Below are positions 1 through 64,000 of a stretch of 64,000 bases of DNA, one piece after another. The notes below the pieces were generated by a model, which was given only the letters and a program-made list of their open reading frames with translations, made no database searches and was not told the DNA's origin. How positions within the stretch are numbered: the first letter of the stretch is position 1; the number at the start of each line of letters is the position of its first letter. The position numbers were made by a program, and so were the translations under genes. This DNA is from Thermoplasmata archaeon (lineage in GTDB: Archaea; Thermoplasmatota; Thermoplasmata; Lutacidiplasmatales; UBA184). Location: positions 12,740-76,739 of the forward strand of contig DASRSW010000076.1 in assembly GCA_035656275.1 (NCBI GenBank). Reading direction: 5' to 3'.

Positions 1-558
1 TATCGCGGAGAGCAGCCGATACGCTCCTCTATCGGGTTCGCTGGAGGGCACGTCGAGCCGGTACACTCGGTGGGGCCGGTTTGGAATGGCCCCGTTCCTA
101 AAGTATCGGAGTAGGGGCGACACCCACAACATGAAAAGGACCTGAAAGAACCGTCCCTCGACCTGGAGCGCCGCGTCCACCGATACGCCAGCCTGGTGAA
201 GTGAATTCATCCGATCTTCTCTTCCGACGAGGACGAGGGCGTGTATCCTCGCAATTTTGCGATCCTTGAATCGACCTACGGCAGTAGTCATGGTGTCTCC
301 TCGGTTCAAGACATCATCGATCAGTATGATGTTCTTCCCCGCAACGTCGGTTGTTTCGAGGAGCTGATCGATTGAGTGTCTTTCATAAGCCGTAAGCTCC
401 GATCGAATCTCGACCAATTCGTTGAGGAGCCCCATCCCCTTCTTCCCGATACCTACGAGTACTGTTTCCCGTCCAAAGACGGCCAGCTGTAGGATGAGCT
501 TCGATATCATGACCTCAACCAGACTCAACACGCGCTGAATATCCGCGGGAAACGGCAA
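1..558 (-). CDS. Phosphoribosyltransferase (PRTase)-domain protein; its 3' end runs off the left edge, so it is absent from the ORF track
   Basis: My own minus-strand translation gives ...RETVLVGIGKKGMGLL...DVAGKNIILIDDVLNRGDTMTTAVGRF..., where nt 339-289 match a type-I PRTase PRPP-binding loop. The frame stays open to nt 1, with an in-frame upstream stop at 739-741. Candidate starts are TTG 558, GTG 531 and ATG 510. Confidence 0.7.
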   Translation of the reverse strand, partial: MPFPADIQRVLSLVEVMISKLILQLAVFGRETVLVGIGKKGMGLLNELVEIRSELTAYERHSIDQLLETTDVAGKNIILIDDVLNRGDTMTTAVGRFKDRKIARIHALVLVGREDRMNSLHQAGVSVDAALQVEGRFFQVLFMLWVSPLLRYFRNGAIPNRPHRVYRLDVPSSEPDRGAYRLLSAI

Positions 559-825
559 TTTTCCAGAGAGGGCGACCCAGTTCCTCCACTGTCGAGGGTC
601 GTGGTTTGCCGAGTCGTCCTTCGAGCAGAGGTAACGTTCCGCAAACTGGTCGCGGAGCTTACGGCAATATTCGTGACCTTCGAATGGGCCGGTCGTACCG
701 GGACCAGGAGGGTTTGTTCTTAAGCACTTCCTGGTACGTTACAACATGTGCCACCTTACCGCCGCTCTTCCTCGAGAAGTCCCGCGAACCCTATGTCGGT
801 TCGTTTCTCGGGGCAAGCAAAGCGC

Positions 826-1746
826 TCACGAGGGAGGTGTGGTCAATGTGAGCACGGCTTCGCTCTCGGCCGCAGCCCTGAGATCGTGATCCTCATTGGT
901 CCAACCGTGATCGACTCGAACCCCTTCAATCTCGAGCTTTAGCCTGAATGCGACGCGATAGAGGTGAGCGGCAAACCGTGCAGCGGTCTCGTAGGACATG
1001 TTAGTTACCCCACTGCGTGAGGGCGCCGTCCCACCTAGTCGCGTTTCAGAGATTCCCTCGAACGCCCTGAACTTCTCCTCGATCGCTCCTGCGACTTCAG
1101 GGTCAAAGACCGGAAGCGCCATGCGCAGTTCGATCGAAATGTCCTCTGCCGATCTCTGGAACCGCTCGAATACCGCCACCACCGGATCCGCTGGCACCGT
1201 GCCCGGTGCACCCTGTCTTGTCACCAACTGTTCGCTCATTGTTGCCTCTGTGAGGCCATCCGACATCAGCATGTCGGAGACGAAGTTCTCCTCCGCCAAG
1301 ATTTCTGACATAAGCTTGATAACCGATTCAAGTGCGACTCCGACGGATTCCGCAATGCGTTCAAGCGGGATTCGTGCTCGCCGTTCCTGCGCACGCTGGT
1401 TAAGTTGGGGAAGCAGATTGTTGACTATGACGAGTGACAACGCAATCGTGACCAGTACCAGAGCGAACTCAGCGAGGAAACGCCACAAGTCGAGCTGGCC
1501 AGACTCGTAGACCGCAGCCAGGACGCCTACTGAAAGCAAGCCGAGTGCACCCGCGATACCGTAAACCCATCGCACGGAGTTCGCACTCTTTCGCTTGGAA
1601 GGAACTGGTGCAGTAACGAGCTTTAGCCGAAATCGGCCCATTTCTAAACTGATCTTCCAGTCTAGAAGTGGGATATTCATGATGACGGACTTCTCCGCGT
1701 CAAGCTCCCGTCGTCTGGAGTCGTGACACTGCGCCCTACCGTTCAC
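826..1746 (-). CDS. Hypothetical membrane protein (2 predicted TM helices plus a helical soluble C-terminal region), upstream of and co-oriented with the PRTase gene
   Basis: Track ORF of 306 aa. Hydrophobic segments are WVYGIAGALGLLSVGVLAAV and FALVLVTIALSLVIVNNLL. An alternative ATG lies at 1680. No recognisable catalytic motif. Confidence 0.6.
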   Translation of the reverse strand: MNGRAQCHDSRRRELDAEKSVIMNIPLLDWKISLEMGRFRLKLVTAPVPSKRKSANSVRWVYGIAGALGLLSVGVLAAVYESGQLDLWRFLAEFALVLVTIALSLVIVNNLLPQLNQRAQERRARIPLERIAESVGVALESVIKLMSEILAEENFVSDMLMSDGLTEATMSEQLVTRQGAPGTVPADPVVAVFERFQRSAEDISIELRMALPVFDPEVAGAIEEKFRAFEGISETRLGGTAPSRSGVTNMSYETAARFAAHLYRVAFRLKLEIEGVRVDHGWTNEDHDLRAAAESEAVLTLTTPPS

Positions 1747-2064
1747 TGCACTAGCGAATTGGCCCGCCTTAGCTCGAAGTCTCTGGAAGTATCAGCTTAC
1801 CGCCGGCCACCGCTTGGACAATAAGGTAAATAGCATACTGCGGTATGCGGGCATGCTGCGGCTTCTTAGAGCCAAGGGGCGAACTGCCATACTTAAGACT
1901 AAGCGGTCGACTCGAAGCGACGGGGCCCCCCACCTTAAGTACTTGGCACCATCCGGCTGTCGCAGCTTCAGTAGAGTTGATTAGACTTGGGTCTGACTTC
2001 AATACCTACGGGTCGTGTGGCGTTGTCGGACGTGAGTGAGGTGGAGGCTGTGGCCCAACCCGAG

Positions 2065-2373
2065 ATGGCAGTCCCAAACAGGCTCGAGCTTCTCTCGAAA
2101 GAGTTGATTGTCGCTCGAGCAATCTATGCGGCAAGGGTCGAGAAGGATCCTGAGCCGATGTACTTCAACCGCCTTGTGGGAATACTCGAGGAAAGAAAGC
2201 TCGCCTCTAGGGCAACAGTAAGCAAGTCGCTTGACATGCTCTTCGATCAGGGGATTGTCAAGGCTGACTGGCAGAAGCGGAAGGATGGCAAGTACGTACG
2301 GGCGCTCAAGATTGCCGGCGAGGCGCAGAGCTTCGTTGAGGCCATCTACTCCCACACCAGGTCAGACAAGTAG
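2065..2373 (+). CDS. Small winged-helix (wHTH) DNA-binding protein
   Basis: Track ORF 1987..2373, with the ATG at 2065 preferred. LASRATVSKSLDMLFDQGIVKADWQKRKDGKYVRALKI has a helix-turn-helix plus beta-wing pattern. Confidence 0.55.
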   Translation: MAVPNRLELLSKELIVARAIYAARVEKDPEPMYFNRLVGILEERKLASRATVSKSLDMLFDQGIVKADWQKRKDGKYVRALKIAGEAQSFVEAIYSHTRSDK

Positions 2374-2528
2374 TTCGCCCTCCCCTCCATCACCTAGCCG
2401 CTTCCCGCCCATTTTCGATTGCGAAGAACCTCAAGGAATGGACAGATTGGTAGGAGAGTCAACATTATATATCGGCGTATGATAATCATACTCGGGTGCG
2501 AGCATCATACTGCTCGTGGAAAGGTATC

Positions 2529-2696
2529 ATGGCGCAAAGGGACCAAGTCGACTGGAATGATGTGGCTCGAGGCGTCCTCAGCATCGCCAGCGGAGTCGTA
2601 ACGATCAGACAGGCGACCAAGCGGTGCCCGTGCGATGGCACTCCATTGCCGTTCAAGACATACTGTCCTGAATGCAATCACCTTCACATCCTATGA
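2529..2696 (+). CDS. Small putative zinc-ribbon protein (55 aa)
   Basis: Track ORF 2496..2696 with an internal ATG at 2529. The Cys pairs CPCDG...CPEC are present, and an AT-rich TTATATAT box lies at 2465-2472 upstream. Confidence 0.35.
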   Translation: MAQRDQVDWNDVARGVLSIASGVVTIRQATKRCPCDGTPLPFKTYCPECNHLHIL

Positions 2697-3070
2697 GAAG
2701 GCCGAGTGAGCCCCGCGACTCGGGGGGGTGTTCCGCCCCCTCCTCATCCTCGGCCAGTGCCAAACATCTGGTTGGCTGCCGTCACATTCCGGCCCTTGAA
2801 CCGAGGGACGATGCGTGGCAGCTAGTCCGTGCCGATCAAGCGCGGACCAGCTAGGACTGCCATGATTGGAGTGATGTCCGCGAGCGTGACGGACGTTTTC
2901 GCTCTGCCCCCCCGATCGGCGGGCGGGGAGCCGCTGGGACGCTACCGTGAAACCACGATAGGGATGGGCGAGGCTGGCGTCTATTTTACAGGGAATTTCG
3001 ATCCTCTCGTGCATCAACTCAAGCGTTGGTGGGACCGACCCCAGACTATCCTGCAACGGGGCCGGCGCAA

Positions 3071-4297
3071 ATGACTCGCAAGAGTCCTACAACCCCGCCC
3101 ATTTCACGAATCATTTCGATTCTCCTCATAGTCGTCACACTGATGGTGGCGTCGACATTCCTAGCGTTCAAAGATGCGTTTGAGATCCCTGAAGCCCCAC
3201 CTACAACAGCGATGACCCCGCACGGCCACCCCCTTGTTAGCGCATCGACGCCGTCGCCAAGAACTCCGTTCTGGAACAACACAACAGTCGAAGAGACTGA
3301 GACGTTCAACTTCGGTCCGCTTTCTTCCCCCTGGGGGTCGTTCGGTCTGACATACGCGTTTGGTGGAGTGATTCTGCTGACTGGCGGAGCCATCGATTCC
3401 GGAACTGAGCGAGGCGGCGAGGTCCGATTGGAGACTCCTGCCTATTCGCTGCTGAACATCACTGTCGCCTCTCACACTGTCTCGGTACCACTGCCAAACC
3501 TCCTTGGAATCGATCAGTCCCTCAATGTAGCCACCTTGGATCTCCAGTTGGAGGTTCCTTACTTGGGAATTCTCACACTGGCCTCCTTCTCCTTGTCGAT
3601 AGTGATTTCAGTAGTACTTGAGGCGACGAGCTCTGTGGTCGGCTGCGGGACGGGGGCGGGAGAGGTAATGTGGGACAGTAGCGGAGCGCGTCAGGTATCC
3701 ACGTGCGCTGCAGGACTCCACCCTGGAGAAATCGTCAGTTCCACGCTGAGTAATCTGAGATTCGCGCTTGCGGCCGGCGTTCAGGCGGAAGCAACTATTG
3801 CCGATGTGTTCACCGATACGATTCCTATTCTCCCATTGACCCCAATCATGAGTGTTGCCGCGCCAGTTTCATTGATTGACTCGAGCTACACGGTAGTTTC
3901 CCCGCCGAGTCACCTTCACTCCTATGTCACCCCTAACCCCGCAACCGATGGTGAGGCCGTCCAGCTCCTCTCAAGCGTTTCGGGAGGTGCGGGAGTAATT
4001 TCGTATTCGTATCTGGGAAGTCTTCCGGGATCGGGGTGCTCTGACGCTGGCCCGGGTGTGATAGCTTGCACCGCGACGGAGCAAGGTAACTTTTCGCTCC
4101 AAGTCGAAGCTACCGACCAACAGGGGGTGAGAACCCTAGGCTACGCGAACTATACGGAAACGGCACCTCCTGGCCCCGACTACAATGGGCTTTCAGGGTG
4201 GTCCACTCTCTCGGTGCTCCAGGCCGGCACCGGACTCCTGATGATCGTGATTGCAGTAGAGTTGGTAGTCATTCTCATCCAGGGGCGTCGGTCATAG
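3071..4297 (+). CDS. Membrane-anchored surface protein with one Cys-bracketed Ig-like (He_PIG-like) repeat and a C-terminal TM anchor
   Basis: Track ORF 3026..4297, with the ATG at 3071 preferred. The N-terminal TM is ISRIISILLIVVTLMVAS and the C-terminal TM is LLMIVIAVELVVILI followed by a basic tail. The repeat SGGAGVISYSYLGSLPGSGCSDAGPGVIACTATEQGNFSLQVEATD matches the repeats of 14307..17207. Confidence 0.75.
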   Translation: MTRKSPTTPPISRIISILLIVVTLMVASTFLAFKDAFEIPEAPPTTAMTPHGHPLVSASTPSPRTPFWNNTTVEETETFNFGPLSSPWGSFGLTYAFGGVILLTGGAIDSGTERGGEVRLETPAYSLLNITVASHTVSVPLPNLLGIDQSLNVATLDLQLEVPYLGILTLASFSLSIVISVVLEATSSVVGCGTGAGEVMWDSSGARQVSTCAAGLHPGEIVSSTLSNLRFALAAGVQAEATIADVFTDTIPILPLTPIMSVAAPVSLIDSSYTVVSPPSHLHSYVTPNPATDGEAVQLLSSVSGGAGVISYSYLGSLPGSGCSDAGPGVIACTATEQGNFSLQVEATDQQGVRTLGYANYTETAPPGPDYNGLSGWSTLSVLQAGTGLLMIVIAVELVVILIQGRRS

Positions 4298-4906
4298 AGG
4301 GTAGCCGCGAGCCACGCGATCCCCCAATGACGGCCCCTCGAGGAGGTCGCGGAGCTTCTCGTGGAGCGCCCGCAACGCGAGCACCTTCTGCTCGAGGTCC
4401 TCCAGGATGACGCGGTTCACGCGGGCGCGGAGTTGAGCCTCGGTCTCGCCGTTCGCGGCGTAGGAGGCGAACCCGCTGCGGGCGGACTCGAACTGGCCCG
4501 CGTTGAAGACGAGCTGGCCGGAGGCCCAGGCGCGGCCGGCCTCGGGCGACGGGGTGGCGTCCTCGTCGGCGTGGGCGATCTCGGGCGCGACGGTGGGAGG
4601 GCGCGGGAGTTCGCTCGCGGGGGTGAATCCTGGTACCTCGGCCAGCCTCACTTTCGGCTTGGCGGACGCTCCTCCGCGGTAGCTCCCGAAGTCGGGGGAG
4701 TGCTCGCGGAGGTAGGCGTGATAGGGGCGCTGCGCGCCGAAGTCCACGACGTAGCGGATCTCGGCGTCGCGGGGGATCGGGAAGCCGCAGCCACAAGAGC
4801 ACTTCCGGGGCCACCGGTTGCCGGTGACCGTGCGAAGGCGGGGGGCGTGGTCGGCAGTGGTCGGGGTTCTCTGCTCGGTCGCGGGCGCGGTGATGCTTTG
4901 CTGCAT
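4292..4906 (-). CDS. Family A hypothetical protein, copy 1 (TVTGNRWPRKCSCGC Cys motif plus C-terminal coiled coil)
   Basis: Track ORF 4292..4954. The ATG at 4906 (MQQSITAP...) gives 204 aa, the same length as the paralog at 25809..26423, and AGGTGA lies 4 nt upstream of it. Similarity to copy 2 is strong from PRLRTVTGNRWPRKCSCGC to LEQKVLALRALHEKLRD. Confidence 0.8.
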   Translation of the reverse strand: MQQSITAPATEQRTPTTADHAPRLRTVTGNRWPRKCSCGCGFPIPRDAEIRYVVDFGAQRPYHAYLREHSPDFGSYRGGASAKPKVRLAEVPGFTPASELPRPPTVAPEIAHADEDATPSPEAGRAWASGQLVFNAGQFESARSGFASYAANGETEAQLRARVNRVILEDLEQKVLALRALHEKLRDLLEGPSLGDRVARGYPL

Positions 4907-4940
4907 CGTTTCACCTCGCGAATGGCAGGTGAAACGATGC
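4903..4940. promoter_or_regulatory. Palindromic element, copy 1 (13/14-bp perfect arms, 10-nt spacer) embedding the SD and start codon of family A
   Basis: gCATCGTTTCACCT (4903-4916), cgcgaatggc, AGGTGAAACGATGc (4927-4940). CAT at 4904-4906 is the A1 start codon on the minus strand. Confidence 0.8.
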
Positions 4941-4989
4941 GGGGTTGGAACCAAGCAGCTTCATTCGCACCGGTCCCTTTCGGCAATCG

Positions 4990-5682
4990 ATGGCCGGTCC
5001 CCTCCCGTCCGACCGACGCGAGTTCGACCTCACCTCCGATGCGGCCGGGGAGTCGCGAGCTCAGCGCTCCTCAATCGGCTCCATCGTCTGGACGTACATC
5101 ATCGGAGCGGTCGCGATCGTCGCCCTCGGAGCGTTCACTCTCTCCGGGTCCATCGTCGGCACGGTCCTGGAGGGATGGGGCGCCATCATTGTCGGGGTCG
5201 GGATCATCGTCGTCGGGACGGTCTACGTCAAGTTCTACCTAGGGAAGAACGAGGTGATCCGCCTCGGCGTGGACAGCGACGGGCTCCGGTTCACATGGAC
5301 GAAGGGCACCACGACCACCTTCGCGTGGTCCGACCCGCGGCTGAAGGTCGACCTATGCCACCTCGAGGGGAACCCGAACGACGTTCTGCCCGCAGATGAC
5401 CCTCGGAGTCGGCGACCGTGGTGGATCGACGCCTGGAAGCCTGCGGGGAGCACCATCGCTGTAGAAACCACGCTACCCGAGGACGCATACCGCGCCCTCC
5501 TCGCGGAGGTCTCTCTCAGGGTACCCGGAGTTCAATCCGTTCCTGCGGCCTACTTCTGTTGGGAGCCGAGCCCCCGTGTTCCTGGCGAGCTGCACCACCG
5601 GAGTGGTTCTAAGCTAAAGCCGGGGGAGTCGACGAATGGCACCCTGACGCGAGTCCGGGGAACGGCCGTGATTGAAAGCTAG
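4990..5682 (+). CDS. Family B hypothetical 2-TM membrane protein with a beta-rich C-terminal domain, copy 1
   Basis: Track ORF 4945..5682. The ATG at 4990 (MAGPLPSDRREFDL) aligns with the copy-2 start MSEPLPSDRLEFDL. TM helices are IVWTYIIGAVAIVALGAFTL and WGAIIVGVGIIVVGTVYV. It is a 230-aa paralog of 26506..27198. Confidence 0.8.
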   Translation: MAGPLPSDRREFDLTSDAAGESRAQRSSIGSIVWTYIIGAVAIVALGAFTLSGSIVGTVLEGWGAIIVGVGIIVVGTVYVKFYLGKNEVIRLGVDSDGLRFTWTKGTTTTFAWSDPRLKVDLCHLEGNPNDVLPADDPRSRRPWWIDAWKPAGSTIAVETTLPEDAYRALLAEVSLRVPGVQSVPAAYFCWEPSPRVPGELHHRSGSKLKPGESTNGTLTRVRGTAVIES

Positions 5683-5930
5683 CACTGTTGCCTCCCGACG
5701 GTCGCGATCTGTGTAGTAAGCGGCCGGCGCATGGAGTTCGCCCTCAGCGCGCTGGGGGCTCTGCTGCATCGCACGTTCCTCGAGAGGGAGGGAACGGGCG
5801 ATGCGTGAACGCCGAATCAGCGACCTCGAGGCTTTCAGTAGGCCGTCAACGCGGGTTGTTAGCCTGATTCGAGGACACCCAGCGCTCGGAGCAATAGATT
5901 AGGCCCCTCAGGCGTAGGGCCGCTAACTCT

Positions 5931-6758
5931 GTGCCAGCGAGTCTAGAGGAAGGCTGGGTCAGGGCGACTGCCCTCATCCAGAACGAAGCAGGGGAGCTTG
6001 GAACCGGATTCTTCGTGGCGCGGAAAGTGGATGAAGCTTCTCTCCGCCTCTTCTTAATCACCAACAAGCACGTTCTAGCTGATACTCGGAAACACAGAGA
6101 TGGGGCCCGCCAGATTGAACTCAATCTGAACCTACGGAAAGACGGCAAGATTGTTGGGACCAAGGCGATCCTCCCCTTGCGTCTTGCGGACGGAAACGCC
6201 ATCTGGCGCGAGCACGAGGACCCTGACGTTGACGTGCTCGCAATCGACGTCACCGCAGTCAAGGTTCAGGTGGTCGACATGGACGTCAAGTGGGCCGGCT
6301 ACGACGGCTTCGCCGATCCGCAGAAGATCGTTGACCACGAGATTACTATGGCTGACGAGGTGATTGCGCTCGGGTACCCACTCGGCCTCAAACAAGGAGA
6401 TACCTTCCTGCCGATCGCGAAATCAGGGATTCTCGCCTCCAAGATTGGAGAGCGAGTTTCCGACACTGTTCAGACCTCAGGTGGGGAACTGCACCACCGA
6501 AACATGCCGGCATTCTTGGTCGACGGCGCGTTCATACCAGGCTCAAGTGGGAGTCCAGTGATCCTTAAACCCATGGTCGGAAGGGTCGTGAGGCGTAACA
6601 TAGTCCTCTCTCCCGCTCCATCCCTGCTTCTTGGAATCATTTCTGAGACCAAGTATGTTCCAGTTAGCACACTCCACGGAGAGAGGCTCGCCCTTCCCGG
6701 AATTGCACTCGCCTTCGACGTGTCGACGATAATAGATGTAATCGAATCCTTCTTTTGA
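5931..6758 (+). CDS. Trypsin-like (chymotrypsin-fold) serine peptidase
   Basis: Track ORF of 275 aa with a GTG start. The catalytic triad context is TNKHVL (His), DVDVLAID (Asp) and IPGSSGSPVI (Ser). No signal peptide is evident. Confidence 0.8.
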   Translation: MPASLEEGWVRATALIQNEAGELGTGFFVARKVDEASLRLFLITNKHVLADTRKHRDGARQIELNLNLRKDGKIVGTKAILPLRLADGNAIWREHEDPDVDVLAIDVTAVKVQVVDMDVKWAGYDGFADPQKIVDHEITMADEVIALGYPLGLKQGDTFLPIAKSGILASKIGERVSDTVQTSGGELHHRNMPAFLVDGAFIPGSSGSPVILKPMVGRVVRRNIVLSPAPSLLLGIISETKYVPVSTLHGERLALPGIALAFDVSTIIDVIESFF

Positions 6759-6785
6759 TTCCTGAAGACACGATTTCAGAAGTCG

Positions 6786-6965
6786 TCACCGAAGTAGACC
6801 ATGAGAAGATCGATTCAAACTCGCCGTGAAACGCCAAGCGGGCACGCTTGTCCCTCGTGCGTCGATAACTCTGGGGGTCCATTGATTACCAGTGACGGAG
6901 GGGAAGCGTGGGGCGGTGCGCGTGGGCGGCTCGGGCCTCGCGGATTCGATGATGCTGGAGGGCAT
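6786..6965 (-). pseudogene. Truncated, diverged family A copy (59 codons, below the ORF-track cutoff)
   Basis: My own translation is MPSSIIESARPEPPTRTAPRFPSVTGNQWTPRVIDARGTSVPAWRFTASLNRSSHGLLR*. The first 8 aa and ~33 nt of the 5' end are identical to copy 2 (25809..26423). The VTGNQW motif is retained and the CSCGC motif is lost. Confidence 0.5.
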
Positions 6966-6998
6966 CGTTTCCCCTCGCGAAGGGCAGGTGAAACGAGG
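6963..6998. promoter_or_regulatory. Palindromic element, copy 2 (degenerate)
   Basis: CATCGTTTCCCCT, cgcgaagggc, AGGTGAAACGAGG. It has the same 13+10+13 layout with 2-3 arm mismatches. Confidence 0.6.
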
Positions 6999-7132
6999 CA
7001 GTAGACCGCGTTGAGTTCAGAGGAAGCCCCATCCGAGGGCGTCTAGTGGTCCGGTCCCTTGCGTTCAGAAGAGTTCTTGACTCAAGGTGGGTACTGCGCT
7101 TGCGTGGGTGAATCAGCTTACAGCAGAAATGA

Positions 7133-7996
7133 CTACTGCTCGCCAAACCAGGCATCAATCAGTCTGGTCACGTCCTCAAGAACGGCGGTCGCTTGGATGA
7201 TCGTGAGATCGAACGAACCGGAATGAACCGCCATTATCCTCTGGGCGTTGGTCCCGTGCAGTGACTTGTAGAACCCTAGCGAGACCGACGACTGGATGTC
7301 TTCGGCAACCACACGCTCCGCCAGCAGTTCTCCGAGTGTCCGTTTTCTCGCAGCCCAATCCGAAACCGGCCATCCCTTCCTGACCCCTCTCAGAAAGATA
7401 GCTGCCTCCGCGGCTTTGGCAATCACCGCTACTGAGGCGTTGGGAAGCCCGGCGATAAGGGAGTCTCGCCCTTCCTCGTATGCCCTGAACAAGTTCTGCC
7501 CCTCTCGGTCCTGACGGAGAAGGGTTCGAGTGAGCTGGCCAATCTCAGGTAACGGAAGTGCCTGAGGAGACTGTCTCATTGTGACTACGAAGGGCGTCTC
7601 CTGGGCGTATCCGTCGTTCACCAGCCACTTTGCGACCTTCGGCCTGAGTCCAATCCACGTCCCTCCCCAATGGACGCCTGACTCATCGGTCCAGTCAATC
7701 ATGAAGTCCACCGTGAACGCCTCCGCGAGCTTAGCCGGCTCACGGAAGATGAGCAACCCCTTCCCGTCTCCTTGAGTCGAAGTCGAGACCTCCCATTCCC
7801 CTGGAGGTGAGTGAAGTCGGGCCCGGACTATCGCGCGGCCGTATCGATCACCGAACCGGTTCCCGACCTGGACGGGGATTTGGAGCATCAGCGAGAGTAG
7901 GGTGACCCTAGGCTTGTTCCTTGCGTGGAGGTTAGCGGCCCGTAGGCGGCCCTTTCGCGTAAGGAGGGGGGCAAACGGGAGGGGTTCGGCACGCAA
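7133..7996 (-). CDS. Hypothetical protein with a C-terminal HEPN-like helical domain (Rx4H motif)
   Basis: Track ORF of 287 aa with a TTG start; an alternative ATG lies at 7888. The C-terminal helical region contains ...SLHGTNAQRIMAVHSGSFDLTIIQATAVLEDVTRLIDAWF, with R253-x4-H258 at nt 7240-7223. The N-terminal half is beta-rich and of unknown fold. Confidence 0.6.
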   Translation of the reverse strand: MRAEPLPFAPLLTRKGRLRAANLHARNKPRVTLLSLMLQIPVQVGNRFGDRYGRAIVRARLHSPPGEWEVSTSTQGDGKGLLIFREPAKLAEAFTVDFMIDWTDESGVHWGGTWIGLRPKVAKWLVNDGYAQETPFVVTMRQSPQALPLPEIGQLTRTLLRQDREGQNLFRAYEEGRDSLIAGLPNASVAVIAKAAEAAIFLRGVRKGWPVSDWAARKRTLGELLAERVVAEDIQSSVSLGFYKSLHGTNAQRIMAVHSGSFDLTIIQATAVLEDVTRLIDAWFGEQ

Positions 7997-8148
7997 GATT
8001 TCGGTGCGCGATCACACTTCCTCGTGAAGGGGAAAACGGGCGATACTTTTAACTGCCGGTGGGGCGACATGTGGCTTGCAGTCCTTCCAGAATGGCTGGA
8101 ACCGGCCCGACGAGGATTCTTACGGTACGACGCCCTTGAAGCGGCCCA

Positions 8149-8607
8149 TTGACCGACGACGAGTTAAGCATAGCACTCGACCAATTGCGCCACCGTCTCG
8201 ACAATCAGCAATCGGAATTCAGCAACCTCCAATCCAAGGTGGGGACGACGCTCGGGTTCGTCGTAACCGCGATGGGTCTACTTTTCGCGCTCGGTTATCC
8301 CTACCTGGCCTCACACCTGCTTCCAGCTCAAGTCTCCGCAACGCTTCTACTCCTCTCCGCCGGAATCCTCGGTGCATCCTACATGTCGGTCTTCAAGCGG
8401 GACGTCCCGAGTTCGAGCTGGATGTTGAAGCAGCTGAATGACCCGAAGAGCACCGCTGAAGATCTGAAGGCCGGGCTCGTCGAGAACTATGCTGGAGTCC
8501 TCGAGTTGAACGGCCGCGGCCAAATCGCTAGGATCATCGCCATCAACCTTGCGATAGCGCTGTTCATCGCTGGCGCTACCCTCTTTGTCGTCGAGGTACT
8601 ACTCTAA
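8149..8607 (+). CDS. Hypothetical membrane protein (N-terminal amphipathic helix plus 3 TM segments)
   Basis: Track ORF of 152 aa, divergent from 7133..7996. TM segments are TLGFVVTAMGLLFALGY, VSATLLLLSAGILGASYM and IIAINLAIALFIAGATLFVV. Confidence 0.6.
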   Translation: MTDDELSIALDQLRHRLDNQQSEFSNLQSKVGTTLGFVVTAMGLLFALGYPYLASHLLPAQVSATLLLLSAGILGASYMSVFKRDVPSSSWMLKQLNDPKSTAEDLKAGLVENYAGVLELNGRGQIARIIAINLAIALFIAGATLFVVEVLL

Positions 8608-8798
8608 TGAGCGACTGGGTCCAGAGTCCCACCGAGGATGGCGCATCCGACTCCGGAAAGGTAGCGGAAGGCGAGGGGAACAAGTCGCAGCCCGGAGAGG
8701 ACAAGACCCCCCCCGAGAAGAAGAAACGCAAGCTTCGATTGCGGTCCGACGCGGCAGATGTGTATGCGGCCGCTCCACCCCCCCTCCCTCCGCCGTAG
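8607..8798 (+). CDS. Possible small disordered Lys/Pro-rich protein
   Basis: Track ORF of 63 aa. Its ATG overlaps the TAA of the upstream gene by 1 nt (8605-8609). The composition is low-complexity, so this call is weak. Confidence 0.25.
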   Translation: MSDWVQSPTEDGASDSGKVAEGEGNKSQPGEDKTPPEKKKRKLRLRSDAADVYAAAPPPLPPP

Positions 8799-9179
8799 CC
8801 TACAGCTGAGATGGGATCGGGGAAACTGTTCGGACCAGTCCTTGGCCGGGAGCATCGAGTTCGGTCGGTCCTGCCGTAGAGCGTTCCCTTCCCTCCCCTC
8901 CGTACATGGAATTGACCCAGAACGGGCTGGATTCGTAAGCGCAGATGCACACCGCTGAACGTCGTACTTTGGGGATCCGAATACGATGGAGTAACAGTGA
9001 CTCGGGTTCTGTCGAGCGGAGTCTTCGGTCGCCAATGCCATTGTTTCCGTTAGCTCTGTAGGAACAAGGGGCTCCCCTTTGGCTACGCGCTCCCCGCCTC
9101 CGCGCTGGTGCCCCGGGAAGGGAGCAGCGGATGCGGAGGGCCATCGGCGAAAGTGAGTCAGTGACCTTGACGTACTAGC

Positions 9180-9356
9180 CTACCGTTCGTTTCGTTTCCG
9201 GATCTGGAGTGATTCTTCGATGAGAACAATCACCTGGTTCGAGACCGAACGTCTCTCTCGAATCGCCGCGTCCTCGAGCTGCTTGTAGATCGTCTCCTCC
9301 ATGTAGACAGAAACCGCCCTCCGCCTAGCGGTCTCCCTTGTGCTCCGTCGCGGCAT
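9180..9356 (-). CDS. Ribbon-helix-helix (CopG/Arc-like) protein, 58 aa (missed by the ORF track)
   Basis: My own translation is MPRRSTRETARRRAVSVYMEETIYKQLEDAAIRERRSVSNQVIVLIEESLQIRKRNER*. It shows the beta-strand, helix, helix pattern typical of RHH repressors. Confidence 0.6.
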   Translation of the reverse strand: MPRRSTRETARRRAVSVYMEETIYKQLEDAAIRERRSVSNQVIVLIEESLQIRKRNER

Positions 9357-9934
9357 CTCGAACCTGTCGTCTTCGGTTCGTCCGCGACTCCCGGTGTCGC
9401 GGCCGAAGATTATCTCGAGTTCTCGTCAAACTATTTAGCCGTTCTTGCGGAAAGGAGTCTCTGCCACCGCGGCCGTTCGACCCTTGCGGAGGCCTGCAAG
9501 CTTTCCCGCTCCGGAGGGGAACCGAGCCTAGGGCTCGTACCCATCCTGGCGCGGCCGAACTCGGCAGCACGTCACAGGCAGTCCCCGTCGACCTTCGGGC
9601 GACCCATGGGAAGATTGGGCGAAGTCCAGTCGTCTTCTCGCTCTTGGCTACCTGGGGCTCCGCGTCCGAGTCGCGCGCGATCCAACTTTATCGGCCGTTC
9701 GAGGCTGAGCATGAGGCGTGCCACCCTTCTCGGGCGGTACCCCAGATACGCGGAACGTATTTCGGGGAAGCCTCTCACAACTTTGAGGTGAATTCGTACG
9801 ACCACCTCTACAACGGAACAGCAGGTTGGTTCGGTTCACGGTGCCATCTCCGACGACAGCCCGCATTTCGGCGAGCTAGGCTCGAACTCCGTCGCCTCCC
9901 TCCTGGCGCATTGAAGGAAGGGTGGAAAGTGGTT

Positions 9935-9963
9935 GGGCCCGCCGGGACTCTTGCGGCGGGCCC
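9935..9963 (-). terminator. GC-rich hairpin 19 nt downstream of the stop of 9982..10815
   Basis: gggcccgccg (9935-9944), ggactcttg, cggcgggccc (9954-9963) form a perfect 10-bp stem. There is no adjoining T-tract, so a terminator function is uncertain. Confidence 0.3.
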
Positions 9964-9981
9964 GTTCGGGTCGGGCCGGGT

Positions 9982-10815
9982 TCACCAAGCGTGCGCAGAC
10001 ACGATCTCCGTGAAGTCCCCAGGCGGGAACGCGATCGTTGCTGTCGCCGTTGCGCCCACGGAGTTGGTCTCCGCGCCGACGTAGGCCCCGAGGAACCCCT
10101 CGATCTGATAGACATTCCCTGAAGTCAACACGATGGGGATTGGGCCCGTCAAGTTCCCCAGCGCGGGAAGGCTCATCGCCATGCTACTGGCTGACGCCGA
10201 TCCGCCGGGTGTGCAACCGACGTCGAACGGAAACACGGGGGTCGCGAACACCGCAATCAGTCCAATGGCTCCCGTCGGTGCGAGCACAGGGGCCGGCCCC
10301 AGGGCTGCGGCATAGGTGCCGGTCGTGACGTCATAGACCGCTATCTCGACAAAGATAACGGCGGTCGCGTTGGCTGATCCCCCACCAAGGCAGTTGACAC
10401 TCTCACTGACGTCGCCCGGCGACAGTTGAAAGCCGTAGAGCACGCTCGTGTTGTAGTCCTTTCCGGGAGCCTTCCAGGCAGTGAAGGTGGCCGACGTCCA
10501 CGCGTACGCCGCCTGCTGGTAGTTCGCCTGTCCGAGCAACGTGCCTGAAGTCGCGCTCGCTCCGAATGTCGCATGGGGCGGTGCGACCCCAGCGATGGTA
10601 GGTTGGCCGGGAGAAGCCGAGGCCGCCCCGCTGCCGGTGATCGTTCCGGCGAACGACGACGTTCCGGTCCGCGTCCAAGTCGCGGTCGACCAGGTATAGG
10701 CCGCTATCGGAGCCGCGACTAGGATCAAGGCGACTACCGCTCCGCCCAACCCCGTCGCGGCCGTTCTGATTCGTCGCTTCCACAGGCGCCCTCCCCAAGG
10801 TCCATGATTCGGCAT
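9982..10815 (-). CDS. Secreted or membrane-anchored hypothetical protein (Ala/Gly/Thr-rich)
   Basis: Track ORF of 277 aa. The N-terminal anchor is GLGGAVVALILVAAPIAAY. GGAGG lies 6 nt upstream of the ATG, and the composition is typical of extracellular proteins. Confidence 0.7.
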   Translation of the reverse strand: MPNHGPWGGRLWKRRIRTAATGLGGAVVALILVAAPIAAYTWSTATWTRTGTSSFAGTITGSGAASASPGQPTIAGVAPPHATFGASATSGTLLGQANYQQAAYAWTSATFTAWKAPGKDYNTSVLYGFQLSPGDVSESVNCLGGGSANATAVIFVEIAVYDVTTGTYAAALGPAPVLAPTGAIGLIAVFATPVFPFDVGCTPGGSASASSMAMSLPALGNLTGPIPIVLTSGNVYQIEGFLGAYVGAETNSVGATATATIAFPPGDFTEIVSAHAW

Positions 10816-10846
10816 GGCAATCCTCCAGTGGGGTAATGGCGTTCAG

Positions 10847-10855
10847 CTATAAAAA
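10847..10855 (-). promoter_or_regulatory. TATA-like box (TTTTTATAG on the minus strand) upstream of 9982..10815
   Basis: The AT-rich box lies 32-40 nt upstream of the ATG at 10815. An SD-like GGAGG (reverse complement of 10822-10826) sits between them. Confidence 0.35.
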
Positions 10856-11488
10856 CTGTCCCAGAAAGTACTACACATTGTACGACGTAATGCGAGGAAT
10901 CCACTGAAGAACTAGCCACAACTCCGTCAAGGGGCTCCTGCACACCCGGCCTGCCGGTTGACCAGAGCAATGTGGGTTGGAGTTAGAAACCGCCGCAGAA
11001 TGCACGCCGTTTAGAACGTATAAGCAAGTCAGTCGTGATCCGGTTCATAGATCCTCGTGCCGTGAGAACCTCCGACCCAAACGCCCGCCGGAGATGGATC
11101 GCCGACGGTTTCGATCGGACGGCGACACACATCTCTCTCGGACTGGAGTCTCGAGGGGCGCGTCGCGGTTCCTACGCGAAACCTAAGGGTTGATGCTCGT
11201 CCCGCGAACTCGTGTTCTGCCTCAGTCGATTCATGAAATGTGTAAACCACCGCTGAAACGCGACCATGAATCCACAGCAGCTCGGTGCGTTTTCCGTCGG
11301 AGCGCGCCGGTGGCGGACCGGTATGCGATTAGCTCAACAACACACTCGCATCGGGCCAGGACCCGAGTAGATGACCCGACGGGGGTCGTTTCGTCATGTC
11401 CACGTCCCGCCGAGCTCCGCGGTATCCACCCCCCCGGGGATCTCCCCCAGCCCCCGAGTGATACGAGTCGTGAACGGGAACCCGGGAT

Positions 11489-11656
11489 TCAAGGCTTGTC
11501 GGGTACCAGCGACTGCTCAAGCAAGAGCTGGGCCTGCGATGAAGCCGTTCGACGCTCCAGGGCCGCACGCCTGCGAAGAGCCCTCAGGAGACGGGGCTCG
11601 AGGTACACGGTCAATGGAACCCTTCGCTGGTTGGGCGACTTCGGAGACCTCGCCAT
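11489..11656 (-). CDS. Ribbon-helix-helix protein, 55 aa (missed by the ORF track); paralog of 29907..30071
   Basis: My own translation is MARSPKSPNQRRVPLTVYLEPRLLRALRRRAALERRTASSQAQLLLEQSLVPDKP*. Confidence 0.6.
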   Translation of the reverse strand: MARSPKSPNQRRVPLTVYLEPRLLRALRRRAALERRTASSQAQLLLEQSLVPDKP

Positions 11657-11946
11657 GCACTGCGGCTGCCTTCTGGCGCGGCAGCTCGGGACCCGGATCC
11701 AAAGCTGCCGAAGGCAGGAGTTCCAACTGAACGCCGGTATTTAGCCATTGGTTTGAACTCTAAACAGTGGCACCTAGGTGGGATCGCGGGCTGATTCGCT
11801 GCTCAGAGTCTCACCGGTGGAAGAGGACGTTGAGTGTGTAGGGCGGAGTACAGTGCTCTGCGGCCACTATAGGAACGCTGGTCCGCAGTTAAGAACAGGG
11901 GAGAAAGTCTCATGGGTTGGCTCGCCATTCGGACCTCGGGGGCAGA

Positions 11947-14310
11947 ATGGTCACCCCTCTTCGCGAGCTCATAGCGTGGGCCGCCTGCCTTGCCGTTCTC
12001 TCGACAGGCCTGCTCGATTCCGCAATGGGATCGAATGTGCCTCTCGCGACGGAGGATTCGGGCCCGGCGGCCCTACTTAACCAAGGGTCGAATCCCTCTC
12101 CCGCCCAAGGCCCGGATTCGGTCCATCTAAGCTGTTCCTCGAATCCTGACGCCGTCAGTCGATGTGGGCTAGGCCCGCAGGCGAACTCGGCTGGAGGGAC
12201 TCAGGGGGCCGGGTGGCTGAACATATCGGCCCGCGTCGGAACTCCCCCGACCCCGCGGAGCTTTGGACGGAGCATCGCCTACGATCCCCGCGACGGGTAT
12301 GTGGTGATGTTCGGCGGTGACGCACCTACGGGCGGGTATCTTTCCGACACGTGGGCGTTCAGCAACGGCAGCTGGAAGGAACTCACCACGAATGCGTCTC
12401 CCCCCGCTCGCGACCACTCTACCCTAGCGTGGGACCCTGTGGACCAGTACCTCGTCCTCTTCGGGGGCTCCGGAAGCGTGGTTTACAACGATACCTGGGC
12501 ATTCGCGAGGGGCGAATGGACCCAATTGCACCCTCCCGCGGCCCCTTCTCCGCGATGGTCCGCCGGAATGGTGTGGGATGCACGGGACGGGACGATTCTA
12601 CTGTTCGGAGGTTGCGCCGCGGGCTCCGAGCAAAACGATACCTGGTCGTTTCTCCATGGGAACTGGACCGAACTCTCCCCGACGACGTCGCCATCGCCCC
12701 GGGGTGATTCGGGAATGGCCTACGACGCGGTCGACAGTCAGGTCGTGTTGTTTGGGGGACTGAGCGCGAATTGGGGGGCACTGGATAACGACACTTGGGC
12801 CTACTCCGCCGGTACCTGGACCGAAATCAGTTCCCCGGGTTCCCCTCCCGCCCGGTATGACCCTTCGATGGCATTCGACACAGCGATTGGCCAAGTTGTG
12901 CTCTTCGGTGGTGAAGGAGCCCTCGCTAGCCTCGGGGATACTTGGGGGTACGCCAACAATCGTTGGGTTGGCCTCTCGGAGTCGAACGTACCGGCCTCGC
13001 GGTCCTTTGGGATGTTGGTGTACGACCCGGACCTGGATGGCCTCCTGCTCTACGGAGGGGCCACGGTGGGCTCCGGGACTTCTACTGAGACTTGGGAATT
13101 CTACACCCTGAACCTCACGGCTCGAGTTTCCTCCCCATCCGAAGTTGCACCAGAATCGTTGGATGCCACCGCGAATTCGACGGGAGGGGTGAATCCGATC
13201 GCGTATCTCTGGCGGTTTGGTGACGGGGGCTCCTCCAACCTCTCCTCGGCCACCCACGCGTATCTCGAGCCTGGAACCTACCAGGCCACGATCACATCAA
13301 GCGATTATTTCGGTGTGACGAGTGAGCGGAGTTTTACGGTCATCGTCCTGCCCCTGTTGGTGGTACGTGCGGGAATTACCCCGTCCTTCGGCTCTGTTCC
13401 CCTAGCGGTATCCTACTACGCCGTAGCCAGCGGGGGGATCCCGCCTTACCAATACAACTGGACCTTGGGCATCGACTCTTGGTCGAACGCCTCGAATGGC
13501 AATGTAACGTACCCGTCGGCCGGCGACACTATCGTCACACTGAGTGTGCGCGACTCGGGGGGCCAAGCGCTCCAGAAGGAGTTCGTACTCGTCGCTCTCG
13601 CACCCACTCCGACCAACCTCTCGGTCTCCATCCTGGCGTCCCGTTCGACCTGCGACGTTCCCTGCGCTTTGACCTTCACGGCGACGGTTGGGGGAGGAGT
13701 CGGACCCGAAACGTATGCATGGGGGTTCGGCGACGGCGCTGGGTCCTCGGCTCCGGCACCTTCGCACCAATTCCTCTCGGCTGGAAACTATACGGTCGCG
13801 CTCGAAGTGCACGACAGTGCGACCGGCGTCGGGCTTTCCAATGTCTCGATTAGTGTGAACCCGTCGCTAACAGTGATTCCGCACGCTTCCGTACTTGTGG
13901 GCCCGACTCCTCTCCTCGTGACGTTCACGTCGAACGTGGGCGGTGGGGCTGGCCCTTACCGAGTAGCCTGGACATTCGGCGATTCGAGTTCCCTCGAATC
14001 GAGCGGAAGCCAGCACACCTATACTTTTCCCGGAACCTACACTGTGAGGCTCAGCGCGGTCGATTCGACCGGGACGGAGGCGAACGGCACCCTCGAGATC
14101 GTAGCGCTACCGACTGCGACAAGTGTTGGAGAAGCGGGGATGGGCGGGAGTCTTCTCACCCTGGCCATTCCAGTCTCGATCGCTATTGCCGGCGGGGAGG
14201 TGGCTCTCGGACTGCTGCTGAGTAAAGTCCCCAAGAAGCCCATGGGGGCGTCGGCCGCCCAGCCGGGCCAAGCACCCCGACAGGGCGATTCCAGTTCTCG
14301 CCGAGAATGA
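11947..14310 (+). CDS. Kelch-repeat beta-propeller plus ~4 PKD domains; surface protein with a C-terminal TM anchor
   Basis: Track ORF 11917..14310, with the ATG at 11947 giving the signal-like sequence MVTPLRELIAWAACLAVLS. About six blades carry FGG...DTW motifs. PKD signatures include WRFGDGGSS...HAYLEPGTY, WGFGDGAGS...HQFLSAGNY and WTFGDSSS...HTYTFPGTY. The C-terminal TM is LAIPVSIAIAGGEVALGLLL. Confidence 0.9.
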   Translation: MVTPLRELIAWAACLAVLSTGLLDSAMGSNVPLATEDSGPAALLNQGSNPSPAQGPDSVHLSCSSNPDAVSRCGLGPQANSAGGTQGAGWLNISARVGTPPTPRSFGRSIAYDPRDGYVVMFGGDAPTGGYLSDTWAFSNGSWKELTTNASPPARDHSTLAWDPVDQYLVLFGGSGSVVYNDTWAFARGEWTQLHPPAAPSPRWSAGMVWDARDGTILLFGGCAAGSEQNDTWSFLHGNWTELSPTTSPSPRGDSGMAYDAVDSQVVLFGGLSANWGALDNDTWAYSAGTWTEISSPGSPPARYDPSMAFDTAIGQVVLFGGEGALASLGDTWGYANNRWVGLSESNVPASRSFGMLVYDPDLDGLLLYGGATVGSGTSTETWEFYTLNLTARVSSPSEVAPESLDATANSTGGVNPIAYLWRFGDGGSSNLSSATHAYLEPGTYQATITSSDYFGVTSERSFTVIVLPLLVVRAGITPSFGSVPLAVSYYAVASGGIPPYQYNWTLGIDSWSNASNGNVTYPSAGDTIVTLSVRDSGGQALQKEFVLVALAPTPTNLSVSILASRSTCDVPCALTFTATVGGGVGPETYAWGFGDGAGSSAPAPSHQFLSAGNYTVALEVHDSATGVGLSNVSISVNPSLTVIPHASVLVGPTPLLVTFTSNVGGGAGPYRVAWTFGDSSSLESSGSQHTYTFPGTYTVRLSAVDSTGTEANGTLEIVALPTATSVGEAGMGGSLLTLAIPVSIAIAGGEVALGLLLSKVPKKPMGASAAQPGQAPRQGDSSSRRE

Positions 14311-17207
14311 CCGAGTGGATCTGGGGGTCGGTGATGAACCGGGCAGGGTCTCAATCCCACCCGACCTCTTCTGGGATTGGAATGCGTCGACGCTTCGCAC
14401 CAAGCACCGTGGTGCGCACATGCTTTACGATCGCCATTTCAGTCTCTCTGCTTGGACTTTCTCCCCCGTCGGTGGCATCGGCGATTACTTCTCTGACTGT
14501 CGCACCTGGAGCCGAGAGTCCCTTAGGCTCAGGCACGACCCTCGGAGGGGTCGCCGAACTACTTCCCCTGCCCTTGATCCATTCCTCCTCATCCGAAGGT
14601 CTTCACTCGAGCTGGGGTTCCCATTCTACCATCGTAGGAAGATCGGCCCCCCCGCTCAATCAACTTCCCCGGCTCGCCCCAGCTGCGAATCTCACGCTGG
14701 GGTGGGTCAACCTGACATCTACTGACGGTTCTCCTCCTCCCTCAACTTACGGGGCAAGCATGGCGTACGACCCCCTCCTCCCGGGAACTGTGTTGTTCGG
14801 AGGTGAGGTCGATGGGCTTCCCACGAATGTCACTTGGATTTCCGCGAATCTTTCGTGGACTCACCAATCGTACGCCCCCGGCCCCTCACCTCGGTCCGGT
14901 GCCCAATTCTCATACGATCCGGGGACGGGCTCATTGATCCTGTTCGGCGGGTGGGATGGAACGCGTTATCTCAACGATACCTGGTCGTTCTCGGGACGGG
15001 GATGGGCCAATCTCACTCCAGCGTTGTCGACGACCCCCCCCGCGAGGGCCAACGGCTCGCTGGCGTTCGACTCGCGCGATAGTGTATTGGTTCTCTTCGG
15101 GGGGTGTGGGTCCACCTGCCCATTGGGCGACACCTGGCTGTTCAACGAGACAGGGTGGTCCAGTTGTTGCTCAACATTTGGACCCGGGCCGAGGTCAAGC
15201 GCCGGCCTGACCTTCTACGCCGCCAACAACGAACTGACCCTCTTCGGCGGCTGTTCCGGACGGGCGGGACTCAACGACACGTGGGCCTTCTCTGCTGGCA
15301 ATTGGGCTCAGATCACTCTCGCGGGAGGACCTCCGCCTTCGTGTCCAGCCGTATTGGCGCGAACCGCGACTCCGGGTTTCGATGGGCTCGGCCTCCGATC
15401 GGGGGGGGAGACCTGGGTGTTGAATTCCTATTCTTGGTTCAACCTTACAGCGCAAACGGTTCTGACGCCGCCGAGCTCGAGCTCTTGCGACTTCGCACCA
15501 TCCGACGTGCAAACCCTAGACCTTTTGGTGTGCCCTGACGCCGGACTCAATTCGACCTCCCTTGTCTGGAGCCTGGGCGTCCCGATCATTCTGACGGTGG
15601 CTGTTACGCCCGTCAGATTGGATGTGAATCAATCCGTTAGTTTCAATATGTCCGGTCTCTCCGATGACTACCCACTCACCTTCGAGTATCTCGGTCTCCC
15701 CCGCGGTTGCTCCACTGTTAACTCGTCGGCATTGGACTGCACTCCAACCGGGTCCGGGCAGTTCGTGATTACCATCGTCGCTAGCGACGAGGTGGGACAG
15801 AGTGAGAGAGCGCTCGCCAGTCTTCAGGTAAATGATGCGCTCCGAGTTGAAGCACTACGAGTCGGCACCGGCAACCTAACGGTAGGAACGAATCTATCGG
15901 TCGACACTCTCTTCCGAGGGGGCACTCCGGGACTGAATTTCTCGTACGATGGCCTTCCCCCCGGCTGCCCGTACACGAACGCGTCTGCGTTTACCTGCCG
16001 CCCGAATGTAAGCGGAGTCTACGACCTGCGAGTCCTTGTGAGAGACGCCGCCGGTGAAGCGGGAACCGCGGAAAGGGTGATACAAGTCGACTCTGCCCTC
16101 TCTGCCCTTTCCTTTTCGGCGGTTCCGTCGACGCTCGACATAGGAGAATTGACGAGGCTGACCCTCTCGTCTGCGGGGGGTACCCCACCTCTGCAGTACA
16201 GTTACTCAGGGTTACCGGAGCCCTGCACCACGCTTAGCACTCCGGTGCTCTCTTGCCTTCCGTATCAGGCCGGGATCTTCCCGATCCAAGTGTCGGCCGA
16301 AGATTCCTCGGGCGCTACTCTCACTTCCGTTGTCCAACTCCAAGTGAACCCCGACCTAGGTGGATTGGTTCTTCTTCCTAGTTCCTCAACCGTCGAGCTG
16401 GGACAATCGCTTCAATTCGAGGCGCGATTTTCCGGAGGAACCACGCCGGTTACCCTAACGTTCCAGGGCATACCGGGATGTGTTGGGGCGGGGGACCTGA
16501 ATTTCAGCTGTCGTCCATCGGTGGCGGGCTGGTTCTCCGAACGGCTGACGGTCCGTGATTCGACGGGGGCGAGCCTCGCGACCTTGGCCGTGGTTGACGT
16601 GATTCCATCCCTCCAGGCGGAGTCGCTTTCGGCCGAACCCTATCCCGTGGAACAAGGTAGGAGCACGATCTTCTCGATAGGAGTCGTCGGGGGGGTTCCC
16701 CCCTTCGTTACTCGCGCGACGGGCCTCCCCCTTGCATGCGCGCCCGCCCCGAATGTGAGTTCTTGGACCTGCACCCCGCCCGAGCCGGGGGAGTTCCCCA
16801 CCGTTCTCGAGGTGACGGATGGGGCCGGAGTCCAAGTGAACTCGACCTTCTCCCTCAGTGTCCTTGACTCACTTAAGGTGCGGCTCATCGCCCTCCCCAT
16901 GCCCCCGTACTCCAGTGAAGTCGAGCTCTCCGCCTCCATCTCCGGCGGATCCGGTCCCTTCACGTACGAGTACCTTGGACTGCCTCCGGGGTGCTCCGCA
17001 CCGTCCGCTGGGAAGGTTTACTGCAATTCCGATGCACCCGGTGAGTATCACGTCGAAGTTGACGTGACGGACTCGATCGATGGCGTGAACAGTTCCGCCA
17101 CGGAGGTATCCGTGGGTCCCGGTCTTGGGGCCGTGACTTTGCCGGCAGTCCTCGTGGCAGCGGGAGGCGCTTTCGGAATTTGCGTATTGGCCCGGGGTCG
17201 ACGCTAG
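14307..17207 (+). CDS. Kelch-repeat propeller plus ~7 Cys-bracketed Ig-like (He_PIG-like) repeats; surface protein with a C-terminal TM anchor
   Basis: Track ORF of 966 aa. An ATGA overlap joins its start to the upstream stop (14307-14310). The repeats follow SGG.P..Y.Y.GLPPGC....L.C.P...G.Y...V.V.D. The C-terminal TM is LPAVLVAAGGAFGICVLA followed by RGRR. Confidence 0.9.
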   Translation: MTEWIWGSVMNRAGSQSHPTSSGIGMRRRFAPSTVVRTCFTIAISVSLLGLSPPSVASAITSLTVAPGAESPLGSGTTLGGVAELLPLPLIHSSSSEGLHSSWGSHSTIVGRSAPPLNQLPRLAPAANLTLGWVNLTSTDGSPPPSTYGASMAYDPLLPGTVLFGGEVDGLPTNVTWISANLSWTHQSYAPGPSPRSGAQFSYDPGTGSLILFGGWDGTRYLNDTWSFSGRGWANLTPALSTTPPARANGSLAFDSRDSVLVLFGGCGSTCPLGDTWLFNETGWSSCCSTFGPGPRSSAGLTFYAANNELTLFGGCSGRAGLNDTWAFSAGNWAQITLAGGPPPSCPAVLARTATPGFDGLGLRSGGETWVLNSYSWFNLTAQTVLTPPSSSSCDFAPSDVQTLDLLVCPDAGLNSTSLVWSLGVPIILTVAVTPVRLDVNQSVSFNMSGLSDDYPLTFEYLGLPRGCSTVNSSALDCTPTGSGQFVITIVASDEVGQSERALASLQVNDALRVEALRVGTGNLTVGTNLSVDTLFRGGTPGLNFSYDGLPPGCPYTNASAFTCRPNVSGVYDLRVLVRDAAGEAGTAERVIQVDSALSALSFSAVPSTLDIGELTRLTLSSAGGTPPLQYSYSGLPEPCTTLSTPVLSCLPYQAGIFPIQVSAEDSSGATLTSVVQLQVNPDLGGLVLLPSSSTVELGQSLQFEARFSGGTTPVTLTFQGIPGCVGAGDLNFSCRPSVAGWFSERLTVRDSTGASLATLAVVDVIPSLQAESLSAEPYPVEQGRSTIFSIGVVGGVPPFVTRATGLPLACAPAPNVSSWTCTPPEPGEFPTVLEVTDGAGVQVNSTFSLSVLDSLKVRLIALPMPPYSSEVELSASISGGSGPFTYEYLGLPPGCSAPSAGKVYCNSDAPGEYHVEVDVTDSIDGVNSSATEVSVGPGLGAVTLPAVLVAAGGAFGICVLARGRR

Positions 17208-17325
17208 TCGACAGCCCAAGTGCCATAGGCCTTGAGTCGCGTGATTGGGACGGAGCCGCCCAGATGCGGGGCCCGCCGACGAATCGGTCCTCTACCTTGC
17301 CGGGCGAAAGCAGGCATCCGGACCG

Positions 17326-19644
17326 CTATTCGACTTTGTCATTGGGCGGGGAGCCCGAATCCGGCGCGACTCCCTCATCGCCGGCTGGCCGGGCACCCGA
17401 ATCATCCGAATTCGACGCCCGGCGACGGCGGCTGTAGATCACCCATGAAACCACTCCTCCCCCTGCCGCCGCCAGCACGAGGCCAACTCCAAGCAGCAGC
17501 CATTGCGTGGGTGTGAGGCCGCTCGAATGGACGGGGGTCGGCTGTGTCGGGAGCGCGTTGACGGTCAGCACGAACGTGGATACGCGCGTGAATCCGACCG
17601 AGTCGCGGAGTGTGAAGGAAACCGTGAAGTTTCCGGGGGTGGCGAAGGCGTGGGTGCTGTTCGGGCTGAACGAAACGGCCCCATCGCCGAAGTTCCATGT
17701 GAGATTGTAGGGTGTGGTTCCGCCGGAGGCAGTCGACGTGAATCGAACGGTGGTGTTCACAACGGTCGCTGTAACATTCGCGTTGGCCACGACGATTGGA
17801 TCCGGGTGAACCAGCACGTTGAGTACGGCGCTGTCGTTCACACCCAGCGCATCGGTGACCGTCACCGAGGGCGAGAATGTCCCCGCCCTTCCGAAGGCGT
17901 GGGATGCATTCTCGAGCAGGCTGACGTTGCCGTCGCCAAACTTCCAGACAAAAGTAAACGGCGCCGTCCCGCCCGCCGCGGTCCCATTAAAGAAGTCGCG
18001 AGTCCCCACGTCCGTGACGTTGCGCGCCAGGGTACCCGCGGCGACGGGGGAGGGGTTCACGCGGACGGTGACCGACGCATTCGCGGCAATACCCCTCGCA
18101 TCGACCCCGACAAAATGCGCGGTGTAGGTCCCGGCCGCCCCATAGATATGGGCGACCGACTGAACATCGCTGAAGTTTCCATCTCCGAAGGTCCAGTTGG
18201 AAATGATCGGCGCCGTTCCACCCGTCACGGAAACCGTGAACAGCACCGGCACCCCCGAAGTGACTGGGTTCGGGGCTACCGCGGGAATCGCCGTCGGGTC
18301 GGGGTTGACCTGGACTTGGCGGGTTGACGTTGCGTTGGCGCCAACCTGGTCACTGATCTTCTCCGTCACCAGGAACGTCCCCGGCTGGCTCGGCCGGCAC
18401 GAGAAGTTGAACGCCCCGGTAGGCTGAGCGCACCCCGGCGGGACGGATTCAAACCGCGCAGTGTAGGGGGAAACTCCCCCCTGGGCGGAGGATCCGATAG
18501 CGACGGTCTGATTCAGGTCGATCGTACTACTCGAGAGGGTAAGCACTTGCGTCAGCGGGGCCGATTCGAGCCAAGTGTCGGTCATCGTCCCCGATAGGGT
18601 AACGCCCCCGAACATCAAGGTGTATCCATCTGCGCCATCGTAAGTCATCTGGGCCTCATCCCTCGGGGGCGGGGCGTGGGCGATGAATGGGGTCTGGTTG
18701 GTCCAGGAGCCGTTGGAGTACGCCCAGGTATAGTTTCCGGCAACCCCGCCCGTGAGCAGGATCCCTTCACGGAACGCTGCGTCGTAGGAAAAGCCCGTAG
18801 GAACACCGGCGGGGGGAAGGACCGCCGGTGTCTGATGGGTCCACTGGCCCTGAGTGAATGTCCACATGTCGCCATAGACTTGGGTCCCATCCGGCGAGAT
18901 CCCCCCGAAGAGGACCATCCGCGAGAGCTGCGGATCGTAGAACAGGGCTTCGTGTTGGCGGTTGGGAACGGAGTAAGTCGTTGACAGTTGTGTCCACGTC
19001 CCGTTCGAGTACGTGTAGGTCGAGCAATCGATCCCGGCGGACGGCAACACAAGCAGCACCTTCTGGAGCGCTGGGTCGTACGCCATCCCAGCCCCGGTGC
19101 CAGAGTTAAGGGTCTGGTTAACGGACCGTTGGGTCCAGTTACCGCCGGAGAAAGACCATGTCCGGCCCGTAGCATTCAGCATCAGGACATATTGGTCCGC
19201 CGCGTCGTAGGTCATTGGAACCAGGTTGTCGGCGGCCGGTTCGGTCGCGCACTTTGGAGCCGAGGTAGACCCGGAGCAAATCTCTCTCCACGTACCGTTC
19301 GCGTAGCTCCACGTATCCGGCAGGTAGGGACCCGTTCGAGGCACGCCCGAGAACAGCAGAACATAGTGATCGAGGGGATCGTAGGTGACTGCCGCGCCGG
19401 ATCTTGCTCCCGGACCTCCCGATACCGTCCAGTTCGTCCAGTTCAAGTGGAGGTTACCCGAAGCGAGCGGCGCCTCCGCCTTCAAGAGCGAGGAGGTTGC
19501 CGCTGACCGCGGCGACGTGCCTGGGGATTGGGTTTGAGTGCAGGAGAAGGTTCCGAGGCCCTGAGCTAGGACCAGTAGGACAGTGATCAGTGCAGGCAAG
19601 TGGGTGGCTTTCGGGTGGGCCGGCAGGATTCCGGGACCCCGCAT
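17326..19644 (-). CDS. Kelch-repeat propeller plus one Ig-like repeat plus ~4 PKD domains; surface protein with a C-terminal TM anchor
   Basis: Track ORF of 772 aa. PKD signatures are WTFGDGNFS, WKFGDGNVS and WNFGDGAVS. The TM is WLLLGVGLVLAAAGGGVVSWVIY followed by RRRR. N-x-S/T sequons are numerous. Confidence 0.9.
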   Translation of the reverse strand: MRGPGILPAHPKATHLPALITVLLVLAQGLGTFSCTQTQSPGTSPRSAATSSLLKAEAPLASGNLHLNWTNWTVSGGPGARSGAAVTYDPLDHYVLLFSGVPRTGPYLPDTWSYANGTWREICSGSTSAPKCATEPAADNLVPMTYDAADQYVLMLNATGRTWSFSGGNWTQRSVNQTLNSGTGAGMAYDPALQKVLLVLPSAGIDCSTYTYSNGTWTQLSTTYSVPNRQHEALFYDPQLSRMVLFGGISPDGTQVYGDMWTFTQGQWTHQTPAVLPPAGVPTGFSYDAAFREGILLTGGVAGNYTWAYSNGSWTNQTPFIAHAPPPRDEAQMTYDGADGYTLMFGGVTLSGTMTDTWLESAPLTQVLTLSSSTIDLNQTVAIGSSAQGGVSPYTARFESVPPGCAQPTGAFNFSCRPSQPGTFLVTEKISDQVGANATSTRQVQVNPDPTAIPAVAPNPVTSGVPVLFTVSVTGGTAPIISNWTFGDGNFSDVQSVAHIYGAAGTYTAHFVGVDARGIAANASVTVRVNPSPVAAGTLARNVTDVGTRDFFNGTAAGGTAPFTFVWKFGDGNVSLLENASHAFGRAGTFSPSVTVTDALGVNDSAVLNVLVHPDPIVVANANVTATVVNTTVRFTSTASGGTTPYNLTWNFGDGAVSFSPNSTHAFATPGNFTVSFTLRDSVGFTRVSTFVLTVNALPTQPTPVHSSGLTPTQWLLLGVGLVLAAAGGGVVSWVIYSRRRRASNSDDSGARPAGDEGVAPDSGSPPNDKVE

Positions 19645-19646
19645 TC

Positions 19647-21890
19647 CTATTCTCCCCGGATCCTTTCGCGGGGCCTGGGAGCTCCACCACGCAAGGCAGT
19701 CGCGACACGAATCGCCTGCGGCATGGCCTGGGGTTCCGGACGGAGTGCGACACGACTGAATCCCGCCGCGAGAAGCCCGGCGGCCGTGGCCTGGAGGGAG
19801 AGCGGCGTGCCACCCGCAGACGTTAGCAGGGCTATCGGTGACGAAACGGGTACTGGGGACGCCACTGGTGAGGGAGGCGTCGGGACGGGCGGGCCCAACC
19901 CAGGCGGGGGCGGCGGCGATGTGGAGGGAGGTCCCGACTGTGTGCTCGGAATCGGAACGACAGCGACGAGCGCCGGGGGATACGAAACCCCACGAATGGT
20001 TGAGTTACCGTAGGGGTCGAATCGGAATTCCGTCAGGTTTGCCACCACCGAAGAAGACCCGTCCACCATACAAACGACAGTTGTGCACGCGTCGACCGCG
20101 ACCTGGGCAGGGGGAGGGGTGTTAACTGCCACGTAGAAGGAGGCGGACCACTCGTCCCCCAAGAACAGAACGTCGTTGAGTGGGTTCGTGCTCCAGCTCC
20201 AGTCCACGGAGGCCACTCCCCCGGTTTTGACTGTGAAGTTCACGACGCCGGGCGGACAAGTTGACGGTAAACCCCCACGGACGCACGCCGTCACGATGGG
20301 TCTTGACAGGTCGACCCCCACCCCCTTCCAAGGGACAAACCGGAACACCGGCCGGTCCAGCCAGTGAGTTGGTCCGTAATGGAGAGTTGAGTTGGACGAG
20401 GAATTGTAGTCGAACGGCATTGTGATCACTTCCGCACGTAGGCTTACTCGAGCGTCGATCACCCCCGCAGGACAGTTCGGCACGGTCACGCTGCAGACGC
20501 TGGTAGGTGTGACGGAAATAGTGAGCGAGATGTTAGACGGGGCGATTCCGAGGATCCAGGTGTCACCTAGGTTCCCAGTCGAGTAAAGAGGAAACGGAAC
20601 GCAGCACGCCCAGCCCCCGAAGAGCAGCATTCCGCCTTCCGTTGGGTCAAAAGTGAATCCCGCCAGCTGCCGACCCGCTGGTCCTTGGATTCCCAGGTCG
20701 ACCCAACTGGTCCCCGTGAATCCCCACGTGACGTTGGATTCGTAGCCGGTCGTCCGGTCGGCGCCACCGAAGAACAAGACGATCCCGTCGATGGGGTCAA
20801 ATGCGGCGACCGGGTGGAGCTCAAAGGGCGTTCCGACATTCGGAAGTTTCGTCCAGCCATTTCCGGCGAATTCCCAGGTAGCGTTCGAGCCGGCCGTAGG
20901 CGACTCCTCCACTAGCAGGACTTTGCCCGCGGTGCCGTCATACGCGAGGGCCCCTTCCGGAACTTCGTACGCCGAAGGTCCCCCGGAACTGAGCAACTCC
21001 GTCCACGATCCGCGAGAAAAGCTCCAAGTGTCGTTGTAGCCCCAGCCACCCCAGAGCAGAACGGCCGTGGACGCCGGGTCGAACACCATGAACGTCCCAC
21101 TCCGAGCTGGGGGGCCAGAAACGTTCAGCTCCGTCCAGGCACCTCTGGAGAACTTCCACGTCTCTCCCGAAGGATAGTGCACCCCGTTCGAGATGTTCTG
21201 GAAGAATCCTCCAAACGCCAGAACGTACCCGTCGGTCGAGTCATACGTCATTGCAGGTGAGCAAACGTTGGTAGGGCCCGGAATCGAAAGGTTCGTCCAG
21301 ACTCCCGCCGAGTAGATCCAGGAGTCTGTCAAGCAACGACCATTTCCGACGTTGGACTTGTTTGCAAAGGTTCCCCCATAGAGGAGAAGGTAACCGTCGG
21401 CGGCATCGTACGCCACTCCCGGCTGAGTCCGATTCCCCGGCGTCATCGTCGGAAAGAGCTCCTTCCAATCGGCTCGCAGTGGGGAAATGAGAGGGTTGGG
21501 ACCAACCGATCTCTCGGGTGTTGGAAGTAGGCATGCTGACTGAACCAGTGGAGTTCTCGAAGAAGGGCAGATCGCTTGGGAGGGTACGTCAATCTTCGCG
21601 TCACTCGTCGCGTGGTTCGCCCAGAGTGGGATTCCGCGCAAACTCTGAGTGTTGGCGTTCCAAACGAACTCGGTGGATACTAACACCATGAAGACCAGCG
21701 TACAAAGTGCTACAGCTCGAAACACGCTGTGCGCTCTGGGAGCCGAGAGGTGGTGAATTCGCCTACGCTCCGGGATCCGCTTCCAGCGGCCACTCAGCTT
21801 GGGTACAGCTTCCCCCTGATCAAGGGGTTGGGCCGGGCGGGTGCCAGACGACGCCAAGGCCGAAAGACTGGGGCGAACCTCCAATGGCAT
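19647..21890 (-). CDS. Kelch-repeat propeller surface protein with a beta-rich C-terminal region, a Pro-rich stalk and a TM anchor
   Basis: Track ORF of 747 aa whose stop lies 2 nt before the start of 17326..19644. Blades carry FGG...D[TS]W motifs. The stalk is PPSTSPPPPPGLGPPVPTPPSP. Confidence 0.85.
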   Translation of the reverse strand: MPLEVRPSLSALASSGTRPAQPLDQGEAVPKLSGRWKRIPERRRIHHLSAPRAHSVFRAVALCTLVFMVLVSTEFVWNANTQSLRGIPLWANHATSDAKIDVPSQAICPSSRTPLVQSACLLPTPERSVGPNPLISPLRADWKELFPTMTPGNRTQPGVAYDAADGYLLLYGGTFANKSNVGNGRCLTDSWIYSAGVWTNLSIPGPTNVCSPAMTYDSTDGYVLAFGGFFQNISNGVHYPSGETWKFSRGAWTELNVSGPPARSGTFMVFDPASTAVLLWGGWGYNDTWSFSRGSWTELLSSGGPSAYEVPEGALAYDGTAGKVLLVEESPTAGSNATWEFAGNGWTKLPNVGTPFELHPVAAFDPIDGIVLFFGGADRTTGYESNVTWGFTGTSWVDLGIQGPAGRQLAGFTFDPTEGGMLLFGGWACCVPFPLYSTGNLGDTWILGIAPSNISLTISVTPTSVCSVTVPNCPAGVIDARVSLRAEVITMPFDYNSSSNSTLHYGPTHWLDRPVFRFVPWKGVGVDLSRPIVTACVRGGLPSTCPPGVVNFTVKTGGVASVDWSWSTNPLNDVLFLGDEWSASFYVAVNTPPPAQVAVDACTTVVCMVDGSSSVVANLTEFRFDPYGNSTIRGVSYPPALVAVVPIPSTQSGPPSTSPPPPPGLGPPVPTPPSPVASPVPVSSPIALLTSAGGTPLSLQATAAGLLAAGFSRVALRPEPQAMPQAIRVATALRGGAPRPRERIRGE

Positions 21891-21923
21891 GACCGGCCCC
21901 CTTTCAAAGAAGGCCGGGGTTCA

Positions 21924-24900
21924 TTAAACGTACATGCTGCTGTCGTTCCAGTAGGGCTTTCCATTGGGATTCGGCGTATTGAAGTACAGCCACGATCCAC
22001 CGTTTCCAGTGCCAATCGCTCCCGGCGCCGGGGCTCCCGGAGCGTAGTACCCTGTCGCAGCGGAGCCTCCGAAGAGGGTCACATATCCGTTGGGTCCCGC
22101 GTTTTGGTCAAAGGCCATCCCCATCCCCCATTCGGCCGGTGGAGCCCACGTAGTCGGAGCTCCTGTCCAAATTCCGACGTGGTACCGCCAGGTGTCTCCG
22201 AGGGGAATCCCGCCGACGGTAGCACCACCGAAGAGGATGACAATTCCGTCCGTCAGGTCGAATGCGATGGCGGCATCGTAGCGGGGAGCCAGTGGGCCCG
22301 AGGCACTCACTTGAACCCACCCGGTGGAAAGTGTGAATCGCCAGGTGTCTCCAAAGACCACACCCCCCGCCCCTTGTCCGCCGTAGAGGACGACGTACGC
22401 ATCCGTCAGGTCAAACGTCATGGCCGGTCCGAATCGCGCCGTCGGAGCGGTCGGAGTGGTGACGAATGTCCAAGCGCCGGTGATGAACGACCACGTGTCG
22501 CCGCACGCGGGGGCGGCGGCGCCCGTGCACCCAAAGCCCCCGAATAGGATGACCCGAGAATCGACCACATCCCACGTCATGCCGACGTCGGAGCGGGCCG
22601 AAGGCCCCGCGATCGCAAGCTGCGTCCATGTAGCCCCGTTGAAGGTCCAAGTGTCCGCCAGGGTGAGCGGGGGGACGCAAACGACCACGACGGCTTTACA
22701 GCCGCCGAAGAGGACGAAATACCCATCCACGGGGTCGAACGACAATCCCGCATCCCACCGAGGGCCCGGGCCGCACCCGGCGCAGAACTCCCTCCATCCG
22801 CCGTTCGTGAACAACCAAGTGTCGGACTGCCCCGAGAGGGGTCCACAGGGCCCGATGATGGTGTTCTGGCAGCCCCCAACGAGAAGCACCGTATTCCCTG
22901 CCGAATTGGCAGCAAGGCTCGCACCGTACCTCGGGGCGGGCGCTGGGGACTTCGGGATTTGATTGAGGATAGGAGCGGGGTACCAGTTGCCGGCGTAGAA
23001 GCCCCAACCAAACTCTCCCATCAGCTTGATGGCCGGCCCAACTCCTCCGAACATCAGGACGTATTGGCCGTCGAGGTCGTAAGTGCTGACGGCATCGTAC
23101 CGGCCAGGCGGAGACGTCGTTGGAGTGATCTTGTACCAGTTTCCGGCAGCGTACCCCCACGTGTCCGCATACGGGCACGTCGAGCCGCACCCACCGAATA
23201 AGACGGCCTCATTGTCGACCTCGTCAAACGACATCGTAGAGCCCCAACGGGCGGCGGGCGGGGCCGTCGTACAGGAGGCGGTCAAACACTGGGTCCAGAC
23301 ACCGCCCACGAACGTCCAAGTGTCCTTGAGCGGACAAGTCGTTCCGCATCCGCCGTAGAGTAGAATGTACGAATCCCGCTCGTCCCAGGTCATTGCGGCC
23401 CCGTAACGACCGGGAGGGCCAGATGTGGGCCCCGCCGCCCAAATGTATCCGGCCGCCGGGCTGCCAGTGAGTTCCCACGTATCGTGGAGCGGGCAGGTGG
23501 CCGCGCCGCATCCACCGAAGAGCACCGCATAACCGTCCGTTTCATCGTACGCGAATGTCGCGCCTTGCCGAGCGCTCGGCGGCCCGGCCCCCGTCGGAGT
23601 CTGAGGGGTCCAGACGCCCGCGGCGTAGGACCACAGGTCGTTGAGGAGGGTCCCCGAGGTCGACAGACCGCCGAAGAGCACGACCGAGTCCGTCCCACCA
23701 CTCGGCGTAATGTTGGTCATGCTCGCGTTCATCCGTGAACTAGGAGAATTCGCGGCTGTCAGAAGCGGGGTGTTCGACACCCACATGTAGGTCGGTCGGT
23801 AGGCAGCGAAATCCCAGGTCGAAGCATTTCCGCAACTGCTCCCGCAGCCCCCGAACAGCACGTCGGTCTTGTCGTTGAAATCGCGTGTCATGGTGGCGCC
23901 ATACCTAGCAGACGGGAGCGGGGGCGGCCAGAGTTCTCCCGCGAACGCGCGATTCGGCGAGTGCGAAGCCAACCAAGTGTCCCCGATAGATAGTCCAGTA
24001 TCGGCCGAACCGCCGAACATGACCTCGCCGCCCGAGATCCCCACTAGCGAAGTGTCGTACCGCGGTGGGATCGGGGCGGCGGGCGACGGGCGGAAGAACC
24101 CATTGATGAACGCGACGTACCCTGGAGGTGCCATGAGCTGCTGCCAGCCATTCGCGCCGGCTAGCGTGGGGTAGATCCACCAGTCCCCGCCATGGACATC
24201 GGTGGCGTTACCGAGAATAGTTCCGTCCGGGCCGGCGCCGCCGTAGATCAGCAAGCCATAGTCCGTCGTCACGGTGTTGTAGAAATACGAGGTCCCGCCC
24301 GGGTAGTACCTCGGAGACGGACAGATTCCGGGTCCGGCGCTACAAGAAGTCGCACTCAGCAGCTGCGCCCAAGCCCCCGCAGTCCAGTACCATGTGTCAT
24401 TAAGCGCACCGTTCGGGCAGCCACCGGAACCCGACGAGCACCCTCCGAAGAGCAAGACTACCGCGGTCCCTGAACTGACCTGCGCCGTCGGGACCGGCAG
24501 AGCCGGAGAAACCACGATCTGGGCGTACGCCATCGCCATTCCATAGCGACCCGCTGGCTGGGGCGACGGGGTCAACTGGGTCCAAACCCCTGCGAGGTAC
24601 TTCCAGGTCTGTTGATACGGACAGGTCGTCCCACATCCCCCGAATAGGAGGACGTAGCCATCCCCCTTGTCGTCGGCGAGTCCGGCGGCGTAGCGGACCG
24701 CGGGCTTGGTGGCGGGGTTGACATTGGTCCACGTGCCCACGAGCGCGGCAGGATCAGTGTAGTACCACGTGTCCTGCTTCATGTGCGAGGCCGTGCTGTC
24801 GCATCCGGGCACGCTTTGAATCCAACCGGGCGGCGAGACTGTGCACCCGCCAAACAACAGGGTGTAGCTGTCCTCACTGTCGTAGACCATGCTCGCATCG

Positions 24901-25496
24901 TGACGAGCGGACGGGCAGTTTCCCGCATGCGCACAGTTCAGGGCAGTCGTGACGTTCCACCACGTCCCGGCGACCTCGTTGTACTGCCAGGTATCACCGA
25001 AGACGTCACCGGTCGAATTCGCCCCTCCAAATAGCAGTGCCCCCTCGACGGTTCCATTCATGAAGAGGGCGATCGCGGCCCCAAACCGTGCTGCTGGGGA
25101 TTGCAAGTGCGGGAACACAGGAGGAGGCGGCCCGACCAACGGATGAGGGGAAGTGCGCGGCACGCTCGCGGAAGAACAACTCATCCCGCCGCCGGAAGAA
25201 GAGCAGGTCATCGGGAGACCAGCGGCGGGACCTTCGCCTCGGCCAAGGGAGGATATCGCCTGTGCCATCAATGTGGTGCCGGGGCGCGCAGCGGAGCCGA
25301 GAACAAGGTGAGACTGTGCCGACGCGTGACCAACCGAGGGCGGAATCGCTCCGGCGGGAACGCAGAGCAGCGTAACGATAAGTACCGACCCTAACGCCCC
25401 GGCGAGAGTAGTCCGAACCCTGCGCCGCCAGCTCGACCACCCAACCTGCCTGGCCCTGCTCGTCCCGTCAACCGCGGCCTCCCCCTTCGCCCGCAT
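21924..25496 (-). CDS. Giant multi-propeller Kelch-repeat protein (~18 blades), with an N-terminal anchor and no PKD, Ig or C-terminal anchor
   Basis: Track ORF 21924..25640, with the ATG at 25496 preferred because it precedes RRRVRTTLAGALGSVLIVTLLCV. The [GNSAH]DTW[xFY] blade motif recurs about 18 times (GDTWQY, QDTWYY, NDTWYW, HDTWEL, KDTWTF, ADTWGY, SDTWLF, GDTWRF and others). Confidence 0.9.
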   Translation of the reverse strand: MRAKGEAAVDGTSRARQVGWSSWRRRVRTTLAGALGSVLIVTLLCVPAGAIPPSVGHASAQSHLVLGSAARPGTTLMAQAISSLGRGEGPAAGLPMTCSSSGGGMSCSSASVPRTSPHPLVGPPPPVFPHLQSPAARFGAAIALFMNGTVEGALLFGGANSTGDVFGDTWQYNEVAGTWWNVTTALNCAHAGNCPSARHDASMVYDSEDSYTLLFGGCTVSPPGWIQSVPGCDSTASHMKQDTWYYTDPAALVGTWTNVNPATKPAVRYAAGLADDKGDGYVLLFGGCGTTCPYQQTWKYLAGVWTQLTPSPQPAGRYGMAMAYAQIVVSPALPVPTAQVSSGTAVVLLFGGCSSGSGGCPNGALNDTWYWTAGAWAQLLSATSCSAGPGICPSPRYYPGGTSYFYNTVTTDYGLLIYGGAGPDGTILGNATDVHGGDWWIYPTLAGANGWQQLMAPPGYVAFINGFFRPSPAAPIPPRYDTSLVGISGGEVMFGGSADTGLSIGDTWLASHSPNRAFAGELWPPPLPSARYGATMTRDFNDKTDVLFGGCGSSCGNASTWDFAAYRPTYMWVSNTPLLTAANSPSSRMNASMTNITPSGGTDSVVLFGGLSTSGTLLNDLWSYAAGVWTPQTPTGAGPPSARQGATFAYDETDGYAVLFGGCGAATCPLHDTWELTGSPAAGYIWAAGPTSGPPGRYGAAMTWDERDSYILLYGGCGTTCPLKDTWTFVGGVWTQCLTASCTTAPPAARWGSTMSFDEVDNEAVLFGGCGSTCPYADTWGYAAGNWYKITPTTSPPGRYDAVSTYDLDGQYVLMFGGVGPAIKLMGEFGWGFYAGNWYPAPILNQIPKSPAPAPRYGASLAANSAGNTVLLVGGCQNTIIGPCGPLSGQSDTWLFTNGGWREFCAGCGPGPRWDAGLSFDPVDGYFVLFGGCKAVVVVCVPPLTLADTWTFNGATWTQLAIAGPSARSDVGMTWDVVDSRVILFGGFGCTGAAAPACGDTWSFITGAWTFVTTPTAPTARFGPAMTFDLTDAYVVLYGGQGAGGVVFGDTWRFTLSTGWVQVSASGPLAPRYDAAIAFDLTDGIVILFGGATVGGIPLGDTWRYHVGIWTGAPTTWAPPAEWGMGMAFDQNAGPNGYVTLFGGSAATGYYAPGAPAPGAIGTGNGGSWLYFNTPNPNGKPYWNDSSMYV

Positions 25497-25808
25497 GCCC
25501 TGACCTCTTAGGTCGGGGGCACGCGGACTCACGAGTTCCCGGAAGTCTCCGACTCCTGGGTGTACCCGACCGTGTGATGACGTAACACGCACCACTATAT
25601 GGACCTGCTGACGACGCGTCCAGTTTTCTATGGTGAACACATGCTGATAACAGGATGTAGATGCGGTTCACGATTTCCGCCGCCTGAGGTCCCGAATGCA
25701 CGCGAGCAGCTATTTTGGATTGCGACACAATAGAGAAGAGCGGTCCCACACCTCGCTAGCGTACTAGTTGTCTCGAGTATTCGGAGGGGAAACCTGATCG
25801 AGCAGCCT

Positions 25809-26423
25809 CTACTCGCGAGCCTGCGTGTTACCGTGCGCCCTGCGAACTCGAAGGTCCGGAGCCCCTAGCCGGTCGCGGAGCTTCTCGTGGAGGGCGCGGA
25901 GCGCGAGGACCTTCTGTTCGAGGTCCTCGAGGATGACGCGGTTCACGCGAGCGCGGAGCTGCGACTCGGTCTCGCCGTTCGCGGCGTAGGAAGCGAACCC
26001 GCTGCGGGCCGACTCGAACGACCCCGCGTTGAAGACGAGCTGGCCGGAGGCCCAGGCGCGGCCGGCCTCGGGCGACGGGGAGGCGTCCTCGTCGGCGTGG
26101 GCGATCTCGGGCGCGGCGTCGGGACGGCGGGGAAGTTCACTCGCCGGGGTGAATCCAGAGACCTCGGCGAGCTTCACCCTGGGTCTGGCGGACGCTCCTG
26201 CGCGATAGCTCCCGAAGTCGGGCGAGTGCTCGCGCAGGTAGACGGGGTAGGGGCGCGGGGCTCCGAAGTCGACGACGTAGCGGATCTCGGGGTCGCGGGG
26301 GATCGGCTGGTTGCAGCCGCAGGAGCACTTCCTGGGCCACCGGTTGCCGGTGACGGTCCGGAGGCGGGGCCCGGTCGGCGAGGGCTGTTCGGGTGTGGCG
26401 GATTCGATGATGCTGGAGGGCAT
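25809..26423 (-). CDS. Family A hypothetical protein, copy 2
   Basis: Track ORF of 204 aa and a close paralog of 4292..4906. Its start codon lies inside the palindrome at 26421-26456. Confidence 0.8.
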   Translation of the reverse strand: MPSSIIESATPEQPSPTGPRLRTVTGNRWPRKCSCGCNQPIPRDPEIRYVVDFGAPRPYPVYLREHSPDFGSYRAGASARPRVKLAEVSGFTPASELPRRPDAAPEIAHADEDASPSPEAGRAWASGQLVFNAGSFESARSGFASYAANGETESQLRARVNRVILEDLEQKVLALRALHEKLRDRLGAPDLRVRRAHGNTQARE

Positions 26424-26456
26424 CGTTTCACCTCGCGGGAGAGGGGTGAAACGATG
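26421..26456. promoter_or_regulatory. Palindromic element, copy 3
   Basis: CATCGTTTCACCT, cgcgggagag, GGGTGAAACGATG give 12 bp plus one G-T pair. The mirrored plus-strand ATG (26454) opens only an 11-codon ORF. Confidence 0.8.
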
Positions 26457-26505
26457 GAACTCACCTGCAAGCCGTTACATTCGCCCTGATTCATGTCGGC
26501 GGTCG

Positions 26506-27198
26506 ATGTCCGAACCCCTCCCGTCGGATCGACTCGAGTTCGACCTCTCATCCGACGCGGCTGGAGAGTCAAAGGCTCAGCGCTCCTCGATTGGACCCAT
26601 CGTCGGGACGTACGTCGTCGCCGGCGTCGCGATCGTGGCGCTGGGGGTCTTCACCCTTACCGGGTCGATCGTCGGCACGACTCTCGAAGGGTGGGCTGCG
26701 ATCGTCAGCGGAATCGTAATCGTCGCCGGGGGAACCGTCTACGTTTCCTTGTACCTCGGGAAGGACGAAGTGATTCGCCTCGCCGTCGACGGCCGTGGCC
26801 TCACGTTCACCTGGACGAAAGGCGAAGCCACCTCCCTCGCGTGGTCCGACCCGGGGCTGAAGGTGGACCTGAATCACTTGGAAGGGGATCCAACGGAGGT
26901 CCTGCCCGCTGACGACCCTCGCAATCAACGGCCCTGGTGGATCGACGTCTGGAAGGCCGGAGCCTCGACCATCGCATTGGAGACGACCCTACCGGAGGGT
27001 GCCTACCGTGCCGTCCTCGAGGAGGCAGGTCGAAGGGTGCCGGGGGTCCAGACCACGCCCGCGGCCTACTTCTGGTGGCAACCCTCGCCGAGAGTTCCGG
27101 GTGAAGTGCATCACCGGTCGGGTTCGAAGCTCAAGCCCGGTGAGCGCACGAACGGAACTATCACCCGAATCAGAGGGACTTCGGCGCACGACAGATAG
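26506..27198 (+). CDS. Family B hypothetical 2-TM membrane protein, copy 2
   Basis: Track ORF 26311..27198, with the ATG at 26506 (MSEPLPSDRLEFDL). It is a 230-aa close paralog of 4990..5682. Confidence 0.8.
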   Translation: MSEPLPSDRLEFDLSSDAAGESKAQRSSIGPIVGTYVVAGVAIVALGVFTLTGSIVGTTLEGWAAIVSGIVIVAGGTVYVSLYLGKDEVIRLAVDGRGLTFTWTKGEATSLAWSDPGLKVDLNHLEGDPTEVLPADDPRNQRPWWIDVWKAGASTIALETTLPEGAYRAVLEEAGRRVPGVQTTPAAYFWWQPSPRVPGEVHHRSGSKLKPGERTNGTITRIRGTSAHDR

Positions 27199-27240
27199 GA
27201 CCAGGAGACCCGAAGAGTTGCCGCGCGCCGGAATCTCCGC

Positions 27241-27405
27241 CTAACGGATCTCCGGTCCGCGGAGGATCGGCTGATCGCAACCACAAGAGCACCTTCGAGG
27301 CCGCAGGTTTCCGGTGACGGTGCGGAGGCGGGGGGCTCCGGAGGCAGGGGCGTCGGTCGGCGTGGGGCCGTCGGCGTTGGCGGGTTCGATGTTGCGGAAA
27401 GGCGT
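27241..27405 (-). pseudogene. Truncated family A copy (N-terminal 54 codons only; start codon ATG changed to ACG)
   Basis: My own translation is TPFRNIEPANADGPTPTDAPASGAPRLRTVTGNLRPRRCSCGCDQPILRGPEIR*. It keeps the TVTGN..CSCGC motif, and no ATG, GTG or TTG is in frame. Confidence 0.5.
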
Positions 27406-27438
27406 CGTTTCACCTCGCGAAGTGCAGGTGAAACGATG
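27403..27438. promoter_or_regulatory. Palindromic element, copy 4
   Basis: CGTCGTTTCACCT, cgcgaagtgc, AGGTGAAACGATG. There is a single arm change, at the former start codon. Confidence 0.7.
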
Positions 27439-27684
27439 CGCGGTCAGGTCCGCGTCGACCGCACACGTGCGAGTGGTGCCCGCGCCCCTCTCGACGAGGC
27501 CTCTAAGGTATCGAAACAGGACTCATACCAGCCACGTCTCACCGAGGGAGCCCAGAACCCTCGGGACCTCGCGGAGGGCATGGGATTTGGTCTAGAGAAC
27601 TCGGTGAATGGAGGGGGATCCTACTCGACTAGTATCGAGGTCGATCCCCCTCGAGGAAGCGGTTCTTCTTTCTCGCCGGACACC

Positions 27685-27861
27685 CTACCAGCTTTGCTTC
27701 ACGAAAGCCGCGGCACTGGGTACCACGAGGGCTCTCCCTGGCTTGAGGTAGAAAACCACCTGTCCGCCTTCCTTCACGTTCAGGCTTCTCAGGACGCGTG
27801 CGGGCAGGTGAATCTTCCCTCCTCTCGTCACGGTGGCTGTCACAGGCTCATCGGGTTCCAT
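27685..27861 (-). CDS. AbrB/SpoVT-type (swapped-hairpin) DNA-binding protein, 58 aa (missed by the ORF track)
   Basis: My own translation is MEPDEPVTATVTRGGKIHLPARVLRSLNVKEGGQVVFYLKPGRALVVPSAAAFVKQSW*. The G-K-I-x-L-P...L.l..G..v pattern is typical of AbrB/MazE/VapB-type antitoxins. Confidence 0.6.
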   Translation of the reverse strand: MEPDEPVTATVTRGGKIHLPARVLRSLNVKEGGQVVFYLKPGRALVVPSAAAFVKQSW

Positions 27862-28022
27862 GCGCGCACAATGGAGGGGAGAGGACTAAATACCTACGTG
27901 CGAGCCGAAAAGGGCCATTGGGCGATGAGACTCTGTAGTCGGAATAGCGACAAACGCCTTATTAGGGCCACAGGGACTGGTAGTTCCGAAAGTTCCAAAG
28001 GTCTGGAACAGGGCATGGCATC

Positions 28023-28151
28023 ATGAGAGGAGTTCGGGGCTCGGTTCCCATCTCGGTGCTGGTCGTGATTTTCGTGGCAATCTTCCTCGCGATCGTGGTC
28101 CTGAGGCCCACGATCGACATCTCCGTCAGCTTTCCGCCTTGGTTTCCGTGA
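28023..28151 (+). CDS. Possible 42-aa single-TM peptide
   Basis: My own translation is MRGVRGSVPISVLVVIFVAIFLAIVVLRPTIDISVSFPPWFP*. It ends 13 nt before the ATG of 28165..28491. Confidence 0.3.
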   Translation: MRGVRGSVPISVLVVIFVAIFLAIVVLRPTIDISVSFPPWFP

Positions 28152-28164
28152 AGAGTGAGGGATA

Positions 28165-28491
28165 ATGGCGAGCCGTGCTACGTGGGGAATCGGTGGGGCG
28201 ATCGTGGGGGCTCTCGCCAATGAGCACCTCAGTGCCGTACCGCGTATCCGACAGGCGTTCCAACAGGGCCGCCTCGCTCGGGACGGAGAGCTTCAGCCGG
28301 TCATTGCACGACTTCAACAGGACAACGCCGCGCTGCGCGCTGAAGTCGCTCGTCTTCGGATCGCCGCCGAAGGCGATCGAGTGAAGATCGTTCAGCTCGT
28401 CGCTGGCGTCGCGGCGGCGATTCGATCCCGGCTACTCCCTACGGCGGTCGAGGGTGAGCTTCGCAAGGCCCTCCCTCCCGGCACCGGGTGA
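28165..28491 (+). CDS. Hypothetical coiled-coil protein
   Basis: Track ORF of 108 aa with a heptad-like segment, LQPVIARLQQDNAALRAEVARLRIAAEGD. Its 3' end overlaps the convergent 28432..28743 by 60 nt, so one of the two ends is uncertain. Confidence 0.4.
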   Translation: MASRATWGIGGAIVGALANEHLSAVPRIRQAFQQGRLARDGELQPVIARLQQDNAALRAEVARLRIAAEGDRVKIVQLVAGVAAAIRSRLLPTAVEGELRKALPPGTG

Positions 28492-28743
28492 CGGTCGTAA
28501 GGGACCTCCCCCGAGGGCTTTGTCTAGCCAGAGCAGGACTAAGCTGATGGCCACTACCACGCACCCCGCAACGTCTCCGGACTGTCCCTCGCTCGCGTTC
28601 TGAAGACCCTCTGCAGGAACAATCAGTCCGGGCCGGGGTCCTGGGCGTAGAACGTATATCGTGCCACCGCAGAATTCACTGACGGCGGCGCGAGACGGGC
28701 GACGCAGGCGGCCCGCCCGCCGCTCGACGAAGCGGGGGAGCAT
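28432..28743 (-). CDS. Hypothetical single-TM protein preceded by a degenerate copy of the palindromic leader
   Basis: Track ORF 28432..28854, with the ATG at 28743 (MLPRFVERRAG...) lying in the CAT arm of palindrome copy 5. The TM is VAGCVVVAISLVLLWL. Confidence 0.45.
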   Translation of the reverse strand: MLPRFVERRAGRLRRPSRAAVSEFCGGTIYVLRPGPRPGLIVPAEGLQNASEGQSGDVAGCVVVAISLVLLWLDKALGGGPLRPSPGAGREGLAKLTLDRRRE

Positions 28744-28775
28744 TTTCGCACCTCTCGAGTGAAAGTGGAACGATG
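28741..28775. promoter_or_regulatory. Palindromic element, copy 5 (degenerate)
   Basis: CATTTTCGCACCT, ctcgagtgaa, AGTGGAACGATG. It shows the same CAT...ATG symmetry in front of a gene unrelated to family A. Confidence 0.45.
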
Positions 28776-28826
28776 CGCAACCCCGCGCTAAGCCGAAAAC
28801 CCGTGCGAGACGGCTATCCGTCGGGT

Positions 28827-29033
28827 TCACCTCATCCTCATCAGTCGCTCCCACAGTTCCACCAATCTAGCGTCTGGCTTGCGAGCCTGTCCGAATTCGA
28901 GCGCTGTTTGGCAGAGTTCGCAGGCCCCACAGCTGCACTCCGCACCCCGACCCCCGATCTCAACAATGAGCCGACCGCTGGATTGGAGCCGAATTGCCTC
29001 GTACGCCAAGTCATGCACAGGACAAAGAGCCAT
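28827..29033 (-). CDS. Small Cys-rich (putative zinc-binding) protein
   Basis: Track ORF 28827..29090, with the ATG at 29033. The product is MALCPVHDLAYEAIRLQSSGRLIVEIGGRGAECSCGACELCQTALEF..., giving C-x2-H ... CSCGAC-x2-C. Confidence 0.4.
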   Translation of the reverse strand: MALCPVHDLAYEAIRLQSSGRLIVEIGGRGAECSCGACELCQTALEFGQARKPDARLVELWERLMRMR

Positions 29034-29470
29034 GCCCAAGGGGAAGGGGGGCTTCGGAGATGGTGTCATGCCGGGTGGTGTTGCGGCCACACTGTAAACA
29101 GCCGGGGGAGCCCCTCAGGACTCGGCAGTACTCTCTTCGCCGAAGTGCGAGGAGTCCTCCTACATGCGGCCGAAAACCTCGTCGATCGCGAGGCCCTTGG
29201 CGTGACGAAGGATCTTGTCTCTGTTGTCGAGCTCCGCGTGTATCCGACCCCCCGCCTCCTTCAACCTCTAGGACTGTTGTTCGAGCAGGTTCGCCCAACT
29301 CTCCCAGCCATCATGAACTTCTGCACCACCTCGCTCCGTTCGGCCATATCGACCGAATCCCGGCACGAGACACATTACCATTTCGAACCCCTCCTGCGTC
29401 CAGCGTCTTCTGCCGCCTCCCACGTTCCTCGCGAAGGTGGGAACGTGGCCACCGGTCGGACACTACCCTC

Positions 29471-29767
29471 CTATGGCGACCGGATGGGATGCCGACTTCG
29501 CCCCCATCGGACGAGACCGACGACCAAACCGGCGAGCGTGCTGCCGGCTCCGAGAATCCCGATGATACCCGCGACATTCAGTTCGGTGTTGCTCGCAAGA
29601 GTTACACACGTGTGGGGATTCGTCGAGTTCACCCGGCTGCACCGCTGAGAATTCTCGAGCGCGAGGGCGGTGACGCCATCGGCGCGGAGCACGGATCCCA
29701 GCCACAACAGGGTCAGCCCGAGCGCGATGAGAAAGACCGGGACGAGCCAGGGCGTTGGTGATCGCAC
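29471..29767 (-). CDS. Small 2-TM membrane protein
   Basis: Track ORF of 98 aa. TM segments are WLVPVFLIALGLTLLWLG and AGIIGILGAGSTLAGLVVGLV. Confidence 0.45.
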   Translation of the reverse strand: MRSPTPWLVPVFLIALGLTLLWLGSVLRADGVTALALENSQRCSRVNSTNPHTCVTLASNTELNVAGIIGILGAGSTLAGLVVGLVRWGRSRHPIRSP

Positions 29768-29906
29768 GAGACCCCAACCCGCCCCGCGGCCAAGAGTCTA
29801 GCGCCGGCCCCAGCCTGCCTCTTGGATTTGGGGACGTCAGCTGGTCCGTCCATCGTCATCTGGAAAGGGGGGAGTAAAGTAATGGGCTCGATTCAGTCCA
29901 AACGAA

Positions 29907-30071
29907 ATGCCCCGCCCCAAGAAGTCCCCGTCCCAGAAGCGTGCGGCGCTAGCAGTCTACCTTCCGCCGAAGCTGCTGAAGAAGCTCCAGAAGGTCGCGG
30001 ATCGGGAGTATCGGTCGACGTCAGCGCAGGCGCTGCTGTTCATCGAGAGGGCGCTGAAGAAGGACGGCTGA
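29907..30071 (+). CDS. Ribbon-helix-helix protein, 54 aa (missed by the ORF track); paralog of 11489..11656
   Basis: My own translation is MPRPKKSPSQKRAALAVYLPPKLLKKLQKVADREYRSTSAQALLFIERALKKDG*. Confidence 0.6.
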   Translation: MPRPKKSPSQKRAALAVYLPPKLLKKLQKVADREYRSTSAQALLFIERALKKDG

Positions 30072-30078
30072 CGCGTCG

Positions 30079-30570
30079 CTATCTTCCCATCTCCGCGACC
30101 CGTCGGATTAGGCTCGCGCCACCGACGTGACGGGGCTTCCAGAAGAAGATGTGAACCCCTCCGATCGACGCAAGCCACGCCCCTGGCATGAGCAGCCAGC
30201 CTGGCACGAACGAGGCCAGCACGGTTTCGGAGAATCCCGGCACGAAAGTCAGAATCCAGACTAGTGCTCCATCCAGCCGATGATCTTTCGGAGCGTGGCG
30301 AGCCAAGAACCCCAACGAGACCAAGATGGCGCCCACGCCCACCATGGTGAGCGAAAGAGAGAGTATCGAACCAGAGAAGAACAAATCAACCACGGGTAAA
30401 AATCGCCTGCCGTAGATTTCTAGTAAGATTCCCTGGAGCGCAAGTAGGACACCCCCCAGCGCGACGGCCAACGGCCCCCAGAATGGACCGTGGGCTTGTG
30501 AGCCATACTCACGAGGGTGAGGGATGTAAGACTGGCGCGGAGGTTTGGCACTATTCGGAGTGGTCGCCAC
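30079..30570 (-). CDS. Hypothetical 4-TM membrane protein
   Basis: Track ORF of 163 aa with four hydrophobic segments, for example PLAVALGGVLLALQGILL and ILSLSLTMVGVGAILVSLGFL. Confidence 0.6.
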   Translation of the reverse strand: MATTPNSAKPPRQSYIPHPREYGSQAHGPFWGPLAVALGGVLLALQGILLEIYGRRFLPVVDLFFSGSILSLSLTMVGVGAILVSLGFLARHAPKDHRLDGALVWILTFVPGFSETVLASFVPGWLLMPGAWLASIGGVHIFFWKPRHVGGASLIRRVAEMGR

Positions 30571-30585
30571 CGACGGTATCTGCTC

Positions 30586-31200
30586 CTAGACGAATCGTTT
30601 CGAGGCAAAATCGACACTGGGATCGAAGCCGCCCATTCCAGAGAGTTGTGACTGATCGATGCGGTGAGAAGTATTCGATGAGCTCCGGCTCGCTTGATCA
30701 ACCTCAGTTACGGTCACGACGTTGGCCAGCAGAATCGGAGTCGACGTGAGAGTCACACGGACACCTGGTTCTCTCAATAAAGTTCGTCGGCGACGGATAT
30801 TTCGATCCCACCGAGTGCGAGGATTTGTGACCCCCCGCTCCCAGACCTCTTTGACGGCTTCAGTAGCCTTGTCGATGGGATTTGTCCTCTCGAACTCGAG
30901 TTGAGCTGCGCGGACGGCGGCGTCCATACGGGCAATCTCATTGCTCTCGGCTTGGAGGCGGAGGCTCTGCCGGAACGCTTCCAACTGCCGTGACTGGGCA
31001 GCTAACATGTCTCGGAGCGCCGAAACGAGGTTCCCAAGCGCGTCGACTTTGGCTGCCTCCGTCTTGAGTTGCTCTGTCGCGGCGGCGAGCTGCGCCTCGG
31101 CGGCCCTGAGTTGACCGCGCTGAATCCACACACCGTAGCCGGCGATTCCGCCGGCTGCTAGACCAGCGATCGCGACGGCCAAGGAGATGGGATCTACCAT
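30586..31200 (-). CDS. Membrane-anchored coiled-coil protein
   Basis: Track ORF of 204 aa. The N-terminal TM is ISLAVAIAGLAAGGIAGYGVW, followed by a long Ala/Gln/Leu heptad region. Confidence 0.6.
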   Translation of the reverse strand: MVDPISLAVAIAGLAAGGIAGYGVWIQRGQLRAAEAQLAAATEQLKTEAAKVDALGNLVSALRDMLAAQSRQLEAFRQSLRLQAESNEIARMDAAVRAAQLEFERTNPIDKATEAVKEVWERGVTNPRTRWDRNIRRRRTLLREPGVRVTLTSTPILLANVVTVTEVDQASRSSSNTSHRIDQSQLSGMGGFDPSVDFASKRFV

Positions 31201-31573
31201 CTTGTATCGCCCGGGACCTCACCATGAGTGATAAAGTGAGTCGTTCGGCGTCGGGCGCCAACTCCCGCCGAAAGGGCTCGCGAAGTCCCCACGGGGCGCC
31301 AAGCGGGAGTACCGGTCCGCGTCCGTGCACGCGCTGATGCTCCACGAAAGGGCGCTTGATCGAGGGCGCGGGTAGCTCGTCGCTTAGCGTTGCGTATTCT
31401 GGAGCCGAGCCGGCGGCCATTTTTCAAGCGTCGGCGAGTACAAAATCGCGGTCGTCGATCCACTCCTCGAGTGACCTCGGAGCGCGGTCGATCCAAGTGG
31501 GGATAGGGTTTGTCGAGTCTGCCTGAGGTGGAAAGATTCAATATTCCAGCACATATTCTCGGCACTGAGCTAC

Positions 31574-32446
31574 ATGTCGGGTTCCGAGACGCTTACCGAA
31601 GTCGCGGTTAGGAAGTATCTTTCGAAGTCGGATCTTCAGGCGATACTATCCTCGACCAATCGAGCCACGAGTGGCCCGAAGGAGGATCTTGCCGAGCGCG
31701 TACTCTCAGACACCGGCCTCGATCTTCCGGCCCTCTTTGGGAGAGTACCGCTGGAGGATCTGAAGAAGTTGCTGCGTGAGCTCGACATTCCGGGGCCGAA
31801 GGAGAAGGGCTTCTTCCAACTCTCGGCGACCGAGGCGCTGAAGGGTGAGCGGGGTCGACTTGTCGATTACATTGTCGAGAAGGCCAAGGAGCAGGGTTAC
31901 ACTTCGAAGCCGGTTGCCTCTAAGTCAGCGGCGGTTCCATCACCGACCCCACCGGTTCCATCGCAAGGACCACCGCGTGCGCCGCCTGAACCGCCAGCCA
32001 CACCCCCGGTAGCCGTAACCGTAAGAGTTCAAGCCGAGGCGGTGAACGCGAGCTCGGCCCCGCCTTCATTCGAGGCTGTCAATTCGTTCATTCAAGAGTA
32101 CAGCTTTCCTTTCACTTGGGAAGATGAGACCTACTACGAAGCTGAGTTGTTGGGTGCGCTCCGGACGAGGTTCGGAGAGTCGAACGTCAGTCGTCAGCAG
32201 CCCGATGGTGGGAAGCGTTACGACATTGTCGTCAAGGGAGCGGCCAGGATTGAACTGAAACTGCCGAGCGGGACCAATGCAAAAGCTGAACTCGATCGAA
32301 TGGAGACTCAGGTACAGCGGTACATCGACTCAGGTGGGCTCCGTGTAATCGTAGTCATCTTCATGCATGAGGTGAAGAATCGACAGGACATCTTCGACCG
32401 TCGCACCCGAATGCAGCAACGCGGAGCGACAGTGCTCCTGAAGTAA
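31574..32446 (+). CDS. SAP-motif protein with a C-terminal PD-(D/E)xK nuclease-like domain
   Basis: Track ORF of 290 aa. The N-terminus carries SAP-like helix-extension-helix motifs (LSKSDLQAILSSTNRATSGPKEDLAERVL and LEDLKKLLRELDIPG), followed by a Pro-rich linker. The C-terminus reads YYEAELLGALRTRFG...KRYDIVVKGAARIELKL, giving E...D...ExK spacing. Confidence 0.7.
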   Translation: MSGSETLTEVAVRKYLSKSDLQAILSSTNRATSGPKEDLAERVLSDTGLDLPALFGRVPLEDLKKLLRELDIPGPKEKGFFQLSATEALKGERGRLVDYIVEKAKEQGYTSKPVASKSAAVPSPTPPVPSQGPPRAPPEPPATPPVAVTVRVQAEAVNASSAPPSFEAVNSFIQEYSFPFTWEDETYYEAELLGALRTRFGESNVSRQQPDGGKRYDIVVKGAARIELKLPSGTNAKAELDRMETQVQRYIDSGGLRVIVVIFMHEVKNRQDIFDRRTRMQQRGATVLLK

Positions 32447-32516
32447 GTCGTACGGTTCAGGACCGCGTCGGGGCCTCCCCCGCTGAGGGATGGCCCCTGC
32501 GCCCACTTTCCACGAT

Positions 32517-32541
32517 ATTCGAACCCCCGGGGGGTTCGAAT
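32517..32541. repeat. 25-nt near-perfect palindrome built from tRNA T-loop-like GGGGGTTCGAAT units
   Basis: attcgaaccccc g gggggttcgaat. It lies in apparently non-coding DNA downstream of the nuclease gene. Confidence 0.5.
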
Positions 32542-32612
32542 TCCCCCCACGACACCCACGCCCGAATCGCCTTCCGACGCAGCAGAAAACGCATGGATTT
32601 GAACCAACTTTA

Positions 32613-32634
32613 GTTCGAATCCCGCCGGGAGCAC
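32613..32634 (+). other. tRNA 3'-end-like fragment (T-loop, T-stem 3' half, acceptor 3' strand) without a matching 5' half
   Basis: GTTCGAATCCCGCCGGGAGCAC. The upstream 5 nt do not pair with CCCGC, so this is not an intact tRNA. A third T-loop-like GGTTCAAATCC lies on the minus strand at 32595-32605. Confidence 0.3.
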
Positions 32635-33129
32635 TTTCCCCAATATTCGGACCGCTGGGCGTGCCGAATCCGTCCCGGCCCATCATGCGGGACGGTCTGA
32701 GTTTCCAGCTACTAGGTGATTCTGGAACGCTCTCGATCCTCGCAAAGTTTCGAAGACGCGGGGAGCCATACGTGGTACAGGACCCTGCAGGGAGGTTCCG
32801 AGGACAAGGCCCGTTCACCGCAGTGCCATTACCCCCCTAGGTCGGCTCGATTGTACCCCTGCCTCCTCGACCTACTCGGACTCGACTTGGCTCGCGATTG
32901 CCACGGGGCGACTACCCGGGACCACAATGATGCACGGTTCGTACTCCATCCGAATTCCCTGAGCGAAACCCGGATGGGTCGGACGTTCGCTAGCATGTGG
33001 GCACAGAATGGACGGGTCCGGAGGGGGAGTGGCCAAGTCCACCTCTACCGCATCGCTTCGCTCGTTCCGCACTAGATGCTCAAGTACCGCCGAACCGGTC
33101 GTCGTTCACACCGCCGGGGCGAAATACGC

Positions 33130-33603
33130 ATGTCGTCCAGAATCAACGCGGAGCTCCCGCCTCGCCGCTCCACGCGAGTCAGCCGTCGTTCCGTTATCGT
33201 GTGGTCCACCGCCATCGCGGCGTCTCTATCAGCCGCTTTCCTGGTCCCGATCGTGCCAACCACCCAGTCAGGCGTGGCTTGGAGCTACGTGAACTGCATC
33301 TACTGTCCCGCGCAATCGGGAATCTCAGACGTCTCAGTGCCCATTGGATCCTTGGTCCATCTGACCTGGGCCGAGACACACAACGTGAATGTGCGATTCC
33401 TGGTCTACCAGCAATGGCCCGGAGGGCTCGTGTACATGTGGGACAACGCGACGGCGGGCGACCTCGTGTTTCTCGCGGCGGGCGCGGTCTACACCCTATC
33501 GATCGGCGAACCACTCGGACCCGGGCCGGGCGTCCCCGTCGGTTTCTCGATGATCCAAGCGAACTGGACTATCCAATACGCGAGCCCACTCATCTGGGTG
33601 TGA
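33130..33603 (+). CDS. Secreted or membrane-anchored hypothetical protein
   Basis: Track ORF 33076..33603, with the ATG at 33130. The anchor is VIVWSTAIAASLSAAFLV. Confidence 0.55.
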   Translation: MSSRINAELPPRRSTRVSRRSVIVWSTAIAASLSAAFLVPIVPTTQSGVAWSYVNCIYCPAQSGISDVSVPIGSLVHLTWAETHNVNVRFLVYQQWPGGLVYMWDNATAGDLVFLAAGAVYTLSIGEPLGPGPGVPVGFSMIQANWTIQYASPLIWV

Positions 33604-33645
33604 GGGGAACCTCCGTCGCGCGTGGGGAGGAGGGGAGCGACTGCC

Positions 33646-34125
33646 CTAGCCCTCGGCGGGTTGCCCGCCGCGGTACCGCTTCTCGATGGCCAGCACGAGC
33701 TCATCCCAGTACTCACTCGAATGACGAAGCCAGTCGCTCTTTTTGGGGAACTTCGGAACCAACCACCGTTCGACTATGACCAGGCTGATTCGGGTCTTCT
33801 TCGGACCCAGCGGTGTAAGTCTGTAATCGATAGCGTCGAGATCAGTCTCACCGATCGTGTCCTTGTGCCAAGCGTTCGGCGGGCTCAGTCGAACAAGTTC
33901 GACCGCCATCCGGGGACTTTCGACTCCGCTGCCGGCGACCTTTACACGAACTAGACGCCGGGGGCCCACAGTTACGACTCGATGCCTCGGTTTGGACTTC
34001 TCGAACTTTCGGTCATCCGGCCGGAAGTCGGTGCACCAGTCGTATACGTACCGGAGGGGGGCGTCGACGATCTTAGAGAATCTGCCAACGTGCGTTGCGA
34101 AGATCCGCGCTCTTTTCCCCGACAT
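33646..34125 (-). CDS. SRPBCC (START/polyketide-cyclase-like) family protein
   Basis: Track ORF of 159 aa. Size and pattern are typical of SRPBCC, including APLRYVYDWCTDFRPDD near the N-terminus. Confidence 0.6.
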   Translation of the reverse strand: MSGKRARIFATHVGRFSKIVDAPLRYVYDWCTDFRPDDRKFEKSKPRHRVVTVGPRRLVRVKVAGSGVESPRMAVELVRLSPPNAWHKDTIGETDLDAIDYRLTPLGPKKTRISLVIVERWLVPKFPKKSDWLRHSSEYWDELVLAIEKRYRGGQPAEG

Positions 34126-34413
34126 GGGATGTGCCCGGGCCCCATTGGTTCAGTGCTTGATAATCGTTGAACCAGGACCCGTACGACCGACTCGACCCTC
34201 AGACCCAAGTGGAGCTTGGGCCAAGTAGTGGGACGTCCCCCCTCACGAAGACCCGATGCCCCCTGCACTGGCTGAGGCGGGTAGGTGGGTTTGATCGAGA
34301 GCTACCCGCGTCCCCGAACCGAAGACGCGGGCGAAGGGAATGCCCGAGCCTAAGTGGGAGGCCGCCACCGCGCGAACTTAATGAGGGACGCGCGCGGTCG
34401 AGGGGCGACCGCG

Positions 34414-34815
34414 ATGAGCGCGCGCAGTGAAGACAGCTCGCCCACGGCCGTCGCCCACCCCGGGACTCCGACGGATCACCTTGCAAACGAACGCACCTTC
34501 CTCGCGTGGGTACGGACAGCCATCACGATCATGGCGCTCGGGTTTGTCGTGGCCAAGTTCGGCCTCCTCATCCGCGAACTTTCCGGTACCTCCCCCGGGG
34601 GCCTCGTATCCGCTCCCATATCCGAAGCCACGGGAGTTCTCCTCGTCCTCGCCGGAGCCACTCTCCTAATCCTGTCGTTCGTCCGATTCCGCGTCACCCG
34701 GGATGATCTCGTCGCGGGGCGATATCGAGTCCGCACCGGATTGGAGTGGGCTCTCACGCTCACGATGGTGGCCATCGCGGTCGGGCTTGCGGCCTACCTC
34801 GTGAGCACGGGTTGA
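34414..34815 (+). CDS. DUF202 (YidH-like) membrane protein
   Basis: Track ORF 34354..34815, with the ATG at 34414. It has the hallmark LANERTFLAWVRT followed by three TM helices. Confidence 0.75.
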   Translation: MSARSEDSSPTAVAHPGTPTDHLANERTFLAWVRTAITIMALGFVVAKFGLLIRELSGTSPGGLVSAPISEATGVLLVLAGATLLILSFVRFRVTRDDLVAGRYRVRTGLEWALTLTMVAIAVGLAAYLVSTG

Positions 34816-35008
34816 ACCTTCACCCGGACCTCCCACGGTCTCCGGAGCGTGATCGTTACTGAACGACCGCGGACGGCGACCGGAGCGTGCGCGAGCCGGC
34901 TCGAGCTCCGTGCCGAAACAATGATCGCGCGGGTGGTACCGACGTAGGCGAACCGCGCCCGGACCAACCGAACATCCGACGCCATCGACCGTTCGGGACG
35001 GCTCGCCG

Positions 35009-35362
35009 TTACGTGGAGTCCTTGATCAACGCACCGTACGACGTCTTGCGCTTGATCTTCCCGTTCTCGAGCTCGAAGATGTTGCAGAACTGGACATCGA
35101 ACTTCCTCCCATCCCTTTTCGTCACGTGAGCGACGCCTTCCACCGCCACGAGATTGCCGTCCTCGATGACTCGCTGGATATCGTCCCGAAGTTCGTCCTC
35201 GCCAAAGCTCTGGATGAACGCGGCCCTGCCCCGGGTTCGCACTCCCCCGGGTGGCACCCCGTCCGCCCACTCGACCCACTCAAAGTCGTCGGAGAGTAAC
35301 TCGGCGGCCTTGGAAGGCTTGGCCGCCATATGAGTCTCGACCAGCTTCTTGTTCAGGCTCAT
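35009..35362 (-). CDS. SnoaL/NTF2-like fold protein
   Basis: Track ORF 35009..35665, with the ATG at 35362 (MSLNKKLVETHMAA...) giving 117 aa. The pattern DDFEWVEW...GNLVAVEGVAHVTKRDGRKFDVQFCNIFELENGKI fits the fold. Confidence 0.65.
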   Translation of the reverse strand: MSLNKKLVETHMAAKPSKAAELLSDDFEWVEWADGVPPGGVRTRGRAAFIQSFGEDELRDDIQRVIEDGNLVAVEGVAHVTKRDGRKFDVQFCNIFELENGKIKRKTSYGALIKDST

Positions 35363-35549
35363 GGCTCCCTTCGATACCGATTCGGAGATATAGGTTCGTG
35401 CGGGGAGCGGTGGTGACTCCAGTTCCCCTCTCGGGTGGACCCTTCCCTCGACCCCTTCAAGAAGGGACCCCGCGGTCGATGACGGGTGAGCGAGCGAGGC
35501 CGCCCTGCCGTCGGCCCAAGAGAGGCAGAAGAGGCGGGGATCTCGCTGG

Positions 35550-35981
35550 CTATCCGATGAGAAAGTCGCCTCGTGATATCGCGTTCCGTCGAATCCCGCC
35601 CAGCTGCATTCCGAGCATCTCGGGACCGGCGACAGCGAACTCGAGGAATTCGCCTTCTTGTCCACGAGCGAGGACTACGCGCAGGTGCCTGTGCCTCAGG
35701 ATGCTCCGGATTTCGACGGGTTGGGGGCGCTCGTCGCCGGTGGTTCCGCTTTGTAGTCGCATTCGCATCCCGCGTCGAACTTGTCCCGACACGACGATAA
35801 CAGACGCGCTCGTTCCAATCCCCGTTATTTCGAACGCGTCCACAACCTTGACACGAGTTTGGCCCAGGACAGGACCGGCCGCCCCCGCCATGGGCGGCGT
35901 AGGCGGGAGCGGATCAGGGGCCGGAGGGGGGACGGGCGGAGGTGGAGCGGGCGCCTGAGTCTTCCCCCAGCTCCAGGGCAT
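35550..35981 (-). CDS. Stand-alone EF-Tu domain-II-like beta-barrel protein with a Pro-rich N-terminus
   Basis: Track ORF of 143 aa. VVDAFEITGIGTSASVIVVSGQVRRGMRMRL...VEIRSILRHRHLRVVLARGQEGEF...ISRGDFLIG parallels the translation-factor domain 2 pattern. Confidence 0.5.
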   Translation of the reverse strand: MPWSWGKTQAPAPPPPVPPPAPDPLPPTPPMAGAAGPVLGQTRVKVVDAFEITGIGTSASVIVVSGQVRRGMRMRLQSGTTGDERPQPVEIRSILRHRHLRVVLARGQEGEFLEFAVAGPEMLGMQLGGIRRNAISRGDFLIG

Positions 35982-36217
35982 GACGAAGTCAAAGCGGACC
36001 GCTAGTTAACTGCAGTTCGATCGACGAGGACTCGGCCTCCGCAGGGCCCCCTGTCCCAGCTGTCTCCACCATTCTCCGTTCGGCCTGGCGCGAGGGACGG
36101 TCAGCCAAGAGTCTCCCCTTGACGGTGGGGCGAGATCGGCGGCGCGGCGAGCCCGCTCGGCGGAACTCGCACCCTACATATCTTCCATGCGATTGGGGGG
36201 GAGCAACGGGGCGAACT

Positions 36218-37339
36218 ATGGCTAAGGATCAGAAAGTCCGAATCTTGGTGGGGACCCGCAAGGGAGCTTTCGTCGTCACGAGCGACCTCCGGCGAAGGAA
36301 TTGGAAGATCGGGCCGCCGGCGCTGGGCTCGAACGATGTCTACCACGTGGCGGCGGACCCGCGACATCCGGGCCATCTCTACGCCGCGGCAAACAGTGAG
36401 TTCTGGGGTCCGATGGTCCAGCAATCGCACGACTGGGGAAAGACGTGGAACGAGACCGCCACCCCGATGTCCCCCGTAAGCAAAGAGCGGCCGCATGGCA
36501 ACGGACCGGTGCCCCCGGGGCCGGTGGTGCACCTCTGGCACATCGAGCCCGGTCCCGCGGACGACCCGGACGTGCTCTACCTTGGAGCCGACCCCCACCT
36601 CCTGTTCCGGAGCAACGACCTGGGATCGAGCTGGGAAGGCGTCGAGGGCATCAACCATCACCCGAACCGGAAGGACTGGCAACCCGGCAACGGGGGCCCG
36701 TGCTTGCACACGGTCTTACTGGACCCGCGGGATTCCCGCCGCCTCTACGTCGGCATGTCGTCGGTAGGGACCCTTCGCTCGGAGAACGGCGGGCGCAGCT
36801 GGACGCCGACCAACAAGAACGTTGAGTGCCCCTTCCTTCCCGAGGAGAAGCGCTTCCCGGAGATCGGGCAATGCGTCCACAAGGTCGCGATCGACTCCGC
36901 GAACCCGGACACGTTCTATCGTCAGGACCACGGCGGGATCTACGTCTCCCACGACCGCATGGACTCGTGGACGCGGATCGGGAAGCCGCTTGGAGATGAT
37001 TTCGGCTTCGGGGTTTCCTCTCCGGCCGCACGCCCCGGCCTCGCGTATTTCGTCCGATTGGACGGCTTTCGGACCACGGCGAAGCAGTTCCAGGTCCAGG
37101 AGTGGAACGATAAGACGCGACGCTGGAAGATGCTCGTCCGGCCGAAGGCGTTCCCCGGCCAGTTCAACGTGCTTCGCGAAGGGATCGCCACCGACGCGCT
37201 CGACCCTCCCGGGATTTACGTCGGCACGACCACCGGCCAGTTGTTCGTCAGCCCGGACGGGGGGAGGTCCTGGCAGGCCCTACCGTACGTGTTTCCGCAA
37301 ATCCGGTCCGTGAGCACCGCCGGTCCTAGCGCGAGGTAG
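36218..37339 (+). CDS. BNR/Asp-box repeat beta-propeller protein (sialidase/Ycf48-like fold)
   Basis: Track ORF 36119..37339, with the ATG at 36218. Asp-boxes are SHDWGKTW, SNDLGSSW, SENGGRSW, SHDRMDSW and SPDGGRSW. Confidence 0.8.
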   Translation: MAKDQKVRILVGTRKGAFVVTSDLRRRNWKIGPPALGSNDVYHVAADPRHPGHLYAAANSEFWGPMVQQSHDWGKTWNETATPMSPVSKERPHGNGPVPPGPVVHLWHIEPGPADDPDVLYLGADPHLLFRSNDLGSSWEGVEGINHHPNRKDWQPGNGGPCLHTVLLDPRDSRRLYVGMSSVGTLRSENGGRSWTPTNKNVECPFLPEEKRFPEIGQCVHKVAIDSANPDTFYRQDHGGIYVSHDRMDSWTRIGKPLGDDFGFGVSSPAARPGLAYFVRLDGFRTTAKQFQVQEWNDKTRRWKMLVRPKAFPGQFNVLREGIATDALDPPGIYVGTTTGQLFVSPDGGRSWQALPYVFPQIRSVSTAGPSAR

Positions 37340-37687
37340 ACGGCTCCCCCGAGTCCTGGCGATCTGCCATCCGCCTCCTCACGACTCCCAGTGCCTGCAG
37401 GAGCCCTCCCCTTCTCGCCGAGAGGGTTGGGATGGCGCTATCTCGATCGTGCCGTGGTGTCCCTGTCTCCCGAGGCAGGCCCGCGCTTCTCCTAGGGGCG
37501 AGCCTTGCTCGAGACCCACTCTCCAGCCCTTGAACGCCTCGCGGGCACCCGCCTGAGCGGGGCGCGCCCAACGAATGAACCGACTCGATTCCCCGAGCAC
37601 CGCGACTCTGGATCCAGGAACGGCCAATTTGTGAACCCTCGGCATTATAGCCCTACAGCCGCTTGAAAGACGGTTCAGGCAGCCGAG

Positions 37688-38551
37688 ATGGACGGCAAGA
37701 TCGCCCTCCTGACCGGAGGGACCTCAGGGATCGGAAAGGCGATTGCCCTCGGGCTCGCCGCCCAAGGGTTGCACGTGGTACTGTTGGTCCGCAACCCGGA
37801 ACGAGCCAAGGCCGTATCGACCGAAGCGCGACTCAGGAACGCGGCGGCGATAGTGGACTGGATTGAGGCCGACCTAGCTTCGTTAGCCTCGGTTCGCCAG
37901 GCCGCGGGCGCGTTCTTGGAGAAGTCTCCCCGGCTTGATGTGTTCGTTGGAGCCGCCGGCGTGTTCCACAAGGCGCGAAAGGAAACGGTCGATGGCGTCG
38001 AGGCCACGTTTGCAGTGAACTACCTCTCCCATTTCCTACTCGCGAACCTACTCGAGCCGGCGCTACGACGCGCCGCTCCGAGTCGGGTCATCTTGGTGGC
38101 TGCGCGGTACGGCGGCACCCGGATAGACTTTGACGACCTGATGGTGAAGCGCCGAAAGTTCTCCGTGATGAACTCAGTGCCCGCCACCAAGCTCGCCGAG
38201 GTTCTCCTGGCGCAGGAACTGGCAGGGCGCTGGGCGTCGACCGGCATCTCAGTAAACGCCGTTCATCCCGGCCTCGTGGCGCACACCCACCTCCTCGACG
38301 AGGTGGGCGGCCTTTGGCGGTGGATCACCAACACGTTTGGCGGAACGCCGGAGAAGGGCGCGGATACGGCCCTCTGGTTGGCCACGGCACCTGAGGCCGC
38401 TGGCATCACCGGGAAGCTTCTGGCTAAACGACGGGAACTTCCGACGCCCGGCCAGGGGTCCGATGACGGCGCACGGGAGCGTCTCTGGACGGAGAGCGGG
38501 CGCATGTCAGGGATCGACTTCGGGGGTTCACCGCCCCCGCCAGTCCCATAA
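37688..38551 (+). CDS. Short-chain dehydrogenase/reductase (SDR) family oxidoreductase
   Basis: Track ORF of 287 aa. It has the TGGTSGIGKA cofactor motif and a typical SDR length. Confidence 0.85.
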   Translation: MDGKIALLTGGTSGIGKAIALGLAAQGLHVVLLVRNPERAKAVSTEARLRNAAAIVDWIEADLASLASVRQAAGAFLEKSPRLDVFVGAAGVFHKARKETVDGVEATFAVNYLSHFLLANLLEPALRRAAPSRVILVAARYGGTRIDFDDLMVKRRKFSVMNSVPATKLAEVLLAQELAGRWASTGISVNAVHPGLVAHTHLLDEVGGLWRWITNTFGGTPEKGADTALWLATAPEAAGITGKLLAKRRELPTPGQGSDDGARERLWTESGRMSGIDFGGSPPPPVP

Positions 38552-38785
38552 CACCCACCGCTTCCGTCGGCAACCTTGCCAGCGTCGCGACAATCTGCGC
38601 GGAACTGCGTCGCTGTTGTCAACGAGCAGCGCTGCGTACCGCGCGGACGAAGCCCGTAGAGCGACGGCCCCCTACAGCCGCTCCGCCACCAAGGGGCCCG
38701 GGGACGTGGTTCCGTGCCAGACGCCCGGCACGGCAGCGGCCGGGAGATGGCCCGGCCGATACGTCCACTCTGGGATAGTGTCGGA

Positions 38786-39484
38786 CTAGACTCCGACGCG
38801 ATCCCGCACGGCCTGCCATCGGGCGGGTTCGACCTTGGCGGCGCAGAGGCTGACCACACCCTGGACGAGCGGCGGAGGGGCGCCCTTCTGGAGTCCCGAG
38901 ATCAGCTCCGAGAGCTCGTGCACATTGATCGAGGGCAACATCCAGCCCAGGATGGCGAAGAGTCGCTCCGGGGGCATCCCCCCCATGATCTTCCCCCGCA
39001 TCTCGGCCATCTGCTCGTTGGTGAACTTCTTTCGCATGAGCGGGACGAGCTCGTTGTCCTCCCGGTTCATGTGGGTGATGTAGGCCGCGAACAGGTCGTT
39101 CGCGGACTGGTTCAGCCGTACACCGGCATGTAGGCGTGCCTCCGCTTCTTTCATCGCCAGCAACTCGTGCGCGGACTTCCCCAGCGCCAGCTCTCGGCGC
39201 GTGAGCTCGTGGTGATCGTTTACGAGCGTGGTGATGAGCGAACCGTCGAACTTCGTTACCGAGGGGAAGATGACGGACTCTTCGTCCTCTGCGTGGTGGT
39301 GCAGGACGCAAACGATGCATCCGGCCGAACGCGCGACGGCGAAGTCGTGCTCCAGGTCGGTCACGAGCGCGCTCGTCGCTGCCAGGTCCGTAAAGTCGTT
39401 CGTCTGGAGGCGGGTACCCAACTGGTAGATCATCGAGCGCAGACCCTTGTGAATCGAGGTGAACAGATCCTCCGTTGCTTCCAT
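38786..39484 (-). CDS. Hemerythrin-like (HHE cation-binding) domain protein
   Basis: Track ORF of 232 aa with duplicated H/E-rich helices: LHHHAEDEESVIFP and ITHMNREDNELVPL. Confidence 0.7.
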   Translation of the reverse strand: MEATEDLFTSIHKGLRSMIYQLGTRLQTNDFTDLAATSALVTDLEHDFAVARSAGCIVCVLHHHAEDEESVIFPSVTKFDGSLITTLVNDHHELTRRELALGKSAHELLAMKEAEARLHAGVRLNQSANDLFAAYITHMNREDNELVPLMRKKFTNEQMAEMRGKIMGGMPPERLFAILGWMLPSINVHELSELISGLQKGAPPPLVQGVVSLCAAKVEPARWQAVRDRVGV

Positions 39485-39663
39485 AGTTCCGAACGCGTCC
39501 AGAGCGTACCGCGGCTCGAACCCGGGTTCTATACTTGTGGGATTGGTTCGTACCTGCCTCGCTCGACAGGGCGCGGTCGGGGGAGTACCGCGGGGCGTCC
39601 CCCATCGAAGTGGATGACCTCCTCCGACGGTCGCCCTCCATCCGGTCGAGCCTCGATTGGTCG

Positions 39664-40554
39664 CTAGGTGAAGAGATCCTCGAGGGGATTGTTCATTTCT
39701 CGGATCTCTCGGATCTTTACCCCTTGGGTTTCGAGTTCGCGGATGAGCCCCGGGACTTCCTCCGGTCCCGACAGCTCGCGCCGGAAGTGATCGCCTTCGC
39801 GGGTCCAGCCCTCGGGAGACTTCGAGGAAGGAAGGATGCGAACCCCCACGACGAAATGCGCCCCTCGCAGGTCCTCGATCCGGTCGAACAGGGCGATCCG
39901 TCCCGCCTTGATGGCGATCACGTACTGGCCGATCTCCCGGGCTTCGAACAGATTGTGCGAAGAGTAGAGCACGACCTTCTCCTTGCCGATCTGGAGGATC
40001 AGGGACCGGATCTCCCGGGCGGCCTTCGGGTCGAGGCTACTCGTCGGCTCATCGAGCAGGTACACCGCCCGTTCTCGCAGAAAGATTCGCGCGATGGAGA
40101 CGCGCTTCTTCTGCCCGGCGCTGAGCTTTCCAAGGTACTGCCCGCTCAGCTCGCGAATTTCGAGGAGGTCCAGGACGCGGTCGACGTCCGCCGGGCCGGC
40201 CCGCTCCACGCGGGCGTAGAACTCGAGCGCTTCGCGGACCTTGAGGCCGTCGGGCATGCCGTCCATGTGCGAGAGATAGTGGAGCCGGTCGTGCGCGTGC
40301 TGGCGGTCGGCCGGGGCGCCCCCGATGAGGACTTCGCCCTGGGTCGGACGGAGGATGCCGGCGAGCGTACGGAAGAGGGTCGTCTTCCCGGCTCCGTTGG
40401 GGCCGAGGACCACGTAGACGGCTGGTTCGACTATCGTGAACGATACGTCTCGGAGGACCGGATTGCCGAGATATCCGGCGTCCACGGAGCGGCAGGAGAT
40501 ACGGGCTCCGTCGCTTGAGCCCAGCGAACCTTGCGATAGTGGTTCGGATCCCAT
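39664..40554 (-). CDS. ABC transporter ATP-binding protein
   Basis: Track ORF 39664..40656, with the ATG at 40554 avoiding overlap with the permease. Motifs are Walker A GPNGAGKTT, signature LSAGQKKR and Walker B LLDEPTSSLD. Confidence 0.9.
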   Translation of the reverse strand: MGSEPLSQGSLGSSDGARISCRSVDAGYLGNPVLRDVSFTIVEPAVYVVLGPNGAGKTTLFRTLAGILRPTQGEVLIGGAPADRQHAHDRLHYLSHMDGMPDGLKVREALEFYARVERAGPADVDRVLDLLEIRELSGQYLGKLSAGQKKRVSIARIFLRERAVYLLDEPTSSLDPKAAREIRSLILQIGKEKVVLYSSHNLFEAREIGQYVIAIKAGRIALFDRIEDLRGAHFVVGVRILPSSKSPEGWTREGDHFRRELSGPEEVPGLIRELETQGVKIREIREMNNPLEDLFT

Positions 40555-40571
40555 ACCCCCTGACTTCCCCG

Positions 40572-41294
40572 CTACATGGGCGACAAGAGTCGTTCGAGCG
40601 GCATCAATCGCCGGATGAGATTCAACAGCAGGAGGACCACCGCCCCGATCACGCACGGAGCGGCCACAAGCACGAGGAGAATCGCGGTGCCTGTCACCCC
40701 GTTCAGCGCCGCGACCGCGATCACGGCGATCATGAGCACGGAGGGAGCGATTCCGACGATCGGCATGAGCCCGACCGGGCTGTTCATGCCCGCCCGCGGA
40801 GAGGAGAGCGAGGTCCAGTACATCCCAACCGTGGAGGCGAACGCCACCGAGGCGTACGTCATGGGAATGGAGTAGAGGCCCAAGAGTTCCCCCAATTCTA
40901 CGGAAATGGAGTTGCCGCGGGCGACAAAGCCGCCCAGCGCCACAGCAATCGCGGTGCTCATCACGACGGTCGCAAGGAGGAGGCTAGCCACGACATAGTT
41001 GAGGAACAACCGGCGCGGAGGAACCCCGTACGCGAGAAGGTACTCCAGCACTCCCTTGACCCGGTCGTTGGAGAAGACCAGCATGCCTCCCATCCCCCCG
41101 ATGACGGCGAAGATGGGGAGAATGAGGGGCAGTGCGGAAGCGAACGCATCGGCGCCCGCCGAAGCGAGGCTCACCCCAAACACGACGGAATAGCCGAGAC
41201 TGACGAGGAGGAATACCCGGCCGATGACGAAGGATCGGCGGACGGTGATCCCCATCAATGACGGGGGTCCGGGGGCGTCGGAAGTGCCTTCCAT
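40572..41294 (-). CDS. ABC-2-type transporter permease
   Basis: Track ORF of 240 aa, polytopic with about 6 TM segments, immediately upstream of the ATPase on the same strand. Confidence 0.75.
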   Translation of the reverse strand: MEGTSDAPGPPSLMGITVRRSFVIGRVFLLVSLGYSVVFGVSLASAGADAFASALPLILPIFAVIGGMGGMLVFSNDRVKGVLEYLLAYGVPPRRLFLNYVVASLLLATVVMSTAIAVALGGFVARGNSISVELGELLGLYSIPMTYASVAFASTVGMYWTSLSSPRAGMNSPVGLMPIVGIAPSVLMIAVIAVAALNGVTGTAILLVLVAAPCVIGAVVLLLLNLIRRLMPLERLLSPM

Positions 41295-41581
41295 CCAGTC
41301 GGCACTACGTGGGCGGCCAGTAAAGAGATTGACCTCGGCCGGAGGTCATCCGAGTTCCGGGGGCCGGTGGGCTATCCGTGGAATGCCTCTTCGAAGGGCA
41401 ACCAATGGGGAGTTTGCGAGGCCACTCCCGAAGTCGGAAACGGGCCGCTCGGTGATTTCACCGAGGGTTCCCCGAATCCTCGCCGGGTGCAAGCGCTGAG
41501 AAGTCGACCGTGCACCCTGGATGCTCCCGATACGTTCTGAGCCTCCATCCGCCGCGACCGGGGATCCCCCAACCTCCGGTG

Positions 41582-41836
41582 CTACAGTCCCGGTGGAAAG
41601 GGTTGCCGGACTCGGGGCGTGACCGCCCATTGTATTCCAAGAACCAGGGCCGCGATGCCAAACGCCACCCCGAACAGGAGAAAGACGATTGAAATTGCAC
41701 AGACCGGGGCGCCCAAGCAACCGGGCCCGTTGAACTGGACGCTCTTCACGAGAAAGAACAGCGCGAAGACCCCGAAGCCGGCTGCGAGGAACGGATGTGT
41801 CCGACTGCGGAAGAGGAGCCCCGAGGCCCAGAGCAT
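41582..41836 (-). CDS. Small 2-TM membrane protein
   Basis: Track ORF of 84 aa. TM segments are FLAAGFGVFALFFLV and ISIVFLLFGVAFGIAALVLGI. Confidence 0.45.
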   Translation of the reverse strand: MLWASGLLFRSRTHPFLAAGFGVFALFFLVKSVQFNGPGCLGAPVCAISIVFLLFGVAFGIAALVLGIQWAVTPRVRQPFPPGL

Positions 41837-42034
41837 GGCTGGATTGAGCGGTTTCGTACCCCATTAGACTTGGGTCCGGGACGGAAGGGAGGGTCGGGCC
41901 ACCGCCTACTCCCGCTACGTCCTGAAGCCGCTCCCCGACCCGATCTTTGAGGGCCCGTCAGCTTCCACCAACGGACGCAATTCAGCTACCACCTGAAACG
42001 CTCGCTTCCGCGCCTCGTTCAAGTCGGTGAGCCG

Positions 42035-43036
42035 CTACGGGCGGAGTGACTCGTCGGTCCAGCCCCCGTCGAGGCGCGACTGAATCGCGGCCGCGAACCG
42101 TTCGGGGGCCCCCCGATTGCTCCGGAAGAAGAGTTCGGGCTCGATGACCTCGAGCTCCCCCAGCAACCAGCCCTTCTCTCCCGCCGGGAGGAAATCGAGC
42201 CGGGCGTAGAGCGGGACGGGGTCGATGTAGGCCACGATCTTCGCGGCCTGCGCAAGCTCGACGGGAGAGGGGGTAAACGGTTCGTACCGACGCGGATTCA
42301 CCTCGAGGACGTTCGGGTAGCGCGTAGCGTGGGAGAATCTCCCGTCGATGAATACCAGCGACCGCTCCCCCCGGTCGAGGGTTCGCGCTAGGAACGGTTG
42401 AATCAACACGTCGCCCAGTCCCAGCAACCGCTCGAGGTCGGACTGGGCGTCGTCGGGTCGCCCTGGGGAAAGCCGGATGAGGTTAGACGCGTTGGCCCCG
42501 ACGGCGGGCTTCATCACCGCTTCGGGCCACCCTCGCCGCTGGAGGAGACGGTCCAGTCGGGATTGGCTGCCCTGGCGTAGCAGCTCCGTGGGGACGACCC
42601 CGAGGCCCGCGTCGGCAAGCTCCAAGAGGTAGCTCTTGTGGGAGTTCCAACGCACCATGGACGGGGGGTTCCAGACCCCGGTCAATTGGCCGACCCGGTC
42701 GACCCAAGCGAGGAACTCGTCGATCCGGGGGGGATAGTCCCACGTCGACCGAAGGACCACAAGGTCGAACGATCCCCAATCGACCTCGGAGGAATCCCAG
42801 ATGGCCGGAACCGCCTCGACCCCGTGCCGGAGCAGCGCGTCGATCACCAGACGATCATCAGGGGTAGCCTCGGGGAAACCCGAAAAAGTGGCGAAGGCAA
42901 TACGGGGATTCTTCGTGGATCTCGCCGGCTCGGGCTTGGTTGAACGCCGGTTCACTCGACCAGTGGCACGCGGTGTGGAGGGCGATCTGGTCATCTCGGG
43001 GTCCCGGAACGACGGCGGGACTCGGGAGCGGTTCAC
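42035..43036 (-). CDS. ATP-grasp domain protein (RimK/glutathione-synthetase-like)
   Basis: Track ORF of 333 aa; an alternative ATG lies at 42994. Elements are a pre-ATP-grasp region (DLVVLRSTWDY), VMKPAVGANASN and a C-terminal LGELEVIEPELFF. Confidence 0.7.
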   Translation of the reverse strand: MNRSRVPPSFRDPEMTRSPSTPRATGRVNRRSTKPEPARSTKNPRIAFATFSGFPEATPDDRLVIDALLRHGVEAVPAIWDSSEVDWGSFDLVVLRSTWDYPPRIDEFLAWVDRVGQLTGVWNPPSMVRWNSHKSYLLELADAGLGVVPTELLRQGSQSRLDRLLQRRGWPEAVMKPAVGANASNLIRLSPGRPDDAQSDLERLLGLGDVLIQPFLARTLDRGERSLVFIDGRFSHATRYPNVLEVNPRRYEPFTPSPVELAQAAKIVAYIDPVPLYARLDFLPAGEKGWLLGELEVIEPELFFRSNRGAPERFAAAIQSRLDGGWTDESLRP

Positions 43037-43125
43037 AAGGTTGACGGGGGGGCTTGTCCCGCCCCCGGGAAGTGCGTTCGCCCAGGGGGACCGAACGCTA
43101 GTCCGCGCTTCCCCTTCCCGCCCTC

Positions 43126-43681
43126 GTGCCAGAGGGTCCCGCCTCGCTGACGCCCGAGGAGCGGCGCTGGTCTCACGAAAAGTTCGAGCGACTCGCCAGA
43201 GAAAAGAATCAGCTGGCGTCCGGCCGGACGACCTACTATGCCGCCATGGGTACCGTGCTCATCACCGGGCTCGTGGTCACGGTCTCGAATTTCCTCAGCC
43301 AACCCCAGCTCCTCATCGTCGTCCCGACCTTCCTCGCGCTCCTCGGAATACTAATCTCGGTCGTCTGGACGGTCCTCCTTCACCGGACCAACGATGCCAA
43401 GAACCTTTGGCGGGAGGCAGCGGTTCGCCTCGAACCGCATCAGGCCCCCGTTGGACGGGGAATGGGTGGTTCCGTTGACCCTTTGATCGGAGGCGACCCT
43501 TCCCGTCGATCTCTTCCGCCCGTTTCAGGCCCACCAGGTCCGGTCCAGTCAGCAGAGCGGGATTTCGTGGATGGACCGGGTGAATCCGGATGCGCGGACG
43601 GAAGTGCTCCCCATCGCCTTCGTCATGATCTGGGTAGCCGTGCTGGCCGCGAGCTGGATTAGGTTTCTGGTCATTCGCTAG
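43126..43681 (+). pseudogene. Membrane protein whose C-terminal TM helix lies in a different frame (frameshift near 43480-43500, or a sequencing error)
   Basis: Frame 1 (track 43126..43662) reads well up to ...NLWREAAVRLEPH and then becomes low-complexity. The frame ending at TAG 43679-43681 encodes DLFRPFQAHQVRSSQQSGISWMDRVNPDARTEVLPIAFVMIWVAVLAASWIRFLVIR. Confidence 0.4.
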
Positions 43682-43748
43682 ACCGGTCGGTCTCCCAACC
43701 CGGGGCACGGGCTCCGAGTCACCCCACGTTCACCGGACCGGAGTGCGC

Positions 43749-45215
43749 CTACACCCCTAGTTTCGCGGCGAGGCGCCCCTTCCGAATCGCCTTCACGAGG
43801 GTCTTGTGGTCCCGGGCACACTGGTCGGCATAGGTCTCTGCGAACCGGGCAATCGCCCGGTCAAAGCTGTCGTTCTCCCCCAGGTAGCCACTGAGCTGGG
43901 CGGGGTCCCCGGTCCGCGCGTGGGCCCGGGCGAGCGCCGACGCGCAGAGCTCGACGTGCGCCCCGAACGCCTTCGGGGCCTGCGCACTCACGTCGCTCGA
44001 GACCTTCATGTCCCGGAGTTGTCGAATGTAGAAGTCCCGCGAACGCAACCGGCTCCAGCCAAGGAAGACATCGCTCGCCTCCTGGATCAGATGCTGGCCG
44101 GTGACCACGCGCTGGGCGTGGTTGGGGAACTTGCTCGCCCCGAGGTACGGCTCGAGGACCGACGCCGTCGCCTGTTTGAGCTGGAGAAAGAGCGGGTCCT
44201 CGAGGTCGCGGTCCCCCATCAACAACAGGACCGAGCACACCGTCCCCACGCTGCCTACGCCGACGACCTTCTGTGCGACGTCCACTACCCGATATCGGTC
44301 GAGGAGCATCCGGCGCTCCTCGGGCAGGGAATCCAAGTACCGCTCGAAGAACGCGACCGACTCGAGCTCACGACCCGGATCCCCGTAGTGCGTGATCAGC
44401 GGGGGGGCGTCCCGGATCCGGTAGTGCCCGCGTACGGCTTTGGTGAGCTTCGGGAACACCTGAAGACCCGTCCGGAGGCGCGCCCGGGTCTGCGCCTGGT
44501 CCATCCACTCCCGCGCACGTCGAGGGATGGCCGCACCGGCGTGTTCGGCGTCGAGGTGGGCGTACCAGATATCGAGATAGCGCATCCTCCCAAACCGTAG
44601 GATGTCTTCCCGATACCGCCGAGCCGTGGCGCGGGCCAACTTTCGGCAGAGGGAAGCGGAGAACCCGCTTTCGCGCCCGGCGACCACCACGCTGGTGACG
44701 AGGCGCTTCACATCCCATTCCCAGGGACCGGGAAGCGTTTCGTCGAAGTCGTTCGCGTCGAACACCTGGGCGCGTTCGGGGGTGGCGAACATTCCAAAAT
44801 TGGCCACGTGCGCGTCGCCGCACAGCTGCACGGTGAGGCCCGTCGTGGGCGACTCCGCCAAGTCACGGGCCATCACGCCCGCGGCCCCGCGGAAAAAGGA
44901 GAACGGCGAGCGGGCCATCCGCCCGTAGCGGATCGGGAGCAAGGTACGGGTCCGGTGGCGGTCCGCCGTGATCAAGAGGTCTACCGGGTCTGGCCGGTCT
45001 CGAGGGGGGGACCACTCCCCCTGCCGGGAACGACGCACACGCTGGCGCAGCGACTTTCCCCGACGATAGCGAACAGAACGAGTTTCCAGCCTCACGATCC
45101 ACCTGAGTATACGCCCCTTTGGCCTTCTCCCATTCGGCCGGCCAAACTCCTGCTCCCACCCACCGCGGTACGGGGGAAACTGACTGGGACCGACATAGCT
45201 ACGGGCTCCTCCCAC
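43749..45215 (-). CDS. DUF2252 family protein
   Basis: Track ORF of 488 aa. The family pattern is present: DPVDLL...R...LLPIRYGRMARSPFSFFRGAAGVMA...CGDAHVANFG...DANDFDET. The true start may be internal. Confidence 0.8.
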   Translation of the reverse strand: MGGARSYVGPSQFPPYRGGWEQEFGRPNGRRPKGRILRWIVRLETRSVRYRRGKSLRQRVRRSRQGEWSPPRDRPDPVDLLITADRHRTRTLLPIRYGRMARSPFSFFRGAAGVMARDLAESPTTGLTVQLCGDAHVANFGMFATPERAQVFDANDFDETLPGPWEWDVKRLVTSVVVAGRESGFSASLCRKLARATARRYREDILRFGRMRYLDIWYAHLDAEHAGAAIPRRAREWMDQAQTRARLRTGLQVFPKLTKAVRGHYRIRDAPPLITHYGDPGRELESVAFFERYLDSLPEERRMLLDRYRVVDVAQKVVGVGSVGTVCSVLLLMGDRDLEDPLFLQLKQATASVLEPYLGASKFPNHAQRVVTGQHLIQEASDVFLGWSRLRSRDFYIRQLRDMKVSSDVSAQAPKAFGAHVELCASALARAHARTGDPAQLSGYLGENDSFDRAIARFAETYADQCARDHKTLVKAIRKGRLAAKLGV

Positions 45216-45358
45216 GCCCTCTCGGTGCGGCCGCAGCCGCCGCCAAACCCCGCCTCAACTCCGTCAGCGGACGCGGTCGGCGGGTCACCACCAGCTTTTC
45301 GGAATCGGCGGCGCTCAGCGATCCGGTCAACGCTCGTGCACGGCCGATGGCGAGCCGT

Positions 45359-46087
45359 TTACGGCGGCGACTTCGGTTCCTTCGGTGGGAGATTCGCCTT
45401 GGCCATAGTCTCGTTCAACTGGCGGAGTCGGCGGGAGAGCATTGCGGCCGTCGCAATCATGCCCGCGGCCAAGGCCACCATCGAGGCGAGGAAGACGATG
45501 GCGACGATCAACCCGACCTGAAGGAGCCCGCTCGGGAGGGAGAAGCCATTGCTGCCGTTCCCGTTGTTGTTCCCGCTCCCGCCATTGTTCCCGTTCCCGC
45601 CGGTACCGCCATTCGAGTTGACGGTCAAGAACCCCGTTGCCGACGCGGTCTGGCGGGGCGAGGAGCTATCGAGGACGGCCAGGGAGATCGAGTAGCTCCC
45701 CGAGGAGGACGGATGGCAGAGGAACGTGAACTGAGTACTGGGACTCGTCACCGGCACGCTGGGGGGCGCGCAGCCGGGAGGAGTGGTGTTGAACCAGAGG
45801 TAGTAAGGCGCGGTCCCCCCGTTGAGCAGTACGGACCCGTTGGATTGGGATCCGAGCGAAATCGTCCCCGGCTGAAAGGTGAACCCAGTAACGCTCAGCG
45901 GCGGCGGTGGAGCCACGGCGATCGTTGCAGGAGCGATCGACCCTCCCCGCACGGGCCCCGCGAGTCCCGAGAGCGACGCGACGAAGAGGAGCGTCGTCGC
46001 GAAAACGATCGGGAAGAGTGGCTTCGCCTTCAGCCGACTCGAAGGAAGTCGCAACACAACAAAAACTGGAGGGTGGCGGTATTTCAA
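45359..46087 (-). CDS. Surface protein with one Cys-bracketed Ig-like repeat, a Gly/Asn-rich linker, a TM anchor and a cytoplasmic tail
   Basis: Track ORF of 242 aa. Elements are GGTAPYYLWFNTTPPGCAPP...FLCHPSSSGSYSISLAVLD, NSNGGTGGNGNNGGSGNNNGNGSNG and the TM LLQVGLIVAIVFLASMVALAAGMI. Confidence 0.75.
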   Translation of the reverse strand: MKYRHPPVFVVLRLPSSRLKAKPLFPIVFATTLLFVASLSGLAGPVRGGSIAPATIAVAPPPPLSVTGFTFQPGTISLGSQSNGSVLLNGGTAPYYLWFNTTPPGCAPPSVPVTSPSTQFTFLCHPSSSGSYSISLAVLDSSSPRQTASATGFLTVNSNGGTGGNGNNGGSGNNNGNGSNGFSLPSGLLQVGLIVAIVFLASMVALAAGMIATAAMLSRRLRQLNETMAKANLPPKEPKSPP

Positions 46088-46230
46088 TGTTCGGAAAGCC
46101 CGATTTCACCTGCCGCCTACCCCCCCATGCCGGCGGTCCAAGACCGCGCCGTGCCTCGGGGGAACCCAGGTTCGTCGTGGCATGGCTTGGGGCGGCGACC
46201 AGTTTTCCGCCCGGGTGGCCTGGCCGGCTG

Positions 46231-46602
46231 ATGGTGCCCGGGCCCGTCTCGATGTACTTCGATGCGGGTTGCGGTCCCTGCGCTTTCTGGGCCCACCTGA
46301 CCCGAGGGTTACGGCCGGGACGCCTCGACGCGTTTGCCCTCGAGTCCCCGGAAGCCGACCATACCCTCGTCGGCCTTCCGCCCGAAATCCGGCACGGCTA
46401 CTTTCACATCCTGGAGGGGGGCCGACTCTGGACCGGGCCAGATGCGATGCCGGTGTGGGTAGGCCTAATCGGGGGTCCCAACGCTCGCCGCATCGCAGAA
46501 CAGGTCGGACCGGTCAATCACTCCTTACGGTTCGTCTACAACCTGTTCTGGGAGTATCGTCGAACCCGTGGATGCGCCGCCGATTCGATTTCCCACGCGT
46601 GA
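46231..46602 (+). CDS. DCC-family thiol-disulfide oxidoreductase (DUF393-like)
   Basis: Track ORF 45907..46602, with the ATG at 46231. The N-terminus reads VSMYFDAGCGPCAFWA, containing a CxxC motif. Confidence 0.6.
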   Translation: MVPGPVSMYFDAGCGPCAFWAHLTRGLRPGRLDAFALESPEADHTLVGLPPEIRHGYFHILEGGRLWTGPDAMPVWVGLIGGPNARRIAEQVGPVNHSLRFVYNLFWEYRRTRGCAADSISHA

Positions 46603-47074
46603 CCCGCGCGCCACGCTCGTGGCGGGGCTGTTGGGCGGCGTGCTGGGCACGTCAGTGATGATCGTGCTCGGCGTCGTGAGCGAGTGGGCGTCCGGAGTAC
46701 CCCCCCGCCAGCTGGGGATGATACTGGAACTTGGATTTGGTGGGCCCCTGTCCACCTTGGGCTCGTTCGGTCCCGCGACCGTCCTCCCCCTCCACTACGT
46801 GCACGGAGCGCTCCTGGGGGTGCTCCTGAGCGTCCTGATCATGGCGACGAGTCGGACGCGATTCGCCGACCGACTCCCGGATTGGGTAACGGGTCTCGCC
46901 TTCGGCGCGGTCATCTCGCCCGTCGTCCTGGCCCTGCTCGTGGCCTCGGTCACCCTCTTCCTCACGCCAGGGTTGGTGGGCCTGGTCTTTCTCTTGCACC
47001 TCGGCTTCGGAGGCACGGTGGGAGGGGTGGTCCAAGGGCTGCGGGGCCCGTGCATCGGCCAAGGTCCTCGTTGA
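46568..47074 (+). CDS. Hypothetical polytopic membrane protein
   Basis: Track ORF of 168 aa with 4 hydrophobic segments. Confidence 0.55.
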   Translation: MDAPPIRFPTRDPRATLVAGLLGGVLGTSVMIVLGVVSEWASGVPPRQLGMILELGFGGPLSTLGSFGPATVLPLHYVHGALLGVLLSVLIMATSRTRFADRLPDWVTGLAFGAVISPVVLALLVASVTLFLTPGLVGLVFLLHLGFGGTVGGVVQGLRGPCIGQGPR

Positions 47075-47151
47075 ACCCGGACCGCCGTAACCGAGTCGGG
47101 CGCGGAATGGAAAGGACCGGACCCAGGGGGTGGCGGAAATCGGGGCGGGGT

Positions 47152-47370
47152 TCAGGGGGAGGCTCGAGCCGGGTGCAACCCAAGATAGCGTCGGCCCAAC
47201 CCCCAGCCGATCATGCCCCCGAGGACGCCGCCCACCAGCGCGCCGAGGACGAGGTCTTCGAGTGCCGAAAGGAGCACGCTCAAATCGAGAAAGTCGAGCT
47301 GCTGCGCCAACAGCACCACCACAAGTCCTAGTACTATCCCGCACCCGGCGCCGTGAAGCGCAGAGCTCAT
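47152..47370 (-). CDS. Small Gly-zipper membrane protein (72 aa)
   Basis: This is the C-terminal part of track ORF 47152..47688. The ATG at 47370 overlaps the TGA of the upstream gene (ATGA, 47367-47370). The product is MSSALHGAGCGIVLGLVVVLLA...GALVGGVLGGMIGWGLG. Confidence 0.5.
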   Translation of the reverse strand: MSSALHGAGCGIVLGLVVVLLAQQLDFLDLSVLLSALEDLVLGALVGGVLGGMIGWGLGRRYLGLHPARASP

Positions 47371-48113
47371 GGGTCCTCCTCCGACGCCGGCAACCCGGTT
47401 TCCTTGGCCACCGGAGGCGCCTCGGCTCCTCCTCCTGGAGTCGCGGGACGGACGGTCGGAGTAGCGGAGGGAACGACGGCGCTTTCCCGCCCCGAGCGCG
47501 CGAGGGAGTACCCTTCCACCGCCCCAATGATCAGGAGCAGGAGGGGGATGACCGCCCCCACCGCCGCGAGGGCGGTGACGCGGAGGAAGAACTGTTCGTT
47601 CCACATGGTGGTACCGTTCGGCGCGATCAGGCTGGCGACCATCGTGTAGCTCCCGGCCACGAGATAGTGAAGGAGGCCCGGATCCCACGCCATGTCGAAG
47701 GAGCCGTTGACCGCGAGCTGAGGCCCCGAGTCGACCACGTCCCGCGTTGTGAGCGCGGTCCCGAAGTAGACGAATTGGAGCCGTGCCACACTGATGTTGA
47801 ACTTGGGGACGAACCCTCCCTGGCCGGCAATCCCGATGGAGCTCCAGGTGTACCGCACGTCCACGACCGAGGCAAATCCGGTCCCGATCGCAGAGGACAT
47901 CGTGCTCGCCGTACTCGTTTCGATCCCATTCCAGGTCACGTCGCCCAGGAGGCTGCCGTCGACGGTGCCGACGAGGTCGCCGGCGCTCGACGAAACGTGG
48001 ACGGGGGAGGGGGGAGGAGATGCGGGGTCTTCACCGGCCGCTAGCGATGTCAGGAAGAGTACCCCCAAGATGGCAGCCGCCGCCCAACGGATCCGGCGAG
48101 TCGCGTCCTTCAT
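47367..48113 (-). CDS. Secreted hypothetical protein with a signal peptide and a C-terminal TM anchor
   Basis: Track ORF of 248 aa. The signal is RWAAAAILGVLFLTSLAAG and the C-terminal TM is ALAAVGAVIPLLLLIIGAV. Confidence 0.7.
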   Translation of the reverse strand: MKDATRRIRWAAAAILGVLFLTSLAAGEDPASPPPSPVHVSSSAGDLVGTVDGSLLGDVTWNGIETSTASTMSSAIGTGFASVVDVRYTWSSIGIAGQGGFVPKFNISVARLQFVYFGTALTTRDVVDSGPQLAVNGSFDMAWDPGLLHYLVAGSYTMVASLIAPNGTTMWNEQFFLRVTALAAVGAVIPLLLLIIGAVEGYSLARSGRESAVVPSATPTVRPATPGGGAEAPPVAKETGLPASEEDP

Positions 48114-48313
48114 CGCCGCGACCGGTTATGGAGTCCGTGCCTAATGAACCAACATCCTCCATCGGGCCGGCTCATCCTCGGCCGGAATGCCCGTCGTCGA
48201 CTCTCGCCACTTCGCCCCAATTCGCCGCACGTTCGCCCTGAGCGGCGAGCACGGAGCTTGGACCTCCGCCGGAATCCTCCCGCGCTGGCAGCGTCGGGCG
48301 CGCCTTCGGCCGC

Positions 48314-51049
48314 TTAGCGAGCGAGGTGGTCGACGATGTACGGCAACAGGCCTCCGGAGCGATAGTACTCGAGCTCCGGCTCCCGGTCGATCCGCGAACG
48401 GACCCGGAACCGGGTTTCCTTCCCCGCGGGGTCCCGTGCAACTACCTCGAGTTCCACCCTGGGGGTGAACTGGGTGCCCGGAGCCAGGCGCAGCGAGAAC
48501 GTCTCTGACCCTCGCAGACCGAGCGAGGCCGCACTCTCTCCGGGGAGGAACTCGAGCGGCAGCACCCCCATCCCGACGAGGTTGCTGCGATGGATGCGTT
48601 CAAAGCTCTCGGCGATGACGGCGCTCACACCCAGGAGCCGGGGGCCCTTTGCGGCCCAGTCGCGCGAGCTCCCCTGACCGTAGCTCTTCCCCGCGAGGAC
48701 GATCAGCGGGACCCGTTCGCGACGATACTGCTCCGCCGCCTCGAAGATGGGCCTCCGTTCTCCTCCCGGGAAATGGGTCGTGAATCCACCCTCCTGGGGG
48801 GCGACCAATCGATTCTTCAGCCGCACGTTCGCGAACGTCCCCCGGATCATCACCTCATGATTGCCCCGGCGGGTGCCGTAGGTGTTGAACTCCTCCGGAG
48901 CGACCCCGTGGGCGATCAGGTAAGCTCCCGCCGGACTGTCGGCGGGAATCTCCCCCGCGGGGGAGATATGGTCGGTCGAAACCCGGTCACCGAGGACCGC
49001 CAGCACGCGGGCCCCCTCCAGGACGATGTCGCCCTGGGGAAGCGCGGGGGCCGGGAGGTCGAAGTAGGGGGGCTCGCGCAGGTAGGTCGAAGCGGCGTCC
49101 CATGGGTAGACCTTACCGGGGGGGACCGCCATGCCGTTCCAGTGTGGGCCCCCGTCCAGAATGGAGGCGTACTTCTCCCGGAACATCGCGGGTTCGAGGG
49201 AACGGTCCACAATGCCCCGAATCTCTTCCGCACTGGGCCACAGCTCGCGGAGGAGCACCGGTTGTCCTTTCGCGTCGATGCCCAGGGGATCGCGGGTCAG
49301 ATCCAGGTCCATGCGTCCCGCGAGCCCGTACGCCACGACCAGCATCGGAGACATGAGGAAGTTCGCCCGCACGAGATTGTGGATCCGGGCCTCGAAGTTC
49401 CGGTTCCCGCTCAGCACGGCCGACACGTAGAGGTCCCGTCGCTTGACCGCCTCCTCGACGGGCGGAGGGAGCGGGCCCGAGTTCCCGATGCACGTCGTGC
49501 ACCCGAACCCGACCACCGCGAACCCCATGGCCTCGAGGGGAGCCAAGAGACCGGCCCGGCCGAGATAGTCGGTGACGACCTTCGAGCCCGGGGCGAGCGA
49601 GGTCTTGACGTGCGGGGGGACCTTGAGTCCGCGCTCGTGCGCCCGTTTCGCGATGAGACCGGCGCCCACCATGACGGAGGGGTTGGACGTGTTCGTGCAA
49701 CTCGTGATGGCGGCGATAACGACCGACCCGTCAGCGACGGTGGTGGCGGCGAGCGTTCCCCCGGAAGGACCGGTATGCGCGATCCCCTGCAGCGGGTCGT
49801 CGGCGGGATAGGTGTGCCCGCCGTTGGGCGGCGGTATGGGTGGGTGCGACTTCCGATAGCTCTCCAGGGATCGTCGGAACGTGGGGGCGGCCTCCGACAG
49901 GGCAACGCTCTCCTCCGGGTTCCCCGGGCCGGCGATGGTCGGGACTATGGACCCGAGGTCGACCTCGAGTTGCTCGTCGTAGTCCATGGGCCGGTGGTCG
50001 TTCCAAAGTCCCTCCTGCTTCGCGTAGGCCTCGACGAGCGCCACCTCCTCCTCGGCACGGTTCGTCCCACGGAGGTACGCGAGCGTGGCCTCGTCGACGG
50101 GGAAGAGGGCGGACGTGGCCCCATATTCGGGGCACATGTTGGAAATGGTCGCCCGGTCGGGCACCGAGAGGGCGGAAAGCCCGGGGCCGAAGAACTCGAC
50201 GAACTTGTCGACCACGCCATGCTCCCGGAGCTTCCGGGTCACGGTCAATACGAGGTCGGTTGCGGTGGTTCCCTCGGGTAGTCGACCCGAAAGACGGACA
50301 CCCACGACCTTCGGCGTGGGGAGGAAGTACGGCTCGCCGAGCATCGCCGCCTCCGCTTCGATCCCGCCCACACCCCAGCCGAGAACGCCGAGGCCGTTGA
50401 CCATCGTCGTGTGTGAGTCGGTCCCGAGGAGCGTGTCCGGAAATGCGATCGGCTTCCCCGCGCGCTCGCCGCGCGTCACGACGCTCGCGAGGTACTCCAG
50501 GTTCACCTGATGGACGATGCCATTCCCGGGCGGGATGACCCGGACCCGGTCGAAGGCGGACTGGGACCAGCGAAGAAGCCCGTAGCGCTCTCCGTTCCGG
50601 GCGTACTCGCGGTCCAGGTTCACGAAGAGGGAGCGGGAGGAGCCGTAGCTGTCGACCTGGACGGAGTGGTCGACGACGAGGTCAACGGGGACTTTCGGAT
50701 TGATCCGGCTCGGGTCGAGCTTGCGCCGCTCCGCCGCGGAGCGCAGCGCCGTCAGATCCACGATGACCGGGACGCCGGTGAAGTCCTGGAGGAGGATCCG
50801 CTCCGGGTGAAACGGAAGTTCGACGTCGTGGAGGGGCTCCCCGTGCGCCAATCGAAGCAGGAGCTCGGGGGCAACGTGGTCCTCCCCCCCGTGACGGAGC
50901 ATGTTCTCGAGGAGGATGCGGATCGTCCGGGGCCGTCGGGAAAGCCGGGCCGGGTCCACGGAGGGGAGGTGAGAGGCAGAGTAGACGCGAAGCAGGAGGT
51001 TTCCGCTTTCCAGCCGGTCGGTAACGCCGTAGGGGTCTTGGGAATCCAT
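48314..51049 (-). CDS. acnA: Aconitate hydratase (aconitase A type)
   Basis: Track ORF of 911 aa. Fe-S ligand contexts are GTDSHTTM and GCTTCIGNSG, and the swivel domain contains GSSRDWAAKG. Confidence 0.95.
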   Translation of the reverse strand: MDSQDPYGVTDRLESGNLLLRVYSASHLPSVDPARLSRRPRTIRILLENMLRHGGEDHVAPELLLRLAHGEPLHDVELPFHPERILLQDFTGVPVIVDLTALRSAAERRKLDPSRINPKVPVDLVVDHSVQVDSYGSSRSLFVNLDREYARNGERYGLLRWSQSAFDRVRVIPPGNGIVHQVNLEYLASVVTRGERAGKPIAFPDTLLGTDSHTTMVNGLGVLGWGVGGIEAEAAMLGEPYFLPTPKVVGVRLSGRLPEGTTATDLVLTVTRKLREHGVVDKFVEFFGPGLSALSVPDRATISNMCPEYGATSALFPVDEATLAYLRGTNRAEEEVALVEAYAKQEGLWNDHRPMDYDEQLEVDLGSIVPTIAGPGNPEESVALSEAAPTFRRSLESYRKSHPPIPPPNGGHTYPADDPLQGIAHTGPSGGTLAATTVADGSVVIAAITSCTNTSNPSVMVGAGLIAKRAHERGLKVPPHVKTSLAPGSKVVTDYLGRAGLLAPLEAMGFAVVGFGCTTCIGNSGPLPPPVEEAVKRRDLYVSAVLSGNRNFEARIHNLVRANFLMSPMLVVAYGLAGRMDLDLTRDPLGIDAKGQPVLLRELWPSAEEIRGIVDRSLEPAMFREKYASILDGGPHWNGMAVPPGKVYPWDAASTYLREPPYFDLPAPALPQGDIVLEGARVLAVLGDRVSTDHISPAGEIPADSPAGAYLIAHGVAPEEFNTYGTRRGNHEVMIRGTFANVRLKNRLVAPQEGGFTTHFPGGERRPIFEAAEQYRRERVPLIVLAGKSYGQGSSRDWAAKGPRLLGVSAVIAESFERIHRSNLVGMGVLPLEFLPGESAASLGLRGSETFSLRLAPGTQFTPRVELEVVARDPAGKETRFRVRSRIDREPELEYYRSGGLLPYIVDHLAR

Positions 51050-51290
51050 CGCAGGAGGCGCGTCGGGTCCGACGCGAGGCTGGGTCGAACTCGACCCGGC
51101 TTATGGCAGTTCGCCACTCAGCGGCCGAGCCGACCGGTTCATAGCCCGGGGGCGGCTCGGGGGCGTGACCTCAACCATGTCTCCCTCAAAGACCGCTCCC
51201 AAAGGCCGACGCTTGAGCCGTGCGCCCCGTGCCCCTCCCCATGAGGCGGAGACCGGGTCCCCGCCCGTGACGGCACCGCGGCGAGCGTCA

Positions 51291-51719
51291 ATGGTACAAG
51301 ATCAGGCCGACGACCTGAGTGACGTTTTCGAAGAGTCTCTTCGCCACCTGGTTCTCAGCGGCAATCCCGCGGGTTGGACGGTCGGGCCTGTGCGGGATTT
51401 GCCGCTATCCGCCCTCGTGGCAGGTACCCTCGGCTGGGCCGCGTCCATTGTGGCCCTCGATACCGCGCGCCCCGAGCCCGACTCGCAACCGGTTGGGGAG
51501 GTGCTGCTGCTGATGCTCCCGCGCGCGACGAGCGCTCGACGTCGGCCGAAGGAGCTCCCGGTGAACGGCGCCGAGTGGTCGGAATTTGCGGTTGTAGAGT
51601 ACCATGACGGTCCCCCGCGGTTCCTCCTCCTGGCGCGGGCCGCCCGCCCCATCGTCGCCGAGCCGCTTCGCACGTGGACCCACGAGCTCTATTCGCATCT
51701 CCTGGAAGAGGTCGGCTAG
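51291..51719 (+). CDS. Hypothetical protein upstream of the methyltransferase
   Basis: Track ORF 51165..51719, with the ATG at 51291 (MVQDQADD...) giving 142 aa. No recognisable motif. Confidence 0.45.
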   Translation: MVQDQADDLSDVFEESLRHLVLSGNPAGWTVGPVRDLPLSALVAGTLGWAASIVALDTARPEPDSQPVGEVLLLMLPRATSARRRPKELPVNGAEWSEFAVVEYHDGPPRFLLLARAARPIVAEPLRTWTHELYSHLLEEVG

Positions 51720-53308
51720 GGCCGCCCAAATTGCCAAGGCTTCTTACGGCGAGGGACGTAGGCAACCCCGTGCCTTCGAGCAGCTCCGGCGTCGGTCCCG
51801 TGCTGGACGCCCTCACCGAGACCGGAGCGATCGGGTCCACCCGTCGGCAGATCGCGGACCGGATTCACGGTAGCGAGGAGACCGTGGGCCGATGGCTCAC
51901 CGAGCTCGAACGCGACGGGCGCGCGCTACGGATCGGCCGGGGACTCTGGATCCTGCGGGCCTTCGAGTCTCTGAACGACCGGCACGATTTCCTCGAGCCG
52001 GGATTCTACACGGAACGCTTCGAAGCCGAGTTCGGCCTCAGGGTCGGCCGCTACGCGGGCCCGATCACCTTCTCGCCCAACGAGGAGCTCCCCGTCCATC
52101 GCTGGTGGCCGTACGTCCAGGGGTACTCTGCGGAGTTCGTCGAAGAGCTCCTGCGGCGGAGCGGACTTTCCCCGGGGGCCGGCGTGCTCGACCCGTTCGC
52201 CGGCAGCGGGACGACCCTCGTCGTGGCCCGACAGCAGGGCTGCGCCGCAGTGGGGACCGAGCTCCTGGCGCCCGCCGCGCTGGCGGGCCGGGTCAAAACC
52301 GCCTTCGAGACCTCGCCAGATGCGCTCCGCACCACGGCCCGAACCGTCGTTCACCGCGCCCGACAACGTCGACCGGGTCCGCCGCCGTTCCTCCGCGAGA
52401 CTCGCCAGCACTTTTCGTCCGCCACGCTCGCCGACCTCACCCGCCTGCGCGACGCCCTTCCCGGCGCCCCCGCCCCGGTCCGGGATTCCCTTCGGATCGC
52501 TTTCGGGCGGATTCTGATACCCGTGAGTCGTCTTCGACGCTCCCCGTGCCTCGGGTACCGACCGGGGGACTCTGTCCCGGACGGCGAGGTTTTCGAGAGG
52601 TTCCTCGGGGCGGTGGCCGACATGGCCCACGACCTCCGACTCCTGCAGGCGACCCGCGCCCAATGGGGACCCCCCGCGCGTATCTTCGAGACCGATGCCC
52701 GGAACCTCCCGCTCCGCGACGGCTCCGTCGATCTCGCCGTCACGAGCCCTCCCTACGTCAATGGAATGGACTATGTGATGAACTACAAGCTCGACCTCGC
52801 CTGGCTCGGCTTTGCGCACAGCTACGCCGACCTGCGGCAGCTGAGGGCCTCGCTCGTCGCCTGCGACAACCTGCCGAGAGACGAAGTGAGCGCCTACCGT
52901 GCGGTCGAAAAGGCTCCCGACTCCTGGCTACCCGCCATCCTTCGCCAGATCCAGGAGAACGTCGCCCGGAAGGGGAGTTATCGCCGCGACGATATGCATG
53001 GCGTAGTCCACCGCTACTTTTCTGACCTGGTCCCGGTGCTCCGCGGCGTGTACCGGGCGCTCAAGCCCGGCGGTCGGTTCGTCCTCGTGGTCGGAGATTC
53101 CCTGCTCGCCGGCACGTACGTGCCGGGGGACCTCCTCCTCGCTCGCATGGGGGCGGCGCAGGGGTTCGAGGTCGCCTCGGTCGAGGTCGCCCGAAGCCGT
53201 CGGTCGGGTCAACGTCGGAGCTTCCTCCTCCGGGAGTCCATCGTGACGCTCGAGAAGCCCCGACGCCCTGCGCCGTCCCCCGCCCGCGCTCGCCGCCTCG
53301 ATGGATAG
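51674..53308 (+). CDS. DNA methyltransferase (N6-adenine or N4-cytosine type) with an N-terminal wHTH
   Basis: Track ORF of 544 aa with a GTG start at 51674; a TTG at 51731 would avoid overlap with the upstream gene. The wHTH is IGSTRRQIADRIHGSEETVGRWLTELERDGRAL. AdoMet motif I is DPFAGSGTT (nt 52190-52216) and catalytic motif IV is SPPY (nt 52745-52756). Confidence 0.85.
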   Translation: MDPRALFASPGRGRLGPPKLPRLLTARDVGNPVPSSSSGVGPVLDALTETGAIGSTRRQIADRIHGSEETVGRWLTELERDGRALRIGRGLWILRAFESLNDRHDFLEPGFYTERFEAEFGLRVGRYAGPITFSPNEELPVHRWWPYVQGYSAEFVEELLRRSGLSPGAGVLDPFAGSGTTLVVARQQGCAAVGTELLAPAALAGRVKTAFETSPDALRTTARTVVHRARQRRPGPPPFLRETRQHFSSATLADLTRLRDALPGAPAPVRDSLRIAFGRILIPVSRLRRSPCLGYRPGDSVPDGEVFERFLGAVADMAHDLRLLQATRAQWGPPARIFETDARNLPLRDGSVDLAVTSPPYVNGMDYVMNYKLDLAWLGFAHSYADLRQLRASLVACDNLPRDEVSAYRAVEKAPDSWLPAILRQIQENVARKGSYRRDDMHGVVHRYFSDLVPVLRGVYRALKPGGRFVLVVGDSLLAGTYVPGDLLLARMGAAQGFEVASVEVARSRRSGQRRSFLLRESIVTLEKPRRPAPSPARARRLDG

Positions 53309-53639
53309 CTCTAAACCCCCCCACCCAGCTTTCCTAACCGTCGCGATGTTCTGTCCGTTGTGTGGCCGTGCCATGTCGAGCCCTCCTCGAGTGGCGGTGG
53401 CGTTCCCGATGCACGTCTGCGCGACCGACGGCGTCGTCTATGACCAGCACCGGGCCCAGTGGTACGGGCTCCCTCCGATCGAGGAGCGTCTTTGCTGCCC
53501 GGCCTGCGGTGCGCGGATGGAGCAGGAGCCGAAGGAGCCACCGGCACGCGTCTTCTTCTGCTACCAGTGCGGCACGACGTACGATAAGGCCCGGGGGGCC
53601 TGGTATGGCCTCGCCTACCACGCGGCGCCCGCCCCCTAG
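53301..53639 (+). CDS. Tandem-duplicated zinc-ribbon protein
   Basis: Track ORF of 112 aa that overlaps the MTase stop by 8 nt. The two internal repeats are CPLCG...HVCATDGVVYDQHRAQWYGL and CPACG...FCYQCGTTYDKARGAWYGL. Confidence 0.6.
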   Translation: MDSSKPPHPAFLTVAMFCPLCGRAMSSPPRVAVAFPMHVCATDGVVYDQHRAQWYGLPPIEERLCCPACGARMEQEPKEPPARVFFCYQCGTTYDKARGAWYGLAYHAAPAP

Positions 53640-53707
53640 CCTCGTTTCCACTGGACGAAAACGCTTACCTGACCTCGTGCGGCGATACTCCAGTCCGGAG
53701 CCGACCC

Positions 53708-54451
53708 ATGTCCGATACCGAAGGCGCCCCCCGGTACGTCGAGCCGCTCTTGGGCATCGTCTTTGACCTCGATGGAACCCTCGTCCTGAGCTACCATGAT
53801 TTCGGCCGCATGCGAGGGGAGGTCATCCGGATCGCCGAGCGCCACGGGGTCCCGCCCGGCCATCTGCACCCCTCGGAGCCGATCGCCCGCATCCTCGACG
53901 CCGCGCGGAGCGAACTCACCGCCGCCGGGATCCCGGACGGTTCCATCTTCCGGATGGAGGCCGAGGTCCAGAAGACCATCGATGCGATCGAGCTCGAGGC
54001 GCTCCCGCGCACCGTGCCCCGACCGGGGGCCGCGCGGCTTCTCCGCACGCTGACCGACAAGGGCTACCGGGTCGGGCTGCTCACGCGGAGCTCGGAAGTG
54101 TTCTGCCGGGCCGCGCTCCAAAAGACGGAGCTTCTCCCCTACTTCGGCTACCTTCGCACCCGCAGTGCGGAAGGGCCCGCGAAACCCTCCCCCGAGGCGT
54201 TGCTCCTCCTGTTGAAGGAGATGGAAGTCCCGCGGGACCGGGCGCTGTTCGTCGGCGACCACCAGATGGATGCGGAGTGCGCCATCGGGGCCCGTGTCCT
54301 CTTCTACGGTCTTCTGGACGAACCGCTCGTGGAGGGCGGCATGTCGCTCGAGAAGTTCCAGAACGCCGGTGCCTCCGCCGTGGCCCACTCCCTGGACGAG
54401 CTCGGGGAAATGCTCGGGTTTCCCCGCGCGGCCGCGGCGATCCCCCACTGA
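53708..54451 (+). CDS. HAD-superfamily hydrolase (phosphoglycolate-phosphatase-like)
   Basis: Track ORF of 247 aa. Motif I is FDLDGTLV, motif II is LLTRSS, and motifs III/IV are K...FVGDHQMD. Confidence 0.85.
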   Translation: MSDTEGAPRYVEPLLGIVFDLDGTLVLSYHDFGRMRGEVIRIAERHGVPPGHLHPSEPIARILDAARSELTAAGIPDGSIFRMEAEVQKTIDAIELEALPRTVPRPGAARLLRTLTDKGYRVGLLTRSSEVFCRAALQKTELLPYFGYLRTRSAEGPAKPSPEALLLLLKEMEVPRDRALFVGDHQMDAECAIGARVLFYGLLDEPLVEGGMSLEKFQNAGASAVAHSLDELGEMLGFPRAAAAIPH

Positions 54452-54460
54452 CGTTCCCGG

Positions 54461-55456
54461 TCAGAGATAGTAGCCGTAGGCGTGGATCACCGCGCGCTCC
54501 GCTGAGGCCCACGCCTCCGGTATCTGGTTCCAGCCGGTCTTGAGGTCGCCGATGACGTACAGTCCGGGGATGACCCCGCCGGCCTCGGGCGCCAGGGCAC
54601 GGCAATCTTCGTCGACGACGACGTACCCTTCCGGGTCGAAGGCGCACCCCAACGAACGCGGGATGGTCGAGTGCATGTCGTACCAGCCGAGCCCCGAGAA
54701 CCCACGGTCGTACTCGCGGTGACTGCCATCCTCGAAGCGCACGAAGAACCGCTTTTCCCGTATCCCGTCATAACCGGCGATTCGGTCGGAGCGGTGGGTG
54801 ACGCCCTTCTCCGCCAAGGCGGACTCGAGGCTGCGCCGCTCCTCGGGCGCGGACGCGGCGAGGAACGGCTCTCCGTTCGTCAGGATCTCAAGGGACTTGG
54901 GGCTGAAATGGAGGAGGTCGAGGGCCAGGCGCGCGGTGTACGCGTCGTGCCCGAGGACCGCGATGGACCGCCCCGGCATGTCATGACCGTCACAGAAGAG
55001 ACAGAAGTCCACGATCGCCATGTTGGCCCACGGAAAGACGGCGTCGATCTTCCCGGCGATCTGGGGCATCCGGTCGACGACCCCGAGCGCGAGCACGAGG
55101 ACACGAGAGCGCACGGTCTTCACCTGGCGAAGCCACTCGAACTCGACCTCGAACCCGTCGACGGTGCGCTGGGCCCGGGTGAGCGTGGCCGGAGTGACGT
55201 ACGTCACGCGTTCACTCTCTCCTCGGAGCGCGGCGATCTGCTGGTCGAGGAGCTTGTGGCCCGAGATTCCCTCGGGGAATCCGGGGATGTTGTCCATCTT
55301 TGGCGCATAGTAGGAACGGCTGTACTTGGGTCCGCGGTCGATCAGCAGCGCGGAGTGGTGGAGCAGCCCGGCCTTTAGCGCGGCGTGGAGCCCCGCATGG
55401 CCGCCCCCGGCGACCACGAAGTCGTACTGGTCCCGAAGCCGCGGAAACCCGGCCAC
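54461..55456 (-). CDS. Thioredoxin-reductase-like FAD-dependent pyridine nucleotide-disulfide oxidoreductase
   Basis: Track ORF 54461..55723. The GTG at 55456 gives 331 aa and removes a low-complexity extension that overlaps carA. Motifs are DFVVAGGGHAGLHAA (FAD), CLFCDG (redox CxxC) and a C-terminal GLYVIGD. Confidence 0.75.
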   Translation of the reverse strand: MAGFPRLRDQYDFVVAGGGHAGLHAALKAGLLHHSALLIDRGPKYSRSYYAPKMDNIPGFPEGISGHKLLDQQIAALRGESERVTYVTPATLTRAQRTVDGFEVEFEWLRQVKTVRSRVLVLALGVVDRMPQIAGKIDAVFPWANMAIVDFCLFCDGHDMPGRSIAVLGHDAYTARLALDLLHFSPKSLEILTNGEPFLAASAPEERRSLESALAEKGVTHRSDRIAGYDGIREKRFFVRFEDGSHREYDRGFSGLGWYDMHSTIPRSLGCAFDPEGYVVVDEDCRALAPEAGGVIPGLYVIGDLKTGWNQIPEAWASAERAVIHAYGYYL

Positions 55457-55601
55457 ACGCGGACTAGGGGTCGCCGCATTTGAGCCCTCGTCGGGCCCCC
55501 GGGGTGCGTCGCGGGCGACGTTTCGCGCGCACGACGCCGGTGCGCGGACGTAAAGGTTAAGCCCGTCGCGCCTCCTCGAATCGCTTGGGTTCCTCACCGC
55601 C

Positions 55602-56750
55602 GTGCCGCGGCACCCGGATCGGGCCGAGCTTGCGGGGACCCTATTTCTGGAAGATGGGTCCCGCTTCGAGGGTCGGGGCTTCGGGGCTGCAACCTCCCGG
55701 GTCGGCGAGGTCGTGTTCACCACCGGAATGGTGGGCTATCCCGAGTCGCTGACCGACCCTTCGTACCGCGGCCAGATCCTGACGTTCACCTATCCCCTCC
55801 TCGGCAACTACGGGGTCCCCGCCGTGGGGGCCCGCGACGGGTTCGGTCTACCCGCGCATGTCGAATCGAAGGAAGTGCAGGTACGCGGGGTGGTGGTCCG
55901 CGGACTTACGCACCCCAACCACTGGCAGTCGGAGCGCACTCTCGAGCGGTGGCTCGCCGACTCCGGAGTTCCCGGTGTGGTGGGGGTCGACACCCGCCGG
56001 CTGACCGAGCACCTCCGCGCTCACGGCGTGGTCCGAGGGATCCTCGATGTCGGTCCGAGCGACGACCGACCCACCACCCCCGAGCTGCGTCGTCGGCTCC
56101 ACGCCGCTCCGAAGTACGGGGACGAGAACTTCATGCCGGAGGTCTCCCCCTCGGAACCCCAGCTTCTCGCGGTCGACGGCGCCCCGCTGGTCGCCGTCCT
56201 CGACTGCGGCATCAAGGCGAGCATTCTGCGGGCGCTCCTTGACCGCCGGCTCTCCATCCTCCGGCTGCCCTTCGACCACGAGGTACCGGCCCGCTATGAG
56301 GGAAGGCCCGTCCGGGGCCTCCTGGTCGGGAATGGTCCGGGAGACCCCGCCCTCCTCGCCCCTACGATCGAGGAGCTGGGCCGTCCCTCGAACCGCTCGC
56401 TCCCGACGCTCGGGATCTGCCTCGGCCACCAGCTGTTGGCCCTCTCCCGCGGCGGCTCGACGTTCAAGCTCAAGTACGGTCACCGCGGACAGAACAAGAC
56501 CGTCTGCTTTCCCGATGGACGAGCGCTTATCGTGAGCGAGAACCACGGCTACGCGGTAGACCCCGGTTCGCTTACGAAGACCGGCCTCAAGGCGTGGGCG
56601 TCCAATCCGGACGATGAGACGCTCGAGGGCCTGCGAGACGCCCGTGGCCGGCTTCTCGCGCTGCAGGGGCACCCGGAGGGCCACCCCGGTCCCCAGGAGG
56701 CCGGCTTCGTGTTCGACCTTTTCGCCGGCAAGGTGCGGAGGGCCGCCTGA
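55602..56750 (+). CDS. carA: Carbamoyl-phosphate synthase small (glutaminase) subunit
   Basis: Track ORF of 382 aa. The N-terminus reads LFLEDGSRFEGRGFGA, with the GATase triad context GICLGHQLL and HGY..D. It lies immediately upstream of carB. Confidence 0.95.
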   Translation: MPRHPDRAELAGTLFLEDGSRFEGRGFGAATSRVGEVVFTTGMVGYPESLTDPSYRGQILTFTYPLLGNYGVPAVGARDGFGLPAHVESKEVQVRGVVVRGLTHPNHWQSERTLERWLADSGVPGVVGVDTRRLTEHLRAHGVVRGILDVGPSDDRPTTPELRRRLHAAPKYGDENFMPEVSPSEPQLLAVDGAPLVAVLDCGIKASILRALLDRRLSILRLPFDHEVPARYEGRPVRGLLVGNGPGDPALLAPTIEELGRPSNRSLPTLGICLGHQLLALSRGGSTFKLKYGHRGQNKTVCFPDGRALIVSENHGYAVDPGSLTKTGLKAWASNPDDETLEGLRDARGRLLALQGHPEGHPGPQEAGFVFDLFAGKVRRAA

Positions 56751-56752
56751 CG

Positions 56753-59700
56753 ATGCCCGACCGGCCGCAGAAGGTCCTGGTACTCGGCTCCGGGGCGCTC
56801 AAGATCGGAGAGGCCGGGGAGTTCGACTACTCCGGTAGCCAGTGCCTGAAGGCTCTAGCGGAGGAAGGGGTCTACGCGGTCGTCGTTAACCCGAACATCG
56901 CCACGCTCCAGACCGACCCCTCCACCAACGGCCGGGTCTATTTCCAGCCGCTCACGGCCGACTTCGTCGAGCCGATCCTGGACGCGGAGCGGCCCGAGGG
57001 GGTGCTCCTCTCCTTCGGGGGGCAGACGGCCCTCAACTGCGGCATCGCGCTTGCGGAGCGGGGGGCGTTCCGACGGGTGGGAGCCCACGTCCTCGGCACC
57101 CCCCTCTGGGGCATCCGCGCGACCGAGGACCGGGCGAAGTTCGTCGCGGCGATGGCCCGCGCCAAGGTCCCGACGCTCCCGAGCCGGGCTGTCTACTCGA
57201 TCGACGACGCCTTCGCGGCCGCTGAGACGCTCGGCTACCCGGTGATGGTGCGGGTCGCGTTCACGCTTGGAGGGAAAGGGGGTGGGGTCGCCCATGACCG
57301 CGCGGAGCTTCGCGAGGTCGCGGCGCGGGGACTGCGTCAGAGCCCGGTCGGGCAGATCCTGCTCGAACGGTACGTGGGGGCCTTCAAACAGATCGAGTAC
57401 GAGGTGGTCCGCGACCGCAAGGGGAACGGGCTCACCGTCTGCAACATGGAGAACGTCCTCTCCATGCGGGTCCATACCGGCGACAACATCGTCATCGCCC
57501 CCAGCCAGACGCTCACGGACGCCGAGTACCAACGCCTGCGCCAGGCCGCGCTGCGCGCCGCCGACGCCGTGGGGATTGTCGGCGAGTGCAACATCCAGTT
57601 CTGCCTCAACCCCGAAAGCGAGGAGTACTACGCGATCGAGATCAACGCCCGCCTCTCCCGCTCGAGCGCGCTCGCGAGCAAGGCGACGGGCTATCCGCTC
57701 GCGTACGTCGCCGCGAAGCTCGCGCTCGGCTACACCCTCCCCGAGCTCAAGAACCGGGTGACCGGCGTCACGACGGCCTGCTTCGAGCCGGCGCTCGACT
57801 ACGTCGTGGTCAAGCTCCCCCGCTGGGACCTCGACAAGTTCGTGCACGCCGACCGCGCGCTCGGGCCGTCCATGAAGAGCGTCGGCGAGGTGATGGGCAT
57901 TGGCGCCTCGTTCCCTGAGGCGCTCCTCAAGGCCGTGCGGATGAGCGACCCGCGGGCCGAACTGGTCCCCCCGACGGAGTGCCGACCCCTCGCCGAGTTG
58001 ATGCCGACGCTCGGCCGGCCCGAGCCTGACATCCTCTCGCGGGTGTTGGAGGCCCTGCGGGCGGGCGCCGATCCCGCCGAGATCGCGCGCATCGCCTACA
58101 TCGACCGCTGGTTCGTCGATGCGCTCTCCGAGGTGGAGTCGACGCACCGGGAGCTCGGGGCGCTCGCGGGGGGGACGCTTCCCATGCCGCTCCTTCGCCG
58201 GGCGAAGGAGCTCGGGTTCTCCGACCGGGCCATCGCGCGCTCGGTCCGCCTGGATGAGGAGGAGGTCCGACGCACCCGCATCGCCGCGGGGATCCGGCCG
58301 CGGTTCCGGATGATCGACACCCTCGCCGGGGAGTGGCCGAGCGCGACCAACTACCTCTACCTCACGTACCGGGCCGACGCGGACGATGTGAAACCGACTC
58401 CGCCGGGGAGCGTGCTGGTCCTGGGGGCCGGGCCGTACCGGATCGGTTCGAGCGTGGAGTTCGACTGGTCGACGATGAACCTCGTGGACGGGCTCAAGGC
58501 GGAGGGGATCCCCTCGGTGGCGCTCCTCAACTCGAACCCCGAGACGGTGTCGACGGACTACGACCGCTCGGACCGGCTCTTCTTTGAGGAGATCACGCTC
58601 GAGCGGGTGCGGGACCTGGTCGACTTCAATCACTTCCGCGGCGTCGTGACGTGCGTCGGGAGCCAGCTCGCCCAGAATCTCACGCCGCTCCTCGCGATGT
58701 GCGGGATCCCGGTCCTGGGCACGACGCCCGAATCGATCGACACGGCCGAGGACCGCGCCCGATTCTCCCGGCTGCTCGAGGAGCTTCAGATCCCGCAGCC
58801 CGCCTGGCGCGAGTTCACGACGATGGAAGCCGCGGCCTCCTTCGCCGACGAGGTCGGCTACCCCGTGCTCGTGCGGCCGTCCTACGTGTTGAGCGGCCAG
58901 GCGATGCGGGTCATCCACGGCCAGCGTGACCTTGCGCGCTTTCTCACCGAAGCCGCCCGGCTCTCTCCGGAACACCCCGTCGTCATCACGAAGTTCATTG
59001 AAGGCGCCGACGAGGTCGAGCTCGATGCCATCTCCGACGGGACGCGCGTCCTCGTGGGCGGCATCCTGGAGCACGTCGAGCAGGCCGGGGTCCACTCGGG
59101 CGACGCCATCTTCTGCCTCCCGCCCCGCCACACCGACCTCCGGGTGCAGGAGCAGCTCGTCGAGGCCGCGGGGCGGCTCGCCCGCGCGCTCGACATCAAG
59201 GGCCCGTTCAACGTCCAGTTCCTCGTGAAGGACAAGGCGTACCAGATCATCGAGCTCAACCTCCGGGCAAGCCGCTCCCTGCCGTTCCTGACCAAGGCCA
59301 CGGGGGTGCCGCTCCTTCGGGAGGCGGCCCGGGCGATGCTCGGCCGCCCGCTGACCCGAGAAGGGCTCGCTCCGCTGCCCCCGCACCGTTGGGGGGTCAA
59401 GGTGCCCCAATTCTCGTTCCTCCAGTTGACGGGTTCCGACCCCCTCCTCGGCGTCGAGATGCAGTCGACGGGGGAGGTCGCCTGCTTCGGCCCGACGTTC
59501 TCGGACGCCCTGGTGAAAGCCCTGGTCGCGACGGGGGTCCGTCTCGTCCCGGAGGGCGGCACCGTCTTCCTCTCGGTCGGCGGGACTCGATTCAAGGAAG
59601 AGCTCCTCCCGACGGCGATCCGCCTGGCCGAGCTCGGCTACGGACTCGCCGCGACGGAGGACACCGCCGCGTTCCTGGGCGCCCGCGGGGTTCGCGGCGT

Positions 59701-60070
59701 CCGGGTGCTGCACAAGGTGAGCGAGCCGGACCGCCATCCGAACGTCCTCGAGACCCTGGACCGCGGCGGGATCGACCTCCTCCTCAACGTCCCCTCCTCC
59801 CTGACGCAGGAGAAGCTCGAACGCATGCTCGAGGACGAGTACATCCTGCGGCGGCGGGCGATCGAGCTGGGGCTCCCCCTGTTCACGAGCCTCGAGGCGT
59901 TCCAGGCGTACATCGAGGGGCTGGCCTGGCTCCGCGACCATCCGCTCACGGTCGACGCCCTCTACGGGTCGGCCGAACCGCCGGGGCGTCCCGCAGGGAC
60001 CCCCCGACCGCGCGCTGTCCCCCTCGTGGCCCGCCGGCGGGCCGTCCCCCGCCGGCGCCGCAAGGGCTGA
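56753..60070 (+). CDS. carB: Carbamoyl-phosphate synthase large subunit
   Basis: Track ORF of 1105 aa with duplicated ATP-grasp halves, an oligomerisation domain and an MGS-like C-terminus. It starts 3 nt after the carA stop. Confidence 0.97.
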   Translation: MPDRPQKVLVLGSGALKIGEAGEFDYSGSQCLKALAEEGVYAVVVNPNIATLQTDPSTNGRVYFQPLTADFVEPILDAERPEGVLLSFGGQTALNCGIALAERGAFRRVGAHVLGTPLWGIRATEDRAKFVAAMARAKVPTLPSRAVYSIDDAFAAAETLGYPVMVRVAFTLGGKGGGVAHDRAELREVAARGLRQSPVGQILLERYVGAFKQIEYEVVRDRKGNGLTVCNMENVLSMRVHTGDNIVIAPSQTLTDAEYQRLRQAALRAADAVGIVGECNIQFCLNPESEEYYAIEINARLSRSSALASKATGYPLAYVAAKLALGYTLPELKNRVTGVTTACFEPALDYVVVKLPRWDLDKFVHADRALGPSMKSVGEVMGIGASFPEALLKAVRMSDPRAELVPPTECRPLAELMPTLGRPEPDILSRVLEALRAGADPAEIARIAYIDRWFVDALSEVESTHRELGALAGGTLPMPLLRRAKELGFSDRAIARSVRLDEEEVRRTRIAAGIRPRFRMIDTLAGEWPSATNYLYLTYRADADDVKPTPPGSVLVLGAGPYRIGSSVEFDWSTMNLVDGLKAEGIPSVALLNSNPETVSTDYDRSDRLFFEEITLERVRDLVDFNHFRGVVTCVGSQLAQNLTPLLAMCGIPVLGTTPESIDTAEDRARFSRLLEELQIPQPAWREFTTMEAAASFADEVGYPVLVRPSYVLSGQAMRVIHGQRDLARFLTEAARLSPEHPVVITKFIEGADEVELDAISDGTRVLVGGILEHVEQAGVHSGDAIFCLPPRHTDLRVQEQLVEAAGRLARALDIKGPFNVQFLVKDKAYQIIELNLRASRSLPFLTKATGVPLLREAARAMLGRPLTREGLAPLPPHRWGVKVPQFSFLQLTGSDPLLGVEMQSTGEVACFGPTFSDALVKALVATGVRLVPEGGTVFLSVGGTRFKEELLPTAIRLAELGYGLAATEDTAAFLGARGVRGVRVLHKVSEPDRHPNVLETLDRGGIDLLLNVPSSLTQEKLERMLEDEYILRRRAIELGLPLFTSLEAFQAYIEGLAWLRDHPLTVDALYGSAEPPGRPAGTPRPRAVPLVARRRAVPRRRRKG

Positions 60071-60080
60071 GCGGTCGGGC

Positions 60081-60755
60081 CTAGAACGCGAACTTCGTGA
60101 CCGAGTACTCGGGCACGAGGGTACTGGTGTCGAGGACCTCGGGGATCCCGCGGATCCGTCCCGTCACAAAGTCGAGCACCTGGCGCTTCCCGCCCGTGGG
60201 TCCGGGGAATTCCAGGACGACGAAGACGTCCCAGTCACCCGTGAGGAGATGGAGCTCTTTCACTTCCTTGAGGCCCAGGAGGACGAGCCGGATGCGGTCG
60301 AGGTCGCCGCCGCGGACCTTGATGTAGGTGAACGCTCGGGTCGCCCCCATCTCCGTCGGCATAAGCTCGCAAAGATGCTCCTCGGTGAACGCCTCCGCCC
60401 CCTCGAGGCGCTGGTCCTCGGGGCCGATGAGTACGGGGAAGTTCTGGACGGAACGCAGCCGCTCCGTGACGATCCGCTCGAGGCGGCTGATCTTCGCCAC
60501 GTCGATCGCTTTTACCGTGTAGCCCCGGCGCATGGCGATCTCCTCGGTGAGGGCCACGCACCGCGCCTGGTCGTCGGAAAGGAAGAACGCCTCCTCCCCG
60601 GCGTGGGAGGCGCTCGGGTCCCGCGTCGCGGGCCGGGCGACGTCGGCCGCCGGATTGTCCCCGGGCGCGATGACCGAGGAGGGGCGGAAAAAGCTCGTGA
60701 TGACCTTCTTACTCTGAACGTAGAGGGTGAGTTCCCGGTTCTTCTCGTCGGCCAT
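60081..60755 (-). CDS. Protein with a C-terminal Lrp/AsnC-type ligand-binding (RAM) domain
   Basis: Track ORF of 224 aa. The C-terminus reads AFTYIKVRGGDLDRIRLVLLGLKEVKELHLLTGDWDVFVVLEF...IPEVLDTSTLV. No clear N-terminal HTH. Confidence 0.6.
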   Translation of the reverse strand: MADEKNRELTLYVQSKKVITSFFRPSSVIAPGDNPAADVARPATRDPSASHAGEEAFFLSDDQARCVALTEEIAMRRGYTVKAIDVAKISRLERIVTERLRSVQNFPVLIGPEDQRLEGAEAFTEEHLCELMPTEMGATRAFTYIKVRGGDLDRIRLVLLGLKEVKELHLLTGDWDVFVVLEFPGPTGGKRQVLDFVTGRIRGIPEVLDTSTLVPEYSVTKFAF

Positions 60756-60885
60756 GGAGCACTCTCCGATGGGGGGGCTCTATTTAAACCGTGATTTCCC
60801 CGGACGACACCGGCCCAACCCCGGTCCGTGGGACCGGGGGTGGGAAGGGAAAGGGTTCGCGCGCGATCCGGCCCGCAGGCGCGGA

Positions 60886-61395
60886 TCAGTAGCGCTTGTA
60901 GCTCTCGGAGCGCTCGCGGCCACCGCCGCCCGAGCCGCCGCCACCGCCGCCGCCGCCACCATACGAGCGACCGCCGCCGCCGTAGCCGCCGCCCTGGCGG
61001 TCGCGGTAGCCGCCGCCCCCGAAGGAGCGCCGCTCGGACTCGAATTCCTGCTGGCTCATGTCGAGCGTCTGGTTGACGTCCCCGATCGGCTGGTCCGACT
61101 TCGTCAGGTTGCCGTACCGTCCGACGTTGAGGCGCATGTGGCCCCGCACGAGGGACACATAGCCGTTGTCGACCAGGATGATGTCGTCCTTGGCGATCGA
61201 GCCGATCTGCTCGTTCCACAGGGAAAGCGTGATCACCGCGGTGTCGTCGCCGATGACGGCCTCCGCCACCTTGCGGGGGTCGCCGTACTTTCCCATGACC
61301 TCCTTCGCCTCGCCCACGTTGATGACTTTCGCGTGGACGTTCACTTGCTTCGAGCTCGGGGTCAGGTCTCTCACTTTGGTCAGGGTCTTCTCCAT
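60886..61395 (-). CDS. ssb: Single-OB-fold ssDNA-binding protein with a Gly/Arg-rich tail (crenarchaeal SSB-like)
   Basis: Track ORF of 169 aa. The OB core pattern is VNVHAKVINVGEAKEV...VAEAVIGDDTAVITLSLWNEQ...DIILVDNGYVSLVRGHMRLNVG. The tail is GGGGYRDRQGGGYGGGGRSYGGGGGGGGGSGGGGRER. Confidence 0.75.
   Translation of the reverse strand: MEKTLTKVRDLTPSSKQVNVHAKVINVGEAKEVMGKYGDPRKVAEAVIGDDTAVITLSLWNEQIGSIAKDDIILVDNGYVSLVRGHMRLNVGRYGNLTKSDQPIGDVNQTLDMSQQEFESERRSFGGGGYRDRQGGGYGGGGRSYGGGGGGGGGSGGGGRERSESYKRY
60919..61020. repeat. GCC/GCCACC-type simple-sequence tract encoding the Gly-rich SSB tail
   Basis: The plus strand reads ccaccgccgcccgagccgccgccaccgccgccgccgccacc...gccgccgccgtagccgccgcc...gccgccgccccc. 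Confidence 0.6.
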
Positions 61396-61615
61396 GTCGT
61401 TTCCTCTTTCGCGTTTCGCTTTGTCGTTCGATTCGATGTCGACTCCAAGACGGCTTACGGGCTCTCTCGCGTCAAAAACAAGTCTGACGGCGGGCGCACC
61501 TACCGGGTCGGGGTCTCGATCTCTTCGGGGTCTCCGATTTGGGCCCCCTATTTAACGACTCGTCCCCCCCGCCACGGAGTCGCATGGGAGGGGCTTCGCG
61601 TGGGGCGGCAGGCTT

Positions 61616-62407
61616 TTGGCGCGAGCCTCCGTGGCGAACCCGATTCCGGGTACCGTGAGCCAGAGGTTCGACATCGGGGTACACTACTTCCTAAAGGGGG
61701 AGTACGAGCGGGCGGTCACCGCGTTCCAGGAGGTCCTTCGGGACGAGCCTGCGAACGCCCGCGCCTGGTCGTACATGGGCATCGCCTCCGCCCACTTGGG
61801 CCGCTCGGGGGACGCGGAGAGGGCCCTCTCGAAGTCAATCGAGCTGTCCCCGCAAAACGGGGAGGCCTGGTTCCATCTGGGACTCGCCCGATCGCTCCGA
61901 TCCGAATGGCCCGAGGCGGCGTCGGCGTATCGCCACGCGGTCGCCCTCCAGCCTGAAGACATGGTCGCCTGGCACCGGCTCGGCGTCGCCCTGGCGGAGT
62001 CCGGGGACGAGGAAGCGGCGAGCGTCGCCTTCGAGCGCGCCCTGGTCCTCTCCCGGGAGACCGGTGTCCCTCCGCTCGAAGAGCCGTTCCGGGATTCCCC
62101 CGAACATGGCCACCTGGGCGAACCGACGGAGAAGGAGGGGGGCCGGGAGGCGCAGAGCTGGATCGACCTCGCGCTTTCGCTGCTCAGCCTCGGAGAGGAG
62201 GAGGAGGCGCTCGCCGCGTACGACCGCGCCTTTACGCTCGACCCGGACCGGGCAGGTCGGTCGCTCTTCAAACCGATGCTTCGGCTCCTGACGGCCGCCG
62301 CCGGCCAACCCCTCGAGGACGAACCGGCCGACGACGAGGGCCCCCGACCGCCGCCTCGTCCCAGCCGCGGGCCGAGCGACCGTCCGCCCCGCCCCGAAGT
62401 CGCCTAG
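61616..62407 (+). CDS. Tetratricopeptide (TPR) repeat protein
   Basis: Track ORF of 263 aa with a TTG start. The 34-aa repeats follow the W..LG..Y...G....A...Y..AL.L.P pattern. Confidence 0.8.
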   Translation: MARASVANPIPGTVSQRFDIGVHYFLKGEYERAVTAFQEVLRDEPANARAWSYMGIASAHLGRSGDAERALSKSIELSPQNGEAWFHLGLARSLRSEWPEAASAYRHAVALQPEDMVAWHRLGVALAESGDEEAASVAFERALVLSRETGVPPLEEPFRDSPEHGHLGEPTEKEGGREAQSWIDLALSLLSLGEEEEALAAYDRAFTLDPDRAGRSLFKPMLRLLTAAAGQPLEDEPADDEGPRPPPRPSRGPSDRPPRPEVA

Positions 62408-63564
62408 CGGCCCTTCGCGTCCGCGGGGGGCCGCTCGACGATCACCGACTCGGCCCACGATTTCACCTTCTCGCGGCGCTCGGCATGCTCCTCAAGGAAC
62501 CCCTGGACCCGGTCGATCAGCATCCCCTTGCATTCGCCGCAGAGGAGGGTGCCGCGCCGGCAGCCGTCCGTGATCTGCTGGAACTCCTTCTCGTCGGGGG
62601 CGAATTTCGAGCGCCACGCCGCCCAGATGGAGCAGATCTCGGGGGTCGCGCCCAGCCGTCGCTGCTCCTCCACCGTCGCCCGGCCCCCCGTGAACGCGTG
62701 GCGGATCTTGCGGGTCACCTCTTTCGGCGAATCGTTGAGGAAGAGGGCGTTCTCCGGGACGTCCCCCGTCGTGGACATCACCCGGTCCTGGCCGAGGAGG
62801 CCGGGGAGCATCTTGCTGTGAAGCAGGGCCGGCTTGGGATACCCCAGGGCCTCGGCAATGTCCCGCGTGATGCGGAAGTGCGGGTCCTGGTCGATCCCGC
62901 AGGGGATGAGGCAGGGCACCGGCCGACCGCTGACCCAGGACGGGTAGAAGCTCGGCGCCGTCTGAAGGGCCGTATAGAAGACAAGCCCGATGTTCGTGCT
63001 CGGCGGGAAGCCGAACACCGCCTTCGCGGTGGAGTAGGGGATCTTCTTCGCGGCCTCGGCGGCGAGAGGGTAGAGGGCCGCGATCGAGCGGCTATCGAAG
63101 AAGACGTGGGTCCCTTCGGGGTCGAACCCCACCGCGAGCAGGTCGTAGAGGTTCTCGAGGCCCCAGCGGCGGGTTTCGGCGCGGCTGAGCTTCGGCCGCA
63201 GCCAGAACTTCTCGTCGTCGGTGATCTGGATGTACATCGGGACGTGGAACTTCTTCTGGAGCCAGGCGCAGAGGTCGAACGGGACGAGGTGGGAGGTATG
63301 GAGCGGCCCGCTCGGACCGCGGCCGGAGTAGAGAAAGAAGGGAGTGCCCCGTTCGTACTGGTCGAGGATCGCCCCCAGGTCCCGGTGGGAGTAGTAGATC
63401 TCCCGCGACAGCAACGGATGGAGCTCGCCCCCGGCCGCTGTGCGCAGTCGGGCCAGGAGGTCCGCGGTGATCTCCTGGGTACCGAACTGCTCGCGAAGGC
63501 GGTCGTAATCGATGCGCCCACGCACTTCGTAGGGAGTAACGACGAACTCCGGCTTCTCCGGCAC
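62404..63564 (-). CDS. trpS: Tryptophan--tRNA ligase (archaeal/eukaryal type)
   Basis: Track ORF of 386 aa. The class-I HIGH region is GRGPSGPLHTSHLVPF, followed by IQITDDEKF and a KMSKS-like VMSTTG. Confidence 0.9.
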   Translation of the reverse strand: MPEKPEFVVTPYEVRGRIDYDRLREQFGTQEITADLLARLRTAAGGELHPLLSREIYYSHRDLGAILDQYERGTPFFLYSGRGPSGPLHTSHLVPFDLCAWLQKKFHVPMYIQITDDEKFWLRPKLSRAETRRWGLENLYDLLAVGFDPEGTHVFFDSRSIAALYPLAAEAAKKIPYSTAKAVFGFPPSTNIGLVFYTALQTAPSFYPSWVSGRPVPCLIPCGIDQDPHFRITRDIAEALGYPKPALLHSKMLPGLLGQDRVMSTTGDVPENALFLNDSPKEVTRKIRHAFTGGRATVEEQRRLGATPEICSIWAAWRSKFAPDEKEFQQITDGCRRGTLLCGECKGMLIDRVQGFLEEHAERREKVKSWAESVIVERPPADAKGR

Positions 63565-63567
63565 CGG

Positions 63568-63876
63568 TCACCCCTCGGGGAACGTGATCTTGGCCAGGAG
63601 CTGCTCCCGCTCGGTCGGCGGCACCCCGGCGCTCGCGAGCGCCTCGGCCACGCAGGAGCGGCTGTGGTTGTGGTAGACCGTGTTGCCGCACCCCGGACAG
63701 GTCGTCCAGCCTTCGATCAGGCGGCGCAGGCCGTCCCGGCTCTGGGAGGAATCGCGCCGGGCGAACCGGTCGACGATGACGGCGGCCCCGCTCGAGCTTT
63801 CGAGGTTCGTCAGCGGTACGCGCACGGAGGTGTTACAGACGGGACACCGCGCGGGGGCCCGGCACGTACATCGCAT
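63568..63876 (-). CDS. Small Cys-rich (zinc-finger) protein upstream of trpS
   Basis: Track ORF of 102 aa whose stop lies 3 nt before the trpS start. Cys pairs are CPVCN and CPGCGN. A TATA-like CTTTTATC (minus strand) lies ~25-35 nt upstream of the ATG. Confidence 0.5.
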   Translation of the reverse strand: MRCTCRAPARCPVCNTSVRVPLTNLESSSGAAVIVDRFARRDSSQSRDGLRRLIEGWTTCPGCGNTVYHNHSRSCVAEALASAGVPPTEREQLLAKITFPEG

Positions 63877-64000
63877 GAACGACGCCCCACCGTCCCCCGT
63901 GATAAAAGCGCTTCAATACAATTGGCCTTTATCCCTTCGGCTCGATTCCGCCCTGTGCAGCCGCTGACCCCGCAGGGAGAGGCCTGGAGCCTCCACGAGA

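Follow-up and report, generated by a model that had tools for sequence, protein, structure and literature searches.

Genes and hairpins at the locus

The window, meaning the whole 64,000-nt stretch of DNA analysed here, comes from the MAG of a Thermoplasmata archaeon and carries two divergent gene pairs, A1 with B1 and A2 with B2. Both A genes begin in a stem-loop, and the features discussed below are the following:

4292-4906, minus strand: A1, 204 aa, ORF call, sequence equal to NCBI VFG07_08940
4904-4939, minus strand: stem-loop of A1, 13-bp arms and 10-nt loop (CATCGTTTCACCT-N10-AGGTGAAACGATG), predicted dG -26 kcal/mol
4990-5682, plus strand: B1, 230 aa, putative cargo gene in the first slot upstream of A1, antisense to the array
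5931-6758, plus strand: trypsin-like peptidase, second-slot cargo (PF13365, E 1.3e-8)
7133-7996, minus strand: 287-aa ORF in the third slot, same direction as A1, no family match
3026-4297, plus strand: 423-aa membrane-anchored protein, convergent, 6-nt overlap with the A1 stop, 90% identity to the syntenic gene of locus L048
25809-26423, minus strand: A2, 204 aa, ORF call, paralogue of A1
26421-26456, minus strand: stem-loop of A2, same arm type as A1 with one mismatch
26506-27198, plus strand: B2, 230 aa, paralogue of B1, first slot upstream of A2
21924-25640, minus strand: Kelch-repeat gene, after A2

The initial annotation had described A and B as a divergent pair present in two copies, and the coordinates, lengths (204 and 230 aa), layout and A-B intergenic spacers (83 and 82 nt) that it gave agree with the open reading frames. 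The proposed paralogy is also borne out, with 81% identity between A1 and A2 (E 1e-115) and 73% between B1 and B2 (E 2e-125). The nearly identical tract shared by A1 and A2 spans 93 nt with at most one mismatch (4497-4589 versus 26023-26115), a 1-nt register shift from the coordinates first reported. Values of dN/dS of 0.25 for A1/A2 and 0.18 for B1/B2 indicate purifying selection on both pairs, and synonymous divergence of B1/B2 amounts to more than double that of A1/A2 (dS 1.1 versus 0.46). The likeness of the two A+B pairs in layout, identity and selection far exceeds chance.

Gene A, a lineage-restricted multicopy family

At least 471 homologues of A were found, all unnamed and 64-83% identical, and the 45 genome loci lie exclusively in Thermoplasmata MAGs, with up to 6 loci per genome. 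Its hosts are Thermoplasmata of soil and peat, with UBA184 and UBA61 among the MAGs, and a genome carries 2 to 6 copies or more. A is an unannotated multicopy gene family restricted to this archaeal lineage.

The A1 protein consists of a leader peptide (residues 1-22), a Cys/His mini-domain (23-72), a variable linker, an invariant motif (124-150) and a long helix (156-189). The mini-domain contains an invariant CxCxC...H motif with the ligand pattern C36-x-C38-x-C40...H69, of which C36, C40 and H69 alone are retained in distant homologues; invariant Ser, Tyr, Arg and His residues without assigned role are also present. The earlier description of A as a Cys-motif/coiled-coil protein is consistent with this motif and with the AF2 model, which is poor overall (pLDDT 59.7) and in which the long C-terminal helix is modelled confidently; a coiled coil is predicted. 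Foldseek searches with the model returned matches resembling the PARP-type zinc finger (zf-PARP) at E 1.2-7, taken as a hint, and A does not follow the zf-PARP pattern (CX2CX28-30HX2C), having no Cys after the His and no Pfam match.

The initial annotation could not assign A or B to a known family, and searches of Pfam, NCBIfam, PADLOC, PHROGs and PDB sequences gave no usable match for either. For A1 and A2, nothing beyond noise was found in Pfam and NCBIfam at E<=1, HicA (PF07927) included, and the PDB sequence profile searches with A and C (the gene usually following A, see below) yielded chance-level matches only. The anti-phage profiles of PADLOC matched none of A1, A2, B1 and B2, and the single PHROGs match (E 0.018), which falls in the A2 coiled coil, was judged to be due to chance. 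Membership of A in the IS200/IS605 or REP/RAYT groups finds no footing, as the invariant columns contain no His-hydrophobic-His and no Y1_Tnp match was obtained. No similarity to recombinase, HUH or DDE families was found in A, and a search of IMG/VR returned no viral relatives of A. One might guess A to be a small protein that binds metal and nucleic acid, oligomerises and belongs to a selfish, toxin-antitoxin-like or regulatory module.

The start-codon hairpin

A genes begin inside a stem-loop of 13-14 bp that pairs a GAGG Shine-Dalgarno (SD)-like motif and the AUG. In A1, the 3′ arm contains GAGGTGA and the ATG of the gene, and across the family GAGG always lies at SD distance in this arm, which ends exactly at the AUG. 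Folding at dG -18 to -36 kcal/mol with the AUG paired is predicted for 42 of 43 A leaders, the sole exception (L006) being the 3′ end of a group II intron. The palindrome follows the consensus GCATCG-N8...N8-CGATGC, with a loop ending in CGCGA and conserved outer half-sites in near-perfect dyad symmetry, while stem positions 7-12 and 14 show double compensatory changes among about 40 loci. Stem mismatches comprise 6 G.U, 18 A.C and 40 others, thus without the G.U enrichment expected for an RNA helix, which is not decisive. The palindromic leader that the initial annotation had assigned to the A+B pair is real, conserved and overlaps the A start codons, but belongs to A and not to the pair.

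An AT-rich, TATA-like promoter peak was looked for upstream of the hairpin and none was found. Rfam 15 covariance models, applied to positions 4200-7200 of the window at E<=1, gave no match at the hairpins. In distant homologues (L051, L054), the hairpin AUG opens a uORF of 21-22 codons, coupled to the main ORF through an ATGA overlap. The leader of A1 and A2 is fused in frame with the main ORF. Group II introns home to the hairpin as an insertion site, and insertion behind inverted repeats is known for class IIC introns (PMC1702495). A candidate “second hairpin type” in L006, L007 and L035 was rejected, as a group II intron has inserted there behind the ATG of the hairpin and its 3′ end forms this palindrome.

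Because GAGG and AUG would be paired in an mRNA stem-loop, initiation on A would be blocked by default and would require melting of the helix; a ribosome terminating upstream, a helicase or a protein could, for instance, achieve this. GGAGG-like motifs are found at -12..-5 of the C genes, and SD sequences are therefore in use in this lineage.

Gene C and the canonical block

C (about 84 aa) lies directly downstream of A in about 40 of 47 loci, with an A-to-C gap of 18-30 nt in most genomes. The canonical unit is a sharp-edged block of about 900 bp, composed of the stem-loop, A and then C, whose edges are located at -40..-31 relative to the A ATG and about 30 nt ahead of the C stop. Below-threshold matches to PF21748 (UPF0150/HicB-N-like) were obtained for 4 of 11 C members (best E 0.0094), and hhalign of C against E. 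coli HicB, using an approximate HicB sequence, gave a probability of 1.2%. C is absent from the window, and the subclade of A found there has lost it. The 423-aa membrane-anchored gene occupies the usual place of C beside A1, and the Kelch-repeat gene comes next on the same strand after A2.

Relic hairpins form polar arrays

Three further degenerate copies of the hairpin with the A 5′ end, overlooked in the initial annotation, are present in the window, all on the minus strand (5767-5803, 6963-6998 and 27403-27438). With their remnants and two weaker candidates, they are:

5767-5803, minus strand: relic hairpin of a different arm type (CATCGCCCGTTCC...GGAACGTGCGATG), closest match (94% over 50 nt) to the solo hairpin of L048
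5614-5769, minus strand: leader remnant behind this relic (MQQS..., 51 codons), A similarity ending after about 16 codons, antisense overlap with the B1 3′ end
6876-6998, minus strand: relic hairpin (6963-6998, two stem mismatches) with a degenerate A N-terminal remnant, Cys motif lost
27244-27438, minus strand: relic hairpin (27403-27438, ATG changed to ACG) with a pseudogenised A fragment (residues about 1-51 and beyond), ending near the B2 stop
8011-8044, minus strand: weak candidate, perhaps a relic hairpin of greater age (nhmmer score 15.8, E 0.0075)
29421-29446, minus strand: weak candidate, perhaps a relic hairpin of greater age (nhmmer score 18.0, E 0.0015)

Across the family, extra hairpin-plus-leader copies are strongly polar with respect to A: 52 precede A on its own strand, 1 follows it and none is found on the opposite strand (30 loci versus 1). 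The A fragments retain the 5′ end and have variable 3′ cut points, and stem pairing falls from 12.8 to 12.4 and 11.4 of 14 pairs with the loss of A homology. Relic score follows distance from A as a weak trend (15 versus 8 adjacent pairs). In addition, a block common to L004 and L015 terminates at the upstream relic hairpin.

The closest relative, L048, is 91% identical to positions 1-4908 of the window, and synteny ends 2 nt before the ATG of A1. Beyond this point, an AbiEii gene is found in L048 and B1 in the window. The hairpin type that precedes the orthologous A in L048 persists in the window as the relic at 5803, and A1 now has the arm type of A2. This is the one clean comparison of close relatives in which the breakpoint falls exactly at the hairpin.

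Gene B and other putative cargo

In the B protein, two N-terminal TM helices precede about seven strands plus a helix. The protein also has an additional beta region at the C-terminal end and a (F/Y)DL(S/T) motif at the N-terminal end. The AF2 model is of moderate quality (pLDDT 64, pTM 0.58) and presents the elements in the order two TM, seven strands, helix. The initial annotation had proposed a membrane protein with a PH-like domain; the two TM helices and the seven-strand-plus-helix domain stand in the model, and the PH-like assignment stays tentative, the Foldseek neighbours being mostly PH/PTB but weak, all at E >= 0.2 (the bacterial PH protein 3b77 at E 0.81). No match at E <0.05 was obtained against PDB and BFVD, and PF03703 (bPH_2) at E<=1 matched neither B1 and B2 nor seven other members of the B family. 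An HMM built without B1 and B2 matches both at E 2e-9 to 3e-10; profile iteration at E 1e-4 brought no expansion, and 7 members were found among 5.8e9 proteins. B represents a sparse, fast-evolving family, possibly with a PH-like domain, and is probably expressed from its own promoter in the spacer of about 50 nt.

Cargo across the arrays includes AbiEii, methylases, NHL, Kelch and PKD proteins, a trypsin-like peptidase and a DUF7718/HTH pair, as well as a large serine recombinase (L016), IS66 and group II introns. Cargo ORFs occupy both strands, in slots that mostly measure 0.5-2.5 kb and usually lack an integrase. Searches for integrase or recombinase domains in A, in long A homologues and among the window neighbours found none, the serine recombinase of L016 being confined to that one array.

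A proposed origin of the arrays

It seems probable, by a narrow balance, that A anchors an insertion array delimited by hairpins and that B is the cargo occupying its first slot, the hairpin over the A start serving as a recurrent landing site. The pattern by which the hairpin and the A 5′ end recur as a recombination junction is observed; as to mechanism, a hairpin-bearing circle or segment might insert by a Campbell-type single crossover, which would leave a truncated hairpin-plus-leader upstream and an intact A downstream. Repeated insertions would build a polar, co-oriented array in which slowly decaying relic hairpins separate unrelated cargo genes. B1 and B2 would then be one cassette type in two arrays of the same genome, each in the slot nearest A, and A-B adjacency would be the outcome of island assembly rather than of joint work.

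The initial annotation had instead put forward A+B as a candidate functional unit. On this view, the two divergent genes would form a system of their own, either a regulator with a membrane effector or a toxin-antitoxin-like pair, and the palindrome would be the operator of a bidirectional promoter. This is quite improbable, despite the same layout occurring twice with both genes under purifying selection, an independent A-hairpin-B-family arrangement in L044 with another hairpin type and a very divergent B, and other small proteins with 1-2 TM encoded divergently upstream of A in L005, L014 and L020. Co-occurrence elsewhere, set beforehand as the test of this proposal, is largely absent: a B-family gene lies divergently upstream in just 3 of 42 full-length A genes, namely the two in the window and that of L044. 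Other B-family genes are found in either orientation, kilobases from A or, in L052, with no A, C or hairpin nearby, and the orthologous A of L048 has AbiEii at the place of B1. The near-universal partner of A is C, and the unequal dS values point either to the lack of a single duplication history or to homogenisation of A. Judged from sequence, the A and B pairs are real and yet largely do not look like a dedicated two-gene system. Divergent genes for small membrane proteins lie directly upstream of A at about 6-10 of 42 loci (three of them B-family, including the independent L044), and some functional link between A and such genes may still exist.

Another reading takes the palindrome as a DNA-level operator through which a dimer of A, C or a host factor autoregulates A, its overlap with the start codon being incidental. 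The dyad symmetry with its conserved GCATCG/CGATGC half-sites, the lack of G.U enrichment and the combination in A of a predicted coiled coil with a Cys/His mini-domain faintly resembling DNA-binding PARP-type zinc fingers (E >1) would suit it. It is nonetheless rather unlikely, given that the inner stem changes in a compensatory manner while the putative binding domain of A is nearly invariant, that GAGG keeps its SD distance in an arm ending at AUG, and that the hairpin-AUG-uORF-ATGA coupling of distant homologues makes sense only for translation. A comparably modest likelihood is given to the arrays having arisen without site-directed insertion, by tandem hairpin-A(-C) duplications followed by deletions and homologous recombination or gene conversion, which left B between decayed copies. 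Nearly full-length extra A copies and split A-C in the arrays of L019, L032 and L037 fit such a history, as do the 93-nt A1/A2 tract, the very high GC3 (compatible with biased gene conversion) and the between-locus identities of separate A segments, which are almost uncorrelated (Spearman 0-0.3) and show nothing specific to the hairpin as a breakpoint. Tandem duplication nevertheless predicts upstream 3′ fragments and C relics as well as downstream relics, against the observed 52:1 ratio with 5′ ends kept; the cargo between relics is unrelated, foreign-looking and lower in GC3, the L048-window breakpoint lies a few nt from the 3′ edge of the hairpin, and hairpin types have been swapped whole.

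There is also a slim chance that A, alone or with C, is a new structure-specific recombinase capturing cassettes at its own 5′ hairpin, in an integron-like manner but without a tyrosine integrase. A(-C) is the sole conserved coding content, always at one end of a polar co-oriented hairpin array, one breakpoint coincides with the hairpin edge, and the invariant Ser, Tyr, Arg and His residues and the homing of group II introns to the hairpin can be read in the same direction. Against this, A resembles no recombinase, HUH or DDE family, cargo is found in both orientations, unlike integron cassettes, relic hairpins decay instead of being maintained, one array has its own large serine recombinase and the window subclade lacks C. 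Taken to its full extent, hairpin-A(-C) would be the engine of an unrecognised archaeal cassette capture, with A, a small Cys/His and coiled-coil protein, recognising the stem-loop on its own start and directing or catalysing the insertion there of DNA circles that bear hairpins. Polar arrays of defence, surface and membrane genes, B among them, would result, and the same stem-loop would silence A translation, a prospect that we regard as quite improbable.

With insertion at the hairpin as the preferred reading, the locus presents an unannotated gene family that spans the lineage and keeps the structure of its start-codon hairpin. The polar relic arrays would mark the entry points of new genes, among them defence modules and genes for surface and small membrane proteins, B included. 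The two close relatives that differ exactly at the hairpin offer a clean example. If the junction is site-specific, it would constitute a new archaeal integration or cassette platform and a practical marker of recent gene gain in these MAGs. Should the hairpin gate translation, this would rank as a rare and comparatively well-supported example, for Archaea, of a sequestered SD/AUG together with a coupled leader ORF. For annotation, the locus warns that duplicated neighbour genes need not form a functional module.

Comparison with known systems

We know of nothing on island assembly in uncultured soil or peat Thermoplasmata (TMEG/Lutacidiplasmatales-like). Among individual proteins, B recalls bPH_2 (PF03703; YdbS/YdbT type, PDB 3b77) by its two TM helices, about seven strands and helix, with 3b77 among its weak Foldseek neighbours, and differs from it by the missing Pfam match, the weak Foldseek scores, the extra C-terminal beta region and the (F/Y)DL(S/T) motif. 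The succession of A and a small, weakly UPF0150-like C within 18-30 nt, as a multicopy operon in defence or mobile regions, is reminiscent of hicAB. However, A is not HicA, the similarity of C to UPF0150 stays below threshold, and A1 and A2 lack C yet are under purifying selection.

SD-sequestering 5′ stem-loops occur in selfish genes such as IS200 tnpA, in the fold-back inhibition of IS10 and in hok-type toxin mRNAs with coupled leader ORFs. The A leader is similar in that a predicted stable helix pairs the RBS and start codon of a multicopy island-borne gene, and in the short leader ORF coupled to the main ORF in distant homologues. It differs in the archaeal host, in having no evident antisense RNA and in the unrelated protein.

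Integrons share with the A arrays a polar, one-orientation array of imperfect palindromes that separate single or few genes beside a constant gene, and palindromes that serve group II introns as insertion sites. The A arrays have no IntI tyrosine recombinase, their palindromes lack the attC architecture (R′′/L′′ boxes, extrahelical bases), cargo lies in both orientations, and the upstream copies contain pieces of the anchor gene and decay. Compared with islands that target tRNA or tmRNA genes, the anchor here is the 5′ end of a protein gene with a start-codon stem-loop rather than a tRNA 3′ end, and the slots are small and usually integrase-free. Both nevertheless have an intact anchor gene at one end, one-sided truncated direct repeats of the targeted end and unrelated cargo (defence, TA and surface genes) between the repeats.

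A divergent gene pair in two copies

The four open reading frames proposed by the initial annotation were found at their positions:

4292-4906, minus strand: A1, 204 aa
4990-5682, plus strand: B1, 230 aa
25809-26423, minus strand: A2, 204 aa
26506-27198, plus strand: B2, 230 aa

The presence of the A-B pair in two copies is confirmed by these coordinates, by the identity between copies (81% for A1 and A2, 73% for B1 and B2) and by the A-B spacers of 83 and 82 nt. The A1, A2, B1 and B2 proteins are identical to the hypothetical proteins VFG07_08940/08945/09005/09010 of a 'Thermoplasmata archaeon' MAG. Both pairs are under purifying selection (NG86), with a dN/dS of 0.25 and a dS of 0.46 for A and a dN/dS of 0.18 and a dS of 1.1 for B, hence all four genes are maintained. 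A nearly identical tract previously noticed between A1 and A2 covers 93 nt (4497-4589 versus 26023-26115) with at most one mismatch, the earlier register being one base off. Together with the higher dS of B, this tract suggests that the A copies are homogenised by gene conversion.

A1 adjoins a convergent 423-aa gene, while A2 is followed directly, in the same orientation, by a Kelch-repeat gene of 1238 aa. Most of the region that separates the two A-B units is taken up by five large genes for Kelch and/or PKD-repeat surface proteins of 747-1238 aa (11917-25640).

A hairpin over the start codon of A

The palindromic leader reported initially corresponds to a perfect 13-bp inverted repeat, CATCGTTTCACCT-N10-AGGTGAAACGATG, which spans the A1 start codon, and to a near-perfect copy spanning that of A2. 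A stem of 13-14 bp is found 5′ of essentially every A homologue, with the start codon closing its 3′ arm. Folding was predicted for 42 of the 43 unique leaders (dG -18 to -36 kcal/mol), and pairing takes in both the AUG and, 8-9 nt 5′ of it, a GAGG motif; the 43rd leader, from locus L006, corresponds to the 3′ terminus of a group II intron. Compensatory double changes at stem positions 7-12 and 14 separate the stem types, showing covariation in the predicted hairpin.

Stem types of the A hairpin (5′ arm; 3′ arm)
GCTCGTTCC; GGAACGAGC
GCCCGTCCC; GGGACGTGC
GTTTCACCT; AGGTGAAAC
GTGTCACC; GGTGACAC
GCTTCCCCT; AGGTGAAGC
GGATTCCC; GGGAATCC

Stem mismatches are not enriched in G.U (6 G.U versus 18 A.C and 40 other), so the hairpin may have a role at the DNA level. 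A role in translation is favoured for two reasons. GGAGG-like motifs at -12..-5 of gene C, a small gene 3′ of A in most relatives, indicate that the lineage uses Shine-Dalgarno sequences. Moreover, in the two distant A homologues with upstream sequence (L051:40-134 and L054:4905-5004), the hairpin AUG opens a separate uORF of 21-22 codons, homologous to the A leader, the stop of which overlaps the start of the main ORF (MRLRT...) as ATGA. The hairpin would be part of the mRNA and would block initiation until melted, and the regulated step would be initiation of the leader or of the uORF.

A palindrome in loci L006, L007 and L035 was considered as a second, unrelated hairpin type and rejected, since it corresponds to a group II intron's 3′ terminus (Rfam RF02003, RF00029; RVT_1 and GIIM):

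L007:5443-7487 and L006:~5956-8000: group II intron with domains D1-D4 (RF02003), D5-D6 (RF00029) and an RT/maturase ORF

Insertion is precisely behind the ATG that closes the hairpin at its 3′ base; the L006 copy splits a full-length A between codons 1 and 2. Class IIC introns are described as sitting after inverted repeats (PMC1702495), and this placement suggests that the stem-loop is recognisable as a structural element. The insertion has no bearing on the question of the A-B pair.

Gene C and the limits of the conserved block

A conserved ORF of ~84 aa, C, lies 18-30 nt downstream of A in ~40 of 47 loci:

L014:8651-8905 (example; loci L003-L047): gene C, MFEFRLRILDV...GFPEVLVHA.S..QAE.DL..AL

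C is absent anywhere in the window and also from the closest A relatives, L048 and L050. Sub-threshold UPF0150/HicB-N-like matches were obtained for 4 of 11 members (best E 0.0094), and a HicB relationship found no support beyond them. Pairwise blastn comparison shows the edges of the conserved sequence block, which extends from -40..-31 to ~30 nt before the C stop, with unrelated flanks on both sides. The constant companions of A are the hairpin and gene C, not B.

Polar arrays of relic hairpins

Relative to the anchor A, an nhmmer profile of the hairpin plus 18 nt of leader detected 52 extra hairpin copies that are upstream and co-oriented, a single one downstream and none in the opposite orientation (30 loci versus 1, upstream versus downstream), which shows that the arrays are polar. 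Both A genes of the window head such an array:

4944, 5806, 6999 and 8044 (weak), minus strand: nhmmer copies in the A1 array
26456, 27443 and 29446 (weak), minus strand: nhmmer copies in the A2 array
5767-5803, 6963-6998 and 27403-27438, same strand: degenerate relics, each with a decayed remnant of the N-terminal part of A behind it

Every upstream A fragment retains the 5′ end, and the point of truncation varies between residues ~16 and ~185. The number of stem pairs out of 14 falls from 12.8 before full A to 12.4 before fragments and 11.4 where A homology is missing, hence the extra copies are read as decaying relics rather than as maintained sites.

Unrelated genes separate the relics, with a GC3 of 0.60-0.70, as in neighbouring genes, versus 0.82-0.90 for A (C, 0.72-0.85; B, 0.77-0.79).

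Cargo between relic hairpins
Small membrane proteins; AbiEii; DNA methylases; a HATPase protein
NHL, Kelch and PKD proteins; a trypsin-like peptidase; a DUF7718/HTH pair
IS66; group II introns; a large serine recombinase
L016:2128-4227, minus strand: the large serine recombinase, 699 aa (Resolvase, Recombinase, Zn_ribbon_recom, HTH_17), between two relic hairpins

At least one of the inserted elements may have this recombinase as its integrase. In three genomes, 8-10 nt separate the end of a member of an unannotated gene family with a conserved C-terminus, ...YE(D/E)LLEFLE..., from the relic hairpin that follows (L003:~3100-3280; L005:5641-6270; L028:5468-5968); a ribosome terminating there would reach the 5′ arm of the hairpin.

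A sequence breakpoint at the hairpin

The closest relative, L048 (a 23-kb Logan contig, P0002 at 83% identity), aligns with window positions 1-4908 at 91% nucleotide identity, and the products of the downstream genes are 90% identical. The alignment ends 2 nt before the ATG of A1, which shows the sequence breakpoint. Upstream, L048 carries a hairpin of type GCCCGTTCC, preceded by AbiEii and other genes:

L048:4582-5484: AbiEii nucleotidyltransferase toxin gene, which ends 3-4 nt short of the hairpin that belongs to the orthologous A and takes the place of B1 in the window

In the window, a GTTTCACCT-type hairpin is followed by B1, then by an L048-type relic hairpin at 5803 and a foreign leader remnant. 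This order is what would be expected if a single crossover, at the 3′ edge of the hairpin or beside it, had joined the chromosome to a circle that carried B, a leader remnant and a hairpin of its own. More generally, insertions would arise by recombination at the hairpin and 5′ end, for which homologous recombination, a hairpin-induced break, an element-borne recombinase or A itself are candidate agents. In a second, weaker case, the upstream relic hairpin marks with its 5′ edge the end of the block common to L004 and L015.

Protein families A and B

Family A gave at least 471 word-index matches, none named, of ~205-215 aa and 64-83% identity, and 201 representatives at 50% clustering, many of them fragments, among 1.84 billion proteins. 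The survey of one genome per species shows A in 45 loci, with a maximum of six per genome, every one in Thermoplasmata MAGs, with UBA184 and UBA61 among these; UBA184 is a member of the TMEG/Lutacidiplasmatales order (PMC9287336). As the initial annotation had stated, A could not be assigned to a known family, with no match in Pfam, NCBIfam, PADLOC, PHROGs, PDB sequences or IMG/VR.

Parts of the A alignment, in order
22-residue leader: variable
Mini-domain RLRTVTGNRFPRKCxCGCG...RYVVDF...YLREHSPD: nearly invariant
Pro-rich linker: variable
GRxWASGQLVFNAGxFESARSGFAxY: invariant
Long helix

Some distant homologues bear a ~150-aa C-terminal extension with no family match. Only two parts of the AF2 model of A (pLDDT 59.7) are credible, namely a sheet of three strands (residues 23-66, pLDDT ~70-77) and a helix (156-189, ~87-92). 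Foldseek returned only PARP-type zinc fingers (E 1.2-7), and only C36, C40 and H69 are kept in distant homologues. These features make metal binding and oligomerisation by A plausible, though unproven. Between loci, the identities of different A segments are almost uncorrelated, which, with the high GC3, is compatible with frequent, possibly GC-biased, gene conversion.

The word-index search with B found the two window proteins only, and profile work on the 45 loci recovered a divergent family of ~190-230 aa, with an N-terminal (F/Y)DL(S/T) motif, two TM helices, a G(I/L)xFxY...W.DP...L.DY core and a C-terminal helix. An HMM from which B1 and B2 had been left out still matches them at E 2.6e-10 and 2e-9, hence the homology is real; the family alignment found only seven database proteins, so the family is sparse or fast-evolving. 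The AF2 model of B (pLDDT 64, pTM 0.58) has a TM hairpin, then about seven strands and a helix. Foldseek gave nothing below E 0.2, in a weak list rich in PH/PTB folds that includes the bacterial PH protein 3b77; to call the soluble part, at residues ~85-230, 'PH-like' is reasonable on this model, if unproven. Sub-threshold Phage_holin_3_6 (Holin-X) matches of the TM hairpin (E 0.02-0.6; B1 residues 33-80, B2 20-79, and the L001 and L044 members) probably reflect generic TM-hairpin similarity.

Conserved TTCATTCGC and TTACATTCGC boxes (also written TTCATTC/TTACATTC) lie ~24-32 nt 5′ of the B1 and B2 start codons (4959-4966 and 26474-26482). Bacterial promoter logic is inapplicable because the host is an archaeon, and the boxes may, speculatively and on sequence alone, be TATA-like elements of a leaderless or short-leader transcript; B would have its own promoter inside the ~50-nt spacer.

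Status of the A-B pair

The proposal that A and B form a novel two-gene functional unit, co-occurring in other genomes, is largely not supported. A B-family gene lies divergently upstream of only 3 of 42 full-length A genes, two of them in the window and one in L044; this place is taken by unrelated small membrane proteins in L005, L014 and L020, and by other genes in the remainder. B-family genes also occur co-directionally behind relic hairpins (L005, probably L001), kilobases from A (L008, L027, L029 and L039) or, in L052, on a contig where neither A nor C nor a hairpin is within reach. Because of this scatter, B is best described as one recurrent kind of cargo, and the two A-B units as the same cassette type in the A-proximal slot of two arrays.

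Our preferred guess is that A is a small, oligomeric protein that binds metal and nucleic acid and belongs to a selfish TA-like or regulatory module. This guess draws only on gene order and copy number, on the island context and on the tight translational gating. A role of A in a new recombination system is given a minority chance. The unannotated, lineage-specific hairpin-A(-C) block anchors polar insertion arrays, which can be likened to integration hotspots and cassette arrays.

Follow-up and report, generated by a model that had tools for sequence, protein, structure and literature searches.

A covarying hairpin that encloses the Shine-Dalgarno site and start codon of a multi-copy gene family in uncultured Thermoplasmata

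Introduction

Why should a gene of an uncultured archaeon begin inside a perfect palindrome? The question is raised by a 64,000-nucleotide stretch of contig DNA from the metagenome-assembled genome (MAG) of a Thermoplasmata archaeon (hereafter the window), in which an inverted repeat carrying an SD-like motif and an ATG recurs at the start of paralogous genes, here called family A. An initial annotation of the window offered two readings, namely an RNA hairpin that sequesters the Shine-Dalgarno (SD) site and the AUG, or a DNA operator for a dimeric regulator in the intergenic region between A and the divergent gene B. To our knowledge, few conserved cis-regulatory mRNA structures have been described in Archaea and, riboswitches aside, very few of them are backed by comparative data. 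Here we follow the palindrome through the window and through related genomes, and argue that it is probably the DNA image of a hairpin that acts on translation.

Results

The window holds two same-strand arrays of the hairpin

Two intact gene pairs adjoin the palindrome:

4292..4906, minus strand: gene A1, family A, 204 aa (from translation)
25809..26423, minus strand: gene A2, family A paralogue, 204 aa, 81% identical to A1
4990..5682, plus strand: gene B1, predicted membrane protein of 230 aa, divergent from A1 (from translation)
26506..27198, plus strand: gene B2, paralogue of B1 (73% identical), divergent from A2 (from sequence comparison)

Pattern search confirmed that 4904-4939 is perfectly palindromic, two 13-nt arms flanking a spacer of 10 nt, and the pair G4903:C4940 extends this palindrome to 14 bp. 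Searching for CATCGTTTCACCT-N10-AGGTGAAACGATG with up to three mismatches gave four matches in the window, compared with 0.00 expected from 100 dinucleotide-preserving shuffles: this palindrome and the copies at 6963-6998 (two mismatches), 26421-26456 (one) and 27403-27438 (one). The spacer opens with CGCG on the plus strand in all four, and at 27403-27438 CAT has changed to CGT, by which the minus-strand ATG is lost. The initial annotation had listed five copies; these four stand, whereas the fifth (28741-28775) is about 8/13 complementary, has no covariance-model match even at E <= 10 and is a decayed relic at best. As a count of copies, five was also too low. The covariance model added three same-strand copies or relics (5764-5809, 29417-29452 and 8011-8044), which brings the window to seven, or eight counting the degenerate 28741-28775, arranged as two same-strand arrays:

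4901..4945, minus strand: hairpin copy 1, heading intact A1; perfect palindrome, model score 52.9 bits
4927-4940 (5' arm), 4903-4916 (3' arm), 4911-4917 (GAGGTGA) and 4904-4906 (start codon), minus strand: parts of copy 1, read from the sequence
5764..5809, minus strand: hairpin of the 'common type', GCATCGCCCGTTCC-CTCCCTCTCG-AGGAACGTGCGATGC; top model score in the window, 57.9 bits
6960..7004, minus strand: hairpin with two arm mismatches, heading a truncated A remnant; model score 44.2 bits, ATG at 6963-6965
8011..8044, minus strand: degenerate hairpin relic with no ATG; model score 23.4 bits
26418..26462, minus strand: hairpin copy 2, heading intact A2; model score 40.0 bits, RNAfold -24.4 kcal/mol
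27400..27444, minus strand: hairpin with a mutated start codon (ACG); model score 35.3 bits
28741..28775, minus strand: fifth copy of the initial annotation, a doubtful relic; about 8/13 complementary, below model detection
29417..29452, minus strand: hairpin relic CCACGTTCC-CACCTTCGCGA-GGAACGTGG; model score 31.7 bits, no ATG and no A sequence after it

Copy 1 folds at -28.7 kcal/mol (RNAfold, z = -6.4), and copy 2 has a single C.A mismatch, at the inner stem end on the A-sense strand. As initially annotated, the left-arm CAT is the minus-strand ATG of the two intact paralogous genes, and the mirrored plus-strand ATG is not a start. At the other copies the CAT heads truncated remnants. The common-type hairpin is followed by just MQQS of A and then by unrelated sequence, 80 nt 3' of the B1 stop. 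The remnant at 6960..7004 has an open frame of 59 codons in which A-like sequence fades after about 26, and its hairpin folds no better than shuffled sequence (z = -0.6). The hairpin at 27400..27444 heads an A pseudogene fragment (residues ~18-51, at 27244-27345).

The flanks of the window copies are homologous too, and therefore recurrence within the window alone is explained by duplicated gene modules; the evidence for more than module duplication comes from other genomes. Homologous flanks would suit a functionless palindrome carried along as the A/B module duplicated in this genome, the local accident of duplication that the initial annotation would have inferred had relatives lacked the palindrome. 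The comparative data described below refute such an accident: loci from many MAGs and metagenomes, numbering more than 130, carry the hairpin with arms that covary, and homologues with 40-45% protein identity still have it, which leaves this explanation with next to no probability.

The hairpin heads family A genes in related archaea

The same hairpin stands at the 5' end of family A (~204 aa) in 134 related loci, whose hosts are uncultured soil and peat Thermoplasmata archaea in which the family is multi-copy. Its stem measures 13-14 bp and its loop, 10-11 nt long, ends in CGCGA; in almost every copy the 3' arm carries GAGG and then ATG. The ATG lies 6-15 nt after the GG of GAGG in 120 of the 137 distinct hairpins, and the commonest spacing, exactly 10 nt, is found in 97. 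The stem thus holds both the SD site and the start codon, as in the SD/AUG-sequestering class of hairpins. Full-length A ORFs follow 84 of the 137.

Conservation starts abruptly at the outer stem base, about -36 from the ATG, and stops at the stop codon of C, an 84-aa gene downstream of A that is its usual partner in related loci and is missing from the window; nothing is conserved beyond. This span, from the stem base to the C stop, is as expected if the conserved unit is a transcript. Protein conservation in family A begins at the hairpin Met (MQxSI, with S4 invariant). At the nucleotide level, hardly any variation is seen in the 3' loop half and the 3' arm (CGCGAGGrACGwGCGATG), and the conservation of primary sequence in the CGCGA loop half and much of the 3' arm exceeds the need of pairing and SD function, which hints at an additional sequence-specific partner.

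The initial annotation did not recognise the motif as a described one, and a search of Rfam 15 agrees: the whole window gave 0 matches at gathering score, and positions 4850-5000 gave only chance-level hairpin matches to miRNA models. An RNA thermometer (ROSE, fourU) was considered and rejected, because such elements need a weak, imperfect stem and the stems here are perfect, G+C-rich, 13-14 bp long and -26 kcal/mol on average; the Rfam ROSE match reaches 13.8 bits against a gathering score of 45 (E = 6).

The arms covary and changes in stem length are compensated

The test for compensatory changes suggested by the initial annotation found them at 7 of 14 pairs. Standard pairs fill 89-91% of cells, compared with 24-49% when the partner is slid (89% and 27-48%, respectively, on the MAFFT alignment), and the covariation score is 0.192 as against 0.100 in shuffles, with 0 of 500 shuffles reaching 0.192. 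The alignment was built with MAFFT and not fitted to the structure; a model-fitted alignment gave the same picture. At pair -24:-8, 47 of 97 sequences carry TA, 43 carry CG and 7 are non-Watson-Crick. By right-arm sequence the 137 distinct hairpins divide into 25 types, and in each type the left arm matches. One perfect hairpin considered as a covarying variant, L004:2931-2973, is actually group II intron domain V/VI RNA; it is one of the 74 rows of alignment A2 and is to be excluded, and its removal leaves the conclusion unchanged.

The arms also match in length. Deletions of 1 bp in one arm are matched in the other, and the window type is one base shorter per arm than the common type, with outer half-site distances of 36 nt and 38 nt, respectively. 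Such compensated changes in stem length suit a helix and not spaced half-sites. Mismatch cells on the A-sense strand comprise 17 G.U and 42 A.C, counts that are confounded by G+C-biased mutation and shared ancestry; the mismatch types do not favour sense RNA.

These data bear directly on the second reading of the initial annotation, in which the palindrome is the double-stranded operator of a dimeric DNA-binding regulator, possibly A, within a promoter region. Such a regulator might use an inverted repeat that is close to perfect and lies immediately before a gene, and in the window the repeat lies in an 83-nt divergent intergenic region. However, among the first 48 related loci (L001-L048) no B gene was found adjoining A; B is local to the window and outside the conserved unit. 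The total length and half-site spacing vary as described, half-sites differ among paralogues of one genome (L001, L003) yet stay mutually complementary, the spacer is asymmetric with its 3' half better conserved than parts of the arms, and no DNA-binding domain was found in A or C. An operator at this site is therefore, in our judgement, very improbable.

No TATA-like box at a fixed distance from the hairpin was found in 97 non-redundant upstream regions. The 83-nt spacer of the window has a single A+T-richer box, TTCATT at 4960-4965, which reads GTTACATT in copy 2. Its distance is ~27 nt to the B ATG and ~23 nt to the outer hairpin base, and it is more simply the promoter of B.

The hairpin start codon is frame-constrained in a distant subfamily

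The hairpin is kept in a subfamily with only 40-45% protein identity, where the stems are quite different (GGAUUCCC/GGGAAUCC, GGACUCCC, GUUGUCCC, CCUUUCCCUC and CACG...CGUG, the last with a GUG start). In this subfamily the start codon in the hairpin (GTG in the CACG...CGUG version, otherwise ATG) begins a leader ORF of 21-22 codons, and the TGA of the leader overlaps the main ATG (ATGA). Because the leader ORF is frame-coupled through ATGA, the start codon in the hairpin is a real, frame-constrained start. The two arrangements, a start fused to the main gene and a leader coupled to it by ATGA, form a natural 'experiment' that, as far as reading frames can tell, shows the gated start codon to be in use.

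The fate of the hairpin follows that of its gene. Mean fold energy is -26.2 kcal/mol for hairpins heading intact genes, -24.0 for those heading truncated genes and -20.6 where the ATG is lost, and this fall in stability from intact to dead genes indicates that the hairpin is maintained only together with a live gene.

Extra hairpins form one-directional arrays

Full flanks are available for 62 loci. Upstream of the intact gene these loci have 35 extra hairpins, all in its orientation, and downstream of it 0. The extra hairpins are followed by A remnants that lack their 3' part and run into unrelated genes; together they make up one-directional arrays. In L004 and L005, a group II intron is inserted precisely behind the ATG of the stem, at the 3' edge of the stem. 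The one-directional arrays and the homing of the intron imply that the palindrome matters at the DNA level too.

We weighed a hairpin of extruded or single-stranded DNA, loosely comparable to integron attC sites, IS200/IS605 ends or REP/RAYT elements, at which recombination, insertion or breakage would occur; it would bound a duplicating unit on the left and give rise to the arrays. Besides the orientation bias and the intron position, the fusion of truncated A remnants to unrelated genes, the sharp edge of homology at the stem, and the serine recombinase, DUF932 or methylase and ATPase genes that adjoin divergent family members would all fit. However, no dedicated recombinase or transposase (IntI, TnpA HUH-Y1 or RAYT) was found in A, C or the window neighbours; the serine recombinase lies near just one divergent locus, so that no such enzyme is consistently linked, and A matches none. 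The 3' end of the A-C unit has no second hairpin, repeat or conserved structure, the hairpin weakens once the gene is dead, and the conservation of GAGG, ATG and the leader-ORF frame would go unexplained. No relatives of A were found in IMG/VR viral contigs. This reading is, on this balance, quite unlikely. A viral origin was also rejected; four exact 18-mer matches in IMG/VR are chance matches without the hairpin.

Families A, B and C are uncharacterised

Family A has more than 471 homologues, from Thermoplasmata MAGs, every one annotated as 'hypothetical'. The protein combines an N-terminal small beta domain with a CxCxC...H motif and a C-terminal beta-hairpin and long helix. Searches of Pfam, PHROGs, NCBIfam and PADLOC gave no match for family A and nothing significant for A, B or C, with no HTH, RHH or other match; B1 likewise has no Pfam match, and sequence-profile searches of the PDB, including one with the profile of C, found none. 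An AF2 model of A built on a more diverse alignment has pLDDT 77 (an earlier model, at pLDDT 59, was too poor for use), and Foldseek comparison of the AF2 model with the PDB returned nothing below E = 3. For C, matches to UPF0150 stay below threshold (E = 0.096, and E = 0.026 for the orthologue in L133; 13-15 bits against a cut-off of 27.3). In a test for a hicAB-like type II toxin-antitoxin system, in which a toxin gene precedes that of a HicB-fold antitoxin, A showed no HicA or other toxin signature and PADLOC was negative. An SD-like G-rich pentamer lies upstream of 65 of the 84 C genes; a crude test of SD usage by other window genes was uninformative, the sequence being high-GC.

The RNA hairpin might instead serve as the binding site, or translational operator, through which A or C regulates its own synthesis, or as a 5' protective or processing structure that sets the half-life of the message. 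The near-invariance of the 3' loop half and 3' arm beyond the need of pairing would suit either role, as would conservation that begins at the exact stem base, as if at an RNA 5' end, and the TA-like layout of a multi-copy two-gene unit whose C protein gives weak UPF0150/HicB-like hints. Neither A nor C has a recognisable RNA-binding domain, however, and the stem is very stable already without protein; with the SD site and AUG inside the helix in almost every copy, occlusion is the simpler account. We therefore regard a binding or processing role as unlikely.

Discussion

We hypothesize that the palindrome encodes a cis-acting mRNA hairpin that sequesters the SD site and AUG of family A, which we hold to be the probable explanation. 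The first reading of the initial annotation is thereby favoured, on the strength of more than 130 loci, covarying arms, compensated indels and the coupled leader ORF. In the proposed mechanism, the family A mRNA would begin with a stem-loop, of which the palindrome would be the genomic counterpart, and A would be the first gene of a small multi-copy operon that elsewhere consists of A and the 84-aa C. The 3' arm of the transcript would hold the SD-like GAGG(T/A/G) and the AUG, and the 5' arm would be its exact complement. If the whole hairpin is transcribed, the ribosome binding site and start codon would be locked in a G+C-rich helix of 13-14 bp and about -26 kcal/mol, and such a helix would almost silence the gene unless opened. 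Translation of A would be very low while the helix is closed, and would rise only on opening of the helix or loss of the 5' arm. Candidates for such relief are a helicase or a binding protein, processing, and transcription that starts within the stem. In the distant subfamily, the same gate would act on the leader ORF of 21-22 codons, from which ribosomes would be passed to the main gene through ATGA.

Hairpins that mask the SD site and AUG are of a kind already known, and the family described here is new. The IS10 and IS50 transposase mRNAs are subject to 'fold-back inhibition'. In IS200, a stem-loop in the 5'UTR of tnpA sequesters the SD site and limits translation (PMC4513863). The present hairpin resembles that of IS200 tnpA in lying at the left boundary of a repeated unit, and differs from it in its archaeal host, in having the start codon itself in the stem and in heading a protein that is no recognisable transposase; moreover, no antisense RNA or terminator hairpin is evident here, nor is there a second end repeat. 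A further parallel is found in type I toxin mRNAs (hok, tisB, aapA1), whose 5' structures keep the primary transcript translationally inert until processing and which, in some hok-type systems, include a coupled leader ORF. Both cases have a very stable local structure that hides the ribosome binding site of a small multi-copy module, whereas A has 204 aa and no toxin signature, and its partner is a protein-coding gene. The coat-protein operator of MS2 and Qbeta is likewise a hairpin with the start codon and SD region and a sequence-conserved loop, but that hairpin is weak and needs protein for repression, whereas the stem described here reaches about -26 kcal/mol unaided.

Masking of the start site need not be the only role of the hairpin. 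An archaeal capture system resembling integrons may in addition use the hairpin as its recombination or insertion site, with A, which has a CxCxC...H domain and a coiled coil, serving alone or together with C as the machinery or the selected end-point; we consider this additional role very unlikely. Segments with unrelated genes (membrane protein B, trypsin-like peptidase, Kelch, NHL and zinc-ribbon proteins) would then have been stacked successively, always upstream of the intact hairpin-A-C unit. Integron attC sites resemble the hairpin in forming same-orientation arrays of imperfect palindromes with unrelated genes between them. In contrast to attC, there is no integrase here, the palindrome carries an SD site and an ATG, and the segments start with truncated A codons rather than being promoterless cassettes. 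Group IIC introns insert after terminators, attC sites and other inverted repeats (PMC1702495, PMC7923331), and the group II intron found immediately 3' of the stem resembles this homing behaviour.

With more than 130 examples, clear covariation and a fixed relation to the SD site and start codon, the hairpin offers a way into the control of SD-led initiation in these archaea. It draws attention, too, to an abundant, multi-copy two-gene module that is wholly uncharacterised and occurs in uncultured Thermoplasmata of soil and peat; to judge from its layout, the A-C module behaves like a conflict or TA-type locus. The covariance model is ready for use in annotating A loci and the many pseudogenised heads. 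Gene callers mis-start some of these loci and heads, or call spurious ORFs in them.

Hairpin copies in the window

The initial annotation described a perfect palindrome at 4904-4939 with 13-nt arms and a 10-nt spacer, and the sequence read-out agrees (CATCGTTTCACCT-CGCGAATGGC-AGGTGAAACGATG); the pair G4903:C4940 lengthens its stem to 14 bp. A pattern search allowing up to three mismatches recovered four of the five copies originally listed (starts 4904, 6963, 26421 and 27403), with 0 matches expected by chance in 100 dinucleotide-preserving shuffles. The fifth, at 28741, is ~8/13 complementary and absent from the covariance-model matches. The same model added three same-strand copies or relics that had been missed:

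5764-5809, minus strand, hairpin copy with the top model score in the window, followed by just four A codons (MQQS)
8011-8044, minus strand, hairpin copy or relic
29417-29452, minus strand, hairpin copy or relic

The left-arm CAT gives two intact 204-aa paralogues of gene family A (4292-4906 and 25809-26423, 81% identity) their minus-strand ATG. Because the flanks of the palindrome copies are also homologous, the window by itself does not distinguish the palindrome from a passenger of gene duplication.

The hairpin is conserved upstream of gene A

The annotation had proposed looking for the palindrome in relatives. In related loci from species-representative genomes (48) and metagenomes (80), a hairpin of the same design precedes almost every A start codon. 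It has a 13-14 bp stem and a 10-11 nt loop whose 3' half is CGCGA, and its 3' arm starts at the GG of GAGG and finishes in the ATG. The most frequent forms are GCATCGCTCGTTCC-CCTCTTCGCGA-GGAACGAGCGATGC and GCATCGCaCGTCCCT-GCCTTCGCG-AGGGACGTGCGATGC; the TTTCACC/GGTGAAA form of the window is a minority type, found also in L018, L049, L064, L086 and L100. Across 97 non-redundant upstream regions, conservation sets in sharply at about -36 from the ATG, with none further upstream, and no TATA box was found at a fixed position upstream of the hairpin.

Scanning all collected sequence gave 137 distinct hairpins; their right arms fall into 25 sequence types, with left arms that match in every type. 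The ATG lies 6-15 nt past the GG in 120 of the 137 (exactly 10 nt in 97). Below the hairpin stands a full-length ORF in 84 cases and a truncated one in 36; the ATG is lost in 17.

Pairing between the arms is under selection

Pairs were counted in a MAFFT alignment of 74 distinct hairpins, fitted to no structure; one row, L004_2968, is intron RNA, and taking it out makes no difference. The compensatory changes that the annotation had suggested seeking by covariance analysis are present.

Base pairing in 74 distinct hairpins
Standard-pair cells: 89.3% observed; 27-48% with the 3' partner slid by 1-3 columns
Both-side changes: 7 of 14 pairs (69 cells); 24 cells in shuffles
Covariation score: 0.192 observed; 0.100 in shuffles, 0 of 500 attaining the observed value

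A model-fitted alignment of 150 matches gave the same pairing picture. Pair -24:-8 is T-A in 47 cases, C-G in 43 and non-Watson-Crick in only 7, and pair -28:-4 is T-A, A-T or a mismatch. Relative to the common type, the window type has one base fewer in each arm, so its outer CATCG/CGATG blocks lie 2 nt nearer to each other. This shift is one that a helix tolerates; a dimer reading two half-sites on duplex DNA would not accept it. With the arm pairs covarying, and with A in the first 48 related loci (L001-L048) showing no adjacent copy of gene B, the divergent neighbour of A in the window, the dimeric-operator reading of the annotation loses ground, and we consider a double-stranded operator very unlikely.

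Mismatch cells on the sense RNA (17 G.U versus 42 A.C) do not favour the sense RNA; G+C-biased mutation, acting on a T-rich 5' arm against a constrained 3' arm, would yield exactly such an A.C excess. The 3' half of the loop is conserved beyond the SD requirement, which makes a sequence-specific partner plausible. Such a partner would make the hairpin an RNA operator for A or for the downstream gene C, a reading to which we assign a low probability.

The hairpin ATG is a start codon

With a divergent A member as query, a second protein search brought up a subfamily with just 40-45% identity to A, whose members are often 300-370 aa. In L129, L131, L133, L134 and L046 the hairpin is kept ~65 nt 5' of the annotated start; gene callers place the starts of these genes at the downstream ATG. 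The subfamily stems are quite unlike those of the main family (GGAUUCCC/GGGAAUCC, GGACUCCC/GGGACUCC, GUUGUCCC/GGGACAAC and CCUUUCCCUC/GAGGGAAAGG), and one version, CACG...CGUG, has a GUG start at its end. The loop/SD block, YUUCGCGAGG, is largely preserved, as in L131 (UCGAGCGAGG). The hairpin start codon opens a leader ORF of 21-22 codons, whose TGA overlaps the main-gene ATG (ATGA) in every subfamily case examined:

L129:2436-2504, L131:2436-2504, L133:2439-2504 and L134:2439-2504, leader ORFs with ATGA overlap
L046, GTG-start leader ending at the main ATG (L046:1882)

In the main family the leader is joined to A in frame and makes up its variable first ~22 residues. This frame logic, ATGA-coupled or fused, makes the hairpin ATG a genuine start with a reading frame kept by selection. 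On these reading frames, a gate on the hairpin ATG, whatever its nature, would also be a gate on A.

L004 and L005 carry a group II intron exactly between the hairpin ATG and the next codon (...GCGATG/GTGCG...CTAC/CAGCAGAGC, slashes marking the intron ends):

L004:956-3000 and L005:443-2487, also in L069 and L090, group II intron (Rfam RF02003 and RF00029)
L004:1557-2846, reverse transcriptase plus maturase ORF of the intron

Removal of the intron by splicing would rejoin ATG/CAGCAGAGC (MQQS). A perfect hairpin in the intron 3' end resembles the A hairpin. Terminator stem-loops and other inverted repeats are known homing sites of group IIC introns, which insert directly behind them (PMC1702495, PMC7923331).

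One-directional arrays and joint decay

Truncated A heads, each a hairpin with 0 to about 146 residues of A-like ORF followed by unrelated genes, lie upstream of intact hairpin-A units, with one orientation throughout:

Window 4292-8044 and 25809-29452, array regions
Loci L001-L128, array regions

The two window arrays (4904/5767/6963/8011 and 26421/27403/28741/29417) each terminate in an intact A, and their upstream members comprise the hairpin and 0 to ~50 A-like codons before unrelated sequence. The pattern is general: the 62 loci whose flanks are complete hold 35 additional hairpins of the same orientation upstream of the intact gene and 0 downstream. The segments between hairpins hold unrelated genes (Kelch, NHL, zinc-ribbon and membrane proteins). 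On the plus strand, 5931-6758 encodes a trypsin-like peptidase (Pfam Trypsin_2); this gene lies between two hairpin copies and is antisense to both.

Folded as RNA, window copy 1 has an energy of -28.7 kcal/mol (z = -6.4), with -24.4 kcal/mol for copy 2 and about -33 kcal/mol for the 5764-5809 copy with flank; the mutated copy at 6963 folds no better than shuffled sequence. Over all loci, mean fold energy is -26.2 kcal/mol for intact genes, -24.0 for truncated ones and -20.6 where the ATG is gone. Hairpin and gene decay together, which argues for a role in gene expression and against an autonomous DNA element. On account of the one-directional arrays, an action of the palindrome at the DNA level keeps a low but real probability in our estimate.

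A putative translational lock

5' hairpins that sequester SD and AUG are well known from bacteria and bacterial mobile elements, and analogues include fold-back inhibition in IS10/IS50, type I toxins with their inert primary transcripts, and the operator bound by MS2 coat protein. The best-supported reading of the A hairpin is a cis-acting mRNA hairpin that would lock the SD-like GAGG and the AUG. The 5' arm would be transcribed, and the stable helix would trap both elements and keep translation of A (or of the leader ORF) very low; the effect would be translational, and some factor or processing event would open the helix. The comparisons demonstrate structure, position and covariation, the leader-ORF frame logic and hairpin-gene co-decay, and they favour the SD/AUG-sequestering RNA hairpin that the annotation had offered as one of its two readings. 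The closest worked example is the 5'UTR stem-loop of IS200 tnpA, which hides the SD, as proposed for A, and restricts translation (PMC4513863).

The motif had been noted as undescribed. Rfam holds no family for it, no named protein family matched, and a literature search returned nothing. Within the SD/AUG-sequestering kind, the A hairpins form a new and well-supported family, found in uncultured archaea and linked with an uncharacterised multi-copy module. Its unusual extras are the fused-or-coupled leader ORF and the one-directional gene-head arrays; an array-building reading, if true, would heighten its significance.

Gene A and its neighbours

The window A protein shows 100% identity to a hypothetical protein encoded on an 85.7-kb contig of a Thermoplasmata archaeon MAG, which makes the host an archaeon. 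A homologues number more than 471, nearly all from Thermoplasmata MAGs and from metagenomes of soil or peat; all are unnamed and lack a Pfam domain. Searches of Pfam, PHROGs, NCBIfam, PADLOC and PDB sequences with A were all negative. C36, C38, C40 and H69 are invariant in the N-terminal region, and the C-terminal region is strongly conserved (WASGQLVFNAGxFESARSGFADY...LEDLEQKVLALRALHEKLRD). An AlphaFold model (diverse alignment, pLDDT 77) predicts a small beta domain and a beta-hairpin plus long helix, without a PDB match. Some variants have a duplicated N-terminal CxCxC domain (L031:~2989-3810, L014:~1095-1520, L048:3028-3711), with frameshifts in some.

A conserved 84-aa gene, C (MFEFRLRILDVRERE...), lies 15-60 nt downstream of A in 88 of 109 intact copies:

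L003:3655-3909, gene C, beginning MFEFRLRILDV

A G-rich SD-like pentamer precedes 65 of 84 C genes, and conservation of the A-C unit ends at the C stop codon. C gave only below-threshold hints of UPF0150/HicB and no PDB match. Members of the divergent subfamily have another downstream partner, either a 133-aa protein or a GNAT acetyltransferase; among their neighbours are a serine recombinase, DUF932 and a DNA methylase accompanied by an ATPase. The layout of the A-C unit makes it a candidate for a small, multi-copy conflict or TA-like module.

Both window A genes lack C, and each faces B:

4990-5682 and 26506-27198, gene B, 230-aa predicted membrane protein, divergent from A

Between the two A arrays, 11917-25640 holds a cluster of five large genes whose products (747-1238 aa) have Kelch beta-propeller domains and in three cases PKD domains too; these are probably surface proteins. 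A 60-nt repeat family at 21207-23408 mirrors the Kelch repeats. G+C content is 56-65% in 1-32000 and 60-70% in 32001-64000, and the half with the A arrays and surface-protein genes may be a variable island.

The sole A+T-richer box of the 83-nt A/B spacer (4957-4967, CTTCATTC; 26473-26484, GTTACATT) precedes the B ATG by ~27 nt, a distance that suggests that the B mRNA is leaderless. With the outer base of the A hairpin only ~23 nt away, the box might be used in both directions.

Follow-up and report, generated by a model that had tools for sequence, protein, structure and literature searches.

A cluster of five Kelch genes in this uncultured Thermoplasmata archaeon appears, with fair likelihood in our judgement, to be a conserved three-gene surface-protein cassette (K5-K4-K3) and two unrelated Kelch members (K1 and K2), set inside a low-GC accessory region that is reshuffled between strains. 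The window, the whole 64,000-nucleotide stretch of DNA that was analysed, carries at 11917-25640 five neighbouring genes for secreted or membrane-anchored Kelch propeller proteins. Their long open reading frames, two on the plus strand and three on the minus strand, match the coordinates of an initial annotation. The features discussed here are listed below.

11917-14310, plus strand: K1, a six-bladed Kelch propeller behind a signal peptide, then three PKD stretches found by Pfam, a TM helix and a basic tail
14307-17207, plus strand: K2, with signal peptide, Kelch propeller, some seven Ig-like repeats bracketed by Cys, TM helix and RGRR tail
17326-19644, minus strand: K3, third cassette gene, with signal peptide, six-bladed Kelch propeller, one Cys-bracketed Ig-like domain and three of PKD type, TM helix and cytoplasmic tail
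19647-21890, minus strand: K4, second cassette gene, with N-terminal TM helix, six-bladed Kelch propeller, beta domain, poly-Pro linker and hydrophobic tail
21924-25496 (longest open reading frame to 25640), minus strand: K5, first cassette gene, with signal peptide, two-Cys hairpin and 18 Kelch blades
17660-19760, no strand: probable recombination or transfer tract, nearly identical to contig L044 over the K3 ectodomain
21891-22020, minus strand: end of K5 and ribosome-binding site of K4, a piece retained in L044
4305-5251, no strand: A/B direct repeat, left copy (repeat families D1, D2, D4)
25831-26767, no strand: A/B direct repeat, right copy, immediately upstream of K5
1-37000, no strand: low-GC accessory region (GC 0.56-0.65), continuing past the left window edge to the contig start

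The likely starts of K1 and K5 are ATG 11947 and ATG 25496, the latter with an AGAGG ribosome-binding site. Gene junctions are as tight as first described: K1 and K2 share an ATGA overlap (14307-14310), with ATG 14382 as an alternative start for K2, and a gap of 2 nt separates the K4 stop from the K3 start, with a GGGGAG ribosome-binding site inside K4. The bracketing A/B repeats were likewise found to be true direct repeats, whose copies are 74-87% identical and lie 21.5 kb apart. The genome-wide Kelch surface family comprises 26 genes, about 3% of coding DNA by our estimate. Five adjacent members, drawn from 26 among approximately 2000 genes, are far beyond chance, which is again an estimate of ours rather than a computed test.

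Profile searches bear out the Kelch and PKD architecture that had been read from the sequence. Kelch tests with Pfam models (PF24681, PF13418, PF13415) gave 107 bits for K1, 92.2 for K2 and 174.8 for K5 against a cut-off of 50, and K3 passes its threshold through Kelch_4 (30.5 vs 21.6 bits). PKD domains (PF18911, PF00801) are strong in K1 (131 bits, three stretches) and K3 (116 bits, three stretches), weak in K2 (50.7 bits overall, none of its stretches individually significant) and have no Pfam profile match in K4 or K5. K1 carries, beyond its three Pfam stretches, one further PKD-like segment read by eye. The blade HMM counted 6 blades each in K1, K3 and K4, 18 in K5 and 4 in K2. Counts of the hhhGG and DxW blade motifs agree with propellers of six four-stranded blades, with only 4 detected in K2, whose propeller consists of four clear blades plus degenerate ones.

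All five proteins begin with a hydrophobic segment, in keeping with the signal or anchor sequences first proposed, and K1, K2 and K3 end in a TM helix plus a basic tail. These same three proteins each unite a secretion signal, a propeller and a PKD/Ig stalk in one chain; K4 has a different stalk and K5 is stalkless. The initial annotation had assigned a PKD or Ig stalk, TM helix and basic tail to four proteins, which stands for K1, K2 and K3 and fails for K4. No CTERM model in NCBIfam, covering archaeosortase C-terminal sorting signals (PGF-CTERM and related), matches any of K1-K5. Anchored proteins of this kind might act as transmembrane receptors that relay an outside signal to the cytoplasm, and conservation of the K4 tail would suit such a role. 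However, the cytoplasmic tails are short (approximately 30 aa in K1, 5 aa in K2 and 35 aa in K3), those of K1-K3 have no domain match in Pfam or NCBIfam, and K5 is anchorless, making signalling very unlikely.

The AlphaFold model of K5 (pLDDT 80, pTM 0.77) contains 72 strands, equal to 18 four-stranded blades. This matches the blade HMM and the stalkless, anchorless array of about 18 blades first described, and on the model we read the array as three six-bladed propellers. A small two-Cys hairpin lies between the signal peptide and the blades; neither a stalk nor a C-terminal anchor is present. Approximately 25 full-length homologues share 38-49% identity with K5, and among its orthologues conserved Cys pairs bracket the blade loops.

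By sequence, K4 falls below the Pfam Kelch cut-off (30.6 vs 50 bits), yet its fold passes as a six-bladed Kelch propeller (Foldseek E 6e-14, TM 0.75 to LZTR1), modelled by AlphaFold with pLDDT 85-94 over the propeller and 70-88 over the C-domain. Beyond the propeller lies a beta domain of approximately 200 residues with six invariant Cys, which has no Pfam match and no PDB sequence match and is followed by a poly-Pro linker. A PKD or Ig assignment was rejected for this stalk, since the beta domain and linker stand in its place. The conserved tail SLQAxAAGxLAAG is weakly hydrophobic, under the transmembrane cut-off. Proteins with a K4-type C-domain precede a large same-strand surface protein at three further sites in the genome, being directly adjacent to the partner at two of these and 1.3 kb apart at the third.

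Copper radical oxidases have a seven-bladed propeller, two His and two Tyr for copper, and a Cys-Tyr cross-link. Secreted enzymes, whether Kelch-fold oxidases of this type (galactose/glyoxal oxidase) or NanM/YjhT-like mutarotases, are suggested by source databases that name relatives "galactose oxidase-like" and by YjhT (PDB 2uvk) at rank 33 among the structural matches. The island propellers are six-bladed, not seven-bladed; no His is invariant among the aligned K4 or K5 orthologues, in which the sole invariant Tyr is K4 Y317 and K5 Y480, respectively; and no catalytic family matches in Pfam or NCBIfam. Blade number and the missing Tyr/His ligand set led us to reject a copper radical oxidase identity, and we consider an enzymatic function of any of these kinds barely credible.

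Evidence for the cassette comes from other loci. K5, K4 and K3 are co-directional, tightly joined, and in the same order and strand in metagenome contigs L028, L029, L030, L031 and L033, and the cassette is also whole in G079, a genome of the same genus. In L032, its order is conserved as far as the contig end. The K4 orthologue occupies the second position in all nine of the other loci examined, paired with a third gene (K1-like in L031; in L032 cut by the contig end). K3 orthologues hold the third position in L028, L029, L030, L033 and G079, and the third gene of L031 is closer to K1 than to K3. Full-length identities of the cassette orthologues are 37-48% for K5, 32-34% for K4 and 31-36% for K3, and the propeller tree gives their clades good support. 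The K4-K3 pair occurs without a full K5 in L044 and L045, indicating that K5 is dispensable. Flanking genes differ from locus to locus, with a transposase or recombinase adjoining two of the loci. Together, these comparisons point to an old and conserved three-gene cassette that is probably co-translated.

Had the island arisen in place, by tandem duplication and subsequent divergence, its members should be each other's closest kin. Indeed, the five adjacent genes belong to a single family, and the island genes have short stretches in common at their blade motifs (repeat families D5, D7). Yet the best paralogue of every one of K1-K5 lies outside the island, and no two family members exceed 43% identity. 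In the propeller tree, the seven propellers of the island need seven separate placements, with 7 changes of island label for 7 propellers, the same as with shuffled labels. Each K5 propeller clusters with the same-position propeller of its orthologues (100/100, 100/99, 100/100), the K3 propeller groups with orthologues from other loci (99/90), and K4 too falls with the orthologues of other organisms. K1 is closest to a paralogue located on a different contig (C68:4679-7624), at 40% identity and with a tree support of 99/91; among 5.8 billion proteins, no K1 homologue exceeds 45% identity, and those found elsewhere are solitary genes. K2 has its best paralogues on contigs C88 and C1 (28-31% identity) and a placement without resolution in the tree. 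The locally generated paralogous arsenal of the initial annotation is contradicted by this scatter, and we regard in-place duplication as extremely improbable. Instead, K1 and K2 would be further, unrelated members of the 26-member family, convergent to the cassette by happenstance.

Several features, the flanking A/B repeats among them, indicate that the locus is accessory and variable, as was first suggested. Of 179 other genomes in the same family, only 9 (approximately 5%) have a K5 orthologue (E<1e-80). Positions 1-37000 of the window, part of a low-GC accessory region of approximately 50 kb in full, have a GC content of 0.56-0.65 compared with 0.679 for the genome, and hold all six Kelch genes of the contig. 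GC3 of these six genes is 0.66-0.75, against 0.79-0.90 in the other 20. Comparison across genomes and contigs adds differences in gene content: in the closest relative, L044, K4-K3 is retained, K5 is reduced to a stub, and a different gene replaces K2/K1. Positions 21891-22020 span roughly the last 17 codons of K5 with the stop codon, a short hairpin and the ribosome-binding site of K4; they mark a deletion or replacement breakpoint, as L044, which lacks K5, retains this piece.

The same contig offers a view of recombination at finer scale. Over the 2.1 kb of 17660-19760, covering the K3 ectodomain, identity to L044 is 95-100%, mostly 99-100%, in 150-nt windows, whereas DNA on either side is 71-87% identical. 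Identity passes from approximately 80% to 99% and back to 80% inside 4 kb, a mosaic pattern that comes from one short Logan contig and may partly be an assembly chimera of co-existing strains. Against L044, synonymous differences per synonymous site (pS) are 0.00-0.09 in the K3 core, compared with a dS of 0.83 (pS about 0.5) for K4. The tract was probably acquired by recombination or transfer. Values of dN/dS (0.22-0.28) indicate purifying selection, with no whole-gene sign of an arms race. We picture the cassette as an accessory element that would be acquired, shortened and re-assorted among related strains through recombination.

An assembly or binning artefact could mimic some of this signal, if the low-GC left 50 kb came from a different, related organism and had been misjoined to a high-GC core segment. 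GC does jump from approximately 0.62 to 0.69 within the single contig, all six low-GC Kelch genes lie on it, and ten genomes of the same genus lack a homologue of the RmuC gene at its start. Conversely, multicopy genes and repeats of the low-GC part recur on other contigs of the genome, and other loci too show a cassette GC lower than that of the flanks. We judge a misjoin improbable, and the genes and cassette are real regardless of which genome owns them.

The cassette proteins are likely to be displayed on the cell surface, together with K1 and K2. Sequons (N-x-S/T) are three to four times commoner in K1-K4 than in their shuffles, and average 2.37 per 100 aa in the Kelch family against 0.31 in the proteome. 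They occupy fixed blade positions, forming part of the blade repeat throughout the family, and the genome encodes an STT3 homologue. The six invariant Cys of K4 and the loop-bracketing Cys pairs of K5 fit extracellular proteins. The initial portrayal of sequon-rich, N-glycosylated envelope proteins holds for topology and for the sequon excess of K1-K4, and not clearly for K5, which has 10 sequons against 6.0 +/- 2.2 in shuffles. Surface display and glycosylation are predicted from these sequence features.

From conserved synteny and coupling, we infer that K3, K4 and K5 may form one N-glycosylated cell-surface complex. The anchored subunits would be K3, with its Kelch head, Ig/PKD stalk and C-terminal membrane anchor, and K4, a Kelch protein that combines a proline-rich stalk with a beta domain restricted to its lineage and a conserved membrane tail. 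K5, the secreted 18-blade protein read as three propellers, would be the bound outer subunit. The domain types suggest adhesion or recognition, with ligand binding rather than catalysis, and a ligand would be expected on the loop face of the propellers.

The same proteins might instead form a non-specific coat, as bulk components of a glycoprotein layer that shields a wall-less or S-layer-poor archaeon of acid soil, binding no specific ligand and with the cassette kept only for co-expression. Such a coat would accord with 26 family members and their share of coding DNA, with sequons built into the blade repeat family-wide, and with purifying selection. However, one would expect to find a bulk component in the majority of related genomes, while the cassette is in approximately 5%; three distinct architectures kept in strict order at 31-48% identity suggest an assembly that is specific; and the Kelch loop face is the ligand-binding site in every solved relative matched. 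We hold the coat to be a minority possibility, though one to be taken seriously, and favour a specific surface complex. More speculatively, K5-K4-K3 could be an undescribed heteromeric surface receptor or adhesin, in which the K4 family serves as general partners of stalked proteins, and the cassette or its ectodomains (e.g., K3) are swapped by recombination. We would wager on this fuller proposal only at rather long odds. If true, swaps would alter surface specificity, for example towards episymbionts, viruses or substrates.

Similar designs are known from other cell surfaces. Integrin alpha resembles the island proteins in architecture only: a propeller head on legs of Ig-like beta-sandwiches, a single TM helix, a short cytoplasmic tail and a hetero-oligomeric state. 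Its propeller is a seven-bladed FG-GAP type with no detectable homology, and although integrin alphaV is among the long, low-scoring Foldseek matches to K4 (ranks 43-49), TM is only 0.2-0.25. The likeness is an analogy, not membership. Closer in fold are LZTR1 (PDB 9MF0, 9MEZ) and KLHDC2 (PDB 6DO4), which match the K4 and K5 propellers with TM 0.64-0.76 and E about 1e-13 at 15-22% identity (Foldseek). These are cytoplasmic ubiquitin-ligase substrate adaptors, whereas the island proteins appear to be extracellular, with disulfide-bracketed loops and sequons in the blade repeat.

Among archaea, the surface-layer proteins of Methanosarcina mazei have YVTN propellers, in contrast to the Kelch propellers of K1-K5. 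To our knowledge, neither a three-gene cassette, a triple propeller nor a K4-type domain has been described for them. Like K1-K3, these archaeal proteins are secreted and place PKD/Ig-like domains behind a propeller head (Jing et al. 2002, Structure 10:1453, as cited in PMC10354927), and the authors of that study proposed a kinship in design to metazoan cell-surface receptors. The ARMAN archaeon Mia14 likewise has large, secreted, strain-specific surface proteins, which join PKD folds to propellers of the Kelch or YVTN type; they take up an appreciable part of its genome, are presumed to stem from horizontal transfer, and have been proposed to act in cell-cell interaction (PMC5498576). They differ in belonging to a DPANN phylum and in their fusion to CARDB-like modules, and no conserved operon of three Kelch genes is reported there (PMC5498576). 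Set beside these systems, the island is a tidy new variation on an already known type of archaeal surface protein, without amounting to a new system.

Part of the large Kelch/PKD surface repertoire of acid-soil and peat Thermoplasmata is organised as a conserved three-gene cassette, K5-K4-K3, and not as loose paralogues. The cassette lies in an island of five long open reading frames that fill 11917-25640 of the window. The window corresponds to C76:12740-76739 of the source genome, which comprises 2.23 Mb in 95 contigs (estimated completeness ~96%), and the closest named relatives of the window's proteins come from MAGs labelled "Thermoplasmata archaeon".

The five Kelch genes of the island (window coordinates)
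11917-14310, plus strand: K1, 6 blades, strong PKD match, C-terminal TM helix and basic tail
14307-17207, plus strand: K2, 4 blades detected, weak PKD match, C-terminal TM helix and basic tail
17326-19644, minus strand: K3, 6 blades, strong PKD match, C-terminal TM helix and basic tail
19647-21890, minus strand: K4, 6 blades
21924-25640, minus strand: K5, 18 blades

Pfam detects Kelch repeats in all five adjacent genes (weakly in K4), bearing out the initial annotation; an NCBIfam search of the five proteins returned nothing specific beyond Pfam. Blades were counted with a single-blade HMM; whole-propeller HMM matches overlapped and were shifted. Every island protein has an N-terminal hydrophobic segment, and purine-rich sites precede the probable starts of K5 (ATG at 25496) and K1 (ATG at 11947). 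The architecture originally ascribed to four proteins, a PKD or Ig-like stalk followed by a TM helix and basic tail, holds for K1-K3. K4, which has neither PKD domain nor Ig repeats, is the sole island protein that had been misread.

The island had also been described as a local paralogous arsenal, with propeller phylogeny proposed as a test of in-situ duplication. The source genome encodes 26 Kelch-propeller ORFs over 17 contigs, among which the island's five form the largest cluster, and in a first look it had the most Kelch candidates of 201 Thermoplasmata genomes. The best paralogue of each of K1-K5 lies outside the island, and no pair in the genome's Kelch family exceeds 43% identity. Among the 57 propellers placed in a maximum-likelihood tree, the seven from the island took seven independent placements, the same as with shuffled labels. 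The K1 propeller pairs with a paralogue at C68:4679-7624 (99/91); those of K3 and K4, and all three from K5 individually, cluster with sequences of other organisms. These scattered placements contradict the idea of an arsenal that grew in place.

K1 and K2 do not make up a second conserved pair, since K1-like genes in other places occur singly; both are neighbours of the cassette and lie outside it. A scan of genome contigs with K1 gave only two Thermoplasmata matches at 38% identity, and otherwise PKD-only matches in Bacteroidota. On a forest-soil contig (L046:10259-12910), a K1-like gene and the gene for a propeller-PKD surface protein of PQQ type converge. Neighbouring propellers of mixed type seem common in these archaea.

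In all contexts examined from other organisms (L028, L029, L030, L031, L032, L033), a K5-like gene is followed by a co-directional K4-like gene. The third gene is K3-like in L028-L031 and L033, that of L031 resembling K1 more than K3; the L032 contig ends before that position. BLAST alignments at these loci run end to end, at 37-46% identity for K5, 33-34% for K4 (including its C-terminal domain) and 31-36% for K3. In the genome of a same-genus species, G079, the cassette is complete, with identities of 45-48% for K5, 32% for K4 and 36% for K3, against a yardstick of 62-67% for aconitase, measured in ten same-genus genomes. Three distinct Kelch architectures are kept together and in order across organisms in copies that are 31-48% identical. 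The closer relatives L044 and L045 retain K4-K3 without K5, so this pair appears to be the constant core across all nine other loci. Our literature search found no published description of the cassette, of the triple propeller in K5 or of the domain family in K4.

Spacing within the cassette is tight. K3 starts 2 nt past the K4 stop, as originally reported, and is preceded by a GGGGAG site within K4; 33 nt separate the K5 stop from the K4 start. This gap (21891-21923) is filled by a short hairpin (stem CCGGCC/GGCCGG, loop 13 nt), which overlaps the G-rich site ahead of the K4 ATG and is identical in L044. No shared promoter motif emerged when the 200-nt upstream regions of K5 and of six orthologues were aligned.

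AlphaFold models of K4 and K5 were built from orthologue alignments, and both match solved six-bladed Kelch domains (LZTR1, KLHDC2) at TM ~0.75. The K5 model (pLDDT 80.4, pTM 0.77) contains 72 strands, hence 18 four-stranded blades. We read it as three closed propellers on the basis of 3 x 6 blades, the structural match of each third to a solved six-bladed Kelch domain, and the tree; the description of K5 as some 18 blades in apparently three propellers, with no stalk or anchor, thus stands. About 25 full-length homologues are known from our searches (1090-1215 residues, 38-49% identity). In K5 and its orthologues, the loop that follows the GG motif is enclosed by conserved Cys pairs (FGGCGxxCP), which are probably disulfide staples on one propeller face. 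Most K5 blades within 21924-25000 have such a loop straight after GG, including longer versions, and it occurs once or twice in K1 and K2. Separately, a Cys-x(8-12)-Cys motif lies between signal peptide and first blade in K5 (25100-25300), K4 (21500-21600) and K1 (12100-12160); K5 orthologues almost always keep both Cys (C98 and C107, 1190-residue numbering).

K4 contributes a domain family of its own. Its model comprises a TM helix (53-74), a propeller (140-450, pLDDT 85-94), an all-beta domain (450-650, pLDDT 70-88), a disordered Pro-rich linker and a short C-terminal helix. Among orthologues, the beta domain has six invariant Cys and is followed by a poly-Pro linker and a conserved tail, SLQAxAAGxLAAG. 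The C-terminal part (~255 residues) has no Pfam match, and a PDB sequence search with it returned nothing below E 0.18; Foldseek matches to the whole model were dominated by the propeller. The family is small, comprising 105 cluster representatives in a set of 1.84 billion proteins, and is present in 22 of 401 sampled Thermoplasmata genomes, all in one GTDB family. Nine further ORFs of the source genome combine this domain with the Pro linker and tail, and carry a ~300-residue insert, also without Pfam match, in place of the Kelch propeller.

K4-C-domain proteins of the source genome outside the window (700-770 aa, secreted)
C20:3923-6211
C68:1185-3386
C30:1181-3418
C37:75809-77944
C78:2805-4916
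C37:20456-22774

These 700-770-aa proteins share the conserved tail (...SLQAAAAGFLGAGF...GRFE) and have no Pfam match over their entire length. Three of the nine ORFs (on C20, C37 and C68) precede, on their own strand, a gene for a large surface protein. On C20 and C37 this gene is the immediate neighbour and encodes a TM-anchored protein, which on C37 has a YVTN-type propeller as read by eye; on C68, a Kelch-PKD protein lies 1.3 kb downstream of C68:1185-3386. We suspect that K4-family proteins physically partner with downstream surface proteins, mainly, besides synteny, because this pairing recurs.

The proposal of a variable locus agrees with gene content across genomes. Of 179 other genomes in the GTDB family, 9 have a K5 orthologue (E<1e-80), and individual genomes of the genus give anywhere from 0 to at least 13 Kelch matches. 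Cassette flanks change from locus to locus, two loci having a transposase or serine recombinase alongside, and L044 differs in content. The A/B repeats do bracket the island segment, as direct copies 74-87% identical and 21.5 kb apart. The six Kelch genes on the window's contig, C76, have GC 0.61-0.64 and GC3 0.66-0.75, versus 0.66-0.72 and 0.79-0.90 for the other 20 in the genome (genome GC 0.679). Low GC extends from the beginning of the contig to ~37 kb of the window. Around aconitase, the nearest core gene, no window neighbour recurs within 20-40 kb in the four same-genus genomes checked. An RmuC gene (PF02646, 305 bits) at the contig start has no counterpart in ten same-genus genomes, and PHROGs searches with ten small ORFs from the low-GC stretch found no viral hallmark and one weak spanin-like match. 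The cassette behaves like exchangeable accessory DNA.

Two further surface-protein genes occur in the same region, 6-9 kb to the left of the window. C76:3685-6600 encodes 971 aa with a double Kelch propeller, a Cys-bracketed Ig repeat and a TM helix; C76:8097-9884 encodes 595 aa with an NHL/YVTN-type propeller, Ig-like domains and a TM helix. At the region's edge, a 406-aa ORF (window 36119-37339) has BNR/sortilin-type propeller matches below Pfam cut-offs. In the same-genus genome G010 (contig C1), L023:5150-5743, ~25 kb from aconitase, is 68% identical to the multicopy "family A" gene (window 25809-26423), and its surroundings are otherwise not syntenic with the window.

The nearest relative, L044 (a Logan contig from SRR16630567), was compared in 150-nt windows. 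Identity is 63-87%, mostly 77-87%, over 21410-19760, rises to 95-100% over 19760-17660, and falls through 84, 71 and 43% at the K3 3' end. Synonymous divergence steps 25-fold between the adjacent genes (dS 0.83 in K4 versus pS 0.00-0.09 in the K3 core; dN/dS 0.22 and 0.28), which suggests that the K3 ectodomain has recombined or was recently transferred; this one short contig could also be a strain chimera. A remnant of K5 persists in L044 as its last ~17 codons, stop, hairpin and K4 start. Convergent to K3, another Kelch-Ig-PKD gene (33% identical to K3) stands where the source genome has K2 and K1. Repeat copies flank K4-K3 on both sides, and this repeat, also multicopy in the source genome, may be a recombination substrate.

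Copies of the multicopy segment (190-300 nt, peptide ...LPDDSRDADE...RWGI...)
L044: 1-169, 804-993, 6000-6295
Source genome: C76:2405-2667, C37:3979-4267, C37:16940-17235, C47:5125-5414

Richness in N-x-S/T had been noted for all five proteins. Sequons are 3-4 times commoner than in shuffled sequences in K1-K4; the excess is not clear in K5 (10 versus 6.0 +/- 2.2). The genome's Kelch family averages 2.37 sequons per 100 residues versus 0.31 in the remaining proteome, clustered at three fixed blade positions.

Sequon positions in 182 blades of the genome's Kelch family
Position 1, N-D-T-W: 70 blades
Position 2, N-G-S/T-W or G-N-W-T: 44 blades
Position 3, directly following the second Trp: 43 blades

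The sequon excess, these fixed positions, an STT3 homologue encoded in the genome and the Cys pairs would all fit extracellular, glycosylated proteins. The genome's only STT3/AglB-type match (C70:56222-57409, 28.5 bits) lies within a 2316-aa open frame; oligosaccharyltransferases are rarely so long.

We infer that K3, K4 and K5 form one complex on the outside of the cell membrane. K3 would be held through its C-terminal helix atop an Ig/PKD stalk, and K4 through its tail atop a proline stalk. K5 would be freed by signal peptidase, at a plausible A-S-A/Q site read by eye, and kept by binding K3 and K4. The propeller loop face would bind, by analogy with the matching solved Kelch domains, and N-glycans at the fixed blade positions would shield the remainder. 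K4 and K5 orthologue alignments show no conserved catalytic site, having no invariant His and one invariant Tyr each.

Thermoplasmata of acid soil and peat are abundant and uncultured, and to our knowledge their cell envelope is hardly known. The cassette is conserved and apparently exchangeable, and one subunit, K4, brings a small domain family without Pfam or PDB sequence match; the locus can therefore serve as a concrete and testable case of a possible multi-subunit surface complex in archaea, and of a way in which surface variation may arise.

The locus is not a new kind of system, since archaeal propeller-plus-PKD surface proteins have been known since 2002. Database names of the relatives are PKD or kelch repeat proteins of Thermoplasmata. 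Methanosarcina has propeller-plus-PKD surface proteins, according to a passage in PMC10354927 that cites Jing et al. 2002, and ARMAN Mia14 has Kelch/YVTN-PKD proteins (PMC5498576).
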